A stretch of DNA of 64,000 nucleotides from an uncultured Candidatus Saccharibacteria bacterium (GTDB taxonomy: Bacteria; Patescibacteriota; Minisyncoccia; SW-4-49-11), in contig CAZPCB010000003.1 of the NCBI GenBank assembly GCA_964585065.1, positions 67,776-131,775 on the forward strand, read 5' to 3'. Under the pieces are notes generated by a model. That model was not told the origin of the DNA, did no database searches, and saw nothing but the letters and a program-made list of their open reading frames with translations. Within the stretch, counting starts at the first letter, position 1. Every line of letters starts with the position of its first letter. The translations under genes and the position numbers were made by a program. This document shows, piece by piece, positions 1-64,000 of the stretch.

Positions 1-45
1 AATTCTGGGGCAACACCATATCCATTACGGATACAGATAGATTCT

Positions 46-2157
46 TTATTTCGCCACTTCTCGAATAGATCTATTTCCTAAACTATTTATTGACCCACAA
101 GTTGCCTCATCACTATTAATACCCCCAGCATTTAGCTGTGCTTTTATGTCATATTTTCCTAGTCCCAAATTAATTGCATCACTATAATTTAAATCTACTG
201 TATTATTTAAAGCTGAATTACTATATATCAAATCAGTGCCTATTCCCCTTTTTACCCTCCATTCATATGGGCCACTCCAGGTTGGATCTCCAATAAGATT
301 AAGTTTAATTATATTATTATTCTCTGCGACCACTTTATTCTGTAAATTACAAGATATACTTGGTCTTGGTCTTACGGTAACTGTAATACTAGAACTTCTT
401 GATGGACCATCTATTGCTGAGCAGGTACTGGTGAATATATATGTTGCATTAGATCTGATATTAGGATCTATTTGTTCTCGAGAAGGGGGAGAGATCCAAT
501 CATTGGTTGTGGTGTCGCTAATAAAATTACCTCCCGCAGCTACTGGTCCTCCCGTAACGGTATTGCTACATCCTGTTAATACCTCTCTATTTACTATTGT
601 TCTTGATATATTAACAAAATCTCCCTGTTTTAAATCAGTACTAATATTACTACTCAATGTTACCAGAGCTTCTCTTCCTTTTGTATTTAAACTTACTGTT
701 ACGGGTTCTATTGCATTTCCTCCTGGCTTTGAGATACAGTTAATGGTAAAATTATATGTCCTATCTAATTGGCTTAATGCTAATATAGCATTTTCTGTAT
801 TGGGTGACTCTAAGGCAGCTTTATTACCTGTCCATATCCCATTTCCTGCATCTGTTCCTCCTGTTGTTGAAGCATTACAACTTTGTACTCCTATTGGATT
901 TGTTATACTCCAAGTAAATTGTATCCCATCTCCTGCTATGGTTTCTCCTCCATTACTATCTATTACATTAAAATTAATATTAGCTTGTGGATAAGATTGT
1001 GTAATAAATTCTGGTCCATCTACCCAACCTGAGCTTGCTTTTGCATTACCAACTTGTACACGGGTATAATATTTTGTCCCTGGAATTAGTTTTCCCCTAT
1101 TTTGAGGGAAAAAGTCTGTAGAGGTGTCATTGCTCGTCTTTGCTCCAGCTCCAGCAAGACTTCCTGTCTGTGGTTCTCCTGACCATATAACTATATCGTT
1201 TGGATTGAAGCTATCAGTGGTAGATATCTGAGTATTCCACCATGTTTGAGCATCTCCATCTGCATCACTATAACTCCATGATACCATTCCGTCATTATAT
1301 CCAACTCCTTGTGCTTGTATATTACTTATTGTGGGTGGATTGTCTGGGATGACTGACGTGATGGTGTAATAAAGGGGTGATGGTGTGAAGGCTGAACTAC
1401 CAACTCTTTCAGGAGAATACACCATATCAGACCCCCCATCATTAGTACAAAATGGCCCTGTAGCGGTTACCCATTGCCCTCCTCCATCTCCTCCTGCATC
1501 CACCCATATTATTTGGTCACAATCATACATTACAGGTTGAAATGTAGCCTCTCCTCTTATTACAACATAATAGGGGTATATGTTAGAACTGGTATTATAC
1601 CAATTTACGGTAATAGTAGATGTACCATTTCCACTAGCTGTACATGTTTTTCCTGAACAGCTTACTGCTGCTGGATTAGAGCTTGTTAAATAATAATCCC
1701 AATAATCAGCAATACCTCCAGTAAAAGGTATCCATGCATCTTTATCAAAAGCTTCATGAGTACTAGACCCTCGTCTATATTCCCATACCGTTTGACCATC
1801 TAAATAGGGAGTTCCATAAAATCCTCCTGCAAAATTATATGATCCTGTAGTATAAGAAGCACCGCTGTAAATTGTAGTTCCTGCTATTACTGAATCATTT
1901 TGTCCTAAATGTCTATCTGTAACTAAATTAAATTCTTTTGTTAAAGTTATTGACATATAATCAAGGGCATATATTTGACCTGTATCAGGACCCTGATCTC
2001 CATTGGTATTACTAAGATTCATAGTACCATATTGATAGTCATGGGTTAGGGGTACACTAAGTGCCCTTACATTATAAGGAAATAGGAATAAGCTAAACAG
2101 AAATAGTCCTATACTTAATGGTAATATTCTATTGAGTTGAAATATATTCTTATTCAT
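46..2157 (-). CDS. Large secreted or cell-surface protein (703 aa). N-terminal signal peptide, rich in Thr/Ser/Gly/Asn, no recognisable catalytic motif.
   Basis: Long ORF. The N-terminus MNKNIFQLNRILPLSIGLFLFSLFLFPYNVRALS looks like a signal peptide. Abuts the next surface protein gene. Confidence 0.45.
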   Translation of the reverse strand: MNKNIFQLNRILPLSIGLFLFSLFLFPYNVRALSVPLTHDYQYGTMNLSNTNGDQGPDTGQIYALDYMSITLTKEFNLVTDRHLGQNDSVIAGTTIYSGASYTTGSYNFAGGFYGTPYLDGQTVWEYRRGSSTHEAFDKDAWIPFTGGIADYWDYYLTSSNPAAVSCSGKTCTASGNGTSTITVNWYNTSSNIYPYYVVIRGEATFQPVMYDCDQIIWVDAGGDGGGQWVTATGPFCTNDGGSDMVYSPERVGSSAFTPSPLYYTITSVIPDNPPTISNIQAQGVGYNDGMVSWSYSDADGDAQTWWNTQISTTDSFNPNDIVIWSGEPQTGSLAGAGAKTSNDTSTDFFPQNRGKLIPGTKYYTRVQVGNAKASSGWVDGPEFITQSYPQANINFNVIDSNGGETIAGDGIQFTWSITNPIGVQSCNASTTGGTDAGNGIWTGNKAALESPNTENAILALSQLDRTYNFTINCISKPGGNAIEPVTVSLNTKGREALVTLSSNISTDLKQGDFVNISRTIVNREVLTGCSNTVTGGPVAAGGNFISDTTTNDWISPPSREQIDPNIRSNATYIFTSTCSAIDGPSRSSSITVTVRPRPSISCNLQNKVVAENNNIIKLNLIGDPTWSGPYEWRVKRGIGTDLIYSNSALNNTVDLNYSDAINLGLGKYDIKAQLNAGGINSDEATCGSINSLGNRSIREVAK

Positions 2158-2159
2158 AT

Positions 2160-3662
2160 CTATTTCTTTATTAATTTAGCTATTGTTTTCCTTTGTAAAT
2201 ATATAGCATATATTGCTCCCAATACTATTAGTATAAGCCCGAATATTCCCAAGACAGTTCCTAATAATCCCTCAAATTGACCTTCTTTAGCACAAGCACT
2301 CACATCTATTGCATTACAATCATAGGGTATAGTTACGGTATCTACTATGTTTCCTGAGGCATCTTTTATAGTTGAGACTACAGTTAGCTTATTATATGTC
2401 TTATTCTTTGGTAAATCTGCTGTTATAGCATCAACGTGTTCACTTACTGGTCCTTTGTAAAGACTTTTTGCTATTTCTTTTCCTTTCGCATTTAATACTT
2501 TTGTCTCTACTTCTATATCGCTCGCTATACCATAGCTAGTATTATGTATACAGGTTACTACTTTCGCATCTTGTCCTGCTATCTTAGGAAAACTATTAAG
2601 ACCAACCCAGTTAAAACGCACTGCATTTGCACCTGCTCCTGAAAATCGTATATTACTTATACTTTTATATTGTTGCGCTGGGGCGATATCTCCCGCTTTT
2701 GTTGCAGTTAATTTGAGATAATATACGGATAATTCTACTTTATCTACTGTTCTTGTTATTAATACTTCTCCCTTTGCTGGGACTTTGATAATTTCTTTTT
2801 CTTCTTTTTGTAATTCTTCTTTTCTGAGTCCATCCCAACTATATAATTGTGAGGTTAATTCCATATCTTGGGCTTTATCTGTATTATTCTTTAATGGTAT
2901 TTTTACTTGTACTTTTGATCCTTTCTCTTGGCTAGCTAAAAATCCATGATTAATATTCTTTTGATCTCCTACCATAGTACGGGTTTGATCTAGATATACT
3001 TGCTCAGTATTATTACCTCCTACCTTAAAGCTCACTTTATATCCTACTACATCATCCGTAAATGGAAGACCTGATAATGTGAATCTATCTTGTTGATAAG
3101 CAAAGAACAATAATTGATAATCCCCTTTTGGTGCTTGTAGGTTGAGATTATATATTTGGCTTATATCTATTTTTTCATTTGCTTTAATACTTACATCTTT
3201 TGCTATTATAAACTCATCTAATGTGGTTGTATAAGCTTGGTCATTCGCATTAGGAATATTCTTAACTAGTCTCGCTGCTACAGTAAGTCCTGTAACAGGA
3301 TAGGCATTTTCATTCTTTATATTCCCTTTTAATTGTATAATATCTCCTGATGTATATTGAGGCTTATCTTGACTTATATCTATCTTTATACTTCCAAATT
3401 TGTATGTATCCATACAATTTCCTAATGCTCCTGCTTTTACTCCTCCTGCTTCTAATTGACTCTTATAGGTTGGTGGTTTTTGTTGATTCTTTACTATTGC
3501 ATCTATTTGCTCTTTGGTTGGGGTTGTTTTTCCTGGCTTAAATTTTATCTCACCTGTTATTAATTCTGTATTTTGATTTTCTTGAGCTATTACTGCCATT
3601 GATGGTAATAATAGACTTAGGGCAAATACTATATATATTCCTTTTTGTATTATTTCTTTCAT
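2160..3662 (-). CDS. Surface protein with N-terminal signal peptide and C-terminal transmembrane anchor (500 aa)
   Basis: The N-terminus MKEIIQKGIYIVFALSLLLPSMAVIAQ looks like a signal peptide. The C-terminal hydrophobic helix LLGTVLGIFGLILIVLGAIYAIY is followed by basic residues. Its start lies 2 nt downstream of the stop of the 46-2157 gene, which suggests an operon. Confidence 0.45.
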   Translation of the reverse strand: MKEIIQKGIYIVFALSLLLPSMAVIAQENQNTELITGEIKFKPGKTTPTKEQIDAIVKNQQKPPTYKSQLEAGGVKAGALGNCMDTYKFGSIKIDISQDKPQYTSGDIIQLKGNIKNENAYPVTGLTVAARLVKNIPNANDQAYTTTLDEFIIAKDVSIKANEKIDISQIYNLNLQAPKGDYQLLFFAYQQDRFTLSGLPFTDDVVGYKVSFKVGGNNTEQVYLDQTRTMVGDQKNINHGFLASQEKGSKVQVKIPLKNNTDKAQDMELTSQLYSWDGLRKEELQKEEKEIIKVPAKGEVLITRTVDKVELSVYYLKLTATKAGDIAPAQQYKSISNIRFSGAGANAVRFNWVGLNSFPKIAGQDAKVVTCIHNTSYGIASDIEVETKVLNAKGKEIAKSLYKGPVSEHVDAITADLPKNKTYNKLTVVSTIKDASGNIVDTVTIPYDCNAIDVSACAKEGQFEGLLGTVLGIFGLILIVLGAIYAIYLQRKTIAKLIKK

Positions 3663-3753
3663 AGGTATTATTTATAGATGATACAATACTATTATTATAT
3701 CATCCCCCCCCTATTTGACTATTGTGGATAAGTTTTACTGAATTATCCTTATT

Positions 3754-3800
3754 ATATATTTTTTTCCTTTTTGAATAATATACTCTAGTATATTATTGTG
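3754..3800. repeat. About 47-nt imperfect copy of the tyrS 3' end (partner at 5173-5220)
   Basis: Core ATATATTTTTT(T/C)CCTTTTTGAATAATATA is shared with one mismatch. The flanks are about 70% identical. This copy lies in the 239-bp intergenic spacer downstream of sppA. Confidence 0.6.
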
Positions 3801-3901
3801 TCTGGGAAGATAAGGAATACATCTTATATAACTGATTGATTTATTCTTCTCTTCTTAAATATCTCTCTTAAATGTAAAGGTTTACAAACTGAAACCTTGC
3901 A

Positions 3902-5035
3902 CTATTCTTTACAGATACTAGTACGAATTTGATTTATGTCTCCATATAATAATAAAGGGGTATTAGATTGACAAAATGAAGTATGGGCAAGTGAAGCTTT
4001 AGTGTTGGATAAATGTAAAACAGATCCAAATAATACTTCTAATAGTCCTCCAGTATATTCCGATACATTAACAAGTTGAACGGGATTACCTTGATTTAAT
4101 TCTTGATTAATTATCTGTATAGCAAACTCTTCATTTCCTACTTGGTCTACAAGGCCATAGTTTTTAGCCTCAGCAGAATTTCCGAAGAAAACTCTAGCCC
4201 CTATTTCATTACGAATTATTTCGGGAGAAATTTGATTGTATTTACTTATATGCTCTACAAAAGCTGCGTAAAGTCCATCTAAATCTGGATCAATACAGTT
4301 TTTTATATACTCGTCGGAAATATTGAGCTCATTATCTGGCTGTTTACATTTACCTCTATAAAGAGGAGTAAATGCAATATCAGCATCAACAGAAGATCCC
4401 AAAACCCCTTGAGAATAGGATGTAATATTAGTAAATTTAGGAGCATATCCTCCTGCAACTCCTACACTACCCAATATAGCTATTGGACTAGCAATAATAG
4501 TAGCAGCTGGTGCAGATGCCCAAGCACCTCCTGAAGCCGACAATTCATTTACAAAAACATAAACTTTTTGATTAGTTTTCCTTTGATAGAACTCAATAGC
4601 ATCGGCTATATCACTAGACCCCCAAGGATCTCCCCCAGGAGTAGTAAGATCAATCAGAACAGCTTTAATATCTTTATCTTGAGATAACTTGTCCAATTGA
4701 GAAGATACATATTTACCATCAATTCCTCCTGGAGACAAGAAAGCGAGAGGCTCATCTCCTCCACTCCCAAGAATAGGCCCATTTAATTCCAATCTAGCTA
4801 CCTTAATATTTGATTCTTTATCTCCTTTATAATAATCATAAACTAATTCAGTATTATCACCTTTAGCATTTCCCATACCCAAAAGCTCACCCGCAGCAGA
4901 CTGTATGCTAATAATCACCCAAATTACTACTAAGACAATACATGTTAAAATGATAAACCACCCCGAAGTCAAAAATTTAGGAAATCGTCTTTTTTTTGTT
5001 ACCTGTAAATTTGATACAGGCTGAGTATTTTCCAT
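3902..5035 (-). CDS. sppA: Signal peptide peptidase SppA (S49 family)
   Basis: N-terminal transmembrane helix. ClpP/crotonase-like core with VFVNELSASGGAWASAPAATIIASP, the SppA serine motif region. Confidence 0.7.
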   Translation of the reverse strand: MENTQPVSNLQVTKKRRFPKFLTSGWFIILTCIVLVVIWVIISIQSAAGELLGMGNAKGDNTELVYDYYKGDKESNIKVARLELNGPILGSGGDEPLAFLSPGGIDGKYVSSQLDKLSQDKDIKAVLIDLTTPGGDPWGSSDIADAIEFYQRKTNQKVYVFVNELSASGGAWASAPAATIIASPIAILGSVGVAGGYAPKFTNITSYSQGVLGSSVDADIAFTPLYRGKCKQPDNELNISDEYIKNCIDPDLDGLYAAFVEHISKYNQISPEIIRNEIGARVFFGNSAEAKNYGLVDQVGNEEFAIQIINQELNQGNPVQLVNVSEYTGGLLEVLFGSVLHLSNTKASLAHTSFCQSNTPLLLYGDINQIRTSICKE

Positions 5036-5153
5036 ATTATATTTATATTAAGATTTATATTATAAGTATAGCAAAGTTGGGGGACACGTCAAGAATGAAG
5101 TAATTATACCTATTATGATTTAGGATATATCTTATTAGATACCATTTTATGTT

Positions 5154-6356
5154 TTATACCGTAATTTTGATAATATATTTTTTCCCTTTTTGAATAATAT
5201 ATTCTGATACATTATTCTGATTAAGTTCAAAAAAAATATCTTGTATTATTTCTTGATTTACCTTTACTCCCCCTTCTTGAATAGCTCTCTTGGCCTCAGA
5301 ATTAGATAAGTCGAAAACTTTAGCCATTACGGCAAATAGACGCTTATCCTCTATCTCACCTATTGATATAGTCTCTATAGTATCGGGAATTTCTTGTTTA
5401 CTAAATAATTGTTCAAAATATTGCCGAGCTTTCCCCGCCTCATCTTCATTATAATATCGTTTTACAATGGCTGAGGCCAATACCAACTTAATATCTCTTG
5501 GGTTTACTCCTGATTCTAATTGCTTGTGATAATTCTCAATATCAGCATTGGGTATATCAGTAGTGAGACGAAAATAATCAATAATAAGTTTATCTTTTAT
5601 TGCCATTATACTGGTAAACATTTCATTTGGAGTATCGGTAATAAAAATACCATTACCCCAAGAAGTACTCATTTTTCTACCATCTATACCCAGTAATAAT
5701 TCAAAAGTAACGATATCTTGTGACTCTTGATTATAATATTTTTGAACTTTACGCCCCGATATAAGATTAAAATACTGATCATTGCCCCCAATTTCTAAAT
5801 CTGACTTTACCATTACTGAATCATAACCTTGTATGAGAGGATATAAAAACTCCCTTAAACTAATTCTGGTATGGGATTTATGTCTTTCACTAAAATTATC
5901 CCTATCTAACATTTCATTGACTGAGAATATATTGGCTATTTCACTTAGGGTATCAAAAGAAAGGCTTTCAAGCCATTCTGAATTATATCGTATTTCTACT
6001 TTTGATATATCTAAAATCTTTCCAATTTGATCAAGATATCCTTTTAGATTATTATTAATTTCCTCCTTAGTAAGCATTGGTCGCTCTGAGTCTTTATCAG
6101 AAGCATCCCCAATACGAGCAGTAAAGTCTCCAATAATAAGAGTAATATGATGGCCCCAATCTTGCAATTGTCGTAATTTCCAAAAAGGTACAGCTCTTCC
6201 GAGATGTATTTTATCCCCTGTTGGATCAATTCCAAATTTTACTCGAAGTTGCCTACCAGATCCCAATTGCTCCTTTAAATGTTCTTTATCTATATAATTT
6301 GTAACACCTCTTGTTAGCCATTCTTGAACTTTACTCTCATCTGTTATTATTGCCAT
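5154..6356 (-). CDS. tyrS: Tyrosyl-tRNA synthetase
   Basis: Class I core with an IHLG (HIGH-like) motif and KMSTS (KMSKS), plus a C-terminal S4-like domain. Confidence 0.85.
   Translation of the reverse strand: MAIITDESKVQEWLTRGVTNYIDKEHLKEQLGSGRQLRVKFGIDPTGDKIHLGRAVPFWKLRQLQDWGHHITLIIGDFTARIGDASDKDSERPMLTKEEINNNLKGYLDQIGKILDISKVEIRYNSEWLESLSFDTLSEIANIFSVNEMLDRDNFSERHKSHTRISLREFLYPLIQGYDSVMVKSDLEIGGNDQYFNLISGRKVQKYYNQESQDIVTFELLLGIDGRKMSTSWGNGIFITDTPNEMFTSIMAIKDKLIIDYFRLTTDIPNADIENYHKQLESGVNPRDIKLVLASAIVKRYYNEDEAGKARQYFEQLFSKQEIPDTIETISIGEIEDKRLFAVMAKVFDLSNSEAKRAIQEGGVKVNQEIIQDIFFELNQNNVSEYIIQKGKKYIIKITV
5173..5220. repeat. tyrS 3'-end segment that is duplicated at 3754-3800
   Basis: See partner repeat. 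This copy is coding and gives the C-terminal ...IIQKGKKYIIKITV of TyrRS. Confidence 0.6.
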
Positions 6357-6419
6357 ATCTATTCACTTAATTATTGATTTGAGTATAGCATATCTCAATC
6401 ATTTCGATAATATACAAGT

Positions 6420-8474
6420 TTATAATATTACTTTCAAATCTAATATATTGCCTCCTTTAGGATATACAATAATAGGATTTACATCCAATTCTTTTATACT
6501 TGGTACTGAATAGACTAATAAATTGAGTTGGAAAATAGTATCAATAAGCCAATTAATATCATATTCTATACCTCTTGCACCTGAGAGAATCGTATAGGCC
6601 TTAGTTTTTTTGAGTGTTTTCAAGATATAGGGCTTCGTAATAGGCATACTTGCAAAAGCAATATCATTAATTGTCTCAGCATATATACCTCCGAGTCCCA
6701 ATAATAATATATTTCCTAATTGAGGGTCTCGCTTTACTCCTACAAATATCTCTATACCCTTATGAGCTTGCTCTTGTACAATAATAATTCCGTTTTTATG
6801 TTTATGATAAAATGCTTTTACTTCATCTAGGGTATTGATACCCACTTTTACGAGTCCCACATCGGTACGATGTAATATATTGGGATTCACATCTTTTAAT
6901 ACTAAAGGATATTGTAAATATTTTTCAATTTTCTGAATATCTTTATTATCATGTAATAATAATGTTTTGGGTAACTCCAAAGACAATTCTTTTGCAATTA
7001 AATTGACTGTGTCCCAAGAAGCACTAATAAGTCCCTGTGTCTTATCTTCAGCTAAAGCCTTATCTATATCTTGAATTGCAGTTTTTTTGACATAACTTGT
7101 AGGAGCATCCCATAATTTTGCATTACGGGCAATATGATTCCAATTATATAATTTGGAAATAGCAGCAATAGCTCTTTCTGGACTTTCAAAATAAGGTAAA
7201 TGAGGAATTTCTTTTATTACTTGTTCTGTAAGATTTCCTGCTACAATACTAGTAATAATAGGCTTATGAGGATTTTTCTTACTAATATCAGCAATTACTC
7301 TTCCAATAGCAGATAGAGGCGTCATTACCTGTGGGGTAATTAAGATAATAATTGCTCCTACTGATTTTTCTTTTACCAAAACTTGCAATGTTTCACGATA
7401 GCGAATATCATCAGCATCCCCCAATATATCTACTGGATTGGCGGTACTGGCAGCTGAGGGTAATATTTTTTGCAAACGACTCACAGCTTTTGGTTCAATT
7501 TTGGTTAATTTCACCTTATTTACTGATACCGCATCCATAGATAATACTCCAAGACCTCCTGCATTGGTAACAATTGCAAGTCCATGCCGAGATACATGTT
7601 GAAATCGAGAAAATAATTGAACAGTATCAAATAATTCTTCTAAGGTATTAACAATAATTGCTCCTGCTTCTTGCAATAATGTTTCTATTACAATTTCATC
7701 TCCAGCCAGAGACCCAGTATGTGATTGTATAGTCTTTTTTGCTTTAGTAGATTTACCGGCTTTGAGGATAATAATTGGCTTTTTAGCATTCTTAATTGTC
7801 TCAATAAATTCTTGGGGATGTGCTATACCTTCTAAATATAAACTAATTACTTCTGTTTTAGTATCTTTTTCTAGATATTGTATAATCTCAACTTCATTAA
7901 TATCTAATTTATTACCAAGACTTACAATTTTATTAAATCCTATTCCTAATGCATCTGCTCTATTAATAAAAGCAGATATAAGAGCTCCTGATTGTGAAAT
8001 AAGAGAAATATTACCTGATTTTACTGATAATAATCCAAATGATCCATTATATGCATATTGATTGGAATCATTATTAATAATTCCAAGACAATTTGGACCT
8101 ACAATACGAATATTATATATCTGTATTAATTTTGCTAATTGCTTTTCACGGGCCCGTCCTTCTACTCCAGATTCTTTAAATCCTGCTGAGATAATAATAA
8201 TATATTTTACTCCTTTTTTACCAAGCGCCTCTACTGATTCAAGTACAAGAGTAGCTGGTAATATAACTATTCCGACTTGTATTCCTTGGGGTAATTGATT
8301 AGTACCCTGATATACTGGATACCCTTCAATTTTTCTTGCTGAAGGATTTACTAAAAAAATGTCTCCCTTATAATTACTTTTTAAAATATTATGAAAAATA
8401 ACCGAACCAATTTTAGCCTTATGTCTAGAAGCCCCGATAATTGCTATGCTTTCAGGATAAAATAATTCTTGCAT
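6420..8474 (-). CDS. Acetate--CoA ligase (ADP-forming), fused alpha/beta (NDP-forming acyl-CoA synthetase)
   Basis: N-terminal CoA-binding fold (IAIIGAS...GSVIF..L), succinyl-CoA synthetase-like ligase domains and a C-terminal ATP-grasp. 684 aa, which is typical of fused Acd. Confidence 0.8.
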   Translation of the reverse strand: MQELFYPESIAIIGASRHKAKIGSVIFHNILKSNYKGDIFLVNPSARKIEGYPVYQGTNQLPQGIQVGIVILPATLVLESVEALGKKGVKYIIIISAGFKESGVEGRAREKQLAKLIQIYNIRIVGPNCLGIINNDSNQYAYNGSFGLLSVKSGNISLISQSGALISAFINRADALGIGFNKIVSLGNKLDINEVEIIQYLEKDTKTEVISLYLEGIAHPQEFIETIKNAKKPIIILKAGKSTKAKKTIQSHTGSLAGDEIVIETLLQEAGAIIVNTLEELFDTVQLFSRFQHVSRHGLAIVTNAGGLGVLSMDAVSVNKVKLTKIEPKAVSRLQKILPSAASTANPVDILGDADDIRYRETLQVLVKEKSVGAIIILITPQVMTPLSAIGRVIADISKKNPHKPIITSIVAGNLTEQVIKEIPHLPYFESPERAIAAISKLYNWNHIARNAKLWDAPTSYVKKTAIQDIDKALAEDKTQGLISASWDTVNLIAKELSLELPKTLLLHDNKDIQKIEKYLQYPLVLKDVNPNILHRTDVGLVKVGINTLDEVKAFYHKHKNGIIIVQEQAHKGIEIFVGVKRDPQLGNILLLGLGGIYAETINDIAFASMPITKPYILKTLKKTKAYTILSGARGIEYDINWLIDTIFQLNLLVYSVPSIKELDVNPIIVYPKGGNILDLKVIL

Positions 8475-8479
8475 ATCTT

Positions 8480-9862
8480 TTAGCTTAATATAATTACTTG
8501 GTTTTCCTCGGGGACTTCGGCTGTAATATGAAGTGTATCTTTTATGGCATTAGCTAAAGATTCAGAAGCTTCCTGCTCCCCCTGTACTACAAATATATTT
8601 TTAGTTTGCTTAATATGAGATAGCCAATCAAGTAGCATTTCTTTATCCGCATGAGCAGAATATCCCTCTACCCTTCTCACCTCTATCTTATTGTCAACTG
8701 GATGATTATGTATGTATACGGGACTCTCACCCTCTAAAATACGCCTTCCTAATGTACGAGGAGCCTGATATCCTACAAATAGAATAATATTATTTGGGTC
8801 AGACAAATATCGCTCTTCATGATAAAGAACTCTTCCCCCTGTTGACATACCAGATCCGGCCATAATCATTTTAGGTTGAGGTTGACTATTAATTTTCATA
8901 GAGTCCTCTCTATGTTCCGTCATGGTTAAAAAAGGAAACTCAAAAATCTCATCAGTTTTAGCTAATTGCTTCGCTTCCTGATTATAATATTGAGTATATT
9001 TAGCATGAATTCTAGTCGCCTTGATAGCTAAAGGTGAATCTAAATACACATCAATACGCCCTACTCTTCCTTGAGGAAGCCCTTCTCCTGAATGATTCTC
9101 TACAATATCATTGAGTTCATATAAAATATCCTGGGTGCGCTCAATAGAAAAAGTTGGCATAATTAATACTGCCTTACGGTCTATAGTATCTTTAATAGCT
9201 TGTTTTAATATTTCTTTTCTCTCAGCTAATTTTTGATGAACTCTGTCCCCATAACAAGACTCTACTATTACATAATCCGCCTCTTCAATATAATCGTATT
9301 TGCGAAGTAATACTGATGGAACATTTCCTAAATCCCCTGAGAATACTAATTTGATACGCTTACCTATTTCAGGATCTAATACCCAGATTTCACTAATAGC
9401 TGAACCTAAAATATGGCCTGCATCTTGAAAACGAAAAGATATATTCTCATCAATTTCATAAATTTCATGATATTCCTTACCCCGCCATTGAGCTATAGTC
9501 TTATCTACATCTTCTTCACCAAAAAGAGGTAATTGACTATGATCATGCTCCATAATAGATACCGTATCTCGAAGAGATATCTCTGCAAATTCTTGAGTTG
9601 GATATGTGGAATATATTTCTCCACTAAATCCATCCTTCACAAATTTAGGAATTCGTCCAATATGATCAATATGGGTATGTGTGGATATCATAAAAGATAT
9701 ACTCTTTGGATCATATACAAAGGGCTTATAATTTATTTCATCCGCCTCAGAGCTTCCCTGCACTAATCCACAGTCTACAACAAAGCGTATTTTTCCATTA
9801 TCAATAACATAATTAGCTCCCGTAACTGAACCGGCTCCACCACAAAATTGAATACTGACCAT
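8480..9862 (-). CDS. Metallo-beta-lactamase/beta-CASP family ribonuclease (RNase J/CPSF-like)
   Basis: HTHIDHIG (HxHxDH) motif, DAGHILGSA, and a C-terminal SAHAD beta-CASP histidine motif. Confidence 0.75.
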   Translation of the reverse strand: MVSIQFCGGAGSVTGANYVIDNGKIRFVVDCGLVQGSSEADEINYKPFVYDPKSISFMISTHTHIDHIGRIPKFVKDGFSGEIYSTYPTQEFAEISLRDTVSIMEHDHSQLPLFGEEDVDKTIAQWRGKEYHEIYEIDENISFRFQDAGHILGSAISEIWVLDPEIGKRIKLVFSGDLGNVPSVLLRKYDYIEEADYVIVESCYGDRVHQKLAERKEILKQAIKDTIDRKAVLIMPTFSIERTQDILYELNDIVENHSGEGLPQGRVGRIDVYLDSPLAIKATRIHAKYTQYYNQEAKQLAKTDEIFEFPFLTMTEHREDSMKINSQPQPKMIMAGSGMSTGGRVLYHEERYLSDPNNIILFVGYQAPRTLGRRILEGESPVYIHNHPVDNKIEVRRVEGYSAHADKEMLLDWLSHIKQTKNIFVVQGEQEASESLANAIKDTLHITAEVPEENQVIILS

Positions 9863-9915
9863 TATTTGTTTATTAGTTTACTATATATCTATACTATCAC
9901 AAAGAATAGCTTTTC

Positions 9916-12417
9916 TCAATAGACAATAATTACTATTCTTTTATCCTGATTGACAATAATTTTCTTAATACTATTTGTATCGGTGATAATGGTATTTACT
10001 TTATCTAACTCTAAAGCTTTTTGTGTAATAGCCTCATTATCTAGTCCCGCATTAACCCTAATAATATCTCGCATTTTTCCATTAATATGAATTTGATAAT
10101 CTACCTCTGTCTGAATTAATTTTGATTCATCAAATTGTGGCCATATTGCTTTATGTACAGATTCTGTCTCACCTACTATTTCCCATAATTCTTCAGTTAA
10201 ATGGGGAGCAAATGGAGCTAAGAGAGTAATATATATCTTAATATAATCCTTGCCAATATCCTTAGAAATATATGTATTAAGATATTCCATTAAACTACTA
10301 ATACAAGTATTATATTTTTGATTCTCTATATCTTCAGTAATTTTGCGTATTAATGAATGGGTATCATAATCTAACTTTGCAGTATCTATAGCTTTATCTG
10401 ATTTTTGAGATTGTATATCAGTAATCCATTGATATACGCGCTTCAAAAATCTACTACATCCAATAAGCCCACTTGTATCCCAAGCAATTGCCTCATCATA
10501 AGGCCCCATAAACATTTCATAAATTCTCAAAGAATCTGCTCCAAATGATTCTACCATTTCAATTGGGTCAATGGTATTACCCTTAGATTTTGACATCTTA
10601 ATACCTCCTTCAGCCAAAATCATGCCATGCATAATACGCTTTTGATATGGTTCTATTGTTGGAACTACTCCAATATCATATAAAAATTTATGCCAAAATC
10701 GTGAATATAACAGATGTAAGGTTACATGCTCCATACCCCCATTGTATATATCCACCGGTAACCATTGCTCTAAAGCAGCTTTACTTGCTAATTCCCGAGT
10801 ATTATGAGCATCAGCATATCTTAGATAATACCAAGAACTCCCTGCCCAATTAGGCATAGTATCTGTTTCTCTAACTCCTTCTACCCAATTCTCATCGGGT
10901 TTAGCCTGGCTACGAGGAAGAGTTTTCCCTGTGGTGATATGATACCAAATTTGAACCCAATCTTTTGCCAATGCTAATGGCCCCTCTCCTTGGCCCTGAG
11001 GTATATATGATTCTACTTCTGGTAATTCAAGTGGTAATTCTACTGGTAGAATTGGTACCGCATATTCAGTATTATTATTTTTTTGTCGAGTTACGGGATT
11101 TGCTGGTAGAAATTGGGCAATTGCACCTGATATTTGTCCATAAGACTGCTCACTAATCCACACAATAGGAAATGGCTCTCCCCAATAGCGCTGACGTGAG
11201 AATACCCAATCACGAAGTTTATATTGGATTTTTTTCTGCCCTATATGTTTTTCTTCTAATATAGTAGTGATTTGTGCTTTTGCCTCAATTATTGACAATC
11301 CTGAAAATTGCTCTGAGTTTTCTAAAATACCGTCTTCTGTAATCACTGATACTATATCAAGACCATATTGAGTTGCAAATTCTTGATCTCTCTCATCATG
11401 AGCAGGTACCGCCATTACAGCTCCCGTTCCATACCCCATTAATACATAATCTGCTGTCCAAATAGGAATTTGTTTCCCCGTTAATGGATGTATGGCATAG
11501 GCTCCGGTAAATACCCCAGTTTTTTCTTTTTCTTGCTGGCGATCTAAATCACTTTTTGATTTCGTTTGCTTCTGATATGATTGTATTGCTTCCTTATATT
11601 CTTCTTTTACAATAGTATCAATAAGTGGGTGTTCTGGAGCTAATACCAAAAAGGTGACACCAAATAGAGTATCTATTCGAGTAGTAAATACCTGTATTGA
11701 CTCAGTATGTCCCTCAACTTGAAATGTAAGTTCTGCTCCTTCACTACGCCCAATCCAATTTCTCTGTTGCGTTTTGATAACGGGTAAATACTCAACCGTT
11801 TCCAAATCTTTATCTAATCTATCTGCATATTTGGTGATGGCAAGCATCCATTGTGTTAATGATACTCTCTCACAGGGATATCCCCCACGTTCTGATTTTC
11901 CATCAATAACTTCTTCATTGGCTAAAACCGTTTTTAATTCTTCACAATACCATACTTGTGTTGTGGCCTGATAAGCAAGTCCAGATTTATACATTTGTAG
12001 CCATATCCATTGTGTCCAACGATAATATTGCGGGTCTGTAGTATTAATTTCACGACTCCAATCAAAAGATAAACCTAATAATGCTAATTGTTTTTTGAAT
12101 GTATTAATATTATTCTGCGTTGCAATAATAGGAGATATATTATTCTGAATAGCATAATTTTCTGTGGGAAGACCAAAAGCATCCCAACCTAGAGGATAAA
12201 GTACATTTTGTCCCTGCATTCGATACATTCGAGCCTTAATATCTTGAGCCACATAACTACGAATATGCCCCACATGTAGTCCAGCTCCTGATGGAAAAGG
12301 AAATTCTACCAAAATATATTTACTTTCTTTATCTGAGGAATTATCTGCAGTATAATCTACAAAGCCCTCAGCCCAACGCTGTATCCATTTTTGTTCAATA
12401 ATTCTATGATTATACAT
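9916..12417 (-). CDS. leuS: Leucyl-tRNA synthetase
   Basis: HVGHIRSYV (HIGH) and KMSKSKGN motifs, the LeuRS N-terminus ...LYPLGWDAFGLP, and 833 aa. Confidence 0.95.
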   Translation of the reverse strand: MYNHRIIEQKWIQRWAEGFVDYTADNSSDKESKYILVEFPFPSGAGLHVGHIRSYVAQDIKARMYRMQGQNVLYPLGWDAFGLPTENYAIQNNISPIIATQNNINTFKKQLALLGLSFDWSREINTTDPQYYRWTQWIWLQMYKSGLAYQATTQVWYCEELKTVLANEEVIDGKSERGGYPCERVSLTQWMLAITKYADRLDKDLETVEYLPVIKTQQRNWIGRSEGAELTFQVEGHTESIQVFTTRIDTLFGVTFLVLAPEHPLIDTIVKEEYKEAIQSYQKQTKSKSDLDRQQEKEKTGVFTGAYAIHPLTGKQIPIWTADYVLMGYGTGAVMAVPAHDERDQEFATQYGLDIVSVITEDGILENSEQFSGLSIIEAKAQITTILEEKHIGQKKIQYKLRDWVFSRQRYWGEPFPIVWISEQSYGQISGAIAQFLPANPVTRQKNNNTEYAVPILPVELPLELPEVESYIPQGQGEGPLALAKDWVQIWYHITTGKTLPRSQAKPDENWVEGVRETDTMPNWAGSSWYYLRYADAHNTRELASKAALEQWLPVDIYNGGMEHVTLHLLYSRFWHKFLYDIGVVPTIEPYQKRIMHGMILAEGGIKMSKSKGNTIDPIEMVESFGADSLRIYEMFMGPYDEAIAWDTSGLIGCSRFLKRVYQWITDIQSQKSDKAIDTAKLDYDTHSLIRKITEDIENQKYNTCISSLMEYLNTYISKDIGKDYIKIYITLLAPFAPHLTEELWEIVGETESVHKAIWPQFDESKLIQTEVDYQIHINGKMRDIIRVNAGLDNEAITQKALELDKVNTIITDTNSIKKIIVNQDKRIVIIVY

Positions 12418-12472
12418 AATGACAATAATTTATTGGCTTTATTATAGTATATATGAACCCTTTTGTCACCTT

Positions 12473-13153
12473 TTACTGTAGTCTTGACTCTAATGTTTCT
12501 TCTGTATTAATATTATAATCTAATACTATAGCCTGAGCTAATGGTAAATCTATTTGAAGAGTATTTTCTATTGAAGTTTTTTGAAAATAATGTACAAATG
12601 CTTTAATACTATCATGATGTCCAATAATCAAAATATTTTTATCCTCCTTTAATAAGGGTATTACGGTATCATCTATAAGACTATTTACTCTTTTTACAAC
12701 ATCCTCTAAACTTTCTGTTGCGGGCAATAGCTCAGGAGAAATATGAGCATATCTTCTATCATGACTAGGGTGACGAGTATCAGAGATATCAATAGCCTCT
12801 GTTTTTTTATCCCAACTCGATATAATGGATTCAATTTCTGGATATAGCAATAAAGCTTCCTGATGAGTAAGACCCTGTATTTTACCATAATGCCGAGGGT
12901 TTAGTCTCCAGTCATGTATTTCTGGTATCCAAGAGTGATACATATTATTAAGTATAGTCCAACCACTAACAATAGAGCGTTCTAATACCGAATTAATCAT
13001 AATATCTACATGAAATCTTTGATTTAATAACACATTACCCATATGTTGTAATGATTCTCGAGCATTAACCAAGGGGACATCTGCCCAACCAATATATCTA
13101 TTTTCTTGAGCCCAGATACTATCCCCATGTCTAATTAGTATAATTTTTGACAT
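12473..13153 (-). CDS. Histidine phosphatase family protein (divergent phosphoglycerate mutase paralogue)
   Basis: N-terminal IRHGDS (RHG catalytic motif). Lies in tandem with gpmA. The second His motif is degenerate (GHHDSI). Confidence 0.6.
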   Translation of the reverse strand: MSKIILIRHGDSIWAQENRYIGWADVPLVNARESLQHMGNVLLNQRFHVDIMINSVLERSIVSGWTILNNMYHSWIPEIHDWRLNPRHYGKIQGLTHQEALLLYPEIESIISSWDKKTEAIDISDTRHPSHDRRYAHISPELLPATESLEDVVKRVNSLIDDTVIPLLKEDKNILIIGHHDSIKAFVHYFQKTSIENTLQIDLPLAQAIVLDYNINTEETLESRLQ

Positions 13154-13159
13154 ATGTAT

Positions 13160-13900
13160 TTATTTAAAAAGAGAAGTAATTTTATGCAATATACTCTTAT
13201 CTTGCTTCATCAAATAATAGCGCTTTTCAACTTTTAAATCTGACTCCCTAAGACGATATATTAATGGCTGTCCTGTTGGAATTTCTAAATCTATAATTTT
13301 CTTATCAGACACATGTTCCAAAAACTTCACTAATGCTCTTAAACTATTGCCATGGGCTGAGATAACAATTCTCTTTCCCGATAATATTGCTGGCTTTAAT
13401 TCTTGTTCCCAATATGGGGCAACCCTATCCAATGTATCTTTGAGAGATTCTCCGATAGGTAATTGATCTACAGGGATATTTTTATATTTATCATCAGAGG
13501 CTGGATATCGTGAATCATATTCTGATAATAGTGGAGGCTTAATTGCAAAGGTTCTCCTCCAAACTTTGACCTGATATTCTCCAAATTCTTCTACTGCATC
13601 AGTTTTATCTCGCCCTTGCAATCCCCCATAATGCCTTTCATTGAGATGCCAATTTTTAATTACTGGTATCCATGTCATATGAGCAGCTTCTAAAGCATAT
13701 TGCAATGTATCTATAGCACGATCTAACACTGAAGTATAGGCTATATCAAATTCAAAACCATTTTGCTTTAAAGCAATTCCTAATGTTTTTGCCTCCTGTA
13801 TACCTTTTGCTGACAATTCTACATCAGTCCAGCCAGTAAATTTATCAAGCTGATTCCATACACTTTCCCCATGGCGAATAAGTACCAATGTATAGGCCAT
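13160..13900 (-). CDS. gpmA: 2,3-bisphosphoglycerate-dependent phosphoglycerate mutase
   Basis: LIRHGESVWN...FTGWTDV and SAHGNSLRAL motifs. Confidence 0.9.
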   Translation of the reverse strand: MAYTLVLIRHGESVWNQLDKFTGWTDVELSAKGIQEAKTLGIALKQNGFEFDIAYTSVLDRAIDTLQYALEAAHMTWIPVIKNWHLNERHYGGLQGRDKTDAVEEFGEYQVKVWRRTFAIKPPLLSEYDSRYPASDDKYKNIPVDQLPIGESLKDTLDRVAPYWEQELKPAILSGKRIVISAHGNSLRALVKFLEHVSDKKIIDLEIPTGQPLIYRLRESDLKVEKRYYLMKQDKSILHKITSLFK

Positions 13901-13902
13901 AC

Positions 13903-14976
13903 CTATTCTTCAATTGAACTACTATCTAAACTAGGAGCATCTTCAGACTCTTCTGTTATATCTTCTTTAGCCAATACATCTGCATATAGTTTTTCCAATG
14001 TCTCTGGACTATCTCTTAACACTTTACGAGCTGATTCTAATCCTTGTCCTAGGGTATTTCCCTCTAAATCTTGAATATAAGTACCTTTTTTCTTTAATAC
14101 ACCAACTTTAAGAGCTAAATTAATCAAATCTGTTTCCAATGAAACACCTTCATTATACATGATATCAAATTCAGCAACTTTAAATGGAGCGGCTACTTTA
14201 TTCTTTACAATTTTAGCTTTTGTTCTTGCTCCAATAACTTCTTCTCCCTTTTTAATCTGTGCAATACGCTTAATCTCAATTCTTACTGAGGCATAGAATT
14301 TCAAAGCTTTTCCTCCTGGAGTCTCAACTGGACTTCCATAACCCATCATACCAATTTTCATACGAGTTTGATTGGTAAAGAGAATTGTGGTATTTGCTTT
14401 AGCTGAAATTGCAGTTAATTTACGCAATGCTTGTGACATAAGACGAGCCTGAATAGCTACATGAGAATCTCCCATATCACCTTCAATTTCTGCTTTTGGC
14501 ACAATAGCAGCTACGGAATCTAGTACAATAATATCTACATTTCCAGATTGAACTAAAGCCTCCACAATAGATAAAGCTTCTTCTCCGGTATTTGGCTGTG
14601 AAATAAGCAAATCATCAGTATTTACCTTAAGTTTTTTTGCATATTCTGGGTCCAGTGCATGTTCAGTATCAATGAAAGCTGCTACACCACCTTCTTTTTG
14701 GGCATTTGCAATAACTTGAAGACAAATAGTTGTTTTACCACTCGATTCAGGTCCATATATTTCCACAATTCTTCCTTGTGGAATACCTCCAATTCCGAGA
14801 GCCCGGTCTAGAGAAATTGATCCAGTTGAATAGGCATAAATATCCACCTTTTTCACCTCACCCAATTTCATCATGGACTCATCACCAAATTTACTTTTGA
14901 TATCATCTAATACAGATTGTATTTTATCTTGTTTGCTTGCATTCTTATCAATTCCCTTGGATTTAGTCTTTGCCAT
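13903..14976 (-). CDS. recA: Recombinase RecA
   Basis: Walker [38 protein letters not shown]1/L2 loop regions and 357 aa. Confidence 0.97.
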
Positions 14977-15031
14977 ATCAGTATTGGTTAATATTATAAT
15001 AAGTATATCATAGAATTAATATAGCTTCAAT

Positions 15032-15892
15032 TTATTCTTGCAAACCATATTCTAATGCTGCCTTTCCAAGAATATATACTTTTTCTCGCTTTGATGTTCT
15101 CGCTCTTTTTGTTAACACATCATAATGATTTTGTTCAATTTTACCGAGAATCGCCTCATACATACGACTTGCCATAATAACGGCAAATCTTCCTTTTCTA
15201 TTCAGATATTGGAGTCCCTTATCTGATTTCCGATATAATTCACGAGTATGCTGTATTTGATCTTTGAGACAATTCACAAATTCTTTTGTTACCTGATGAT
15301 TCTGAATCATATCTTCTGTAACTTTATATCTTAACAAATCATGCTGTGGTATATATATTCTACCACGCTGATCATAATCTTCTCCAATATCACGGAGGAA
15401 ATTTGTCATTTGCATTGCCTCTCCAAGTAAAGGTGCATATTCCAAAGCCTTATCATTAGTATAGCCAATAATATATGTCATCATAAGACCCACTACCGCA
15501 GCTGAGCCGTACATATATTGTTGTAGGTCTTGATAGGTTTTATACTCTTTAATTACTATATCTTGTTTCATTGCTGCAAGAAAATCAAGACTATATTGAT
15601 ATGGAATATGATAGGTATGAAATACCTTTGCTGTCATATTGAGTACGGGGTATTCCGTAATATCACCATGATATGCCCTTTCCCATACTTTTTGCCAATC
15701 ATTCAATTCAGCTAAGATATGTGTATCTGAATTATTATTAGCATTATCTACAATTTCATCTGGAATACGAAAAAAACTATATAAAGCATAGGTTGCCTGC
15801 CTCAAATCAGCCGGTAAAAACCGAGTAGCAAAATAATAACTTGTTCCAAATTGCTTGGTAATAGCTTCTATTGATTTGGTATATTTGTCCAT
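15032..15892 (-). CDS. Squalene/phytoene synthase family enzyme (head-to-head prenyl diphosphate condensation)
   Basis: Asp-rich motifs DEIVD and DIGEDYDQRGRIYIP, plus YMYGSAAVVG (YxYxxAxxVG). Confidence 0.75.
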   Translation of the reverse strand: MDKYTKSIEAITKQFGTSYYFATRFLPADLRQATYALYSFFRIPDEIVDNANNNSDTHILAELNDWQKVWERAYHGDITEYPVLNMTAKVFHTYHIPYQYSLDFLAAMKQDIVIKEYKTYQDLQQYMYGSAAVVGLMMTYIIGYTNDKALEYAPLLGEAMQMTNFLRDIGEDYDQRGRIYIPQHDLLRYKVTEDMIQNHQVTKEFVNCLKDQIQHTRELYRKSDKGLQYLNRKGRFAVIMASRMYEAILGKIEQNHYDVLTKRARTSKREKVYILGKAALEYGLQE

Positions 15893-15897
15893 ATAGT

Positions 15898-16959
15898 TTA
15901 ATATGCTCTGTCAGCAATATATTCAATAAGACTATTTAATGCAATTCTTGTATTCTCAGTAATATTATTCTCGGCTCGAGTAATTTGTCGAGCTTGCTCT
16001 AAATATGCCTGTACTTTAGCTCTTGCATAAGAAAGAGCCCCTGTATGCTCGAATAAGTCAATTATAGACTTCTGGTCCTTATCTGTAAAAGATTCATTTC
16101 CCCAATATGTCTGTAACTTCATAATATCTTTCTCATTACCCCGCTCAAGCACATATTGTGTTAGAAATGTATGTTGATGTTCTCTAATATCTGATAATAC
16201 CGACTTTTTGATAATATTGGGGTCTGCAATAATATCCAAAATATCGTCTTGAGTTTGAAAAGCTAATCCCAAAGCAATACCAAAATCAATACAGAATTGC
16301 TCTAATTCTTTCCCTTTTCCCGCTAAGGTAACACCTATTTGCATTGGGCGCACAAAAGTATATCCTGCAGTTTTTAATCGCATTTTTGTCTCAATCAAAT
16401 CAGCATCAATTGAGTCTCTAGTCATCACATTAACATCAATCATTTGCCCCACAGCTACTTCATCAATCATTTGATAGAAAATTTTCCACGCATCATTATG
16501 ATATGGTAATTGCTGAAATTCATGAAATCTTCCAATTGACCATGAGAATAATAAATCTCCAATAAGAATTGCCTGTGAATGCCCATAATGCACCCTATTC
16601 CTTACACTTCTATGATTATCCTGTATGCTATTAGAGACAAATGTATGCACAGTATCAACTCTATGGCGTATTTTTCCTTCATCAATAACATCATCATGTA
16701 TTAAAGCAAAGGAATGAAAAATTTCAAGAGATACCAATAAATCTAGAATAGTATCCGTATCCTCTCCCCCTAATGTTTCATATAGAGTATAAGCCATATA
16801 TGGGCGAATACATTTCCCCCCACCAATAATAGCTCGCACATAATGAATTATACCCAAAATCTCCTCATCTTGAGTATAAAGAGAATATTCTGTGAATTTT
16901 TGGTCAAGAGCTTTCTCAAGAAGAGGTTGAAATTTTTCTTTAAATGTCTTTATATCCAT
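15898..16959 (-). CDS. Polyprenyl diphosphate synthase (GGPP/FPP synthase family)
   Basis: First DDxxD motif (LIHDDVIDEG) and second (FQTQDDILD). Confidence 0.85.
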   Translation of the reverse strand: MDIKTFKEKFQPLLEKALDQKFTEYSLYTQDEEILGIIHYVRAIIGGGKCIRPYMAYTLYETLGGEDTDTILDLLVSLEIFHSFALIHDDVIDEGKIRHRVDTVHTFVSNSIQDNHRSVRNRVHYGHSQAILIGDLLFSWSIGRFHEFQQLPYHNDAWKIFYQMIDEVAVGQMIDVNVMTRDSIDADLIETKMRLKTAGYTFVRPMQIGVTLAGKGKELEQFCIDFGIALGLAFQTQDDILDIIADPNIIKKSVLSDIREHQHTFLTQYVLERGNEKDIMKLQTYWGNESFTDKDQKSIIDLFEHTGALSYARAKVQAYLEQARQITRAENNITENTRIALNSLIEYIADRAY

Positions 16960-17082
16960 GATTATCTACACAATACTTATTAGCAATATACTATACTTTA
17001 TTTAGTCTATACTATATTCTTATTCTTGACAATAAAAACCGGTTTTACCCGGCTTTTATTAGTCTTCTCAACTTAGATAAAA

Positions 17083-17331
17083 TTATTTCTTATCTTTTTG
17101 TAATTGCTGTAAAGAATCTTGTTGCTTTTGTTGAGCTTGATCTTGCTTATATTCTTGATAAGCGGTTAATCCAAGATATGATAGGGCGAATAATACTTGA
17201 TATAATACCAAAGTAATAACTACTGTTAAAGCTACAGCTTTGAAAGCAAGCTTTGTTACAATTTCGGTCTTTGCAATGAATTCTTTGTGACTTGGGTGCT
17301 TTTCTAATAATTTTTTACTCATATTTATCAT
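17083..17331 (-). CDS. Small single-pass membrane protein with Gln/Lys-rich tail, hypothetical
   Basis: 82-aa ORF with one hydrophobic helix (AVALTVVITLVLYQVLFALSYLGL). No homology recognised. Confidence 0.35.
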   Translation of the reverse strand: MINMSKKLLEKHPSHKEFIAKTEIVTKLAFKAVALTVVITLVLYQVLFALSYLGLTAYQEYKQDQAQQKQQDSLQQLQKDKK

Positions 17332-17463
17332 TATTACTTAATATGCATCTATTGTATCATAATATATATTATTTTACAATAGATATTTCATATTTATGTA
17401 CAAAATAGCAATTATAAGCTATACTATAGTTAATTCTTATATCAAGGTAAATTTTAGTTTTAT

Positions 17464-17928
17464 ATGACACAGGGTAAATTACGGAAAAATGTACTTGCTA
17501 TCATCTTTGATTCAGATGGCAATGTACTTATTGTATCAAGATCCAATGATCCTCTTCATTGGCAATTTCCTCAGGGAGGAGTAAATGAGGGTGAGACCAA
17601 TCAAGAGGCAGTACTACGGGAATTAGGAGAAGAACTACATACTACAGAATTTAATCTCTTGGCTGAATGTCCTGAAAAACATATATATCGCTGGGCAAAA
17701 AAATTAATCCGTGATGAAAATCTCGGTCAAGAACAAACTATTATGTTACTCAAATTTACTGGGAATACTAAATCCATACAAGTGGATCGCCGCGAACTTG
17801 GAGGGTTTTTATGGGTACCTCAAGATAAGATTGAAATTTTCTTACATGAATATCGCAAGCCCGTATGGCATATTGTCTTAAAACACTTTTCCAAAGAACA
17901 AATTACTTCTTTATTGACTAATGAATAA
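17464..17928 (+). CDS. NUDIX hydrolase
   Basis: Nudix box GGVNEGETNQEAVLRELGEEL. Confidence 0.85.
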   Translation: MTQGKLRKNVLAIIFDSDGNVLIVSRSNDPLHWQFPQGGVNEGETNQEAVLRELGEELHTTEFNLLAECPEKHIYRWAKKLIRDENLGQEQTIMLLKFTGNTKSIQVDRRELGGFLWVPQDKIEIFLHEYRKPVWHIVLKHFSKEQITSLLTNE

Positions 17929-17931
17929 TAT

Positions 17932-19146
17932 ATGTATCAATCATCCCTTATTTCTAAAACTCGTAAACAAATAAGCCAGACAGAAGAATCATTAAATGCT
18001 CAAATTCTTATCAAAGCTGGATTTATTGATCAAATTATGGCTGGGGTATATGCTTATTTACCTTTAGGATATCGTGTTATTCACAATATCGAAAAAATTG
18101 TAAGAGAAGAATTAGCAGCCATATCAGCTCAAGAAATTCTTTTACCAGCTCTACAACCAAAATCCTTTTGGGAAAAAACTGGGCGTTGGGATAGTCTTGA
18201 TGTACTTTATCGTTTTACTTCATATTATACTAATACCGAATTGGCTCTTGGTTCTACTCATGAGGAAATTATTACGCCCCTTGCCCAAGATTTAATTCAA
18301 TCTTATCAGGATTTACCTTTAGCTGCTTATCAAATTCAAACTAAGTTTAGAGATGAAAAGCGAGCAAAATCTGGGCTACTCCGAGGAAGAGAATTTATTA
18401 TGAAAGATTTGTATTCTTTTCATAGTAATAGCGAAGATTTGGACCGATATTATGATGGTGTAATTCAAGCATATACCAATATGTATAAGAGACTTGGGCT
18501 TGGAGAAAAAACTCTTAAGACATATGCCTCTGGAGGTAGCTTTAGTAAATATTCTCATGAATTTCAAACATTATCAGATATTGGAGAGGATACTATATTT
18601 GTATGTAAGACCTGTAATATTGCAATTAATCAGGAGATTATCAATGAACAGAATACTTGCCCCGAATGTGATAACAAGGATTTAATTGAAAAAAAAGCTA
18701 TTGAAGTTGGTAATATCTTTAAATTACAAACCAAATATTCTGATGCTTTTGGACTTGAGTTTACCGACGATAAGGGACAAAATCAATCTGTAATTATGGG
18801 ATGTTATGGAATTGGAATTTCACGACTTATGGGAACTATCGTAGAAATATTTGCTGAGAATAATTCTAAAATGCTATGGCCAGCTGAAATTAGTCCTTTT
18901 GATATACATCTTATTATGCTGAATACTGATTCTGATGAGGTAAAAAATAAAGCAGAAGAGCTTTATCAGCAGTATCAAAAAAATGGAAAATCCGTATTAT
19001 TTGACAATCGTGATGAAAGACCAGGAATTAAATTTGCTGATGCTGATTTGATTGGAATTCCTCAAAGAATTATTATCAGCAAGAAAAGTCTCGAGCAAAA
19101 TGGGGTTGAGATAAATGGAGATATTATCCCTTTTGAAAAGCTCTAA
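17932..19146 (+). CDS. proS: Prolyl-tRNA synthetase (short form lacking the INS editing domain)
   Basis: N-terminus ...LIKAGFIDQIMAGVYAYLPLGYRV and motif 2 FRDEKRAKSGLLRGREFIMKDLYSFH. 404 aa. A CKTCN...CPECD Cys4 cluster sits between motifs 2 and 3. Confidence 0.85.
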   Translation: MYQSSLISKTRKQISQTEESLNAQILIKAGFIDQIMAGVYAYLPLGYRVIHNIEKIVREELAAISAQEILLPALQPKSFWEKTGRWDSLDVLYRFTSYYTNTELALGSTHEEIITPLAQDLIQSYQDLPLAAYQIQTKFRDEKRAKSGLLRGREFIMKDLYSFHSNSEDLDRYYDGVIQAYTNMYKRLGLGEKTLKTYASGGSFSKYSHEFQTLSDIGEDTIFVCKTCNIAINQEIINEQNTCPECDNKDLIEKKAIEVGNIFKLQTKYSDAFGLEFTDDKGQNQSVIMGCYGIGISRLMGTIVEIFAENNSKMLWPAEISPFDIHLIMLNTDSDEVKNKAEELYQQYQKNGKSVLFDNRDERPGIKFADADLIGIPQRIIISKKSLEQNGVEINGDIIPFEKL

Positions 19147-19155
19147 ATTTCAAAT

Positions 19156-19188
19156 AAAAAATCTCTCTTTTATACAGAGAGATTTTTT
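19156..19188. terminator. Bidirectional rho-independent terminator between proS and ctpA
   Basis: AAAAA-ATCTCTCT-TTATAC-AGAGAGAT-TTTTTT: a perfect 8-bp stem with an A-run on one side and a T-run on the other. Confidence 0.7.
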
Positions 19189-19199
19189 ATTTAGATCTA

Positions 19200-20381
19200 T
19201 TATAATGCTTTAATAATTTCTAAAGCTTTATCTAATTGAGGATCTTTTTTATCCTTAATATCTTCTGACTTTAAATCTATTTCTATATCTGGATTAATAC
19301 CTTCTTTATTAATAGCTTTTCCTGATGGAGTAAACCATTCAGCAATAGTATATTTGAGCACTGATCCATCAGAAAATTTCTGAGTACTTTGTACTACTCC
19401 CTTTCCAAATGTTTTTTTACCAATCAATTGAGTCTTTTTTAAATCTCTTAATGCACCCGCTACAATCTCTGAAGCTGAGGCTGATCCTTCATTCACTAAG
19501 ACCACTAATGGAATATCTCCATATTTAGCAGCTTTTTTAGTCTTCAATTCTTCTATTACTTTATCATTTTTACCTTTTTCTGTTACAGCAATAGAACCTT
19601 TAGGAGCAAATAATTCTATAGTCTCTACTGCTGATTGTAAATACCCTCCTGGATTATTTCGGAGGTCCAATACTACTTTTTTTACCCCTTTTTGACTAAG
19701 CTCAGCTAATTTAGTATCTAATTCCTGAGCTGTCTCAGCTTGAAATTGGGAAATAGATATAATGGCAATACCATCTTTTTCCTCCACAGTAATATTAGGT
19801 ACATCAATGACATCACGAGTAATAGTAACAGTTTTTAGTCCATCTTGACCTTTTCTTGCTATTTCTAATTTAACTTCAGTTCCCTTTTCTCCTCTTATTT
19901 TCGTAACAGCCTCTTCTACACTAAGCCCAATAGTACTTTCTCCATCAATAGTTACAATTTCATCTCCTGGTAATAGTCCTGCTTTATTTGCTGGAGTTCC
20001 ATCAATAGGGGTTTCAATAATTAGCTGTTCTTCTCTAAGACCAATTTGAGCTCCAATACCTTCAAATTTTCCCTCTAAATTCTCTTGAAATGAATCATAT
20101 TCATCTTTAGAGAAATATACGGTATAAGGGTCATCTAAAGAACTAACTAAACCCTTAACAGATCCTAATTCTGTATCTTTTTTATCATTAATTTGATCTG
20201 GATATAAGTATTTATCTTGTAAAAAGCTATATACATTTTGTAATGTTTTTGTTTCAAAATTTGAGCTTGATAGCGGAGTAGTTCCAATAAAACTATGTAC
20301 ATAATCATGGAAATAAAGCCCCCCCAACACAAAAGAGATGCCGAGTAATAATATGGTGAAAAGAATATTGAGAGGTTTCAT
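19200..20381 (-). CDS. ctpA: S41 family C-terminal processing protease with PDZ domain
   Basis: PDZ segment (GLLPGDEIVTIDG), DLRNNPGGYL and GSASASEI catalytic Ser region, and an N-terminal transmembrane anchor. Confidence 0.85.
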   Translation of the reverse strand: MKPLNILFTILLLGISFVLGGLYFHDYVHSFIGTTPLSSSNFETKTLQNVYSFLQDKYLYPDQINDKKDTELGSVKGLVSSLDDPYTVYFSKDEYDSFQENLEGKFEGIGAQIGLREEQLIIETPIDGTPANKAGLLPGDEIVTIDGESTIGLSVEEAVTKIRGEKGTEVKLEIARKGQDGLKTVTITRDVIDVPNITVEEKDGIAIISISQFQAETAQELDTKLAELSQKGVKKVVLDLRNNPGGYLQSAVETIELFAPKGSIAVTEKGKNDKVIEELKTKKAAKYGDIPLVVLVNEGSASASEIVAGALRDLKKTQLIGKKTFGKGVVQSTQKFSDGSVLKYTIAEWFTPSGKAINKEGINPDIEIDLKSEDIKDKKDPQLDKALEIIKAL

Positions 20382-20391
20382 AATGACAATT

Positions 20392-21213
20392 TTATGTTAA
20401 TTGATGTGGATTAGAGCGTAGCCAAGTTTTTAGGAAAAATGTAATACCATCTTGAATATGTATCCAATATGCTTTACTGAATAGGAGTTTTAGAAATATT
20501 CCATTTTGACTTGATTTTCTATGATAATGATACATTTGTACTTCTGGATAATATACAACTTTTTTTCCTATTGACCAAATTTGCCATGCAAAATAGGTGT
20601 CGGACAAATACAAGAACATGTCCTCATCCAAATATCCTATTTCCTCTACAGTGGCTTTCGGGAACATATAGGCAGCTCCCAATACCCAATCCACTTCTTT
20701 AATTGAATTATGATCCCAATCAATCATACGAAAGCGAGCCAAAGCCTTTTTTGCAAATGGTAATAGCCCTATTGGAGTTCTGCGATAAAGAGCTATAAAT
20801 GGTGTTAAAAAGCGATAACTAGACTCCTGAATAGAACCATCAAAATTTAAAAGTTGTGGTGAAATCAGTCCAACTGATGAATTATTATCTAAATACTCTA
20901 CCATTTTCTCTACAATACCAGGCTCAATAAAGGCGTCCGTATTAAGATTAAATATATATTGAGCTTCGGCCTTTTTGACACAAGCATTCACTCCTCTTGT
21001 ATAACCTGTATTATGTAATTGTTTGAGAAATATAGTCTCTGGATATTTACTGATTATTTCCTCCTCCACTTCCTCAGCATCTCGAGAAGCATTATCTAAA
21101 ACAATAATTTGAAATGGTACACTAATATGAGCCTGATAAATTTTTTTCAAACAATAGAATAATAAATCCTTAGTATTATAATTGACAATAGTTAATGCCA
21201 CCTTATATTTCAT
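20392..21213 (-). CDS. Family 2 glycosyltransferase
   Basis: N-terminal VALTIVNYNTKDLL...IIVLDNASRD (GT2 A-type fold motifs). Confidence 0.7.
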   Translation of the reverse strand: MKYKVALTIVNYNTKDLLFYCLKKIYQAHISVPFQIIVLDNASRDAEEVEEEIISKYPETIFLKQLHNTGYTRGVNACVKKAEAQYIFNLNTDAFIEPGIVEKMVEYLDNNSSVGLISPQLLNFDGSIQESSYRFLTPFIALYRRTPIGLLPFAKKALARFRMIDWDHNSIKEVDWVLGAAYMFPKATVEEIGYLDEDMFLYLSDTYFAWQIWSIGKKVVYYPEVQMYHYHRKSSQNGIFLKLLFSKAYWIHIQDGITFFLKTWLRSNPHQLT

Positions 21214-21214
21214 A

Positions 21215-22273
21215 TTATTTTTTCGTATCTTGAATTTCTACTGCAGGAAAAATATTTTGAATATCTTTTTGGAATGCATTGAAATTCCCTGTTTTTGGTA
21301 TAATCACATACCCTATTCCTGGCTCTGTCTTTGAGGTAAAAGGTCCATCAGCAGAAGTATCATATCCTTTTTGAATCATGGCATTAAGATCAAATTCACT
21401 TAAGGTATTTACTGTAGTTTTTAATTCATCTAATGTCATAGTTGTCTTAACATGACTTCCTAAATTATTCAATAAATTAACTAAAAATACTGGATTTTTT
21501 AAAGCCCCTGTTTGCTCAGCCTTATCCTTAATTGCAGTTAATACTTCTCTTTGTCTCCGAGAACGATCAAAATCATTGCTACTTAATCGCGCCCATACAT
21601 ATTTAAGAGCTCTATCACTATTCAAATCATTAGGTCCTTTTTTGACTCTAATCCCCCCTTCATAATTAGGGTCATAAAAGTCACTGGCAGCATTTACTGT
21701 TATTCCCCCTAATGAATCTATAATTCCCTTAAATGCTACAAAATCTACGCTAATTCCATAATGCATAGGTAGTCCCGTTATCTCTGTTAATGTATTCATA
21801 GTATATTGTAACCCTTGTGGAGGTTTTTGTTGTGATCCTATCGCATGTATAGAATTAAGCTTTCCATAATTTTTTGTATTTGGAATTTGAACTCGTAAAT
21901 CTCGTGGTATTGATATCATAGCCACCTGTTTGGTATCATTTTTAATAGAAATAATCATAATAGAATCTGATAATAATCCTCCATTTGGATCATTTTCTCC
22001 ACGCATACCTAATAATACGATATTAGTTCTTCCATTATCTGACTTTAATTCTTTACTTGCAGCTCCTGGTAATAAAGAGCGGGCTGTATCAAAAATAGAC
22101 TTTTTTTCTCCTGTAATATTATTAATAGACTGATTGGCCTGATATCCAATATATCCAAGTACTGCTATTGCAATAAATAACATCACCCCTAATATAATTA
22201 AGGTTATTTTTTTCCAAGATTTTATTTTTTTCTTGGTTTTATGATGCTCATTTGTAGGAATAATTTTTCTCAT
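21215..22273 (-). CDS. LytR-CpsA-Psr (LCP) family cell-wall polymer transferase
   Basis: N-terminal transmembrane helix, then NIVLLGMRGEND...LSDSIMIISI (LCP core). Confidence 0.7.
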   Translation of the reverse strand: MRKIIPTNEHHKTKKKIKSWKKITLIILGVMLFIAIAVLGYIGYQANQSINNITGEKKSIFDTARSLLPGAASKELKSDNGRTNIVLLGMRGENDPNGGLLSDSIMIISIKNDTKQVAMISIPRDLRVQIPNTKNYGKLNSIHAIGSQQKPPQGLQYTMNTLTEITGLPMHYGISVDFVAFKGIIDSLGGITVNAASDFYDPNYEGGIRVKKGPNDLNSDRALKYVWARLSSNDFDRSRRQREVLTAIKDKAEQTGALKNPVFLVNLLNNLGSHVKTTMTLDELKTTVNTLSEFDLNAMIQKGYDTSADGPFTSKTEPGIGYVIIPKTGNFNAFQKDIQNIFPAVEIQDTKK

Positions 22274-23388
22274 AATGTATATACTTTTTTAATCACATCA
22301 AGGGTTTCTCTTGCACATTGCTGCCAAGAAAATTGCTTTACTCGATCTAATCCTTTTTGCCGTAATTTTTGCCTTAAATTTGAATCAGTACATATATTGT
22401 CTAATACTTTTGCCATATCGTCAATATCATGGGGATCAAATGAAAGACTAGCCTCCCCCCCCACCTCCACTAGACTGGGGGTATTTGAGACAAGCGTAGG
22501 AACTCCACAAGCCATTGCTTCTAGTATAGGCAAGCCAAACCCTTCATAAAAACTTGGTAATATAAAAGACTGAGCCCCCCATAATAATGGGGCTAATTCT
22601 GCGTCTTCAAATCTTCCTGTAAAAATAATATCTTCTCTATAATCATCCCCAATATCCTTCATGACCTCTTCAACCATCCAAGCTTTTGCCCCAGCAATTA
22701 CTAATTGTTGAATATGTGTCGTATGTAGACGCAATTGCTGATAGGCTTTAATTAAACCCTGAATATTTTTACGAGGTTGTACATTTCCAATATAGAGTAT
22801 ATAAGGTTTTGTAATGCCATACTTCACCTTGACTTCATCTACTCTTTGCTGTTCCCCTTCTTTCATTAATCGAAATCTATCTGTATCTACCCCATGATAT
22901 ACCACCGTGATAAGACTAGGGTCAATATGATAAAACTTGATAATATCTTGTTTAGTAGCCTCAGTAATTGCAATAAGATGGTCTGCCTTGGTAATAGCCT
23001 CTTTGACATATAATTTATGTAAGAAAGCGTCCCTTACGGGGAATGTTTCAGGATAAAGAAGGAAAGCTAAATCATGAATAGTAACAACAGATTTTTGTTT
23101 ACGTGGCTTTAAGAATGGAAGCATTTGAATGGGCATAAACAAAATATCTGGCCTGTCACGCCGCAATAAAAAGGGGAATACTCTTTGTGTCCACATAAAA
23201 GGAGCCTGATTCACTTTATGTTCAAAATTAGGAGCTTCTACTCTTTTCCCATTGGGTTTATTATAATAAAACATATATTGATTTTCTGTATCAATATCCC
23301 GAAGACCTCGAAATAAATTAAGCATATAGGTTTGATTCCCATCTTCTCTTTCTTGACATAAATGTGAGGCATGTACTGCAATTTTCAT
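22270..23388 (-). CDS. Family 4 (GT-B) glycosyltransferase
   Basis: C-terminal EX7E-type region PSFYEGFGLPILEAMACGVPTLVS. Confidence 0.8.
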   Translation of the reverse strand: MKIAVHASHLCQEREDGNQTYMLNLFRGLRDIDTENQYMFYYNKPNGKRVEAPNFEHKVNQAPFMWTQRVFPFLLRRDRPDILFMPIQMLPFLKPRKQKSVVTIHDLAFLLYPETFPVRDAFLHKLYVKEAITKADHLIAITEATKQDIIKFYHIDPSLITVVYHGVDTDRFRLMKEGEQQRVDEVKVKYGITKPYILYIGNVQPRKNIQGLIKAYQQLRLHTTHIQQLVIAGAKAWMVEEVMKDIGDDYREDIIFTGRFEDAELAPLLWGAQSFILPSFYEGFGLPILEAMACGVPTLVSNTPSLVEVGGEASLSFDPHDIDDMAKVLDNICTDSNLRQKLRQKGLDRVKQFSWQQCARETLDVIKKVYTL

Positions 23389-24455
23389 GAATTCTTTGTA
23401 TTATTTTCAAGAGCTTGTATTCCAGGTAATTGCCCTTTTTGAGCTATATATTCTAGCATAGCTCCACCCCCAGTTGAGATAAAATCTATTTTTGATTCTT
23501 GATGTAAATTATAAATTTCATCTACCGTTTCTCCCCCACCAAGTACGGAATAACTCGATTCATTCTGAGCAATAGCTTCCGCTATATATTGAGTTCCCTC
23601 ATCATAGGGTTTTTTCTCAAAATAACCCAAAGGACCATTCCAAACAATAGTTGCAGCTTTATGAATATATTCCCCAAACAATGCTCTTGTTTTTGGGCCA
23701 ATATCATATTTTTCTACCCCTACAAAATCAATGGGTAATATAATTTTTTCACTTTGCGCCTGACCATATTCTTCAAGATATTCATTAGCAATTTTCCCTC
23801 CCACCAATATATAGTCAAATATTTCTTCTAGTACTGAAATTACTGGTAATTTTGTTGAAATTTTTGCTCCTCCAATAATTGCTATTGCAGGTGTATCCGG
23901 ACTTATTAGTATACGATTCAACACTTCAATTTCCTGAGCTAATTGTAGTCCCGCAAAGGATGGAAGATATTCTGTAATAGCTGATACGGAAGCATGCTTT
24001 CGATGAGATACAGAAAAAGCATCGTTAATATATATATCCCCAAATTGGGCTAAGAGATGAGCAAATTCTTTATCATTTACCTCTTCTCCAGCATCAAAAC
24101 GAATATTTTCTAAAAAAACTATTTCTCCTGTCTTAAGATTTGAAATAATATCTGCATTAACTTCACGTATTGGTTTATCGATAAATGTTACTGGGAATTC
24201 CCCCAATTCTCCTAATACTTGCGCAATATATTTCAAAGATAATCCTTCAATTCCTGATTCTTGAGGACTTCCAAGATGAGCAATTAATATAATTTTTGCC
24301 TCTTTTTCTCGAAAATATTGAATGGTCGCTAAAGCTTTTTTAATACGAAAAGTATCCTGAGGATATCCTTCAGCATTAACTGGTTCATTAACATCAATTC
24401 GTATTAAAACTTTTTTTCCTTTGAGAGAATAAGGAATATCTTGAATATATCTCAT
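23385..24455 (-). CDS. pgk: Phosphoglycerate kinase
   Basis: N-terminus KKVLIRIDVNEPV and C-terminal STGGGAMLE. Confidence 0.85.
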   Translation of the reverse strand: MRYIQDIPYSLKGKKVLIRIDVNEPVNAEGYPQDTFRIKKALATIQYFREKEAKIILIAHLGSPQESGIEGLSLKYIAQVLGELGEFPVTFIDKPIREVNADIISNLKTGEIVFLENIRFDAGEEVNDKEFAHLLAQFGDIYINDAFSVSHRKHASVSAITEYLPSFAGLQLAQEIEVLNRILISPDTPAIAIIGGAKISTKLPVISVLEEIFDYILVGGKIANEYLEEYGQAQSEKIILPIDFVGVEKYDIGPKTRALFGEYIHKAATIVWNGPLGYFEKKPYDEGTQYIAEAIAQNESSYSVLGGGETVDEIYNLHQESKIDFISTGGGAMLEYIAQKGQLPGIQALENNTKNS

Positions 24456-24546
24456 ATATTATTAGTATAACATAGGGGGCAACTATTGGCCATATGGTTT
24501 AGACAGCCTCAAAACTATATGATATACTAAATCATATAAATATGCC

Positions 24547-27537
24547 ATGGCTTCAATAAATAAACAATCAAATCGCCAAAGTTTTCGAGAAAAACTCCAG
24601 ACCAATACAGCTGCGGGGTCAAATTTAACATTAATTCGAAAAAAAGAAGAGGAATTAGCTACACAAAGAAAAGCTGATTCTCTTGGTATTGCCTATATTA
24701 ATTTGAAATTCATTCCTATTAATCCTGATGCTCTTAAAATCTTGACTCGTGAACAAGCCCAGAAGGCTGGTATGATTATATTTCAACGCTCAGGAATTCA
24801 TCTCAAAATTGCTATTGGAGATATTAATAATATTCTTACAAAAACAGTTTTACAACAATTTTATCAAAAAGAATATCAAATAGAACTATATTTGGTATCA
24901 AAATATAGTCTTGAAAAAGGATATGCTTCTTATGATTTTCTGCAGGATAGAGGACAAATTGTAAAAGATAGACTACTTATTCCAGAGTATATGATAGAAG
25001 ATACTCAGAGTGATATTGTAAAACTGGAAGATTTTGCTCAAAAAATTAATTCCGTAGAAACTTCAGAATTAATTCAAATGATTTGTGCAGGAGCTATATC
25101 CTCTTTTGCTAGCGATATACATATTGAACCCAAAGGATCTTTTACTCGTCTTCGTTATCGTATTGATGGAGTTTTACAAGATATTTTAAATTTTGATGCT
25201 AATCTTTATAAATCTCTCATATCCCGTATCAAGAATCTTGCATCATTAGTGCTTAATGTTAAAAGCACTTCACAAGATGGACGATTTAGTATTGTGATTG
25301 TCGATAAAGATGGTGCTAATAAACAAACTATTGATGTAAGAGTTTCTATATTGCCGAGTAAAACAGGAGAAATTATTGTAATGCGATTATTGAATACCGA
25401 AATTCACAATTTAGATATTTATTCATTTGGAATTAGACCACCCTTTCTAGATATTATTTTAAGAAATCTTGAGAAATCCCAAGGTATGATTATGTTATCA
25501 GGGCCTACAGGATCAGGAAAAACTACCAGTCTTTATTCTTTTCTAAATTATATAAATAGAAGTGAGACCAATATTATTACTCTTGAGGACCCAATTGAAT
25601 ATCGATTACAAAATATCAATCAAACTCAAGTTGATATTAAAAAGGGATATACTTTTGCTAATGGATTAAAAGCCATCGTAAGACAAGACCCCGATGTGAT
25701 TATGATTGGAGAAATTAGAGACAATGATACTGCCAATATTGCAGTGAATGCTTCTATTACTGGTCATCTCGTATTCTCTACTATCCACACCAATGATTCC
25801 GTAGGTATTGTAACCAGATTACAAGAATTTGATGTAGCCCCCCCACTTATTATATCTGCCATGAATTTATTTATTGCTCAAAGATTATTGCGGCGATTAT
25901 GTGAATGTAAAGAGGAATATATTCCATCAGAGGAAGAGGTCACCACAATTAATCATGCTCTTGCTATTATTTCTCCTAAATCTAATATAACCATACCCAA
26001 AGAAGTAACTAAATTATATAAACCCAAAGGTTGTCCCAAATGTTATGGGATTGGATATAAAGGGCGTCTTGCTATTTATGAGTTATTTGAAGCTCGTGAC
26101 AATATTAAAGAATTAATTAGTAATAATATCCCTGAATTCAAAATATTTCGTAAAGCTATAGAAAATGGAATGGTAACCTTATTCCAAGATGGAATTCTGC
26201 ATGCTATTGATGGAGAAACTTCATTTGAAGAAGTCTTAGCTGTAGCTGGGGATATAAATTATATTGAAGAATTATATGAGTCAACCCTTACGTCAGCATT
26301 ATCTCGTGGAATTCATATAAAAGCAAGTAATACCCCTCCTCAAATTAGTCAATTGTCTGAGTCTATGTCAATTAATGATCAATTAACTACTATTACTACG
26401 GCAGCCCTCTCAAAAAGAGCTACTGATATTCACCTTGAGCCTGATGAGGGGGATTTGATTATACGATTTCGTATTGATGGAGTTTTGTATGAAGAAGCTC
26501 GTATTCCAAAATCTCTTTATCCTCAAATTTTAACCCAAATCAAAATATTCTCAGGTCTAGCTCTGGATATTAGCAATACTATTCAGGAGGGAAGATTTAC
26601 TATTTTTGCTGAGAAAAATTTTGATGTAAGAGTTTCTATTATTCCTGGAGGATATGGTCAAACTATTGTACTTCGTATTTTAAGATCAGATATTGCAAGT
26701 CTTGGGCTTAAAGATCTTGGAATGGATGAATATAATATTGGGCTCCTCAAAGCTCAACTCAAAGCAACTACTGGGCTTATACTGGTAACAGGCCCTACTA
26801 GTGCTGGGAAATCGACAACACTTTATGCAACACTTAATACCCTCAATCAGCCTGGGGTGAAAATTATTACCATTGAAGATCCAATTGAATATAAATTATC
26901 AGGAATTCTCCAAACGAGTATTAATGAAGAGACTGGTTATAGTTTTCCCAATGCTATTAGAGCTTTATTGAGACAAAACCCTAATATTGTGCTTATTGGA
27001 GAAATTCGAGATAATGAAACTGCTAAAGTTGCTATGCAAACAGCAGCAACGGGACATCTTTTGCTATCTACTTTGCATACTAATGATGCTGCTTCTGCAA
27101 TTTTGAGATTATATGATTTGGGTGTTGGTCTTTCTGAAATTGCTGCCTTTGTTAATGTTACTATTGCTCAACGTATTATTCGTAAACTTGACCCAGCTAC
27201 CGCTACTCCTATCACTTTAACTGATGAACAAAAAGATATTATTCGCTCTAAATTACCAGAACATTATCATAATCTTATTCCTGATACTATATTACAAGCT
27301 AATTCAAGCCCCGATCATCCCGATGGGTATCTTGGTATTATGGCTATATTTGAAGTACTTGTTATTAGTCCTACTATTAAAGAAATTATTATTAGTCAGG
27401 CCTCCACAGCTCGTATTAAAGATTTAGCTATTAAAGAGGGCATGACAACCTTGGAAGTTTCTGGTATTCTAAAGGTATTAGATCATACTACTGATTTTGC
27501 TGAAATTGAACGGGTATTAGGAATTACAGTATTATAA
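24547..27537 (+). CDS. pilB: Type IV pilus/type II secretion assembly ATPase with two complete GspE/PilB ATPase cores fused in tandem (996 aa)
   Basis: N-terminal T2SSE_N-like domain, then core 1 with Walker A GPTGSGKTT, Asp box ITLEDPIEY, Walker B VIMIGEIRD, His box TGHLVFSTIHTND and a tetracysteine CECK...CPKC. A second core follows with GPTSAGKST, ITIEDPIEY, IVLIGEIRD and TGHLLLSTLHTND, and no Cys4. No stop or frameshift lies between them. Confidence 0.85.
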   Translation: MASINKQSNRQSFREKLQTNTAAGSNLTLIRKKEEELATQRKADSLGIAYINLKFIPINPDALKILTREQAQKAGMIIFQRSGIHLKIAIGDINNILTKTVLQQFYQKEYQIELYLVSKYSLEKGYASYDFLQDRGQIVKDRLLIPEYMIEDTQSDIVKLEDFAQKINSVETSELIQMICAGAISSFASDIHIEPKGSFTRLRYRIDGVLQDILNFDANLYKSLISRIKNLASLVLNVKSTSQDGRFSIVIVDKDGANKQTIDVRVSILPSKTGEIIVMRLLNTEIHNLDIYSFGIRPPFLDIILRNLEKSQGMIMLSGPTGSGKTTSLYSFLNYINRSETNIITLEDPIEYRLQNINQTQVDIKKGYTFANGLKAIVRQDPDVIMIGEIRDNDTANIAVNASITGHLVFSTIHTNDSVGIVTRLQEFDVAPPLIISAMNLFIAQRLLRRLCECKEEYIPSEEEVTTINHALAIISPKSNITIPKEVTKLYKPKGCPKCYGIGYKGRLAIYELFEARDNIKELISNNIPEFKIFRKAIENGMVTLFQDGILHAIDGETSFEEVLAVAGDINYIEELYESTLTSALSRGIHIKASNTPPQISQLSESMSINDQLTTITTAALSKRATDIHLEPDEGDLIIRFRIDGVLYEEARIPKSLYPQILTQIKIFSGLALDISNTIQEGRFTIFAEKNFDVRVSIIPGGYGQTIVLRILRSDIASLGLKDLGMDEYNIGLLKAQLKATTGLILVTGPTSAGKSTTLYATLNTLNQPGVKIITIEDPIEYKLSGILQTSINEETGYSFPNAIRALLRQNPNIVLIGEIRDNETAKVAMQTAATGHLLLSTLHTNDAASAILRLYDLGVGLSEIAAFVNVTIAQRIIRKLDPATATPITLTDEQKDIIRSKLPEHYHNLIPDTILQANSSPDHPDGYLGIMAIFEVLVISPTIKEIIISQASTARIKDLAIKEGMTTLEVSGILKVLDHTTDFAEIERVLGITVL

Positions 27538-27538
27538 T

Positions 27539-27973
27539 ATGAGTATACTTTCTCAATCCATAACACAAACACAAGAAATTGCCCAAACTCTTGCGCAAGA
27601 GGTATTAGAAGGCTCAAAACCTCGGCTCATATTACTTGATGGGGAACTTGGAGGGGGGAAAACAACATTTAGTCAGGGATTCCTAAAAGCACTTGGTATT
27701 ACTCAAACGGTCAATAGCCCAACTTTTGTAATTATGAAACCCTATACTATTCCAAATTCAGAATATACGGTATATCATTTTGATTTATATCGCCTCGAGC
27801 AAGAGTGGGAAGTATTGGAACTCGGCATTAATGATATATTACAAAACTCTCAATCTATACTTCTGATTGAATGGGCTAATAAAACTCCTCATCTCTGGGA
27901 GAATATCCCCCATATTCAAATTACTTTTAATGTAATAAGCCCTCAGGAAAGATCTATTATTATTCAATCCTAA
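27539..27973 (+). CDS. tsaE: tRNA t6A37 threonylcarbamoyladenosine biosynthesis protein TsaE
   Basis: P-loop LDGELGGGKTTF...SPTF.I, which is YjeE-like. Confidence 0.8.
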   Translation: MSILSQSITQTQEIAQTLAQEVLEGSKPRLILLDGELGGGKTTFSQGFLKALGITQTVNSPTFVIMKPYTIPNSEYTVYHFDLYRLEQEWEVLELGINDILQNSQSILLIEWANKTPHLWENIPHIQITFNVISPQERSIIIQS

Positions 27974-27977
27974 TATT

Positions 27978-28940
27978 ATGAGTTATCAATGTGCTATTCT
28001 TGGAGATATTTCACTTGATAGATTTTTATTATTACCTGAAACACCTATTATACCTTCCCCGAATAATCCAGGAAATTTTGTATTTAATTTAGAATTAGGT
28101 CAAAAAATTCCTATCTCTGATATATATGAATCTCTTGGGGGAAATGCTTATAATATTGCCTATGGTTTAACATTATTACAAATATCATCCGCTCTTATTG
28201 CCTCAGTCGGTAATGATGAATTATCTCAATACATTGTGAATACTATTGCTGAATCTCATATTAATACTGATCATATAGATATTTCAGAAGACTCCGGTAT
28301 TAATCAATCTACTATTCTCTCCCTGTCAGGAGAGCGAGTCGTATTATCTTATCATACTCCCAAGAATTATAATTCTATACAAATTCCAGAAGCTGACTGG
28401 CTATATATTACCTCATTAAGTCATGGATGTGAACCATTATTAGAATCTGTTATTACAGAAAATATCCCTCATAGAATTGCTTTTAATCCAGGATCCTATT
28501 TACTCAAAAATCATTTAGATTTAATACATAATCTTATCCCTAAAATTGAAATTATTTTTGTAAATAAAGAAGAGGCACAATATATTATTAATAATTTTGA
28601 AGAAGAGTCTATACCCAATCTTATTCAAGCTATACATATATTAGGAATACCCATTATTGTGCTCACCGATGGAAATAATGGAGCCTATGTCAGTACTGAG
28701 AATACCATTCTTTATCTACCATCAAGATCAGTTACCGTTGCTGAGACTACAGGGGCGGGAGATGCCTTTGCAGCAGCTTTTCTGGCCTCATTTATTCAAT
28801 CTGATAATATATCTCAATCATTAATATGGGGAATTATTCAATCTTCTGCGGTGCTCCGAGAAGTAGGTTCAGTCAATGGATTATTATCCCTTGAGGAATT
28901 AATATCTATATCCGAGACTCTAAATCCACAAGCTATATGA
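27978..28940 (+). CDS. PfkB/ribokinase family carbohydrate kinase
   Basis: C-terminal TGAGDAFAAAFL motif. Confidence 0.75.
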   Translation: MSYQCAILGDISLDRFLLLPETPIIPSPNNPGNFVFNLELGQKIPISDIYESLGGNAYNIAYGLTLLQISSALIASVGNDELSQYIVNTIAESHINTDHIDISEDSGINQSTILSLSGERVVLSYHTPKNYNSIQIPEADWLYITSLSHGCEPLLESVITENIPHRIAFNPGSYLLKNHLDLIHNLIPKIEIIFVNKEEAQYIINNFEEESIPNLIQAIHILGIPIIVLTDGNNGAYVSTENTILYLPSRSVTVAETTGAGDAFAAAFLASFIQSDNISQSLIWGIIQSSAVLREVGSVNGLLSLEELISISETLNPQAI

Positions 28941-29926
28941 TTTTACAGCTCACAGATATTTCCCCTCAAAATATACCTGAATATTATCAGTTATCAGATT
29001 GGGCTCTATTAATTGCAAAGGATATATTAGCAGTTGAGAGAATATATATTACTGATAATGATAAGCCCGTATTATTTGCACAAGTGTATATATATCATTT
29101 GATTGGATCCTATACTCAATTGTACGTTCCCCGAGGACCAATACTTTATCAAAATACTATAAGTTCAGAGCAAAAAAATGAGTTCTGGGATAATATTAAG
29201 ACCATAGCAAGCAAATATAAATCCGTATTTACCTTAATTGAACCAGGAGAGATCTCCAATACCGAAATATGGGATGATTATACAAAAATTAGCTCTACTG
29301 AAAGACTTCCTCATCAAACTCAAATACTAAATCTCGAGCAAAGTGAAGAAGATTTATTTACATCTATTCATTCTAAAATGCGCTACAATATCAAGCTTGC
29401 TGAACGTAAAGGGGTGAAAATTAAAAAAATTAATAAAGATAATGCTCAATTTGAAACATATTTCAATGCATTTCTTAAACTAATACAAGATACGAGCCAA
29501 AGAGGTAAATTTGCAATACATAATAAAAATCATTATTATCAATTACTTACTCATAATCTTTCCTCTATTCAAACATCACTCATCATTGCTGAATATGAAT
29601 CTACTGTTTTGGCAGCTAATATTATTCTTGATACTCCTAATAGCCGTATATATCTTCATGGGGCTTCCAGTAATCAATATCGTAATCTGATGGCTCCCCC
29701 ACTACTTCAATGGGAATCTATTAAGGAAGCCAGGAAACTTGGTAAAAAAATTTATGATTTTTGGGGAATTTCTACTACAAAAAAAAGCTGGCAGGGAATT
29801 TCTCGTTTTAAAATACAGTTTGGAGGTAAGTCAATTGATTATCCTACAAGCCAAATTATGATTCATAATCATATAGTATTCTCTCTATATAGCGTATTTC
29901 GTAAGTTGAGAGGCAAATCAATTTGA
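28937..29926 (+). CDS. FemAB-family peptidoglycan aminoacyltransferase
   Basis: KMRYNIKLAERKGVKIK and overall FemX-like organisation. Its start overlaps the end of the pfkB-family gene (ATGA). Confidence 0.6.
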   Translation: MILQLTDISPQNIPEYYQLSDWALLIAKDILAVERIYITDNDKPVLFAQVYIYHLIGSYTQLYVPRGPILYQNTISSEQKNEFWDNIKTIASKYKSVFTLIEPGEISNTEIWDDYTKISSTERLPHQTQILNLEQSEEDLFTSIHSKMRYNIKLAERKGVKIKKINKDNAQFETYFNAFLKLIQDTSQRGKFAIHNKNHYYQLLTHNLSSIQTSLIIAEYESTVLAANIILDTPNSRIYLHGASSNQYRNLMAPPLLQWESIKEARKLGKKIYDFWGISTTKKSWQGISRFKIQFGGKSIDYPTSQIMIHNHIVFSLYSVFRKLRGKSI

Positions 29927-29966
29927 TAATATATATAAGCTATAGTACACTATACATAATACATAG

Positions 29967-31619
29967 ATGTCTGATATGCAATTAACTTGGAGTCAAGTAA
30001 AAAAACCTATAATCATCTCAGGAATTAGTCTTGGGGTTATTGCTTTATCTATTGGTGGGACAGCATATGCATATCGTGATTCAATTTATCCCAAAGTATC
30101 TGTACAGGGAATAGATATTAGTTCCAAAAATCTCAAAGAAGCTTTTACTATTTTAGAAGAACAAAATAAAACTTTAAGTGAAAAACCGATACTATTAACC
30201 TATGGAGATCAAGAATATCCTACTAGTTTAGCAGAGCTTGGTATTACTCTAAACACCGATGATACTTTGGTTAAAGCCTATAAAATAAAACGAGAAGGTA
30301 ATATTGTAGAGCTCCTCCAAAAACTTTTTCAACCCATTTCTGTAAATTGGGTATATAGCTCTGATATTGGGAATATAGAATCTTCCCTTGGAGCAAAAGT
30401 CAATCCCGCCCTTAATACCTTAGCCGATGCTAAATTAGATTATATCAATGGACAAGTTACTATTATACCCGAACAAGCGGGAGAAAGTATTGATAACGAA
30501 GCTATTGCTCCTCTTATTATTACTGAGCTCAATAAGGATGAAATCCGTATTGAAATTCCTCTCAAAAAAGAATTACCTGCTATTACCAGTTCTTCTTGGG
30601 AAGCCCAAAAATCTGATTTAGAAAGCTTTCTTATAAAGCATGAGATATTTTTCAATGATACCACTATCACTATCCCCCCTGAAGAAATTGTAACCTGGAT
30701 TACTATTGACCCCACTACTCGTAAACTTGGTATATCTCAAGACACTATTAAAGAATATCTTGAATCGGTACAAAAAACCCTCACTAGTCAACCCATAGAT
30801 GCCAAATTAAGATTTGACCCAGCTACACAGCAAATCAAAATTGTTCAAGAGGGAAAAGAAGGGACTCAATTAATGCTAGAAGAGAGTTCCAGACGTATTC
30901 GAGATGATATATTGGCTGGAGTTGCGAAAACCGAATTATTCGTAGCAATTACCTCACCTCTAATTGATGAGTCCCAATTTGATGTACTTGGACTCAAAAC
31001 ATTACTCGGCAAAGGAGAATCTAATTTTCGTGGATCAAGCAAAAGTCGAATCAAAAACATTAATGTTGCAGCAGATAAAATTTCAAGCACTCTTATTAAG
31101 CCAGGAGAAGAATTTTCTTTTGTGAATACCTTAGGTAAAGTTGATGCTCGTAGTGGATATCTTCCTGAACTCGTAATTAAAGGGAAAAAAACCATACCAG
31201 AATATGGAGGGGGTATTTGCCAGGTATCTACCACCTTATTCCGAGCCGCCCTCAATGCTGGACTTCCTATTACTGCAAGACAAAATCATTCTTATATTGT
31301 TAATTATTATGGGAAGCCAGGTCTTGATGCCACTATTTATATTCCAAAACCTGATTTCAAATTCAAAAATGATACCAATAATTATATTCTCCTTCAACAT
31401 TATATTGTGGGGACAGTTCTCTATTATGAAATTTATGGGACATCAAATGGAAAAACTGCTAAGACCATAGATCCAGTTATTCTCGAATCAAGTCCAGATG
31501 GATCTATGAAAACCGTAGCCTATCGTGAAATTTATGAGGGAGAAAATATGATAAAAAGAGATGCGTTTTATTCCACATATCGCCCACCCAATAAAGCGAC
31601 ATCTAATCCTCTTCAATAA
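29967..31619 (+). CDS. VanW-like protein
   Basis: N-terminal transmembrane helix and C-terminal GGGICQVSTTLFRAALNAGLPITARQNHSY (VanW signature). Confidence 0.75.
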   Translation: MSDMQLTWSQVKKPIIISGISLGVIALSIGGTAYAYRDSIYPKVSVQGIDISSKNLKEAFTILEEQNKTLSEKPILLTYGDQEYPTSLAELGITLNTDDTLVKAYKIKREGNIVELLQKLFQPISVNWVYSSDIGNIESSLGAKVNPALNTLADAKLDYINGQVTIIPEQAGESIDNEAIAPLIITELNKDEIRIEIPLKKELPAITSSSWEAQKSDLESFLIKHEIFFNDTTITIPPEEIVTWITIDPTTRKLGISQDTIKEYLESVQKTLTSQPIDAKLRFDPATQQIKIVQEGKEGTQLMLEESSRRIRDDILAGVAKTELFVAITSPLIDESQFDVLGLKTLLGKGESNFRGSSKSRIKNINVAADKISSTLIKPGEEFSFVNTLGKVDARSGYLPELVIKGKKTIPEYGGGICQVSTTLFRAALNAGLPITARQNHSYIVNYYGKPGLDATIYIPKPDFKFKNDTNNYILLQHYIVGTVLYYEIYGTSNGKTAKTIDPVILESSPDGSMKTVAYREIYEGENMIKRDAFYSTYRPPNKATSNPLQ

Positions 31620-31625
31620 TATTAT

Positions 31626-40466: not shown

Positions 40467-42295
40467 TTAATCTAATTACTATGAATACGGGAACAATTAT
40501 CAAAATCTCTGGACCACTTGTTATTGCTGACTCTATGAGAGGAGCTAAAATGTATGACTTGGTTAAAGTAGGAACACTTGAGCTTATGGGAGAAATTATT
40601 GAGCTTAAGGGAGATACCGCTTCTATTCAGGTATATGAGGATACTTCTGGACTTGTTGTAGGAGAACCCGTAAGTTCAACTGGAGAACCCCTTAGCATAG
40701 AACTTGGACCTGGACTTTTAACTGCTGGATTATTTGATGGAATTTTACGCCCCCTTAATGTTATTGCAGAAAAGGCAGCTGCTAATGGATTAAATCCAGG
40801 ATATATTGCAAAAGGTGTTACCGCTCCAAGCCTTAATCGAGAGACAAAATGGGAATTCAAACCTCTGCTCAAAAAAGGAGACAAGGTAATTGCCGGAGAT
40901 ATACTAGGAACAGTACAAGAAACCGAACTTATTATACATAAAATTCTCGTACCCGTAGGAGTATCGGGAGAAATTGCAGATATTAAATCTGGGGAATTCA
41001 CAGTAACTGAGACAATAGCTACAATTGGAGATAATCCCGTACAATTGATGCATAAATGGCCAGTACGTACTCCCCGACCTTATCAAGCTAAACAAATTCC
41101 TACTACTCCTCTTATTACTCAGCAAAGAATTATTGATACCTTTTTCCCTGTACCAAAAGGAGGAGCTGCTGCGGTACCAGGACCTTTTGGAGCAGGAAAA
41201 ACTGTTATACAACAACAATTAGCAAAATGGTCTGATGCCGATATTGTGGTTTATGTTGGTTGTGGAGAGCGTGGAAACGAAATTACCGATGTATTAGTAG
41301 AATTCCCCCATTTAAAAGACCCCAATTCTGGCCGACCTCTGATGGAAAGAACTATTCTTGTGGCTAACACCTCCAATATGCCCATTGCTGCTCGCGAAGC
41401 TTCTGTATATACAGGAATTACACTTGCTGAATATTATCGAGATATGGGATATAATGTAGCGATGATGGCTGATTCTACTTCTCGATGGGCTGAAGCTATG
41501 CGAGAAATGTCAGGAAGATTAGAAGAAATGCCAGGAGAAGAAGGGTATCCCGCCTATCTTGGATCTCGAATTTCAGCCTTTTATGAAAGAGCGGGTATTG
41601 TGACAACACTTGGATCTGAGGGAAGAACTGGATCAGCAACTATTATTGCTGCTGTATCGCCTCCAGGAGGAGATTTATCTGAGCCTGTTAGCCAAGCTAC
41701 CCTTAAAGTAACCAAAGCTTTTTGGGGACTTGATGCTTCTTTGGCTGCAAAAAAACATTTTCCATCTATTCATTGGCTTAATAGTTATAGTTTGTATCGG
41801 GACAATGTAGAAGAATATTTCATTAAAAAAACTCATTCAGATTGGGGAATGCTTCGTGATCTTGCTATGCAAATTTTACAAAAAGAAAATGAACTTGATG
41901 ATATTATAAAATTAGTAGGAATGGACGCCCTATCTAGCGCCGAGAAAATTCTCCTAGATACTGCTCGTGGTCTCAGAGAAGATTATCTTCAACAAAATGC
42001 CTTCGATGAAGTTGACGCTTTTGCCTCCACGCGAAAAATGTATCTGATGTTAAAAGCGATGTTAACCTTCCATCAAGAGGCATTGGCATTCACTCAAGGT
42101 AATACTCAAATTGAAATTAATGATATATTAGAGCTCCCAATAAGAGAATCGATTAGTCAACTCAAGAATATACCTGAATCTAATATAGAGTCAATTGTTA
42201 CTTTAATTGATTCTATTGCTCCTATCATCAAAAATCTCAAAGAGAATAATCAAGACTCAGACTTTGGTATTAATAAAGTAATCAACGGAATTTAG
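40463..42295 (+). CDS. ntpA: V/A-type ATPase catalytic subunit A
   Basis: Walker [10 protein letters not shown], a non-homologous region insertion, and 610 aa. Confidence 0.95.
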
Positions 42296-42304
42296 GATAA
42301 TTAT

Positions 42305-43690
42305 ATGAAGAAATGGTATAACACAATCAAAGAAATTGCCGGACCACTCGTAGTAGTGGAAAAGGTACCCGAAGTTGCATTTGAGGAAATTGTAGAAATT
42401 CGAGATGCAAAAGGAAATATTCGCCGAGGAAGAGTACTTGAGGCTGGTAAAGATACCGCCATTGTTCAACTATTTACCAATACTGAAGGACTTGATACCA
42501 AAACAGCTGAAATTGCATTTCTTGGAGAAACACTCAGATTTGGTGTTGCAGAATCAATGCTTGGAAGAGTATTCACCGGAGCTGGTGAGGTCAAAGATGG
42601 TGGACCCGAGATTATTGCTGAAAAATATTTAGACATCAATGGCGCCCCTATCAATCCTGGACAAAGACAATTCCCTAGTGAATTTATTCAAACAGGAATT
42701 TCTACCATTGATGGATTAAATGCTCTTGTACGAGGTCAAAAACTCCCTATATTTTCTGGAGCTGGACTACCTCATGCTGAACTTGCTGCCCAAATTGCAG
42801 AACAATCTCGTGTGGTTGAAGTAAAAAATGGTACTGATTTGGTAGAGTCAGATGAACCATTTGCTGTTATTTTTGCAGCTATGGGAGTGACTTTTGAAGA
42901 AGCGCAATTCTTTATCGATTCATTTGAAAAGACAGGAGCTATGGAGCGGGCCGCTCTCTTTATCAATACCGCCAGCGACCCTATCGTAGAGCGTATTACC
43001 CTACCAAGACTAGCACTTACTCTTGGAGAATATCTTGCCTTTGAGAAAAATATGCATGTATTAGTTATATTAACCGATATGACCAATTATGCTGACGCCC
43101 TCCGTGAAGTATCAGCCTCCAGAAAAGAAATTCCTGGAAGAAGAGGATATCCGGGATATCTCTATACCGATTTAGCAACTCTGTATGAAAGAGCCGGAAT
43201 AGTCAAAGGTTCCACAGGCTCACTCACCCAAATTCCTATTCTAACAATGCCAGATGATGACAAACAACATCCAATCCCCGATTTAACCGGATATATCACC
43301 GAGGGACAAATTATGGTCAATCGAGAGCTACATAATCAAGGAATATACCCACCGATACAACCAATTGGATCTCTATCCCGAATTGGAGTTAATAAAAAAT
43401 ACAGCCGAGAAGATTTATCCGCTGTCAAAGAGCAAATGGCCTCCTCCTATGCCAAGGGTATAGAAATCAAAGAATTAGCCCTGATTTTAGGAGAATCTGC
43501 CCTATCCGAGACAGATAAAGCCTATATTAAATTCGCTGAAGCCTTTGAGAGTAGATATATTAGACAGGGACGACGAGAAAACCGCACAATTCTAGACACT
43601 CTAGATTTATCTTGGGACTTATTATCCATATTACCAAGAAAAGAACTCAAGAAAATCAAGCCCGAATTTATAGATAAATACTCCAAATAA
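42305..43690 (+). CDS. ntpB: V/A-type ATPase subunit B
   Basis: 461 aa with a RecA-like fold but no canonical P-loop, and [15 protein letters not shown]. Confidence 0.95.
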
Positions 43691-43692
43691 GT

Positions 43693-44307
43693 ATGCCCGC
43701 CGTCAAACCGACTAGACAAGAAGCCCTCAAACTCAAAAAGAAGATTAAAACTGCTTCTCGCGGACATAGTTTGCTCACCGACAAAAGAGATGGACTGATA
43801 CAAGAATTCCTAGCCATTATCCAAGAAGTAATCAAGCTAAGAGGAGAATTAACCCCCAAAATTGTAGAAGCCATACAATTATTTGAATTTGCTCAGACCA
43901 AAATCTCAACCGAAGCCATCCAAGAGCTAATACATCTCTCACAAGCCAAAACCTATCTGGAATTACAAAAAAAATCTATTATGGGAGTCACAATCCCACA
44001 TATAATCCCTCATTTACAGGGAGACCCTTTTCAATATGGTACATTAGGCACCCCCAAAGATTTAGACCAAGCCCTCTTAACCTTGCAGAATATATTACCT
44101 CTATTAGTCAAATTAGCTGAGATAGAATTCACCGCTAGACTACTCGCTGAGGAAATAGAAGCCACCAGAAGACGAGTCAATGCTCTAGAATATGTCATCA
44201 TACCCGAGATGAAAACCAATCTCAAATCCATCCAAAATGCACTAGACGAACTCACCCGCCAAGAAAAAGTCACCATAATGAAAGTCAAAGAAATTTTGGG
44301 ATTGTAG
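43693..44307 (+). CDS. ntpD: V/A-type ATPase subunit D (central stalk)
   Basis: N-terminus MPAVKPTRQEALKLKKKIKTASRGHSLLTDKRDGL, which is typical of subunit D. Confidence 0.85.
   Translation: MPAVKPTRQEALKLKKKIKTASRGHSLLTDKRDGLIQEFLAIIQEVIKLRGELTPKIVEAIQLFEFAQTKISTEAIQELIHLSQAKTYLELQKKSIMGVTIPHIIPHLQGDPFQYGTLGTPKDLDQALLTLQNILPLLVKLAEIEFTARLLAEEIEATRRRVNALEYVIIPEMKTNLKSIQNALDELTRQEKVTIMKVKEILGL
44249..44307 (+). repeat. Left direct repeat: the ntpD 3' end, duplicated at 48835-48893
   Basis: AACTCACCCGCCAAGAAAAAGTCAC is identical in both copies. Over the 59 nt that follow, the copies are about 85% identical, and both end in a stop codon. Confidence 0.8.
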
Positions 44308-44326
44308 GGAGGAGTTGTCTGATAAT

Positions 44327-45103
44327 TTAAGATTTATTTTTTAATCTTATTTCTGCTGCCTCAACATATTGTCTTTCTTTTTCGATACCAATAAAATTAC
44401 GACCATATTTTTTAGCAACAAAAGCAGTTGTTCCGCTACCCATAAAAGGATCTAAGACTATATCCCCTTCATTTGAACTAGCTAAAATAATTCTTTTGAG
44501 CATTTCTTCAGGTTTTTGTGTTGGATGTAATGCTTTCCCATCATTTCCCCTTAATCTTTCTTTTCCTTGTACTAAAGGCATTTCCCAAAAATCTCTCATT
44601 TGTTTTGCTTTACCATCTTTTTGTTTTTCAGGATTTATTTCTTTTATTTTATCATAGTTAAAAATCCAACCACTACCTTTTACTGCCCAGATTACAAATT
44701 CTGTTGAATGAGTAAAAACTCTCCTTGTCATATTTGGCATTGCATTTGTTTTATACCAAGTTATTATATTATTTATTTTATAGTTTAATTGTTTTAAGAC
44801 AATCATAACTTCACCAATATTATGATAGCTACAGGCAATATAAATAGAACCGTTATTTTTGAGTGCCTTATGACATCCCGCAATCCATTTTCTTGTAAAT
44901 TGCATATATTCTGGAGCTGTCATTTTATCCCACTCTTCATTTACCATAAACCAATCTCCTCCTGTCTTATTTCCCTTCCAGTGTAGTCCATTCCCTGAAA
45001 GGTTATAAGGAGGATCTGCAAAAATAAGATCAATTGAGTTTGGTTCAATTTTTGTCATTAAAATTTCATTACAATCTCCATTATGGATAATATTTTTTTT
45101 CAT
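44327..45103 (-). CDS. N6-adenine DNA methyltransferase, beta class, CcrM/M.HinfI-like (GANTC family)
   Basis: IIHNGDC, IDLIFADPPYNL (motif IV) near the N-terminus, ...HPTQKPEEML..., and DPFMGSGTT (motif I) near the C-terminus. Collinear similarity to CcrM/M.HinfI throughout. Confidence 0.85.
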   Translation of the reverse strand: MKKNIIHNGDCNEILMTKIEPNSIDLIFADPPYNLSGNGLHWKGNKTGGDWFMVNEEWDKMTAPEYMQFTRKWIAGCHKALKNNGSIYIACSYHNIGEVMIVLKQLNYKINNIITWYKTNAMPNMTRRVFTHSTEFVIWAVKGSGWIFNYDKIKEINPEKQKDGKAKQMRDFWEMPLVQGKERLRGNDGKALHPTQKPEEMLKRIILASSNEGDIVLDPFMGSGTTAFVAKKYGRNFIGIEKERQYVEAAEIRLKNKS

Positions 45104-45117
45104 AGTTTTTATAAAAA

Positions 45118-46935
45118 TTAAGCAATAATATTCTTATACCAAGAGTTAATAATATTTTGAATTTCGTTAAGCCATTGATTTGAATCTGTAAAGTTTTGTG
45201 AATTATGAACTATTTCATCATATAAATAAGCTATCTCTCTGTGATTTAGAGTCCTTCCCTGCTCCTTAATTTTCACAAGTATTTTTAAAATTTGTACAAA
45301 GTTATTTATTGTTAGAGGTATTATATTTTGTTTTTGCCCTTCATATTCATACTTTACAGCTACCCAAAAAGTATTTAGTGTATCCCTATGAATTGTAGGT
45401 GCAATAAATAAACAGTATGTTTTTTTATCTCTATTCTGACTTTCAAAATCTCTTAAATGTCTCATCACTGGTTGTCCTTCATTATACCATTGATCACGAC
45501 TTTTGAGCATAGTTACCTCACAAATAGCATTAAATTCCTTATAGTAGCACTCAATGTCTGGAGTATTTGCAGGAGCTGTAAAAGTTGGCTCATTATCATC
45601 TCCAACGGGATAATTGGGTTTTATTTTCAAAGCATCATTTAAAGCATTAAGCCCTAATGCGGATAACTTTTCTAATAAAACTGGTCTGTCCTCAAAATCA
45701 AATATATTTTCTAATTTATGAATATAATCATTAATTTGATCTATATCTTGCGAGTTTTGATGATTTTCTTCATCTTGTAATTCTCTTCTATACTGTCTAA
45801 GATCTGAAATATATTTCTTTAATTCTTGATCATTAAGATTTTCATAATTTCTAATTTGAATTTTTTTTATATTTAGTTTTTTTTCATATTTTTTAATTTC
45901 AATAATAATACTTGATAAAATCTTTTTATATTCTTTTTCTGATTCCCACGGTAATTTAGGTTCTAAAATGTCAGAGACATATTCTAAATATTGTTCCTTG
46001 GTTTCAAATTGTATAACTGATGCATTATCAAATTTAAGTAAATTATCAATTTCTACTTTTCTTCTCGGTTCTAAATCAACATAAAATCCTCCACCTCGAA
46101 TAAAAAGAAAGCGGGTTAAACGAAAATATCTTATGGCATTATCTCCATAATCCTTTAAATTTTTAAGCATTTTATTTATTTCTTCTGGCTTGCTTGTACC
46201 TAAAAATTCTTGAGCAAAAACTTTTTTATAATTATCAAAAATTTGCTTTTGTTCCTGCTTACTTTTTCCTTTTTGCTCCTCTCTCAGCCTCAAAATTTGA
46301 TTTGCATAATTCTCAATATCTTTAAAATTAACAAGACTAGGTATAAATAAAGAAAATTCTTGTTTACTAATTCCTTTTGTTTTTTCACCATTATTTAAAC
46401 ATTTTTGATTAACTAAGTTTATTAGATGTAATGTTCCAATAAAAGGTTTTATATTATACCCTTCTTCTAACTTATAGTCTGATGAATCTGGATTTGGTAA
46501 TTGCCATTTTAGGAAACTTCTAAAGAATATTTCTCCTAAATCAAAATCATCTTGTAGGAATAATCTTCCTAAACTAGTAATAAAGATTTTTTCATCTTTT
46601 ATTATAACAAGTCCAATCTTTTTAAGTGGATTTATTGACTGTCGACCTCTCATTGCTGGATCCTCATAATTTTTTGAGTTAAAAATTTCTTCTGCTTGTT
46701 TAAAAGAGATATTTTGTGTCTGATCATCAATCAAATCAATTTGCTCTTTATTTAAACCGTTATAAAATTGTGTACTTCCGTACCCATACACTCTCTCTTT
46801 TATCAATAAAATTTGAAATTTTCTTTGATTTTCCAAATTCCAATATTGACCTTCTAATTGACTTAGAACTATTAAAAAACTCCTTAGTCTTTCAGGATTT
46901 CTTAAAGTTGTTGTTATTGACCAAAGTTTTTTCAT
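45118..46935 (-). CDS. AlwI/PleI/MlyI/N.BstNBI-family type IIS restriction endonuclease
   Basis: N-terminus WSITTTLRNPERLRSFLIVLSQLEGQYW matches the family hallmark (SPRSPEK...FEGSYW in N.BstNBI as recalled). C-terminal YCLFIAP segment is shared. 605 aa against about 604. Confidence 0.75.
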   Translation of the reverse strand: MKKLWSITTTLRNPERLRSFLIVLSQLEGQYWNLENQRKFQILLIKERVYGYGSTQFYNGLNKEQIDLIDDQTQNISFKQAEEIFNSKNYEDPAMRGRQSINPLKKIGLVIIKDEKIFITSLGRLFLQDDFDLGEIFFRSFLKWQLPNPDSSDYKLEEGYNIKPFIGTLHLINLVNQKCLNNGEKTKGISKQEFSLFIPSLVNFKDIENYANQILRLREEQKGKSKQEQKQIFDNYKKVFAQEFLGTSKPEEINKMLKNLKDYGDNAIRYFRLTRFLFIRGGGFYVDLEPRRKVEIDNLLKFDNASVIQFETKEQYLEYVSDILEPKLPWESEKEYKKILSSIIIEIKKYEKKLNIKKIQIRNYENLNDQELKKYISDLRQYRRELQDEENHQNSQDIDQINDYIHKLENIFDFEDRPVLLEKLSALGLNALNDALKIKPNYPVGDDNEPTFTAPANTPDIECYYKEFNAICEVTMLKSRDQWYNEGQPVMRHLRDFESQNRDKKTYCLFIAPTIHRDTLNTFWVAVKYEYEGQKQNIIPLTINNFVQILKILVKIKEQGRTLNHREIAYLYDEIVHNSQNFTDSNQWLNEIQNIINSWYKNIIA

Positions 46936-46937
46936 AA

Positions 46938-48746
46938 TTATTTCCTTACTCTACAATAAAATATTCTCTCAGCATTGCCATCTACATCACTTTTTCCAGT
47001 AGTAAATGCCTTATAGTCTTTTTCAAATATTTCAATATCTCCCTTTTGTTTTAAAATCCTAACAATGTCTTCATCTTTTATTCTTGCATTAGACCTATCA
47101 TCTTTTGAATTTGCTGTATTATTGTAAGATAATAATATATGGTTACAATTTGCATTTTTAATCAGATCTTCAAAAACCTGTGTGGCATTTTTCAAACAAT
47201 AAGCACTTTTTATATGTGATCGATCCATTTTCCTACCAATACCTTCAACTTTTGGCTGTTTCCACTCTGATAAATTTTCTAATAAATGATAAGCATCACT
47301 ATATTGTCTTGAATTATACGGGGGATCAATATACAAAACATCACAGGAAATTTTACGAATCAATAGGTTGGCATCTTCATTGTAAACCTCATTTTGTGAG
47401 TTATTTGAATAATCAATGTCTGGGACTAAAAGTTTTAGTGGATTAACCGAATCAAGTTTTTTTCTAAACGCATCATAATGTCCAACTGTATTTGCAACTT
47501 TATCAACAGCATAAATTAAAGAACAAATTAGAATATTTTTCTCCTCTTCATTTTTTGCAATTTTTTCTATCTCTTCACGAATTGCACCTATTTTTTTTGC
47601 ATTTTCAATTGTAAAAAAAGTACCCCCAAAATTTTTTGAAAAGTAATTTTCATCTTTTACCTCTAAGCTATTTAAATGGTTAATTCTTTGAATAATATCC
47701 TTTTTAACATTATTTTTTGTGCCTAAAAATGCTTTTAGACAGACATAGTTTGAATTTAATAAGTCATTGGATATAATCTTAATATTCCCATTATTAAACC
47801 TATCTCCTACTACTCCAGTACCTGAAAAAACATCAAATAATGACTCTATATCACCACATTTCTCAGCGATTATATCTTCAATAAAACCAATTAATTTATA
47901 TTTATTACCTAAATATCTACGATTTTGTAATTGAAAAAAGTTATTCTTTGATTGTTTTGGTTGAAAATATATCTTTTCTATTTTCTTAATACTTGTCTCA
48001 TACACTGGTTTTTCTATTTCTAAATAATCAAATAGTCCACTTTGTATACAATCAGCAACATATTCTAAAACTTTTTTATCATCCTTTAACTCTTCAAAAA
48101 AACTATACTCATCATTTTCAGAAATAATCAAAAAATCTATTACAGGGATTCCCATTAGCTCTCCTGCTTGAGTTATTTTTTTAACTACTTCTTTATCTCT
48201 TTCACTTGGTGAGGAGTCTCCTGAGGGATGATTATGTACCAAAATTATACTTGCTGAATGTAATTCAACAGCGGGATGAAAAATTTCTCTTGGATGTAAT
48301 AAACTTTTATCTAGCAACCCAACACTGATTATTTCTTTTTTAATTAAAACATTTCTTGCATTAAGATATAAGCAAACTAAATATTCTTTTTTCTTGTCTC
48401 TCAAATCATAATTTAAATCTAAAACATCTTTTGAATTTTTGACAACTATTTCTTTTCCTTTTTTCTCTTCATAATATCTTTTTAATAAAGCAATGGAGGC
48501 AACAATTTGTAAGGCTTTTGCTTGCCCAATTCCATCAATTTTTTGTAAATCATCAACAGTAACATTTAAAAATTTATCACTAAATTTTTTTACAACTTGA
48601 TTAGCAAGCTCCTGTACATTCTTACCTTTTATCCCACTTCCTAAAACAATAGCCAAAAGATCACTTTTAGAAAGTGCCTCTGGTCCTTTTTTGAGAAATT
48701 TTTCTCTTGGACGAAGTATTACTGGAGTGTCTTTAATTTTAGACAT
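46938..48746 (-). CDS. Fusion protein: N-terminal RadC-like JAB/MPN domain plus C-terminal Dam-like (D12 class, alpha) N6-adenine DNA methyltransferase
   Basis: The N-terminal 220 aa carry a RadC HhH region and a JAMM-type motif HNHPSGDSSPSERD. The C-terminal half has YLGNKYKL, DVFSGTGVV (motif I), ISNDLLNSNYVCL, IDPPYNSRQY (motif IV) and HILLSYNN. This is collinear with E. coli Dam. Confidence 0.8.
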   Translation of the reverse strand: MSKIKDTPVILRPREKFLKKGPEALSKSDLLAIVLGSGIKGKNVQELANQVVKKFSDKFLNVTVDDLQKIDGIGQAKALQIVASIALLKRYYEEKKGKEIVVKNSKDVLDLNYDLRDKKKEYLVCLYLNARNVLIKKEIISVGLLDKSLLHPREIFHPAVELHSASIILVHNHPSGDSSPSERDKEVVKKITQAGELMGIPVIDFLIISENDEYSFFEELKDDKKVLEYVADCIQSGLFDYLEIEKPVYETSIKKIEKIYFQPKQSKNNFFQLQNRRYLGNKYKLIGFIEDIIAEKCGDIESLFDVFSGTGVVGDRFNNGNIKIISNDLLNSNYVCLKAFLGTKNNVKKDIIQRINHLNSLEVKDENYFSKNFGGTFFTIENAKKIGAIREEIEKIAKNEEEKNILICSLIYAVDKVANTVGHYDAFRKKLDSVNPLKLLVPDIDYSNNSQNEVYNEDANLLIRKISCDVLYIDPPYNSRQYSDAYHLLENLSEWKQPKVEGIGRKMDRSHIKSAYCLKNATQVFEDLIKNANCNHILLSYNNTANSKDDRSNARIKDEDIVRILKQKGDIEIFEKDYKAFTTGKSDVDGNAERIFYCRVRK

Positions 48747-48834
48747 TATATTTTATTACTTTTTTCATTTACTATTATACCACAATTTATACTTCTCTTC
48801 CAATTTATGTACTAGGTGACTACAATTTGTAGCC

Positions 48835-48893
48835 AACTCACCCGCCAAGAAAAAGTCACAATTATGAAGGTCAAAGAAATTTTAGAATTGTAA
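48835..48893 (+). repeat. Right direct repeat (second copy of the ntpD 3' end)
   Basis: AACTCACCCGCCAAGAAAAAGTCAC AATTATGAAGGTCAAAGAAATTTTAGAATTGTAA would encode ..TRQEKVTIMKVKEILEL*. Confidence 0.8.
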
Positions 48894-49172
48894 TTTCACG
48901 ATTTTTAATTAAAAAAATAGTTTTGCTGAATTTTATTGTGGGCATACCCTAACTGTCCCATTTTTGAAGACATTTGAGTTGTGCTTTAGATCTCTAAAGA
49001 AAAGATCTAAAAACTCCAGTTATCCGATTTTCTCGGACAACTCACTTCCCTTCCAATCTATCTTGGATGTTTCTAATATTTTTTAGTTTATATAGAGATT
49101 ATTAAGGGAACATCATATTGACAAAATGTGTTATATATATTAATGTTTTGATACCTAAGAGAGATTTTTCTC

Positions 49173-49562
49173 TTGAAGGATTGTTCTTTTACCTACAAAA
49201 ACATGACAACTGATCACAACCCTGTGACTAAACTTAAAGAAGAACTTGAAATTACAATAGCTCAAGATCAAGATTTAGCAAATGTGATGGGTATATCCTT
49301 AAACCAGCTATATGCTATTTATAATCTTATTTATAATTTAGCTGGAAATACAACAGATAGAGACCGTAATATCACGCTATCTTATTATTCAATAAAAGGG
49401 CTTATTACTACGACAGATATACATAAAGTAGATTCAGATAAAGCTTTAGATTTGTGGAATATAGCCCGAGCCCATTATAATGATTTATTATCTAGTGGAT
49501 CTATCCAATATGAGCCACTTGTATCTAGACTAGATTCTGATATATTGATTTTAAATATTTAG
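49173..49562 (+). CDS. Hypothetical protein (129 aa, or 119 aa from the ATG at 49203)
   Basis: ORF only, no recognised motifs. Followed by a strong terminator. Confidence 0.35.
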   Translation: MKDCSFTYKNMTTDHNPVTKLKEELEITIAQDQDLANVMGISLNQLYAIYNLIYNLAGNTTDRDRNITLSYYSIKGLITTTDIHKVDSDKALDLWNIARAHYNDLLSSGSIQYEPLVSRLDSDILILNI

Positions 49563-49575
49563 AGAGGTTGTGATT

Positions 49576-49616
49576 AAAAAACTACTATCCCGATTACGAG
49601 TATCGGGATTTTTTAT
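49576..49616. terminator. Bidirectional rho-independent terminator
   Basis: AAAAAA-ctact-ATCCCGAT-TACGAGT-ATCGGGAT-TTTTTAT: a perfect 8-bp stem flanked by A-runs on one side and T-runs on the other. The stop of the P-type ATPase gene lies in the U-tract. Confidence 0.8.
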
Positions 49617-52324
49617 TTCCCCTCCAATCTCACTCGCCATTTGTAGACTTCGGCGACGGCGATGACGATAGCGATGGAGATAAATCCATAATAAATAGAA
49701 TCATATAGCGAAACTGGGGTGAATTGTAAGATTCTCTGGAGGAATGGGAGGGTTATCATAGCTACTAAGATGAGAGCTGAGGCGGCGACTGCTAGGTTGA
49801 TCATACGATTGGAGAAGAAACCTATGTTGAATAGAGATTCTTTTGGGGATCGCATATTATAGCTATTGGCTAATTGCATCAAGGCTAAGCAGAGGAAAAA
49901 CATTGTTCTCGCCTGCTCTATACCATTGACTAAATAGGCTAGATAAATCCAGAAGCCTATGACGGTCATAGTTAAAGTCATAACTATAATATAGGGGTAG
50001 GTATTGGGTGAGACTACTTTCATATTGGCTGGCAGTGGTTTTTCTAACAAAATTCCTTTATGGCTTCGCTCGGTGGCAAGGGCAATATCTGAAATTCCAT
50101 TGGTCACCAAGTTTAGGCACAAAACTTGTATAGCTAAAAGTGGTAGCGGCAGCCCTAAGCTGAGGCTTAATATAAAGAGCAAAATCTCCGCAATACTGGT
50201 AGTGATGAGGAAAATACTAGTTTGTTGTATATTCCTGAATATAACTCTTCCCTCTTCCAGAGCCGAGATAATGCTGACAAAATTATCATCAGTGAGCACA
50301 ATATCACTAGCCTCTCTTGCAACATCAGTACCTCTGATGCCCATAGCTATGCCTATATCGGCTTTTTTGAGGGCTGGGGCATCATTTACCCCGTCTCCCG
50401 TCATAGCCACGATATGCTTGTGTTTTTGTAAGATAGTGGCTACTCTGAGCTTACTTCTTGGACTTAACCTAGCTAATACAGAAATATGCTTGAGTTTTTT
50501 ATATAACTCTTTATCAGATAAAGCTTGAATCTCATCATCGGTCAAAGCTTCTCCCGTCTCGTCAATCAGCCTAATAGATTTAGCAATAGCAAGGGCGGTA
50601 TCTTTATGATCTCCTGTAGCCATAATTACTCTGACTCCTGCCTTTTTGGCCTGTGTAATGGCATCAGCTACTTCGGCTCGAGGTGGGTCTATAATCCCAA
50701 CTATACCAACAAAGACTAAACCTTGAATTTGCTCAGTTTGAATAGCTGTTACCCCTGATTTTTCATCTCTATAAGCAAGAGCTATAACCCGCATTGCTTG
50801 TTTAGAGAATTGAACTATTTGCTGATTAACCTTCTCAATATGATTATCTGTTAAATCAATTATATTACCTTTTTTATCTAAAATTTTATTACTTAATTTC
50901 AGCAAAGTTTCACTAGCCCCTATCACCATCATCTGATATAAGTCCTGATCCTGATTATTAACATAGCTGGCTCTAAATTTATTCTCAGAGCGAAAAGGTA
51001 AATCAGCTAATCGATGCCATTCATTATCTAATAAATCTTTATTCAAATTAGATTTGAGGGACAAAACAGATAAAGCCACTTCGGTAGGGTCTCCAATACT
51101 TTTAATAATAGATTTACCATTATCTAGCTTTTCCTCATATAATTGACCATTGTGAGCTAGCCCCGCAATATGTACTAATTTGGCAATAGCGGGATAGTCT
51201 AGTGGGAGAATTGTATTATTATTTTGCTTAAATTCTCCCTGTGTCTCTAAGCCTCGACCAGTAATATCTATTATTGGCTCATCCAAAACCCATAATTTTT
51301 GAACCGTCATATTATTCTCAGTCAAAGTTCCCGTTTTATCTGTAATAATAGTATCCATCACAGCAAGAGATTCCGTGACTGGAAGAGACCTTATAATAGC
51401 CTTTTTATCACTCATTCTTTTAGCTCCAATAGCTAGTACCACTACCAAAACTACTGGCAAACTCTCTGGTATACCACCCACTAGAGCAGACAAAGTAAAA
51501 CCTATCATCTCATCTAAAGGTAGTCCCCGAAACCAAAATCCAATCACAAACAGAATTGCTGCTGAGCTAAAAGCAAAAACAGCTAATTGACGAGCTAAAG
51601 TAGCAGTTTGAGTATGGAAATGAGTCTTTTCTACTGGTAGTTTTTGAATATCCTCGGCAATTGTCCCAATTTGAGTATTCATACCTGTAGCCACTACCAC
51701 AGCTTTTGCCCAGCCAGTAGCTACCAGAGTGCCCATCCAAACAGAATTCACCATATCGCCTATACCAACTTCTTTTGTAATTATTTTTAAGGATTTTTGA
51801 GTTGGTTGCGACTCCCCCGTCAAAGCCGACTCTATGGTCTGTAATTCTACAGCCTCAATCAATCTAGCATCAGCTGGGACTTTATCTCCCTCTTCCAAAA
51901 TAATAATATCTCCCGGAACTAAATCTTTAGCATCATGCTCCTCCAGATGGCCATCGCGATACACCTTAGTTTTGACCAAAATTTTCTGAGCCAGAGCCGA
52001 CACCGCTCTCTCTGCCCTATACTCTTGAGAAAACCCAATAATAGAATTGATCAACACAATAACAATAATAATCCAAAAGTCCACCCAATGATCAAAGATA
52101 GCTGAAAGTATAGCAGATAAAATCAACACATAGACTAATCCATTATGAAATTGTTTTAGAAATGTCCAAATAGGTGAGGTACTCTGTTTGGGAGTTAATA
52201 TATTTTTACCATATTGTACTTGTCTAACTTTTATCTCTTGAGAAGTAAGCCCCCTTGTATTAATAGCTAACAGTCCTAATATTTCTTCTATCGTAAGCTG
52301 ATAATATTCTTTTCTTTGTTTCAT
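49613..52324 (-). CDS. P2-type cation (probably Ca2+) transporting P-type ATPase
   Basis: DKTGTLT phosphorylation motif, TGES, IPESLP (PEGLP-type), and GDGVNDAPALKKADIGIAMG. 903 aa. Confidence 0.9.
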   Translation of the reverse strand: MKQRKEYYQLTIEEILGLLAINTRGLTSQEIKVRQVQYGKNILTPKQSTSPIWTFLKQFHNGLVYVLILSAILSAIFDHWVDFWIIIVIVLINSIIGFSQEYRAERAVSALAQKILVKTKVYRDGHLEEHDAKDLVPGDIIILEEGDKVPADARLIEAVELQTIESALTGESQPTQKSLKIITKEVGIGDMVNSVWMGTLVATGWAKAVVVATGMNTQIGTIAEDIQKLPVEKTHFHTQTATLARQLAVFAFSSAAILFVIGFWFRGLPLDEMIGFTLSALVGGIPESLPVVLVVVLAIGAKRMSDKKAIIRSLPVTESLAVMDTIITDKTGTLTENNMTVQKLWVLDEPIIDITGRGLETQGEFKQNNNTILPLDYPAIAKLVHIAGLAHNGQLYEEKLDNGKSIIKSIGDPTEVALSVLSLKSNLNKDLLDNEWHRLADLPFRSENKFRASYVNNQDQDLYQMMVIGASETLLKLSNKILDKKGNIIDLTDNHIEKVNQQIVQFSKQAMRVIALAYRDEKSGVTAIQTEQIQGLVFVGIVGIIDPPRAEVADAITQAKKAGVRVIMATGDHKDTALAIAKSIRLIDETGEALTDDEIQALSDKELYKKLKHISVLARLSPRSKLRVATILQKHKHIVAMTGDGVNDAPALKKADIGIAMGIRGTDVAREASDIVLTDDNFVSIISALEEGRVIFRNIQQTSIFLITTSIAEILLFILSLSLGLPLPLLAIQVLCLNLVTNGISDIALATERSHKGILLEKPLPANMKVVSPNTYPYIIVMTLTMTVIGFWIYLAYLVNGIEQARTMFFLCLALMQLANSYNMRSPKESLFNIGFFSNRMINLAVAASALILVAMITLPFLQRILQFTPVSLYDSIYYGFISIAIVIAVAEVYKWRVRLEGK

Positions 52325-52336
52325 ATATCAACAATA

Positions 52337-53956
52337 TTATTGTCCCTCATATTTATCCATATGAGCAGTTTTAGGTATTTTGACTACAAATACTGCCCCC
52401 TGTGAAGAGCCGGGGTTTTTGAGTTTCAATGTCCCATGATGCATCCCGACAATAGTACGAGAAATAAATAACCCAAGCCCTGAACCATTAGGATTTTGAT
52501 CCCCGGCAACTCGAGCTCGGAATCGAGATTTAAAGATTTTATCTTTTATATTAGGATCTATTCCAGGACCATTATCTCTAAATCGAATTTGTAATCTATC
52601 CCCCTCATCAATTATCGTAATCCAGACTTTTCCTTTTCCATAATATACTGCATTAGATAATAAATTTTGAAATACCTCTTTCATCCTTACACTATCCATA
52701 GAAACTTTAAAATCTTCTCCTATTGATTTCAAAATAACTTCAGTATCAAAATATTCTAATATATATTTATTGTCCTGAAGAAGATAATTTAATTCATCTT
52801 TTACATTTACTTCTGGTCGCATAATAACTCCAAATCTATTCGCTTTAATTGCATTAAAAGCGAGTATATCATTTACAATAGCAATAAGTCTCTGAGCATT
52901 AAGATATACTCTAACCAAATCATCATGAGTTGCTTGATTCATCTTATATTTACCTTGCCATTGTTCCAAAATGAGAGATAAGAATCCATTTAATGATGTA
53001 AGTGGTGTGCGCAATTGATGAGATGTCATACGAAGAAATAAATCCTTTGACTCAATTGTCTCAATCAATTTCTTATTAGCTCGCTCTAATTGATGTTCTC
53101 GAGTAATTCCTTTTAATAATTCTCTTAATAATGTATAGGCGACTCCAGTAAATATAATAAAGAATATTATACTTACTATTACCTCATAGGTATTTTTAGA
53201 TACAAAAATATATACAAATAAAATAATACCCATTAATCCGAGTAATATTTCAGATAAAATCATTTTGATATCAAAGAGATGATGTTTTAAAATAGCATAA
53301 GAAGTAAAGATAGTCAAAAATATTGTAGATAATTGTCCAGCCCAATTAAATGCAACTATTCCTATCCATGGAAAAATTAAATTGGTTAAAAAAGCTGGGT
53401 AAGTAGATAAAGATGTCCCTAAGATAATGAATAGAATTTGCTTTTGTTTAAACCCTTTAAACTCCTTGTATTTTAATATCAATTCATAAAATGCAAGATT
53501 AAATGTTGCAATTAAGAATATAACATATATCCAGAAAAGCTTACCAAAAATAATTTTATGCTCCATACCATCTTGTAGGACAACTGAGCTAATTATATAA
53601 GGGGTGGTCCATGTTAATATAAGTAGGAAAGTCAAGAAAATTAATAAAGCTTTTTCTAATATTTTATTCTTTTTGACATATATAAAACGATTTACAAAAA
53701 GTAAAAATACCATTGGAATCAAAAGAGCAGAAATATATAGTAATTTTGTAATTCCTAAAAGAGCATCTACATTATTAGTAGACCGATATATAATCATCAT
53801 TACAATCCAACCAACTACAGCTAATGCAACCAATGAAAATAATTTTCCACTTTTATCTTGTTTTTCATTAGAGCTAAAAAAGAGCAATAACCCTAAAGCA
53901 AGATTTGTTACTCCAATTGTGATTAGTAATATATTTATTACATCAAATCCCACCAT
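52337..53956 (-). CDS. Sensor histidine kinase with polytopic N-terminal sensor domain
   Basis: About 7 N-terminal transmembrane helices, an H-box HQLRTPLTSLNGF, and N/G boxes (NLLSNAVYY, DNGPGI, GSGLGLFISR). Confidence 0.8.
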   Translation of the reverse strand: MVGFDVINILLITIGVTNLALGLLLFFSSNEKQDKSGKLFSLVALAVVGWIVMMIIYRSTNNVDALLGITKLLYISALLIPMVFLLFVNRFIYVKKNKILEKALLIFLTFLLILTWTTPYIISSVVLQDGMEHKIIFGKLFWIYVIFLIATFNLAFYELILKYKEFKGFKQKQILFIILGTSLSTYPAFLTNLIFPWIGIVAFNWAGQLSTIFLTIFTSYAILKHHLFDIKMILSEILLGLMGIILFVYIFVSKNTYEVIVSIIFFIIFTGVAYTLLRELLKGITREHQLERANKKLIETIESKDLFLRMTSHQLRTPLTSLNGFLSLILEQWQGKYKMNQATHDDLVRVYLNAQRLIAIVNDILAFNAIKANRFGVIMRPEVNVKDELNYLLQDNKYILEYFDTEVILKSIGEDFKVSMDSVRMKEVFQNLLSNAVYYGKGKVWITIIDEGDRLQIRFRDNGPGIDPNIKDKIFKSRFRARVAGDQNPNGSGLGLFISRTIVGMHHGTLKLKNPGSSQGAVFVVKIPKTAHMDKYEGQ

Positions 53957-53994
53957 TATATTAATTTTATTTTGTTTTTATTATTATGTAAAAA

Positions 53995-55131
53995 TTATAA
54001 TCGTGTTATCTTTGCCTCTAGATTATCATTATCCCAACTAGCGCAACATGGTATTCCCTCTCTATAAGCTCTTGGGAAATTTGGGAAAGATTTTCCTTTT
54101 ACTCCAATAATATGGAATAATGTTACTCCTTTTTCTTTAAGACTATGAGTAAGTTCTCGAGAAGGTTCTGGATATACTTCATTTATTATGATAACTTTTT
54201 CATTGAAATAAAGCAAATTTTCTTGTAATGCTTTTTGGGTTGCAACATTAAGAATAATAACTTTGTCTTTTACTTTTTTTAGAATATCTTCCATAGCAGG
54301 TGAGTCAGCATCTTGTTTATCAATACAATATACTTCTCTATTCTCCATTTCAGATACAAACTTATTTCCAATAAAGCCTTTTCCTCCTAATACAATAATA
54401 GGGGTGCTATCCGGAAGATTTAATTCATCAATAGCTTTTAATACAGCCTGCTTTACAGCTTTTACTGTAACATCTAATTCTATTGGTAACGTATGGATAA
54501 TATTCTTTTTATAGAATATTCCTGGTAATATACCGGCAAAAGTCATTTGATCAGCTTCTAATAAAGATTTAAGATAATTCATTCTCAGCCATAATATTCT
54601 TAGATTTTCAATATTATTCTCATCTCTAAAATCTTTTTCTGTAGAAGATATTGCAAATTGAATACCAATTTTACCATTTTGAATAAAAAACCCAGTAAAC
54701 CATGGATGCCATCGAGTTTCTTCTAAAACAGTATCAAATACATATTCCGTCGCAAATTTATGATTAGCAGGATATGCTAAGAATACTGTTTTAATAAACG
54801 GTATTCTTTTATTAATAGTTCCTAACAAAGCCAAAAAAATGCGATTATTTAATATCAAATTAATATTCAAAACAAATAGTCGACGAACTCTTCGCTTAAC
54901 AGACTTAATTTTTAATAATGAATAGCTAAACCAAATAACAGTAAATATACTAAAAATAAGCCATAAAGATATGATTAAATAACTACCTCTCATTATAAAT
55001 GAATTGATAACAAATATAATATATCCTATGAAAACTGCTGTCAACAAAGATAACTCAGCAAAGTAACGTAGCTTCTGTACAGAAAATTTAGACATATACT
55101 TATACCCCATTAATTGACCCCACCATAGCAT
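53995..55131 (-). CDS. Hypothetical membrane protein with C-terminal Rossmann-like (GxGxxG) domain
   Basis: N-terminal transmembrane helices and IIVLGGKGFIGN in the C-terminal half. Function unknown. Confidence 0.35.
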   Translation of the reverse strand: MLWWGQLMGYKYMSKFSVQKLRYFAELSLLTAVFIGYIIFVINSFIMRGSYLIISLWLIFSIFTVIWFSYSLLKIKSVKRRVRRLFVLNINLILNNRIFLALLGTINKRIPFIKTVFLAYPANHKFATEYVFDTVLEETRWHPWFTGFFIQNGKIGIQFAISSTEKDFRDENNIENLRILWLRMNYLKSLLEADQMTFAGILPGIFYKKNIIHTLPIELDVTVKAVKQAVLKAIDELNLPDSTPIIVLGGKGFIGNKFVSEMENREVYCIDKQDADSPAMEDILKKVKDKVIILNVATQKALQENLLYFNEKVIIINEVYPEPSRELTHSLKEKGVTLFHIIGVKGKSFPNFPRAYREGIPCCASWDNDNLEAKITRL

Positions 55132-55177
55132 ATTTTTGTATTTTTGTCAATAGGTGTCAGACAAAAAATTTATTATA

Positions 55178-55879
55178 TCACCTCAGCACAATGGTCATAG
55201 ACTTAAGTTCACGGCGAGCAAATTCACTGAGCGCATATAGGGCTAATATAAGACCCATCATTTCTAAGAATTCCTCAATATGAGAGAGCTGCACATACCA
55301 ATTAGTAAGCCCCTCTGTACTCAATACAAGTCCTCCAATAGCCTCTACCCCAATAACACCAAATACATATATCATACCTCCTGATATTAAATAAGACCCT
55401 ATACTGCGGGGTAATCGGAATAAGAATTGTATATAGGCAAGTCCTACAATCAGAGCAATAGCAAGTCCCACTATTACCCATGATTGATATAGCCAACCCG
55501 TTAATCCAAATGCATTACGTAATGGATCAATTAATAATTCATGCAAGCCTCCTACCTCATCTAAAGCAATATACAAGAATAAACAAGCAAGTCCTCTCCA
55601 GCCAGCAGATTTTTTCCCTTGAGACTTCATATGAGATGCAATCAAGGAAGCTACCAAAGCACTATATAATGCAATAGAAGCGGTAAACCATGTCGGGATA
55701 TTTGCCTCCTGATCTACATTGAATACACGACTTGGCTCTGACATAATACTATAGGAGAGTGAAGCTTTTTTCTCCAATAATTCATCCCCTTGGGGAGATA
55801 CAATAGCACTAATCACAATTAATATTACTGCAATCAATACCATTCCAATTATCACCATTCTTTGATTCCAGTATATCAT
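55178..55879 (-). CDS. Polytopic integral membrane protein, hypothetical
   Basis: 233 aa with about 6 hydrophobic helices. No motif recognised. Confidence 0.4.
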   Translation of the reverse strand: MIYWNQRMVIIGMVLIAVILIVISAIVSPQGDELLEKKASLSYSIMSEPSRVFNVDQEANIPTWFTASIALYSALVASLIASHMKSQGKKSAGWRGLACLFLYIALDEVGGLHELLIDPLRNAFGLTGWLYQSWVIVGLAIALIVGLAYIQFLFRLPRSIGSYLISGGMIYVFGVIGVEAIGGLVLSTEGLTNWYVQLSHIEEFLEMMGLILALYALSEFARRELKSMTIVLR

Positions 55880-55966
55880 TCTATTCTTATCAATTCTGTC
55901 TCTCGTATTGTATTTATTGTACTATAAGATAACGTATTTGGGTAGTTAAAATAATATAAATCTCAT

Positions 55967-56593
55967 TTGACAGAGATATCCTTTTATTATAATATAACTT
56001 CGTTCATTATTAAGGATATTATGGTCACCCCTTTTATCAACCTAGTGGGTGCGGGTGGTGGGGGTAAATCAACTCTCATCCGCTATCTTCTCAAGAATAT
56101 TCCCAATACTAGATTCCTGAAGCTGTATACCACCAGACCTCCAGATGTTAACCGTGGAGAATTAGAATCATCTCTTGAGTATAACTTTGTCACTCAAGAG
56201 CAGTATCAAGCTCTAAAGGATATAGCAACAATCTGGGAAGAACTTCAATCTGGAGGATATCATTATGGTGTAGATGTCTCAGCAATTGAGCCTCTACGGG
56301 AGCAAGGTACAATATTTTTATCTACCATGCAACTCGAGAAAATAAGTCTCGATAGAAGGATAGGCCTATATAGCCCACCAGTGATATTCGTCACTCTCGA
56401 TGTCTCCCAAGATGTCTTGATTGCAAGAGGAATACCTATTGAGCGAATCTTGCGGAAAACCGAGCCAATAGATACTTTCAAAGAGATGTCCTCTCTTGTC
56501 CTACCACAAACAGGAGATCTTGAAACTGACCTTGCCGATGGTCTCAACCAAATCCAAGAACTCATCAAAAGCTTCACCATCAGCCCCTCTTAG
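55967..56593 (+). CDS. Guanylate kinase-like P-loop nucleoside monophosphate kinase (probable start at Met 56021)
   Basis: P-loop LVGAGGGGKSTLIRYL, then a YTTRPP...GE......Y.FV...Y segment and GGYHYGV. This is the Gmk architecture but a divergent P-loop. Confidence 0.5.
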   Translation: MTEISFYYNITSFIIKDIMVTPFINLVGAGGGGKSTLIRYLLKNIPNTRFLKLYTTRPPDVNRGELESSLEYNFVTQEQYQALKDIATIWEELQSGGYHYGVDVSAIEPLREQGTIFLSTMQLEKISLDRRIGLYSPPVIFVTLDVSQDVLIARGIPIERILRKTEPIDTFKEMSSLVLPQTGDLETDLADGLNQIQELIKSFTISPS

Positions 56594-56606
56594 GAGGGGC
56601 TTTTTT
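56583..56606 (+). terminator. Rho-independent terminator
   Basis: GCCCCTC-TTAG-GAGGGGC followed by TTTTTTC. Confidence 0.75.
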
Positions 56607-56612
56607 CTTTCC

Positions 56613-57383
56613 CTAACTCCTCAATCCAACGCCTCGGCGGAGTAGCATTAAGTCGGAAATAGAGAGTACGAGTACAAGTATGACAAGAATAGTTACAGAT
56701 ATTCCAATATTGACATCAGATATCCCAAAAAATCCATATCTAAAACCATTTACCATATACAGAATAGGATTAAATCGTGAGACATTTTGCCAGAATTCTG
56801 GGAGAGCATTAACAGAATAAAATACTCCTCCAAGATAGGTAAGCGGAGTTAATACAAAGGTTGGGACAATAGCGGTATGGTCAAATTTCTTGGCAAATAC
56901 AGCATTCATCAGCCCACCTAATGAGAATACTACTGCTGTTAAAACAGAGAACAGTATGACTGCCCACAAATTCATAATAGTCAGCTTGGTAAATAATAAT
57001 GCGATAATCAGCACCAAAACTCCCACTACAAGTCCTCGTACCACGCCTCCAATAACATATCCCCACACAATAACCCAATTTGGTGTTGGAGAAACCAATA
57101 ATTCTTCTATGCTTTTACCAAATTTAGCTCCAAAAAATGATCCCACCACATTCATAAAGGCATTGGTAATAATCGCCATCATCACTAGACCCGGTACAAT
57201 GAATTGCATATAACTCACTCCCTCAATATCTCGGATTTGTGATCCTACAAAAGCTCCAAAAATCAAAAAGTAAAGACTGGTGGTAATCACCGAAGGTAAT
57301 AATGTTTGCGTCCAGATTCGAAAAATTCGAATCATTTCTTTATGTATAATAGTATATAATGGTATCCAAATAGGTGCTTTCAT
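56613..57383 (-). CDS. ABC-2 type transporter permease
   Basis: 256 aa with 6 transmembrane helices. Translationally coupled to the upstream ABC ATPase, 1 nt apart. Confidence 0.7.
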   Translation of the reverse strand: MKAPIWIPLYTIIHKEMIRIFRIWTQTLLPSVITTSLYFLIFGAFVGSQIRDIEGVSYMQFIVPGLVMMAIITNAFMNVVGSFFGAKFGKSIEELLVSPTPNWVIVWGYVIGGVVRGLVVGVLVLIIALLFTKLTIMNLWAVILFSVLTAVVFSLGGLMNAVFAKKFDHTAIVPTFVLTPLTYLGGVFYSVNALPEFWQNVSRFNPILYMVNGFRYGFFGISDVNIGISVTILVILVLVLSISDLMLLRRGVGLRS

Positions 57384-57384
57384 A

Positions 57385-58290
57385 TTATTGATTTACTTTA
57401 TTGATGAATACTTCCTCGAGTCTATTGCTCTTATTACGAATTCCCATCACTTGAATACTATGCTGATGTAAATCTTGGGTAATGGTATACAAATCCTCCC
57501 CTTTCAGTAAATCTGTTTCAATGGTATCTTTATCTACCAAACGATATCGCTCAGGAAGACCCTTAGCCTCCCCTACAATATCTAATATCAGGGTATCCTT
57601 GGTCAGTTCAGATAATAATTCTTTAACTGTACCTATTTCAAGAATATTCCCTTTATTAATAATTCCCACTCTATCACAAAGATTCTCTGCCTCCTCGAGA
57701 TAATGGGTAGTAAGTATAATAGTAAACCCCTCATTATGAAGTTCTCGTACGAATTCCCACATTTCACGCCGAAGGTCAACATCTACTCCCGCTGATGGCT
57801 CATCGAGTATCAGGATTTCTGGTTTATGGATAAGGGCTCGAGCTATCATAAGTCTCCGCTTCATACCCCCAGATAATTGCATTGCAATAGTATCTTTTTT
57901 ATCCCAAAGACCAAGCCGCTTGAGTAGCACCTCAGAATATTCTGTAGCTTCTTTTACCGGCACACCATAATATCCTCCCTGTTGTACTACAATATCCTGA
58001 ACTTTTTCAAACCAATTAAAATTAAATTCCTGTGGGACTACTCCAAGATAAGTCTTGGCCTCGGAGGGAAATTTTGCAAAATCTATACCATTAATAATAA
58101 TTTCCCCCTTAGTTTTATTAGCAAGTGTAGTCAGTACATTAATTAATGTTGACTTCCCCGCTCCATTTGGCCCGAGTAACCCGAATATCTCTCCTTTATA
58201 TATAGTTAAATCTACTCCATTGAGAGCTTTAACCTTACCATCGCTATATGTCTTATATAACCCCTTTATATCTAATGCAATATCTGCCAT
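57385..58290 (-). CDS. ABC transporter ATP-binding protein
   Basis: Walker A GPNGAGKST, signature LSGGMKRRL, and Walker B ILILDEPSAGVD. Confidence 0.9.
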   Translation of the reverse strand: MADIALDIKGLYKTYSDGKVKALNGVDLTIYKGEIFGLLGPNGAGKSTLINVLTTLANKTKGEIIINGIDFAKFPSEAKTYLGVVPQEFNFNWFEKVQDIVVQQGGYYGVPVKEATEYSEVLLKRLGLWDKKDTIAMQLSGGMKRRLMIARALIHKPEILILDEPSAGVDVDLRREMWEFVRELHNEGFTIILTTHYLEEAENLCDRVGIINKGNILEIGTVKELLSELTKDTLILDIVGEAKGLPERYRLVDKDTIETDLLKGEDLYTITQDLHQHSIQVMGIRNKSNRLEEVFINKVNQ

Positions 58291-58293
58291 ATA

Positions 58294-59196
58294 TTATACT
58301 TTATCTGAATATTTTTTGAAAACTGCAATTAATCCAATTCCAATCAATATACTGATACCAATTCCAAGAATATATTCTGAATCCCAAGGAGTTTGTAATA
58401 TATAGCTTTTATCATTAACCTCAAAAAATGGCCACATTGCCCGTAATGACGCTAAGAGAATTCCCGTAATAATAGCCATAATAATACTATGATATGAGGC
58501 TAAAGCTTTTTTTATTAAACTAATAGAGAGTAAGAACCCTACTCCGAGCCCACTAAAGAATATAATTAACGGTAAGAGAGCAGTAAAATCTAATTTCACA
58601 ATATCTCCCACTAACCCAAGAATATACTGATATAATCCCATTGCGACCAATACAGTAGAACCTCCCGATCCAAGTAACATAGAAGCTACTCCTAATACTC
58701 CTCCAATAAAAATATACCAATAAGATGGGCTGGTGATAAGCTCGGTAGGAGTTAATGAGAATACTCCAAAGAAAATAATACTGGATATAATAAGCAGAAT
58801 ATAATGAATAGATTCTTTTTTATGAATACTTGCCCATGGCACTGAGATAGATGCTAAAATAAGCCCAAAGAAAAACCCATATACATATTGAGGTACAATG
58901 TCCAAAAGAGTATGTAATAATTGGGATAATCCGATAATTGCAATCAGAGTTCCTACAAATAATGAAATCCCAAATCTCCAAGGAATAGCCCGAGCCACAG
59001 TCTTAACTTCAGACCATTTTCCACGGCGTAATATGATAACAGCAAATCCTGTTTTAATCAGTTGTGAGAATTGGAATAATAAATCAATAAATTTCTCATA
59101 TATTCCCAAAACCAAAGCTAAAGTAGCTGCATTAAGACCAGGGATAAGCTCTGCCACCCCCATCGCGACTCCCTGTAATACGGTGATTAAATTCAT
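58294..59196 (-). CDS. Polytopic membrane protein, hypothetical (first gene of the ABC cluster)
   Basis: 300 aa with about 8 transmembrane helices. No confident family assignment. Confidence 0.4.
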   Translation of the reverse strand: MNLITVLQGVAMGVAELIPGLNAATLALVLGIYEKFIDLLFQFSQLIKTGFAVIILRRGKWSEVKTVARAIPWRFGISLFVGTLIAIIGLSQLLHTLLDIVPQYVYGFFFGLILASISVPWASIHKKESIHYILLIISSIIFFGVFSLTPTELITSPSYWYIFIGGVLGVASMLLGSGGSTVLVAMGLYQYILGLVGDIVKLDFTALLPLIIFFSGLGVGFLLSISLIKKALASYHSIIMAIITGILLASLRAMWPFFEVNDKSYILQTPWDSEYILGIGISILIGIGLIAVFKKYSDKV

Positions 59197-59283
59197 ATAC
59201 TTTTATACTAAAATATTAGACCTATTATAGCATAAAGTATGAGACAATGATATAATAGATACAATTGTCAGTAAAAACATGTT

Positions 59284-60567
59284 ATGGTGAAAGCCTTTAT
59301 AAAAAAACAATATCATAGCCCTCTATTCCGTGGAGGTATGATTGTATTTATGGGATCATTTGGAGTGGGAGCTCTTAATTATATATTCAATATTATTGTC
59401 GCTCGTATACTCGACAAAGAGCAACTTGGTACTTTTGCAAGTTTATTCTCCCTACTCACCATCATCATCGTATTAGGGGGGGCCTTGAGCCTAGTAGTAA
59501 TCAAATTCTCATCGGTACTCTATGCCAAAAAAGATTATCCTGCTCTTGCCTCTTTTATCCGTATTTTATGCTATTATCTTGGACTTATATCCCTAGGACT
59601 TATTATTCTATTTGGTATTGCGAGCCCCTTTATTTACCGCTTTCTCCATCTTGAATCCTTTGGACCACTTATTATACTCGCCTTAGCTCTGGGGCTATCT
59701 CTCATAGGCTCTATTGGGACTAGTGTCTTACAAGGCACTCAAAGATTTACCGGATTTTCTATTGCTAGCCTTTTTGGAGTCATAGCGAAAATATCAGCAC
59801 TTATTATATTTACCCTCCCCTTTTGGCCCATGTCTCCTGTAACTGGAGCTATGCTATCCGTACCAATATCAAGCATATTAATGCTTGCTCTATCCCTATA
59901 TTTCCTCCGTGATATATTAAAAACATATAATCCAGAATCTCCCAAATTACCCCATTTCAAATGGAAAGATATTATTATTTATACCATACCTACAACTGTA
60001 GCAGTATTGGGAATTACCCTACTCAATTCTGTTGATATAATTCTCGCTAAACATTATCTTATTGATGAGACATCAGGAGATTATGCAGGACTTACTACAT
60101 TAGGAAAAATTATATTTTTTGCTACCTCCGCTATTCCTGTAGCAATGTTTCCTATTGTATCCGCCCGTCATGCTGTAGATGAACCTCATCACAAAATGCT
60201 ATATGCTTCCCTTGCCTCTGTAGGATTAATGAGCTTAATAGCCTTTATATTCTATCAATATTTCCCTGAACTTATTGTCAAAACTTTATTAGGAGATAAA
60301 TTCCTCCCCATTGTACCCCTACTTGGTAAATTTGCCCTCATTATGGGGATGTATTCCCTTATTAATGTACTTGTCAATTATAATCTCTCTATTCAAAAAT
60401 ATAGCCTCAGTATATTCCCTGTAATTGGAAGTATTACCATGGCCATTGCTATTGTATATAATAATTCATCTTTAGAAAGTATTGTAAATGCTGTATTCTG
60501 GAATATGACAGGATTATTCATAATTATAGCTCTGATAAGCATATATCAGAACCGTAAAATCACTTAA
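59284..60567 (+). CDS. MOP-superfamily polysaccharide/oligosaccharide flippase-like membrane protein
   Basis: 427 aa with about 12 transmembrane helices and a Wzx/MATE-like hydropathy pattern. Assignment is by topology only. Confidence 0.45.
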   Translation: MVKAFIKKQYHSPLFRGGMIVFMGSFGVGALNYIFNIIVARILDKEQLGTFASLFSLLTIIIVLGGALSLVVIKFSSVLYAKKDYPALASFIRILCYYLGLISLGLIILFGIASPFIYRFLHLESFGPLIILALALGLSLIGSIGTSVLQGTQRFTGFSIASLFGVIAKISALIIFTLPFWPMSPVTGAMLSVPISSILMLALSLYFLRDILKTYNPESPKLPHFKWKDIIIYTIPTTVAVLGITLLNSVDIILAKHYLIDETSGDYAGLTTLGKIIFFATSAIPVAMFPIVSARHAVDEPHHKMLYASLASVGLMSLIAFIFYQYFPELIVKTLLGDKFLPIVPLLGKFALIMGMYSLINVLVNYNLSIQKYSLSIFPVIGSITMAIAIVYNNSSLESIVNAVFWNMTGLFIIIALISIYQNRKIT

Positions 60568-60586
60568 TATTTGATGTCATTATATA

Positions 60587-60615
60587 TTGACAAATTAGTG
60601 GTTTTATGCTATAGT
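60587..60615 (+). promoter_or_regulatory. Near-consensus sigma70 promoter (TTGACA-17 nt-TATAGT)
   Basis: TTGACA at 60587-60592, a 17-nt spacer, and TATAGT at 60610-60615. Lies immediately upstream of the second GC-rich unit. Confidence 0.65.
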
Positions 60616-60621
60616 TGTAAT

Positions 60622-64000: not shown

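Follow-up and report, generated by a model that had tools for sequence, protein, structure and literature searches.

The 64-kb window (the whole stretch of DNA analysed, 64,000 nt) from an ultra-small Patescibacteria/CPR bacterium contains a gene whose product is a genuine double-core secretion/pilus ATPase of the GspE/PilB (T2SSE) superfamily. An unbroken frame, from an ATG at 24547 to a stop codon at 27535-27537 on the plus strand, encodes a protein of 996 aa in which two complete ATPase cores are joined by a linker (Table 1). The explanation that best fits the observations overall combines a genuine gene, an internal duplication, a three-chain ring with alternating cores and the driving of a filament; taken together, we give it a slightly better than even chance of being right.

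Two ATPase cores in a single chain

The original prediction of one gene fusing two complete PilB/GspE cores behind an N-terminal T2SSE_N-type domain held up in domain profiles, alignments and predicted structure. Pfam T2SSE (PF00437) matched the 996-aa protein in two stretches (687 bits against a gathering score of 24.9), the first at aa 173-564, and alignment of core 1 to core 2 extended over 408 residues with 36% identity (E = 9e-82). Identity to single-core PilB of Geobacter and Myxococcus xanthus was 41-42%. The N1D, which occurs once per chain ahead of core 1, passed the T2SSE_N/MshEN profile (PF05157) marginally at aa 46-122 (24.4 bits; cut-off 23.1), and aa 47-133 form a folded alpha/beta domain in the AF2 model (pLDDT 83-91). 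Inspection of the N-terminus by eye, which is not a rigorous search, revealed no MshE-type c-di-GMP-binding motif. Mean pLDDT of the AF2 models was 86.5 for the full length and 91.2 for the two-core construct, with values of 82-94 in core 2, and one core of the model matched Geobacter PilB (5TSG/5TSH) with a Foldseek target-normalised TM of 0.89-0.94 and an rmsd of 2.0-3.1 A; both pLDDT and the Foldseek match agree with the N2D + CTD two-domain fold.

Table 1. Positions of the tandem ATPase gene, its parts and its neighbours in the window
Feature	Residues (aa)	Nucleotides	Strand	Basis or remark
pgk, divergent upstream neighbour		23385..24455	-	adjoins 91-bp intergenic region
Promoter-like site (candidate), TAGACA, 17 nt, TG-TATACT		24500..24528	+	pgk/ATPase divergent intergenic region (91 bp)
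Tandem PilB/GspE-type ATPase, whole gene		24547..27537	+	uninterrupted ORF; Pfam T2SSE twice plus MshEN; at least 105 full-length orthologues
N1D (T2SSE_N/MshEN-type)	46-122	24682..24912	+	PF05157; AF2 fold
Core 1 (N2D-1 + CTD-1)	163-568	25033..26250	+	Pfam T2SSE; aligns to M. xanthus and Geobacter PilB
Walker A core 1, GPTGSGKTT	319-327	25501..25527	+	identical in 104/106 family members
Walker B/catalytic Glu core 1, GEIRD	388-392	25708..25722	+	motif conservation, 106 sequences
Tetracysteine zinc-binding subdomain core 1	C452, C454, C496, C499	25900..26043	+	invariant columns of alignment A1
Inter-core linker	569-599	26251..26343	+	conserved amphipathic helix YIEELYESTLTSALSR
Core 2 (N2D-2 + CTD-2)	600-996	26344..27534	+	second T2SSE stretch; 36% identical to core 1
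Walker A core 2, GPTSAGKST	749-757	26791..26817	+	clade-specific variant, still fits GxxxxGK[ST]
Walker B/catalytic Glu core 2, GEIRD	818-822	26998..27012	+	motif conservation, 106 sequences
Degenerate zinc subdomain core 2, DPATA...DHPDGY	882-928	27190..27330	+	no Cys
tsaE		27539..27973	+	starts one base past ATPase stop codon

The domain order of N1D, N2D and CTD is that of PilB from Geobacter metallireducens (5TSG/5TSH/6OLJ) and M. xanthus (3JC8), whose CTD likewise carries Walker A, Asp box, Walker B, His box and a tetracysteine zinc site. Unlike PilB, the tandem protein has the N2D-CTD unit twice per chain, each of its cores scores below the TIGR02538 cut-off, its gene lies outside a pil operon, and core 2 in the window's clade has no zinc site. 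Thermus thermophilus PilF (6F8L, 5OIU), which is among the sequence and fold matches, is also long (~900 aa) through domain multiplication; however, PilF multiplied its N-terminal GSPII/N1D domains and has one ATPase core, whereas the window protein has one N1D and two cores.

A survey of relatives revealed the same fusion in at least 105 full-length orthologues (978-1079 aa, 39-94% identity, 95-100% coverage), and all named ones belong to Patescibacteria. Among 13,800 relatives (E <= 1e-30), tandem proteins make up 13 clusters at the 50% identity level. A genome scan with a junction-specific alignment (A2) yields no distribution estimate, as it covers the matches listed only; these were mostly single-core PilBs matched via N2D, with the tandem only at L003-L005. 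One member labelled 'Candidatus Fimivivens' (Bacillota; P0118) appeared to extend the family outside CPR, but the synteny of its contig is typical of CPR, and we rejected it as a mislabelled bin. Literature searches yielded no description of the two-core architecture, nor any account of a covalent tandem occurring naturally in the GspE/PilB/PilT family.

Possible arrangements of the cores in a ring

Type IV pili, type II secretion and DNA-uptake fibres draw their power from PilB-type motors, and such a motor is normally a ring of six separate subunits. Debate continues over the firing of the six identical sites and over the coupling of a six-fold motor to its platform; current models of the platform, long assumed to be a dimer, show a trimer with two duplicated cytoplasmic domains. 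In the review by Pelicic (2023) and the PulF study, the ATPase hexamer is modelled on a platform trimer, with successive ATPase N-domains contacting successive Cyt1/Cyt2 domains. Ring positions already alternate in current models, because each platform subunit gives two duplicated cytoplasmic domains.

For the tandem protein, the most likely arrangement would be a single six-core ring built from three chains, with A and B positions alternating. The N2D face of this ring would dock on a trimeric platform of PilC type whose gene would lie elsewhere in the genome, and together they would power the building of a type IV filament (a pilus or a fibre of competence type). The trimer of dimers put forward in the original prediction is a reasonable proposal. 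That this is a natural 'trimer of covalent dimers' (ABABAB), with A and B cores each specialised for one cytoplasmic domain of the platform, is a tentative reading that falls somewhat short of an even chance. In favour of alternating positions, most sites conserved in one core only are located in N2D (7 of 9: R201, R227, N237 and Q243 in core 1; G670, R683 and G702 in core 2), and the PDB contains C3 'OCOCOC' states for PilT4 and PilU. Also in favour is an unrelated protein from a non-CPR MAG (P0143, CAYLNH010000035.1), present on two independent contigs, whose single chain combines two T2SSE cores, both containing GEIRD and CxxC...CxxC. It differs from the tandem family in its independent origin, in that both cores score 'core-1-like' (~355 bits), and in that two soluble T2SSF (PilC cytoplasmic) repeats at the N-terminus take the place of N1D; the Walker A lysine of its core 1 is replaced (GPTGSGTT).

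A stacked double ring of six chains, with six core-1 modules above six core-2 modules in the manner of KaiC, p97/NSF or ClpB, would instead let the upper ring alone touch the platform and leave the lower ring as a regulatory or force-boosting tier; we regard both this arrangement and this division of labour as unlikely. Tandem P-loop ATPases in one chain often stack, as in KaiC, p97 and ClpB, and in the GspE-Hcp1 fusions (4KSR/4KSS) a hexameric ring on the GspE C-termini can sit coaxially, which makes stacking sterically plausible. At ~30-37 residues, the linker, which includes a conserved helix, would be long enough, and AF2 commits to no in-plane packing: with a monomer pTM of 0.53 (full length) and 0.58 (two-core construct), the domains are confident and the inter-core geometry is left open. 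In the rotary model, however, the N2D face of one ring delivers force to PilC, so that a second ring would lack access to the platform. The N2D arginines and all motifs are equally kept in both cores, the enrichment of core-specific sites in N2D is expected if both N2Ds make different contacts, and the 2:2 ratio of T2SSF repeats to cores in P0143 fits a planar 3 x (2+2) layout; each of these points argues against stacking. Two P-loop modules per chain, produced by internal duplication, are also found in KaiC, p97/NSF/ClpB, linked ClpX and GspE-Hcp1, and in KaiC/p97-type and engineered rings, as in the tandem, covalent linkage sets the neighbours and permits non-equivalent sites. KaiC/p97-type rings, unlike the tandem, belong to a different ATPase family; the natural ones stack in two rings, and the others are artificial.

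A natural fused pair of apparently active cores that is kept throughout a CPR clade fixes which cores are neighbours and would permit each alternate site to be mutated without protein engineering. If the three-chain ring is correct, the fusion would be evolutionary evidence for a 3 x 2 organisation that matches the platform. An ABABAB assembly, if true, would give the GspE/PilB/PilT family its first natural hetero-positional ring, would support a 6:3 ATPase:platform stoichiometry from an independent, evolutionary angle, and could serve as a tool to test C2 (CCOCCO) versus C3 (OCOCOC) firing via alternate-site mutations.

Genomic context, family assignment and origin

With pgk and tsaE predicted as the neighbours and pilC, pilM and pilT predicted to be missing nearby, the searches agreed: no PilC, PilT, PilD, pilin or PilM homologue was found in the whole 64-kb window. 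Related loci showed the same picture, as PilC or PilD matches were found in 0 of 15 tandem or orphan loci and PilM in 0 of 14 screened, and no platform, pilin or alignment gene was located near the ATPase gene in the 15 loci, with pilT likewise missing from 14 related loci; canonical pilB loci contained pilC in 65 of 73 cases and gave 27 PilM matches. A tsaE homologue was located within 7 kb in 10/15 tandem or orphan loci versus 0/73 canonical pilB loci. No terminator-like site was found between the ATPase gene and tsaE, and the two are probably co-transcribed. In the pgk/ATPase intergenic region, the best consensus match (10/12, extended -10) is a candidate promoter whose only support is its position, the number of such sites in the region being not above chance. 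The tRNA and Rfam scans of the window gave one tRNA-Thr only and nothing relevant.

In family profile scores, each half alone matched PilB/GspE models (E = 1e-127 and 8e-109), but the PilB equivalog TIGR02538 (cut-off 675.65) gave 425.5 bits for the N-terminus plus core 1 and 351.1 for core 2, and the whole protein passed it (765 bits) only through summing the two cores. The two halves likewise fell below the cut-offs of GspE TIGR02533 (630.25; 426.8 bits for the N-terminal half and 364.4 for core 2), ComGA NF041000 (300; 229.5 and 218.0 bits) and PilT/PilU TIGR01420 (319.1; 166.1 and 168.5 bits). The initial PilB label is a loose one: the cores are of PilB/GspE type, but each core stays below the PilB, GspE and ComGA cut-offs, and the gene belongs to a separate, operon-less CPR paralogue, encoded apart from pilC, pilM, pilT, pilD and pilins. 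The analysis also delineates this lineage of operon-less PilBs in Patescibacteria, which had gone unremarked; in this group, pili are central to the episymbiotic lifestyle.

The same neighbourhoods bear on whether the protein drives a filament at all, since the orphan lineage might have been recruited elsewhere (DNA uptake or handling, or a neighbour-linked process) and work without PilC or pilins, a role that we consider distinctly unlikely. In its favour, beyond the lack of pilus genes near any of the 15 loci and the frequent proximity of tsaE, the main subgroup has ruvB directly downstream in 5/5 loci, and polA, a DHH phosphoesterase gene, yebC and ruvC are close by; none of these conserved neighbours is a pilus gene. 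In the window, recA lies ~9.6 kb upstream, and recAX is also contained in the TM7x T4P-2 locus. However, the protein has the fold, every motif, the N1D and the zinc subdomain of extension ATPases. Moreover, housekeeping gene order in CPR is often kept without a functional connection, and no T2SSE ATPase is known to function without a platform protein. A conserved polytopic membrane protein is encoded immediately upstream in two tandem and four orphan loci, which points to a membrane-associated machine; in some members of the lineage, this uncharacterised protein is a candidate partner.

As to origin, the N2D-CTD core of a Patescibacteria-specific PilB paralogue was probably duplicated internally to give the fusion, a reading with moderate phylogenetic support. 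This parent paralogue lies outside pilus operons, typically near tsaE. In an NJ tree, all core-1 and core-2 sequences and four single-core orphans (L006, L007, L008 and L055) formed one clade; core 2 was monophyletic in 63/100 bootstraps, the orphans joined the tandem clade in 100/100, and bootstrap for an exclusive tandem plus orphan clade was moderate (~56%). Also in favour of internal duplication, pairwise distances in the core-1 set correlated with those in the core-2 set (r = 0.94). Core 1 was paraphyletic, and the single-core orphans could be ancestral or secondarily reduced. Orphan single-core PilBs, such as that of Uhrbacteria GW2011_GWC2_41_11 (L007, 577 aa), are the closest single-core relatives of both cores; L007-type loci resemble the tandem loci in having no pilC and in having tsaE-tsaD 2-3 kb away, and L007 shares its upstream genes, ftsH then a gene for a ~325-aa membrane protein, with the tandem locus L003. 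Unlike the tandem, the orphans have one core, and some end in low-complexity tails of 140-260 aa that are unrelated to core 2; the tails of 700-820-aa orphan PilBs were considered as core 2 remnants and rejected, as they are low-complexity/coiled-coil with no HMM signal. A PilT-like core 2, which would make the protein an extension-retraction fusion, was rejected on tree placement and family scores: both cores grouped within the PilB clade, to which the PilT sequences formed a monophyletic outgroup, and identity of the cores to PilT was ~28%.

Catalytic motifs, zinc subdomain and linker

Walker A, Asp box, GEIRD Walker B and His box were each located in both cores, as anticipated in the original prediction. 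We looked for degeneration of one core and found the key catalytic residues kept in both, in essentially all of the 106 sequences. The Asp box reads IITLEDPIEY (aa 343-352) in core 1 and IITIEDPIEY (aa 773-782) in core 2, and the His box TGHLVFSTIHTN (aa 405-416) and TGHLLLSTLHTN (aa 835-846), respectively. In Walker B, G388, E389 and R391 of core 1 and G818, E819, R821 and D822 of core 2 were invariant among the 106 sequences, and I390, D392 and I820 were at least 90% conserved. The Walker A of core 2 was GPTGSGKTT in 79/106 members and GPTSAGKST in 16/106. Among columns at least 90% conserved in both cores, 67 of 70 had the same residue. Both cores are under strong purifying selection, with dN/dS values of 0.05 (core 1) and 0.06 (core 2), and have evolved jointly in one chain since the duplication. 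Both probably hydrolyse ATP.

The zinc motif had been predicted in the first module only, which is true of the window protein but not of the fusion family. The whole protein has Cys only at 180, 452, 454, 496 and 499, which gives CxC...CxxC in core 1 and no Cys in core 2. In the 106 members, core 2 had zero Cys in 16, two in 3 and at least four in 87 (four in 82, five in 5), so that the tetracysteine site of PilB is present in core 1, absent from core 2 of the window's clade and present in 87/106 core 2s. The 16 members with zero Cys are the window protein and its closest relatives (at least 59% identical), and the loss is a derived trait of this clade and not a property of the fusion. Some canonical Paceibacteria PilBs beside pilC have 0-2 Cys at the zinc-site positions; loss of the site in core 2 need not mean inactivation, because canonical single-core PilBs of the same class share it. 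The loss thus appears to be tolerated.

Core 2 of the window's clade could nevertheless be degenerate and non-catalytic, with a regulatory or structural role in a ring of three active sites like F1/V1 alpha3-beta3, which we consider very unlikely. This reading draws on the lack of all four zinc Cys and the variant Walker A in this clade, on core 2 diverging more than core 1 in 95% of the pairs compared, and on the dead Walker A in one core of P0143. It is opposed by the intact Walker A lysine, Asp box, GEIRD and His box of core 2, by a dN/dS as low as that of core 1, and by the canonical Paceibacteria PilBs adjoining pilC that also lack some or all Cys.

The linker (~30-37 residues) contains a helix with the family consensus F/Y-L-x-x-x-Y-E-x-L-M-x-x-x-L-x-R, modelled by AF2 at aa 571-585, and pLDDT falls to 65-74 at aa 581-600. 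The stretch between two landmark residues across the linker is 67 aa in 83/106 members and 58-59 aa in the window's clade. That two adjacent pilB genes were merged artificially by a missed stop or frameshift near nt 26250 is effectively refuted by conservation and dN/dS, given at least 105 orthologues (NCBI, JGI, ENA and Logan assemblies) with a continuous frame and a conserved structured linker, purifying selection on the linker (dN/dS 0.12 against L002) and a core-2-type gene in 0/73 canonical pilB loci examined. An apparent stand-alone core 2 (P0134) was rejected as a gene cut by a contig end, and M609 (nt 26371), the sole nearby Met, was rejected as an internal translation start for core 2, being not conserved and having no upstream Shine-Dalgarno-like sequence. 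An exact-sequence look-up among contigs gave no match for the window protein, but cluster look-up revealed the identical 996-aa protein in public assemblies (P0391), and within the 90% identity cluster at least 12 members from independent assemblies have the same length of 996 aa.

Two intact ATPase cores within one chain

The tandem gene forms one ORF, for a 110-kDa protein, in a host genome of 34% G+C, and Pfam analysis of its product revealed an N-terminal MshEN/T2SSE_N domain and a T2SSE match in two stretches (687 bits in total). Self-alignment of the two halves covered 408 residues at 36% identity (E = 9e-82), and the best solved relatives, the PilBs of M. xanthus and Geobacter, spanned just residues 6–566 of the tandem protein. 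Walker A, Asp box, GEIRD Walker B and His box were present in core 1 and core 2 alike. Cysteines occurred only at positions 180, 452, 454, 496 and 499; thus the zinc motif of the window protein is confined to core 1. The original prediction of a single ORF that joins a T2SSE_N-type domain to two ATPase cores, both with the full catalytic motif set and only the first with the tetracysteine motif, therefore holds for this protein, and the alignment it proposed, of the halves to each other and to single-domain PilB, confirmed two related cores.

Coordinates of the tandem ATPase gene and of the other features discussed
Feature	Locus or sequence	Coordinates	Strand	Remark
Tandem ATPase gene	window	24547-27537	+	996 aa
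MshEN/T2SSE_N domain	tandem protein	aa 46-122		Pfam; marginally above threshold
tsaE	window	27539-27973		single base between ATPase stop codon and tsaE
recA	window	13903-14976	-	~9.6 kb upstream of tandem gene
~325-aa membrane protein gene	L003	7260-8273		
~325-aa membrane protein gene	L004	116-1168		
~325-aa membrane protein gene	L006	3169-4167		
~325-aa membrane protein gene	L007	8504-9487		
~325-aa membrane protein gene	L008	2637-3620		
~325-aa membrane protein gene	L055	6287-7342		
P0143 gene	L086 (CAYLNH010000035.1)	8001-11144		1047 aa; soluble; non-CPR MAG
P0143 gene	L087	3275-6418		1047 aa; soluble; non-CPR MAG

A survey of related genomes for the same fusion ruled out a sequencing or assembly artefact, since the ~1000-aa form recurs in independent assemblies. 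Among 5.8 billion proteins searched, at least 120 clusters of ~1000 aa matched (95–100% coverage, 39–94% identity); the named ones were annotated as 'GspE/PulE family protein' and came from Minisyncoccia, Parcubacteria, Moraniibacteriota, Pacebacteria and Patescibacteria. Public assemblies include the window protein itself, as P0391 (on a 146-kb contig, in NCBI and Logan), and no fewer than 12 others contain a 996-aa member of the same 90% cluster; CP064989.1 is an example of a complete or near-complete genome with the tandem gene. An exhaustive HMMER scan covering 1.84 billion representatives ranked 13 full-length tandem clusters (978–1018 aa) first, with fragments and single-core PilBs below them. 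A 416-aa match that comprised core 2 only was rejected as a stand-alone gene because it is cut by the contig end; tsaE-pfkB-femAB lie downstream of it, as at the window locus. The tandem orthologue in a Bacillota bin (L089, 'Candidatus Fimivivens') was judged mislabelled, the gene order of its contig being typically that of CPR (Patescibacteria). The label 'uncultured Gammaproteobacteria' on the public MAGs of L004, L006, L008 and L055, all with tandem or orphan (outside a pilus operon) CPR-type PilB genes, looks doubtful too.

Alignment of 106 full-length members revealed no degeneracy of either core in key catalytic residues, a possibility raised at the outset. The G, E and R of GEIRD were invariant in both cores and the I and D at least 90% conserved; the Asp and His boxes were near-invariant in both. 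The core 1 Walker A read GPTGSGKTT in 104 members, and that of core 2, with invariant Gly and Lys, fitted GPT[GS][SA]GK[ST]T among the variants listed. Of 70 alignment positions with at least 90% conservation in each core, 67 were occupied by the same residue in both. In comparison with the 94%-identical orthologue, the dN/dS of core 1 was 0.05 and that of core 2 was 0.06, with 0.12 in the linker and 0.09 in the N-terminal part; core 2 evolves slightly faster, having diverged more than core 1 in 95% of pairs. The chain thus carries two intact cores under selection.

Duplication and the zinc site of core 2

A neighbour-joining tree of 25 core-1, 25 core-2 and 81 single-core PilB sequences with 8 PilTs placed all tandem cores in one clade inside PilB, together with four single-core PilBs (L006, L007 from Uhrbacteria, L008 and L055). 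Core 2 was monophyletic in 63 of 100 bootstraps, the core-1 and core-2 sub-trees mirrored each other, and the pairwise distances of the two cores were correlated (r = 0.94). Taken together, these features of the sequences indicate a single internal duplication as the origin of the tandem cores and disfavour a fusion of distant paralogues, although an exclusive clade of tandem and orphan proteins appeared in just ~56% of bootstraps and core 1 was paraphyletic, so that present-day single-core forms may be either ancestral or secondary reductions. Directly upstream of both the tandem gene of L003 and the single-core gene of L007 lie ftsH and then a conserved ~325-aa polytopic membrane protein gene, an arrangement that agrees with this origin. 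Nine further single-core PilBs of 711–821 aa (P0136, P0187, P0192, P0197, P0198, P0213, P0229, P0234 and P0250) have an orphan-type N-terminus; their C-terminal tails (140–260 aa, low-complexity or coiled-coil) exhibited no similarity to core 2.

The cysteine count of core 2 across the 106 members was four in 82, five in 5, two in 3 and zero in 16. As the Cys-free form was limited to the window protein and its closest relatives (at least 59% identical), loss of the zinc site was a late, clade-specific event. Canonical Paceibacteria PilBs adjoining pilC (L020, L061, L071, L074 and L077) retained only 0–2 of the four zinc-site cysteines, as in the degenerate site of L071 (...KLSEEKEKY...DSPDGYKGR). 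Judging from these sequences, degeneration of the tetracysteine motif, supposedly essential, is common in Paceibacteria, and loss of the motif need not entail inactivation in this phylum. In four of these loci (L061, L071, L074 and L077), pgk lies 3–6 kb downstream of pilC.

Genomic neighbourhood and a candidate membrane partner

The lack of a nearby pilC, pilM or pilT partner, noted at the outset, was borne out: apart from the tandem gene itself, the 64-kb window contained neither a T2SSE ATPase gene nor one of PilC, PilD, PilM or pilin type, and the related tandem and orphan loci gave the same result. By comparison, of the 73 canonical loci with a single-core pilB from the same scan, 65 had pilC within 10 kb, and the canonical loci also yielded 27 PilM matches; a typical CPR pilus operon, as in L019, reads pilB-pilT-pilC-pilin-pilD-pilins. 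At class level, tandem-type and canonical loci both occur in Paceibacteria and Moraniibacteriota, which is not evidence for both in one genome. Neither core by itself reached the curated PilB, GspE, ComGA or PilT cut-offs, and on sequence grounds the tandem protein is a member of the extension-ATPase branch of the superfamily, not a certified PilB equivalog.

Analysis of neighbouring genes placed tsaE, which encodes the tRNA t6A synthesis ATPase, at most 7 kb from the tandem or orphan PilB gene at 10 of 15 loci, ranging from Uhrbacteria to Minisyncoccia, and near none of the 73 canonical pilB genes. In the window, L002 and L088 it starts one base past the ATPase stop, and it lies 1.3–6.5 kb away in L001, L083, L084, L089 and L006–L008. 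In the main subgroup (~41% identity; L001, L083, L084, L085 and L089), ruvB directly follows the tandem ATPase gene, succeeded by a bPH_2 protein gene, yebC, ruvC, a 7TM-transglutaminase gene and several ATP-grasp/RimK genes, with a DHH phosphoesterase gene, tsaE and polA upstream. The clade of the window lacks this ruvB block and has tsaE-pfkB-femAB-vanW-cysS instead. We take the tsaE/ruvB neighbourhood to be a conserved housekeeping gene order whose meaning is uncertain. Where the window has recA, its relative L002 (94% identical) instead has a gene that combines a prepilin N-methylation motif with an FGE-sulfatase domain, a local difference.

The ~325-aa membrane protein (~6 hydrophobic segments) is encoded directly upstream of, and on the same strand as, the PilB gene in six loci, two of them tandem and four single-core, and is absent from the window and the other tandem loci. 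A Pfam scan of three members (those of L003, L004 and L007) gave no match, and the protein is a candidate partner of the orphan/tandem PilB.

Predicted structure and possible motor arrangement

AlphaFold2 folded both cores confidently (mean pLDDT 86.5 for the full length and 91.2 for the two-core construct), and the model matched Geobacter PilB chains with TM up to 0.94 and rmsd 2.0 Å; structure comparison found no solved chain spanning both cores. The linker stretch, which contains a conserved helix, is 67 residues long in 83 of the 106 members and 58–59 residues long in the clade of the window.

According to published work, the N2D of each subunit in PilB-type rings lies against the CTD of the following subunit, with the N2D face addressing the platform. 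In recent models an ATPase hexamer sits on a trimeric platform, and the six duplicated cytoplasmic domains of the platform touch successive ATPase subunits. Alternate ring positions are therefore already non-equivalent. Three tandem chains could form one ABABAB ring that maps one-to-one on the trimeric platform, and we give this single-ring model close to, at best, an even chance. Stacking of the cores into a KaiC/p97-like double ring is unlikely, although the AlphaFold2 monomer models leave room for it, as they do not fix the inter-core geometry (pTM 0.53 for the full length, 0.58 for the two-core construct). Of the nine residues conserved in one core only, seven sit in N2D, and C3 'OCOCOC' ring states exist in PDB structures of PilT4 and PilU; these observations, like the fusion in P0143, are consistent with the ABABAB ring.

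P0143, encoded among an ECF sigma/anti-sigma pair, sulfatase and MoxR/BatA genes, begins with two T2SSF repeats of the PilC cytoplasmic type, after which come two T2SSE cores. Judged by its domains, it is an independent tandem T2SSE fusion, unrelated to the window protein and joined to platform-type domains; both proteins have two T2SSE cores per chain, whereas only P0143 has T2SSF repeats. Its Walker A motifs read GPTGSGTT in core 1 (Lys to Thr) and GPTGCGKT in core 2, and one core is probably non-catalytic.

A filament-motor function of some kind is fairly probable for the tandem protein. Though its parts are well known and its function is putative, the protein is surprising to motor specialists and useful for experiments. 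We came across no account of a naturally occurring tandem PilB/GspE ATPase in the texts returned by a full-text literature search or in a recent type IV filament review, from which the word 'tandem' is absent. Such proteins have been in databases, under generic names, since at least the 2012 ACD metagenome (EKE11559.1).

Follow-up and report, generated by a model that had tools for sequence, protein, structure and literature searches.

A restriction-modification (RM) cassette lies directly behind ntpD, the gene for V-type ATPase subunit D, between two copies of the end of this gene, and it has probably been spread by ordinary homologous recombination and not via an integrase of its own. The insertion is of a type already described (PMC2853133), and the ntpD locus is a further example, in a CPR bacterium. 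We analysed it within the window, i.e. the whole stretch of 64,000 nt, where the following features are found; loci used for comparison are given as L numbers.

43100-43260: left recombination breakpoint in the 3' part of ntpB (sliding identity tables)
43693-44307, plus strand: ntpD, V-type ATPase subunit D, 204 aa, intact (PF01813, E 4e-51; TIGR00309)
44249-44307, plus strand: proximal direct repeat, the final 19 ntpD codons and the TAG stop
44327-45103, minus strand: DNA methyltransferase, beta-class N6/N4, CcrM/HinfI-like, 258 aa (PF01555, N6_N4_Mtase, E 5e-63)
45118-46935, minus strand: AlwI/BspD6I-family (type IIS-like) restriction or nicking endonuclease, 605 aa (PF09491, RE_AlwI, E 6e-87)
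46938-48746, minus strand: fusion of RadC (JAB) to a Dam-like D12 N6-adenine methyltransferase, 602 aa (PF20582, UPF0758_N; PF04002; PF02086)
48747-48834, minus strand: conserved right-end module with a putative promoter and a palindrome
48835-48893, plus strand: distal direct repeat, an untranslated copy of the ntpD end of a different allele, closed by TAA
48894-48958: 65-nt flank past the distal copy, common to L034 and not in L011 or L017
49018-49066, minus strand: Bro-N-type gene remnant (..GSELSEKIG*) and terminator-like hairpin, abutting a fragment that resembles the 3' UTR of the Ca-ATPase gene
49203-49562, plus strand: orf119, no match in Pfam or PHROG
49613-52324, minus strand: P-type Ca2+-ATPase, the conserved far border of the slot, L017/L018-like (94-97% nt) from the stop codon on

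The end of ntpD is present twice

The last 59 nt of ntpD recur in the same orientation beyond the cassette, at the positions given by an earlier sequence-only reading of this DNA, and the two copies agree at 53/59 positions. Their starts are 4586 nt apart and the repeated length is 58-59 nt. The identity of the first 25 nt stood, while the figure of about 85% for the rest came down to 82% (28/34); the second copy does end in a stop codon, as had been claimed. When both strands of the 64-kb window were searched with up to 18 mismatches allowed, no further copy of the ntpD end was found. With two copies in total, the repeat is neither dispersed nor a low-complexity motif, and the caveat raised in the same reading, that it might be a widespread motif of this kind, falls away.

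Chance similarity, or a chimeric assembly that joined two strains at the ntpD end, is a very improbable explanation. Assemblers do struggle at this place, five contigs (L003, L010, L006, L009 and L036) breaking at or just past the ntpD stop, but a blastn search of the repeat against the whole window gave E = 1e-18, which speaks against chance, and different pipelines independently recovered the whole structure from at least three samples (Logan SRR8942238, ENA ERZ3624467 and ERZ27292658), which indicates that it is not an assembly artefact. Three more repeat-bracketed islands (L018, L025 and L043) were present in NCBI and ENA contigs.

Within the clade, the allele most commonly met is that of the proximal copy, and the ntpD protein is identical on 18 metagenome contigs. 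The distal copy is another allele, its translation ending in ..LTRQEKVTIMKVKEILEL versus ..ILGL for ntpD, and either copy could be the one that restores the coding end of the gene. Differences between proximal and distal copies are synonymous in 5/6 cases in the window, 5/5 in L034, 3/3 in L043 and 3/3 in L025, and comparison of five untranslated distal copies placed 8/9 variable columns at third codon positions. Since the copies differ almost only at third positions, they derive from functional ntpD alleles and not from decay. An upstream extension of the duplication into the right-end module was considered and dropped, the local alignment being no better than that of shuffled sequence. Elsewhere in the window, a similar 3'-end duplication, of tyrS, surrounds a gene for an S49 peptidase (3729-5219).

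The cassette encodes a predicted AlwI-group RM system

Exactly three minus-strand genes lie between the copies, in agreement with the sequence-only reading, and all three are intact: the methyltransferase, the RE_AlwI nuclease and the RadC-Dam fusion. The stop codons of ntpD and of the methyltransferase gene are separated by 19 nt (44308-44326), one fewer than the 20 stated there. The closest solved structure to the 258-aa methyltransferase is CcrM (6pbd, E 1e-59). In the endonuclease, PF09491 covers residues 106-549 and Nt.BspD6I (2ewf) aligns over 91-575 (E 1e-34); the majority of its homologues (n = 2563) are from CPR bacteria. The 602-aa fusion, which is the leading gene of the cassette operon, also stands beside R and M genes in L034, L037 and L040. 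Judged by its gene content, a full-length RE_AlwI nuclease with adjacent CcrM-like and Dam-like methyltransferases, the cassette is a predicted member of the AlwI/BspD6I/PleI/MlyI group. We tried to deduce the recognition site from avoidance of GATC, GGATC, GAGTC or GANTC and saw no useful depletion, the observed-to-expected ratios of GAGTC/GACTC and GGATC/GATCC in the window being 0.94-1.4.

The right-end module contains a minus-strand promoter candidate, TTGGAA (48803-48798) followed after 18 nt by TGgTATAAT (-10 hexamer at 48779-48774), which is the top promoter-like site across 44000-49800, and the cassette (44308-48834) would be transcribed from this promoter of its own. The module also occurs in L028 and L034, with the same RM cargo, and in L018 with a different one. 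It includes the palindrome CTACAATTTGTAG (48820-48832), which we considered as a recombinase motif and found unsupported: CTACA-N3-TGTAG is found 2 times in the window for 1.5 expected and is absent from the left end. GC content is 40% in ntpD and 38.5% in the Ca-ATPase gene, but 27.8% in the island. The island is thus below its flanks and within the lowest decile of 1-kb tiles, but it is not unique in this, other native stretches of the window being equally low.

The segment behind ntpD is a hypervariable slot

The layout ntpB-ntpD-[variable]-Ca-ATPase-HisK is kept in at least 20 related loci of Paceibacteria (CPR), with a distance from ntpD to the Ca-ATPase gene of 658 to >5700 nt. About 14 different sequences start right at the ntpD stop; among the cargo are a type I RM system accompanied by a toxin-antitoxin pair, a further nuclease of the AlwI family, lectins, and a Bro-N gene with an uncharacterised protein of about 360 aa. 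The slot is a hypervariable site for accessory and defence genes, which starts exactly at the stop codon. A second copy of the ntpD end was found in several lineages with differing cargo, in islands of 1.4-4.6 kb that hold cargo only.

Two pairs of loci show the site with and without an insert. L018 equals L017 plus about 2.1 kb within an ntpD-end repeat that is 56/56 identical, and its distal copy runs into the L017 flank, giving a clean occupied/empty pair, but with non-RM cargo. The RM cassette and the repeat of the window recur in L034, whose nuclease is 98% identical, and L011 has a single copy and no cassette; this pair is nearly clean, the left flank being 94.8% identical and the right flank aligning from 56 nt before the stop, with the first 65-85 nt past the stop differing. 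The view of the cassette as an accessory segment inserted at the ntpD 3' end is thereby borne out, the site being reused in relatives and insert-free sites existing.

The empty state foreseen in the sequence-only reading, in which ntpD would be followed directly by orf119 (its "49173 gene"), was not encountered. Both in the window and in L043 this gene adjoins the Ca-ATPase gene, but in L043 it does not follow ntpD, so that it cannot count as a regular ntpD neighbour; its homologues were confined to the organism of the window, the short contig P0122 and L043, and exact look-ups of orf119 and of the nuclease returned the same organism only. Relatives lacking the cassette have after ntpD a TMEM175-like gene (L017, L021) or a Bro-N remnant with a DUF6194 gene (L011). 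Among 25 related loci there was no homologue of 48896-49612 and no empty site with the window's own right flank; the first 10-17 nt of the 65-nt flank recur in L028 and L043. We had taken 49037-49066 for a duplicated end of the Ca-ATPase gene, but the comparison with L034 showed mostly a Bro-N remnant fused to a short Ca-ATPase UTR-like fragment. The segment 49018-49066 is debris of earlier rearrangements in the slot.

The cassette lies within a recombination tract

Left of the breakpoint in ntpB, up to about 43150, the window is 96-100% identical to L017/L018/L019, and right of it 90-98% identical to the group of L002-L016/L020/L034. From 43260 to 48260 identity to L034 is 92-100% and to L017-L019 just 74-86%, and from the Ca-ATPase stop the window is again L017-L019-like (96-100%). 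As read from this profile, the 3' part of ntpB, ntpD and the cassette evidently form an L034-like tract within an L017/L019-like genome. The foreign tract that holds the cassette starts in ntpB, about 1.15 kb upstream of it, and at least the most recent entry or replacement of the cassette was therefore by homologous recombination. The profile shows that the cassette and the adjoining ntpD allele came into this genome, or were last replaced in it, through homologous recombination with DNA of another lineage. Over the last 600 nt of the island, L034 is less similar, at 91-94% identity; the tract may for this reason reflect the exchange of one allele for another where the cassette was already present, and would then be silent on the first insertion.

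These profiles bear on another explanation, that the structure is old and vertically inherited, with duplication and cassette ancestral and the empty sites produced by secondary deletion between the repeats. Cassette, module and distal copy are common to the window, L028 and L031-L036, a segment between direct repeats is easily deleted, and the debris in the slot records earlier rearrangements, all of which would fit. Yet window and L034 agree at 96-100% in the cassette though at only 66-86% in ntpA and ntpB, the ntpD allele next to the cassette is foreign to the genomic background of the window, and this mosaic profile already points to a cassette presence that is incongruent with phylogeny. 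Moreover, the distal copies vary like coding sequence and not like decaying DNA, and the same module and repeat enclose different cargo in L018. We consider vertical inheritance improbable.

Search for a recombinase

The sequence-only reading had seen no integrase or transposase in the cassette, and this was confirmed when every ORF from ntpA through HisK was scanned against Pfam and NCBIfam. Tyrosine or serine recombinases were likewise absent from the islands of the window, L018, L025, L034, L043 and L016, and about 20 ORFs elsewhere in the 64-kb window gave none either. A 359-aa protein, frequently encoded next after ntpD, was considered as a hidden recombinase and discarded, with no match in Pfam, PHROG or the PDB and a sequence that is not recombinase-like. 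An exact-pattern scan for the junction between module and ntpD end returned one chromosomal instance in metagenome contigs and zero in viral contigs, and phage and plasmid collections held no close relative of the island. With at least six islands and some 20 further ORFs devoid of a recombinase, the description of the insertion as site-specific is not supported.

The enzyme could nevertheless act in trans, a reading that we regard as possible but doubtful. Here the ntpD 3' end would serve as attB, and the small, integrase-less cassettes would bring an attP with a substitute gene end in it; they would be integrated and excised by a recombinase whose gene lies at another place in the genome or on a helper element. 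Parallels for mobilisation in trans are known in CIMEs (cis-mobilizable elements, moved by the integrase of a related element), integron cassettes and Xer-dependent modules. Classically, integrase-mediated insertion is recognised by a fixed crossover point and a repeat that reaches the gene end, and such a geometry is found here: the left edge lies 56-58 nt before the stop in the window, L018, L028, L034 and L043 (66 nt in L025) despite adjoining at least two unrelated sequences, the promoter module (window, L018, L028, L034) and a Bro-N remnant (L043), and the right boundary is the stop codon itself. The first 25 nt of the repeat are among the two most conserved ntpD 25-mers in the clade. L018 is a clean insertion relative to L017, with no donor tract left of its island, although the evenly spread differences from L017 say little there, and differences restricted to third positions are equally expected between an element-borne and a host copy of the gene end. 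In another CPR genome (L037-L039) the same RM trio even stands beside a tyrosine recombinase gene and an array of repeat-separated cassettes.

Against a recombinase in trans, none was encoded in any ntpD island or among the other window ORFs scanned, and neither the viral nor the metagenome contig scans contained a circular form. No inverted-repeat core was seen within the repeat, the inverted arms of a dif-like (Xer) site were unconvincing by eye, and the neighbouring palindrome is neither enriched nor present at the left end. The cassette is embedded in a 5-kb homologous-recombination tract whose start lies 1.15 kb upstream. The tyrS end, with the same footprint, would need another recombinase or site; with both footprints in one window, a general mechanism is favoured rather than a dedicated att site.

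A proposed model of insertion by transformation

There is in our estimate about an even chance that the cassette is a recombinase-free "insertion with long target duplication", spread by transformation and RecA, with its second copy of the gene end as homology arm. The last 56-59 nt of ntpD are present once as the working gene end and once as an untranslated copy beyond the cargo, and no recombinase of the cassette's own would be involved. Once the DNA has been taken up, two homology arms would be available, the body of ntpD and the distal copy, and both would pair with the single conserved ntpD gene of the recipient. As both arms match this gene, RecA could insert the cassette whatever the recipient's downstream sequence, and recombination between the two copies could excise it and leave ntpD intact. 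One-sided homologous recombination with an illegitimate join is a plausible origin of the first duplication. Genes for RecA and for a PilB-type ATPase lie in the window. Recombination genes are kept in CPR bacteria, and Saccharibacteria are naturally competent (PMC12455944, PMC10187176); RM insertions with long target duplications come mostly from naturally competent species (PMC2853133).

Several observations weigh against this recombinase-free reading. The fixed left edge and the extension of the repeat to the gene end recall integrase insertion, the L018 island has no co-imported donor tract on its left, a 59-nt arm is short for RecA-dependent transformation, and no empty site with exactly the right flank of the window was found. 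More tentatively still, recombinase-free cassettes that bring along a copy of a conserved housekeeping-gene 3' end, and sometimes a shared promoter module, might be a route by which integrase-poor, naturally competent CPR bacteria gain accessory and defence genes, through RecA insertion into diverged strains and scarless removal. If so, the ntpD and tyrS footprints in one 64-kb window would reflect a general, so far undescribed route of gene gain in CPR bacteria, and the repeat length of 56-70 nt might mirror a recombination intermediate.

Comparison with known systems

A publication of 2000 reportedly also underlies the "insertion with long target duplication" class. RM insertions with target duplications of >30 bp and no mobility genes are already known, and their first examples were type IIS systems (Furuta, Abe and Kobayashi 2010; PMC2853133). 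As in those, R and M genes lie here inside the insert with no mobility gene in or next to it, the insert is <20 kb (4586 nt spacing) and lower in GC than its flanks, the direct repeat exceeds 30 bp, and the repeat is single in insert-free genomes (here L034 versus L011, with a mismatch of 65-85 nt past the stop). Some of the published repeats overlap a gene 3' end; the ntpD repeat differs in lying wholly in the coding end of a housekeeping gene and stopping at the stop codon, in having two copies that are different functional alleles, in bracketing non-RM cargo elsewhere together with a shared promoter module, and in its CPR host. The cassette thus adds a CPR example to a class described between 2000 and 2010.

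With integrase-mediated islands at tRNA, tmRNA or protein gene 3' ends, and with CIMEs, the ntpD islands share repeats from the 3' end of the target, one copy that completes the gene, a fixed left boundary and a site used by varied cargo. Unlike them, they have no integrase in or near them, are very small, contain only cargo and show evidence of import by homologous recombination. Integron gene cassettes also differ, as no integrase is found here, the only bracketing repeat is the ntpD end and the cassette carries its own promoter. Should a trans-acting recombinase be responsible, a family of tiny mobilisable cassettes would use the ntpD end as a new attachment site.

De Vries and Wackernagel are said to have reported homology-facilitated illegitimate recombination during natural transformation in 2002. 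In this process (described in PMC3240628) a single homologous anchor, which here would be ntpB/ntpD, imports adjacent foreign DNA in a competent bacterium, and it could explain the first junction at ntpD. Classical events, however, delete recipient DNA and leave no duplication, and junction microhomology is not demonstrable at ntpD.

If the duplicated end is a portable homology arm, it would explain how the cassette crosses between lineages 15-30% apart in their core genes and would suggest a simple design for gene insertion into competent CPR bacteria. Gain and loss of defence genes in these tiny genomes with few recognisable mobile elements are poorly understood, and the ntpD locus offers a concrete, well-replicated case. 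Like defence hot spots between core genes, the slot has conserved flanks (ntpD and the Ca-ATPase gene) and strain-variable content, rich in RM, toxin-antitoxin and other defence genes, that is exchanged through recombination in the flanks; unlike them, some of its variants hold a duplicated core-gene end inside. Immediately after a gene of an essential operon, type II and type I RM systems, toxin-antitoxin pairs and other cargo are swapped at this hot spot, and part of the traffic is bracketed by a duplicated gene end that behaves like a living allele.

The ntpD-end repeat and the genes between its copies

The last 59 nt of ntpD (44249-44307) are present again at 48835-48893 in unchanged orientation, with 53 of 59 positions identical: the initial 25 nt match throughout and the other 34 nt at 28 positions. 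A blastn search of the repeat against the whole window gave E = 1e-18, and a scan of both its strands that allowed up to 18 mismatches found no third copy, confirming the duplication around restriction-modification (RM) genes described in the sequence-only reading. The 25-nt start of the repeat is one of the two most conserved 25-mers in ntpD. The distal copy remains in frame with a stop codon (..LTRQEKVTIMKVKEILEL, against ..ILGL in ntpD itself). The interval between the copies, hereafter the island, consists of three intact minus-strand genes:

44327-45103, minus strand: beta-class N6/N4 methyltransferase, with CcrM and HinfI-type enzymes as nearest relatives
45118-46935, minus strand: AlwI-family endonuclease, aligning along its full length with Nt.BspD6I, a GAGTC nickase
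46938-48746, minus strand: 602-aa fusion of RadC/JAB and a Dam-like D12 methyltransferase, from domain matches

The same reading had placed 20 nt between the ntpD and methyltransferase stops; the packing is indeed close, and the gap measures 19 nt. It had also proposed comparing the base composition of the cassette with that of its flanks. The GC content of the island (27.8%) does lie below that of ntpD (40%) and the Ca-ATPase gene (38.5%), but this is weak evidence because other native stretches of the window are equally AT-rich. The RadC part of the fusion includes UPF0758 N-terminal and HhH parts, and the fusion heads the RM trio in no fewer than three distinct genomic settings (seen in the window and in contigs L034, L037 and L040).

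A hot spot of variable accessory and defence genes follows ntpD

The relatives of its ntpD place the window in uncultured Paceibacteria/Parcubacteria (CPR). Across more than 20 related loci, the order ntpB, ntpD, variable slot, Ca-ATPase (minus strand), HisK (minus strand) is conserved, while the stops of ntpD and the Ca-ATPase gene lie anywhere from 658 nt to >5.7 kb apart. Depending on the strain, about 14 unrelated sequences start directly at the ntpD stop codon. These sequences and their varied contents (see the table) therefore mark the slot as a hot spot where accessory and defence genes collect.

Table. Slot content in related metagenome, NCBI or ENA contigs (L handles)
L016: type I RM system plus KilA-N, SocA/Panacea and DUF3800 genes
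L007: another AlwI-family nuclease, unlike that of the window
L015, L025: T5orf172 protein and lectin-domain proteins
L002, L008, L012, L014, L018, L020, L043: recurrent 360-aa protein, with or without a Bro-N protein
L017, L021: TMEM175-like gene only

The recurrent protein of about 360 aa, encoded directly after ntpD, is 70-86% identical among strains (10630-11709 in L018); for its L018 type, of 359 aa, Pfam, PHROGs and PDB yielded no relative. Judged by eye, its Cys...His...Asp arrangement (..ECAGRTLIAS..APGHTF..YFDAN..) recalls a transglutaminase- or papain-like protease. An AT-rich 5' region (..TAGTTTATTATAT..ATTATATCATA..TTTTTACTCCAAAAAA.., plus strand) recurs before several unrelated minus-strand slot genes (L014 ~12620-12680; L008 ~2655-2715; L028 3442-3500; L043 4427-4490; L013 3189-3215) and may be a promoter or 5' UTR type shared by slot cassettes.

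Occupied and empty sites show a real insertion

L018 is 97% identical to L017 through ntpD and then contains an extra ~2.1 kb, made up of the 359-aa gene and a Bro-N gene, followed by a second ntpD-end copy. The two L018 copies are identical (56/56), and the second continues into the sequence that follows ntpD in L017. The RM trio of the window is also present in L034 and L035, two independent ENA assemblies, with a nuclease 98% identical, the same right end and the distal ntpD-end copy. An assembly artefact, contradicted by these independent assemblies of the structure, is thus highly improbable. In L011, both flanks align around a single ntpD end, and the first 65-85 nt past the stop differ. 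Two further islands between ntpD-end repeats carry lectin cargo (L025; repeat 64/67, boundary 66 nt before the stop) and a 375-aa gene (L043; boundary 56-57 nt before the stop).

The inserted segment proposed from the sequence alone is therefore borne out by empty and occupied sites (L017/L018 and L011/L034), whereas its site-specific character is undemonstrated. The proposed native neighbour of ntpD, the open reading frame orf119 (49203-49562, plus strand; the 49173 gene of that reading), does not generally adjoin ntpD: its homologues occur only here, in a short contig and in L043, where it adjoins the Ca-ATPase gene. A bidirectional terminator lies between orf119 and the Ca-ATPase gene at 49587-49609.

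A conserved module forms the right end of the island

The window, L028, L034 and L018 share a conserved stretch of about 88 nt that runs from the ATG of the first cassette gene to the distal copy; between the window and L018, identity here is 87% across 149 nt despite different cargo. This module carries the best promoter-like site of the region, on the minus strand (TTGGAA-18 nt-TGgTATAAT), and a 13-bp palindrome. Beyond the distal copy, 48894-49066 is debris, in which a 65-nt flank common to the window and L034 is accompanied by a Bro-N gene remnant and by a piece similar to a Ca-ATPase UTR. The remnant (..GSELSEKIG*) is joined via a 9-nt overlap (GGAAGTGAG) to a piece like the L028 Ca-ATPase 3' UTR, and a terminator-like hairpin lies at 49018-49042, within the debris region 48959-49066.

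The two copies behave like alleles

Five of the six differences between the proximal and distal copies of the window are synonymous (P = 0.002 by chance, with 21% of the possible single-base changes synonymous here), as are all those in L034 (5/5), L043 (3/3) and L025 (3/3). In five distal copies, untranslated in place, third codon positions account for 8 of 9 variable columns (P ~0.001, binomial estimate). The distal copies must therefore have served as working gene ends for most of their history, or be repeatedly overwritten from such ends. Such allele-like copies fit any model with one copy from the donor or element and one from the recipient gene. Simple decay of an old duplicate is excluded by the same bias.

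The cassette lies in a tract imported by homologous recombination

The ancestry of the locus was read from sliding identity between the window and related loci. Up to a point within ntpB at ~43150, the window matches L017/L018/L019 at 96-100% identity, and from the Ca-ATPase stop onward it again matches L017/L018, at 94-97%. Over ~43260-44307 its identity is instead 90-98% with the L002-L016/L020 group, against no more than 74-86% with L017-L019. Identity to L034 is 66-86% left of 43150, 92-96% across ntpD and the 3' part of ntpB, and 96-100% over 44262-48260; it then falls to 91-94% in the final 600 nt of the island with the module, and to 82% farther right. This profile shows that the cassette was imported together with ntpD and the 0.5 kb of ntpB ahead of it; judged from these identities, homologous recombination from an L034-like lineage is demonstrably involved, at least in the latest arrival or replacement. 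The drop near the right end allows a second reading, in which the import may have replaced most of a cassette already present. The mosaic identities and the allele-like nature of the copies both contradict vertical inheritance with secondary loss, which we regard as unlikely.

The V-ATPase operon and its surroundings form a fine-scale mosaic (43100-43260, 40700-42000, 52300-53200), the nearest relative alternating among L017, L018, L019 and L020 every few hundred to few thousand bases, a pattern indicating that these CPR lineages exchange DNA by homologous recombination very often. The window encodes RecA (13903-14976) and a PilB-type pilus ATPase (24547-27537; 996 aa, with two T2SSE stretches and an MshEN domain), both predicted to be relevant to DNA uptake and recombination capacity. 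Recombination genes are retained in CPR bacteria, and Saccharibacteria are naturally competent (PMC12455944, PMC10187176).

Origin of the duplication and a second case at tyrS

The ntpD case is a CPR example of an RM insertion class already described, the long target duplication, defined by R and M genes within an insert of <20 kb, a repeat of >30 bp that is single in the insert-free genome, and the absence of mobility genes; its earliest described members were type IIS systems, and most of its cases come from competent bacteria (PMC2853133). Added interest comes from one repeat and promoter module serving different cargo, from an untranslated copy evolving like coding sequence, and from a second gene-end duplication within the same window. 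We infer, as our preferred account, that the ntpD-end duplication arose once or a few times, the first plausibly through a homologous join on one side and an illegitimate join on the other, a process described in PMC3240628. Cassettes would since have spread via transformation and RecA, with the body of ntpD as left homology arm and the distal copy as a short right arm; if the two copies recombined with each other, the cassette would be lost while ntpD stayed whole.

The chief alternative, a site-specific recombinase working in trans at the ntpD end, we consider possible but doubtful. It draws its strongest support from the left boundary, which stays constant at 56-58 nt ahead of the stop beside two unrelated neighbours (the module and the L043 Bro-N remnant); the right boundary of the repeat falls at the stop codon, and the left one in L025 lies 66 nt before it. 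Attachment sites in tRNA genes show such a pattern of gene-end repeats with fixed boundaries. L018 has no donor tract on its left, and in another CPR genome the RM trio has as neighbours a tyrosine recombinase gene and an array of genes spaced by repeats. Against this, no recombinase, integrase or transposase, was found in any island at the ntpD site or among ~20 other ORFs of the window, exact-pattern scans of viral and metagenome contigs found no circular junction but one chromosomal instance, and the cassette of the window sits within a long imported tract.

A second such footprint in the same window also counts against a trans-acting recombinase. The last ~70-120 nt of tyrS (5154-6356, minus strand), covering 5148-5219 and beyond, recur at 3729-3800, and the copies flank a single S49-peptidase gene (3902-5035, minus strand). 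They are 76% identical over 72 nt (blastn E = 4e-14), with gapped similarity reaching about 3751-3869 and 5170-5291, and the in-frame stop and a similar peptide are kept (..NNILEYIIQKGKKYIIRIIQ vs ..NNVSEYIIQKGKKYIIKITV). The footprint is that seen at ntpD, again without a mobility gene. With two different gene ends bearing one footprint, neither accompanied by a recombinase, a general mechanism appears to fit better than a site-specific recombinase in trans, the tyrS case being known from the window alone. The idea of cassettes carried by homology arms deserves a systematic survey.

The same RadC::Dam-R-M trio occurs in another CPR genome (L037 5031-17131, also L038 and L039; GCA_046766315.1, JBJNWD010000007.1), with a nuclease 84% identical. 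There it adjoins a divergently oriented tyrosine recombinase gene and is followed by an OLD-family nuclease gene and more same-strand genes, separated by repeated units of 50-180 nt; the RM and OLD genes are bracketed by a 52-nt repeat. This layout resembles an integron-like cassette array.

Follow-up and report, generated by a model that had tools for sequence, protein, structure and literature searches.

A RadC-headed adenine methyltransferase as the first gene of a mobile Type IIS restriction-modification cassette, with a candidate clamp-binding motif in its linker

Results

A three-gene cassette inserted downstream of atpD

The window analysed, a stretch of 64,000 nucleotides from an uncultured Candidatus Saccharibacteria bacterium, hosts a compact group of three genes lying on the same strand (Table 1). 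The first encodes a fusion of RadC to a DNA methyltransferase (MTase), and is separated by 2 nt from the gene of an AlwI-family endonuclease, which is in turn separated by 14 nt from the gene of a beta-class MTase, called M2. The endonuclease is intact, matches the RE_AlwI model with 293 bits over model positions 2-441 of 441, and is recognized by the PADLOC REase_II 'nicking endonuclease' model with 452 bits. M2 carries the motifs DPPY at residue 30 and FMGSG at residue 220, and scores below the cut-off of the NCBIfam CcrM-like model; its CcrM/HinfI-like sequence is compatible with a putative GANTC-type target site. By adjacency and co-orientation the genes make up an AlwI-family Type IIS restriction-modification (RM) system, and the fusion is M1 of a mobile cassette composed of a RadC-D12 MTase, an AlwI-family endonuclease and a beta-class MTase. 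An operon including a Type IIS endonuclease and a second MTase had been envisaged in the original prediction, and is found here. In the same prediction the second MTase was regarded as not obviously required, a notion which is not supported, because a Type IIS system usually has a pair of MTases, each serving one strand, which in AlwI itself are joined (PMC4081073), and because the three genes keep their order in some 30 or more species-level genomes. The two-MTase layout predicted for this cassette fits the norm.

Table 1. Features of the cassette and of its borders (positions refer to the 64,000-nt window)
Feature	Position	Strand	Evidence or remark
Left copy of the 58-nt direct repeat, corresponding to the 3' end of the V-ATPase D-subunit gene atpD	44249..44306	+	Repeat search, 91% identity, spacing 4586
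Beta-class N6/N4 (CcrM/HinfI-like) DNA MTase (M2), 258 aa	44327..45103	-	N6_N4_Mtase E 5e-63
AlwI-family Type IIS endonuclease, 605 aa	45118..46935	-	RE_AlwI E 6e-87; Nt.BspD6I structures E 1e-34
RadC–D12 MTase fusion gene (M1, first gene of the cassette), 602 aa	46938..48746	-	ORF, Pfam, NCBIfam, PADLOC, AF2
D12-class (alpha-group) N6-adenine DNA MTase domain	46941..47915	-	PF02086 E 1.5e-34
DPPY, residues 474-477	47316-47327	-	In D12 domain
FSGTG, residues 307-311	47814-47828	-	In D12 domain
Inter-domain linker, residues 219-277	47916..48092	-	pLDDT <50 at 229-249; conservation profile; mosaic breakpoints
QSGLF (Q-x-x-L-F), residues 235-239	48030..48044	-	Fits bacterial beta-sliding-clamp binding consensus
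RadC-type JAB/MPN domain, residues 103-218	48093..48440	-	PF04002 E 4e-36; match to 2QLC
JAMM motif HNHPSGDSSPSERD, H171-D184 (residues 171-184)	48195-48236	-	Plus E154
UPF0758_N / helix-hairpin-helix DNA-binding domain, residues 4-78	48513..48737	-	PF20582 E 3e-21; HHH E 3e-4; pLDDT >90
Best promoter-like site, TTGGAA, 18-nt spacer, TG-TATAAT	48774..48803	-	Consensus match only
Right copy of the 58-nt direct repeat, an orphan atpD 3'-end remnant	48835..48892	+	Brackets the cassette with the left copy

In this genome the cassette is an insertion located directly after atpD. It is bracketed by direct repeats, and its GC content (0.27-0.29) differs from that of the flanks (0.34-0.40). Homology to the nearest relative (locus L013) starts exactly at the ATG of the fusion gene and stops at the end of M2, the flanking regions being unrelated. 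Relatives encoding an identical AtpD protein lack the cassette, and carry another gene after atpD; no clean empty site was found among them. The best promoter-like site precedes the ATG of the fusion gene by 28 nt, in a region where sites of this kind are no more numerous than expected after shuffling.

In all, 64 loci have been identified in species-representative genomes of many phyla, mostly in Patescibacteria and other uncultivated lineages, and about 30 of them keep the same three genes in the same order. The full-length fusion is absent from the plasmids, phages and IMG/VR viral contigs searched. The architecture had been described as unusual. Links of RadC or LexA to MTases, or of MTases to the clamp, were not found in the literature searched (most subscription journals and REBASE lay outside the search), but the fusion is not rare, being widespread in uncultivated lineages.

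The fusion protein

A single open frame, 602 aa long and free of interruptions, encodes a complete RadC, made of a helix-hairpin-helix (HhH) N-terminal domain and a JAB domain, followed by a linker of ~60 aa and a D12-class m6A MTase. Scores obtained with Pfam are well above the cut-offs for UPF0758_N (PF20582, residues 4-78, 75.7 bits against 27.1), the RadC JAB domain (PF04002, residues 103-218, 124 bits against 22.1) and MethyltransfD12 (PF02086, residues 278-533, 120.4 bits against 22), and within the latter FSGTG precedes DPPY. The NCBIfam RadC models NF000642 (equivalog, 213.6 bits, cut-off 180) and TIGR00608 (201.6 bits, cut-off 133.85) are matched as well, and the PADLOC MTase_II model hits the fusion with 378 bits. 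The AF2 model of the protein has a mean pLDDT of 89.5 and a pTM of 0.61. The JAB domain is related to the Chlorobium RadC structure 2QLC both by sequence (E 1e-26) and by fold (TM 0.89, rmsd 1.8 A, 42% identity). The JAMM signature E...HxH(x7)S(x2)D is complete, and the residues involved (E154, H171, H173, S181, D184) are invariant in 10 heads taken from fusions to four MTase types. HhH and JAB domains scoring above curated cut-offs, JAMM ligands and fold assign the head to the RadC family.

The notion of one intact RadC–MTase gene, the existence and the boundaries of both domains, and the motifs initially spotted (HNHPSGDSSPSERD, FSGTG and DPPY), which are where they had been placed, were all substantiated. 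No stop codon or frameshift separates the two halves, the best 120 database clusters all correspond to full-length proteins of ~600 aa featuring the same three domains, and an identical copy of the fusion occurs in an independent assembly (L071). A sequencing or assembly artefact, or a read-through fusion, is ruled out by the same data. Current annotation calls such proteins 'DNA repair protein RadC' or 'adenine-specific DNA-methyltransferase', and either name conceals one half of them.

The D12 domain had been viewed as collinear with E. coli Dam. This is correct at the family and fold level, the E. coli enzyme being the nearest solved fold (TM about 0.5), but not by sequence, where identity is 13-14%; no solved chain of Dam, DpnM or T4Dam was retrieved from the structure database by sequence at E<=1e-3. 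The GATC specificity implied by the comparison is not supported, in view of such low identity and of two further observations. First, the nearest cultured relatives of the domain are halves of double MTases found in AlwI-type systems, and identity reaches 49% with the N-terminal half of those encoded by plasmid systems of Staphylococcus and Enterococcus. Second, in the sister cassette L068 a gene of the DpnI family, which is methyl-GATC-dependent, lies directly downstream, and an enzyme sharing the specificity of DpnI would be incompatible with GATC methylation. Dam proper is GATC-specific and usually an orphan; the fusion MTase is not an orphan, because it shares an operon with a restriction endonuclease, and on sequence kinship would not be classed as Dam.

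A dedicated lineage of RadC heads

RadC heads of fusion proteins are 60-92% identical to one another across phyla, and at most 49% identical to standalone RadC proteins. They form a tight clade apart from the latter, within which heads joined to different MTase types are interleaved. One type of head and linker is found on at least three Pfam MTase families, PF02086 (D12), PF01555 (N6_N4, two sub-types) and PF00145 (C5). The RadC-headed fusion opens a Type II RM cassette in every case examined, and the accompanying endonucleases are AlwI-like, Type IIG or NgoFVII-like (PLD/NgoFVII-like). In L077 and L078 the endonuclease gene is broken, and the head is intact. Partners other than MTases were not found for the head lineage, and the 'RadC-only' relatives examined are all truncated MTase fusions; one protein carrying a HATPase_c domain (P0367) looks chimeric. 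The census of fusion partners made with a RadC-head profile is qualitative only, the matches being mostly short fragments at contig ends. Judged from these comparisons, the RadC part represents a dedicated lineage of complete heads with predicted catalytic residues intact. Capture of a housekeeping radC is ruled out by the position of the head between the direct repeats, by its travelling as part of the cassette to unrelated genomic surroundings and across phyla, and by its belonging to a clade of its own.

The composition of some cassettes is mosaic. As an example, L021 and L064 have heads 92% identical at the amino acid level (83-96% at the nucleotide level) and MTases only 44% identical in amino acid sequence, the break falling at nt ~700-760. 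Mosaic breakpoints fall in the linker, a pattern indicating that heads and their RM 'cargo' have recombined repeatedly at this site.

The linker and its conserved motif

The linker is predicted to be disordered. In the AF2 model the pLDDT drops below 50 at residues 229-249, between two domains exceeding 90, and this very segment includes the most conserved linker positions. The motif Q-x-x-L-F is present in 181 of 195 distinct linkers, 12 of which feature the canonical QLSLF; a minority head lineage (P0155, P0223) is motif-free. Q, L and F are the highest-information positions of the linker in a conservation profile where Q is fixed by the anchoring of segments. The chance expectation for the motif is 0.004 per 37-aa window. 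None of the 23 standalone RadC proteins has it, nor do headless and HTH_3-headed relatives of the same MTase, and all six LexA-D12 fusions carry it as QLPLF. The sequence QG[VI]LF found in LexA-N6_N4 fusions was not counted, being part of the C-terminal strand of LexA itself. Codon usage at the motif denotes selection at the protein level, and the abundance of synonymous variation rules out that conservation reflects a recombination site acting at the DNA level. In RadC-headed proteins conservation extends far beyond the five residues (Y-6, G-2, DLLE at +5 to +8, Y+14).

Peptides binding the bacterial sliding clamp conform to the consensus QL[S/D]LF or QxxLF, in which positions 1, 4 and 5 are critical (PMC12309361), and transposases of mobile elements (IS) carry the same clamp motif (PMC4549789). 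The linker thus exposes, in a flexible segment, a candidate pentapeptide of the beta-clamp type. In the window the motif reads QSGLF. Gly at position 3 weakens clamp binding in E. coli (PMC12309361), and may weaken the putative binding here. Docking of the MTase on the clamp through this motif is possible, and falls just short of an even chance.

LexA and HTH_3 domains in the same slot

In sister cassettes having the same order a complete LexA fills the position of RadC. LexA heads recur on both D12 and N6_N4 MTases, and the LexA-headed protein P0125 keeps the Ala-Gly cleavage site (AAG), the Ser motif GNSM and the Lys of self-cleaving LexA. Relatives of the MTase headed by HTH_3 domains also exist, and in some cassettes a separate HTH_3 controller gene abuts upstream, in addition to the RadC head. 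No canonical SOS box was recognized upstream of the LexA-headed gene in L068, and no conserved element emerged from the alignment of the regions upstream of 12 cassettes (31% column identity). The latter result, and homology to L013 beginning at the ATG, speak against sequence-specific autoregulation by the RadC head.

Discussion

The identity of the gene and the modularity of its head can be held with high confidence. The AlwI system and its plasmid relatives in Staphylococcus and Enterococcus similarly feature an AlwI-family endonuclease next to D12 MTase(s) and two MTase activities (PMC4081073). In those systems both MTases are D12 enzymes, joined in one chain of ~700 aa which has no extra head, whereas here M1 is a single D12 enzyme provided with a RadC head and a linker, and M2 is separate, of the beta class, and encoded after the endonuclease. 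BstNBI/BspD6I, MlyI and PleI (GAGTC) belong to the RE_AlwI fold family too, Nt.BspD6I providing the best solved relatives. Yet, their endonucleases are only remotely similar, a small-subunit gene is absent here, and MlyI has a single MTase (PMC4081073) in place of two.

Known RadC fusions (HhH-RadC, ArdC-RadC, primase-RadC, RadC-DinG helicases, conjugative polyvalent proteins) also place a JAB domain with intact metal ligands on mobile DNA. In the available portions of the relevant papers, RadC is associated with DNA-metabolism or conflict domains (PMC3239186, PMC5512222, PMC11981726), and the partners there named are ArdC, primase, DinG helicase and polyvalent effectors, with RM MTases not among them. 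In contrast, full HhH and JAB domains serve here as a portable N-terminal head of a cellular Type II RM system, with a linker motif of its own. An extra N-terminal DNA-binding module on a Type II MTase is known from SsoII-type enzymes, which have regulatory HTH domains at the N terminus, and these enzymes, as C proteins, are reminiscent of the HTH_3-headed relatives and of the HTH_3 gene abutting some cassettes. The RadC head departs from them because its HhH domain is not a sequence-specific HTH, a conserved operator is missing, and an enzyme domain is included.

The best overall explanation, plausible in equal measure to its contrary, is that the MTase is tethered to the clamp and its head is associated with DNA damage or ssDNA. 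The conserved Q-x-[S/T]-L-F of the disordered linker would be a motif binding the beta sliding clamp, by which the MTase would dock on clamps left on new DNA, either at replication forks or where DNA is synthesized during repair or recombination. The new strands, still unmethylated, would be modified ahead of cutting by the cognate endonuclease, which would make the system a bacterial equivalent of the coupling between DNMT1 and PCNA. The head (HhH plus JAB metallohydrolase in RadC, wHTH plus S24 peptidase in LexA) would add recognition of, or response to, ssDNA or DNA damage at the same sites. DNMT1 on PCNA, as polymerases, MutS, Hda and IS transposases on the beta clamp, similarly exploit a QxxLF-type peptide in a flexible region (PMC12309361, PMC4549789); unlike for these enzymes, binding is here predicted from the motif only. 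Use of the clamp by a bacterial RM MTase is not reported in the literature searched. Clamp docking is not a general need of these MTases, since headless and HTH_3-headed relatives do without the motif, and Q-x-x-L-F may serve the head rather than the MTase. Because conservation continues well past the five residues, the segment may also do something else, or more. The clamp model assigns no role to the invariant JAMM site, and any specific role for the RadC catalytic site has to be regarded as unlikely.

The interchangeability of complete RadC and complete LexA in one slot raises the idea that RadC is a DNA-associated, LexA-like metallopeptidase module. RadC- and LexA-headed MTases might accordingly form an as yet undescribed, replisome-coupled 'maintenance' class of prokaryotic RM systems, held on the beta clamp by the linker, in which a head sensing ssDNA or DNA damage and endowed with a peptidase would tune activity or stability, RadC acting at forks or gaps. 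This extension is conceivable, though rather doubtful.

The LexA-headed cassettes may hint instead at a damage-responsive proteolytic or regulatory switch. A LexA-like head would be cleaved, or would cleave, upon DNA damage or formation of RecA-ssDNA filaments, changing the amount, stability or location of the MTase, or the expression of the operon, for instance after self-restriction, and the linker would be the segment recognized or cleaved. A complete LexA maintaining cleavage site and Ser/Lys in the same cassette position, its recurrence on two MTase families, HTH_3 heads in the same place and invariant JAMM residues are in line with such a switch. It is nonetheless quite improbable, as upstream DNA is unconserved even between cassettes 84% identical, so that a RadC repressor would have no operator in common, DNA binding by HhH domains is not sequence-specific, and some RadC-headed cassettes already have a separate HTH_3 controller gene. 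Moreover, two unrelated peptidases (S24 and JAB) are unlikely to share a cleavage motif, and we know of no RadC undergoing autoproteolysis.

In the pneumococcal DpnII system the two adenine MTases differ in class, and one, DpnA, is linked to competence and protects incoming DNA. The cassette similarly includes MTases of two classes, and RadC is itself a competence-regulon protein; DpnA differs in being a stand-alone enzyme of the beta class, under transcriptional control and not fused. Along the same lines, the head might bring the MTase to transforming ssDNA or recombination intermediates, making newly integrated unmethylated DNA non-lethal in naturally transformable hosts. The S24 domain of LexA recognizes RecA-ssDNA filaments, the window encodes a PilB-type pilus ATPase, and the prevalence of Patescibacteria and other uncultivated lineages among the hosts fits such targeting, which is also compatible with clamp loading at recombination-associated synthesis. 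Moreover, a number of bacteria, both Gram-positive and Gram-negative, induce radC together with their competence genes (PMC4630621, PMC6237807), and RadC paralogues accompany anti-restriction functions on conjugative elements entering as ssDNA (PMC3239186, PMC5512222). The chance of this reading is nevertheless slim, since RadC proved dispensable for transformation wherever tested (PMC6237807, PMC4630621), and targeting alone does not account for the QxxLF motif.

That RadC is a nuclease or DNA-processing partner, handling the ends or nicks made by AlwI-family enzymes or degrading restricted DNA, is very improbable. The nuclease prediction of Iyer and Aravind stemmed from DinG fusions in which a 3'-5' exonuclease takes the position equivalent to that of RadC (PMC3239186), and may find a correlate in the invariant catalytic residues, in the natural nickases of the AlwI family (PMC4081073) and in the PADLOC match mentioned above. 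Yet, the same head accompanies unrelated endonucleases, remains intact next to broken ones, and is carried by the protective MTase instead of the nuclease; the folds recovered by structural comparisons are those of proteases and not of nucleases. An accidental or neutral fusion leaving RadC without a role, produced by loss of the radC stop codon near a landed cassette or by an artefact, is effectively refuted, even if radC is common on chromosomes, stop-codon losses do create fusions, and the flexible linker separates domains folding independently (AF2), because the head travels between the repeats across contexts and phyla, is far closer to other heads than to standalone RadC, sits on three Pfam MTase families, shows purifying selection on catalytic residues and linker motif, and recurs identical in independent assemblies.

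Among the readings discussed, clamp tethering remains the preferred one. The clamp-motif linker, the interchangeable heads and the presence of LexA in the slot point in a more specific direction than the functional guesses originally made, namely a coupling of methylation to repair or processing, or self-protection upon transfer, which stay conceivable.

RadC occurs in most bacteria, is induced in competence and resides on many mobile elements; still, its function is given as 'unknown' or putative in reviews of 2025-2026. A dedicated RadC lineage is now found repeatedly joined to MTases of any chemistry (m6A of either class, alpha or beta, and m5C), and a complete LexA can take its place. Fusion to MTases, retention of catalytic residues and the LexA swap narrow the hypotheses on RadC to a DNA-associated role, probably linked to damage or replication. 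Should the LexA-like reading be true, this would be the first concrete functional context for a near-universal protein the role of which has been obscure for decades. Should the clamp motif be real, it would be the first sign of coupling between RM methylation and the replisome in bacteria, comparable to that of DNMT1 via PCNA, and could explain how toxic cassettes keep up with DNA synthesis. The mosaicism of heads and cargo reveals a modular route for the exchange of RM specificities among uncultivated lineages such as Patescibacteria.

The fusion gene and its cassette

One reading frame encodes a complete RadC and, behind a linker, a D12-class methyltransferase (MTase). The original prediction of such a fusion is confirmed by the uninterrupted frame and by profile searches, since Pfam places UPF0758_N at residues 4-78, the RadC JAB domain at 103-218 and MethyltransfD12 at 278-533, all far over cut-offs, and the RadC equivalog model of NCBIfam scores 213.6 bits (cut-off 180). 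The JAMM signature (E154, H171-x-H173, S181, D184), the AdoMet motif FSGTG and the catalytic DPPY sit where they had been placed. A sequence search pairs the JAB domain with the Chlorobium RadC of solved structure, on which the AlphaFold2 model of the domain superposes with TM 0.89 and rmsd 1.8 A. The predicted likeness to Dam stands as regards the D12 class, but not as close kinship: fold alignment with E. coli Dam gives 13-14% identity, and a sequence search of solved chains with the MTase half found no Dam-type chain. The likeness is only distant.

As predicted, a Type IIS endonuclease gene, here of the AlwI family, and a beta-class MTase gene follow closely. The cassette is a bona fide Type IIS restriction-modification (R-M) system of a known kind, the AlwI family, in which the first MTase is RadC-headed. 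The suggestion that two MTases are redundant does not hold, because two are the norm in Type IIS systems, AlwI itself having two (PMC4081073), and the trio is conserved across phyla. Nothing supports the proposed GATC specificity; the DpnI-family gene found after a LexA-headed sister cassette would clash with GATC methylation, if it has DpnI specificity.

Features of the window and of compared loci (L, database loci; P, related proteins or protein clusters)
Feature	Source	Position (strand)	Remarks
Fusion gene	window	46938..48746 (-)	602 aa, single uninterrupted ORF
AlwI-family endonuclease gene	window		605 aa; starts 2 nt downstream of fusion gene
Beta-class N6/N4 MTase gene	window		258 aa; 14 nt after endonuclease gene
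Direct repeat	window	44249-44306 and 48835-48892	58 nt, imperfect (91% identical); brackets R-M cassette exactly
Variable stretch	window	48893-49612	cassette to P-type ATPase gene
ORF within that stretch	window	49173..49562	129 aa; no Pfam family
Large ORF	window	46..2157 (-)	703 aa; no Pfam family at E<=1e-5; alone in its cluster at 90% identity (15-billion-protein collection)
Adjacent large ORF	window	2160..3662 (-)	500 aa; no Pfam family at E<=1e-5
T2SSE-type protein	window	24547..27537 (+)	996 aa
Split endonuclease genes	L077; L078	4613-6430; 2322-4152	sister strains
Truncated fusion cassette	L056	5930-9580	same truncation in P0279, P0283, P0293, P0309
HTH_3 genes upstream of fusion	L002; L010; L022; L044	7789-7998; 5801-5998; 189-398; 5789-5995
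tRNA 3'-end-like sequences	L005; L021	~30-90; ~5870-5930	found by eye
LexA-headed cassette	L068 (L069, L070 too)	3121-8282	in L068, followed by an overlapping DpnI-family gene
LexA-headed MTases (D12 and N6_N4)	P0125, P0387-P0391, P0407, P0412, P0417, P0433, P0438, P0449, P0461, P0469
RadC head + beta-class N6_N4 MTase	L059		adjoins Type IIG enzyme
RadC head + divergent N6_N4 enzyme	L060, L061, P0223		adjoins NgoFVII-like endonuclease
RadC head + C5-cytosine MTases	L062, P0143, P0150, P0155, P0217

Distribution, insertion and decay

The architecture is widespread. In a large database, the best 120 protein clusters are 69-99% identical, and each is close to 600 aa long with the three domains of the fusion. 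Scanning a single genome for each species yielded 64 loci, every one in a MAG (complete MAGs with the fusion include OY781061.1 and OZ253477.1); many are Patescibacteria, others belong to Cloacimonadota, Planctomycetota, Omnitrophota, Atribacterota, Gammaproteobacteria, Campylobacterota and one Thermoplasmatota bin. The full fusion is absent from the plasmid, phage and IMG/VR records searched. A tblastn census separates clade A, with the three genes in the order of the window, from clade B, where the head is 61-75% identical, the D12 domain just 42-45%, and after the fusion come another D12 MTase, of small size, and a distant AlwI-like endonuclease. Within cultured Firmicutes, the D12 domain is most closely related to halves of classical double MTases, which adjoin AlwI-family endonucleases.

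The three genes have a G+C content of 27-29%, against 34-40% in both flanks. The left repeat copy is the genuine 3' end of the V-ATPase D-subunit gene (atpD), the right copy an orphan remnant of the same end. Most mismatches between the copies fall at third codon positions, and the right copy may therefore stem from the atpD of a relative rather than from simple target duplication; in the sister strains (L077, L078) similarity at this copy reaches ~106 nt. An independent assembly (L071) is identical to the window across 9.8 kb. In relatives with the same AtpD protein (~79% DNA identity) synteny extends precisely up to the stop codon of atpD, where another gene is found. The nearest relative among named genomes, Ca. 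Paceibacter (L013), is 84% identical over the cassette, from the ATG of the fusion gene to 15 nt short of the end of the last gene, and its flanks lack homology; what moves is therefore hardly more than the three ORFs. The stretch beside the cassette, which differs between strains, looks like a small defence island: at the corresponding place, L077 (1-2800) carries DUF6194, a Zn-ribbon protein and a Mrr_cat (Type IV restriction-like) gene.

Most RadC-headed cassettes, that of the window included, lack small genes of the following kinds directly upstream. In some, a controller-like HTH_3 gene ends a few nt ahead of the fusion; in others an excisionase-type HTH gene or a conserved protein of ~90 aa is found (upstream regions of L032 and L038 were also compared). 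Two HTH_3 genes abutting a RadC-headed gene are directly preceded by tRNA 3'-end-like sequences (GGTTCGAATCC...CCA), and some cassettes may have inserted beside tRNA genes.

Loss of the endonuclease before the MTases is the usual sequence of R-M decay. The cassette is decaying in the sister strains, endonuclease first: in cassettes 97-99% identical to that of the window, this gene is split into fragments of 260 and 186 aa in one strain, 118 and 391 aa in the other, and the RadC-headed and beta-class MTase genes are both intact. A recurrent truncated fusion stops at RFNFNQ[CY], ~60 residues inside the MTase; in L056 the MTase core and the endonuclease have given way to two genes, one of 286 aa and one that is PLD-type (HKD motif) nuclease-like, and the RadC head and beta-class MTase are retained.

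A portable head

The finding is broader than originally supposed. The RadC head with its characteristic linker, ~60-70% identical, is found on other kinds of MTases too, and in the C5-type locus L062 genes for an NgoFVII-like endonuclease and Vsr come after the fusion. Identity between the head and standalone RadCs does not exceed 49%; in a neighbour-joining tree fused heads form a tight clade separate from the standalone proteins, within which there is no grouping by MTase type. Apparent RadC-only proteins of the head lineage turned out to be truncated MTase fusions. Pairwise comparisons prove that head and MTase are mosaic. L021 and L064, with clade A and clade B cargo, share 92% aa identity in the head and 44% in the MTase; pairs with the same cargo share 67% and 69% (L002 and L021, clade A) or 69% and 86% (L032 and L064, clade B). 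The DNA of L021 and L064 is 83-96% identical along the head and drops to ~50% at nucleotides ~700-760, hence heads and cargo have recombined at the linker. The five JAMM residues are invariant among heads sampled from four fusion types; the catalytic site is under selection regardless of the partner.

Close relatives of the D12 domain may be headless or HTH_3-headed. Those of cluster P0125 (D12 domain 59% identical) carry a complete LexA, with DNA-binding domain, Ala-Gly cleavage site and S24 peptidase, and are followed, as in the RadC cassette, by an AlwI-family endonuclease and a beta-class MTase. LexA heads occur in five more D12 clusters and at least eight N6_N4 clusters, largely from Patescibacteria. 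The RadC head is a complete, selected and portable module, interchangeable among MTase families and the positional equivalent of LexA. In a literature search we could not find any description of either architecture, nor of a clamp-motif linker on such MTases; the function of RadC is still termed unknown in 2025-2026 reviews.

The linker and its plausible role

The AlphaFold2 model of the fusion (mean pLDDT 89.5) has two confident domains separated by a low-confidence segment (229-249), and its pTM of 0.61 is consistent with domains lacking a fixed mutual orientation. This segment contains Q-x-x-L-F, and holds the sole residues invariant outside the JAB domain in heads of the four fusion types, Y229 and Q235. 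Q..LF occurs at the linker position in 181 of 195 distinct linkers of RadC-headed proteins, most commonly as Q-x-[S/T]-L-F (exact QLSLF in 12), against a chance expectation of 0.004 per 37-aa stretch in this genome; Q, L and F are the positions of highest information, Q being fixed by the anchoring of segments. Gln is encoded by its two codons (37:23) and Leu by six, and codon positions 1+2 are more alike (identity 0.75) than position 3 (0.46), so the motif is selected at the protein level. It was found in none of 23 standalone RadCs, nor in the headless and HTH-headed relatives examined, and QLPLF lies between the S24 domain and the MTase in all six LexA-D12 fusions. The bacterial beta-clamp binding consensus is QL[S/D]LF, more broadly QxxLF, with positions 1, 4 and 5 critical (PMC12309361), and transposases of mobile elements likewise use a beta-clamp motif (PMC4549789).

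On these computational grounds we infer that the linker quite possibly docks the protein onto the sliding clamp, so that methylation would track DNA synthesis, and that the head would contribute recognition of, or response to, ssDNA or damage structures. Caution is imposed by the nature of the evidence, a short motif, by linker conservation reaching past the pentapeptide, by headless relatives which manage without it, by the glycine in position 3 of the window's own motif, and by the JAMM site, to which docking assigns no role. The occurrence of LexA in the same slot would fit a head acting as a LexA-like proteolytic switch responsive to damage, but no conserved operator was found, and this seems unlikely. 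It is improbable, too, that the head targets the MTase to incoming ssDNA in the manner of DpnA, even though RadC belongs to competence regulons. Elsewhere in the window, two stretches of a 996-aa protein match the T2SSE (PilB-type) ATPase family; this putatively indicates type IV pilus machinery, and bears on whether DNA uptake occurs in the host. That the head is a nuclease partner of the R-M system is very doubtful, because it serves unrelated endonucleases and is retained in cassettes with a broken endonuclease gene. An accidental fusion of RadC and MTase is effectively refuted.
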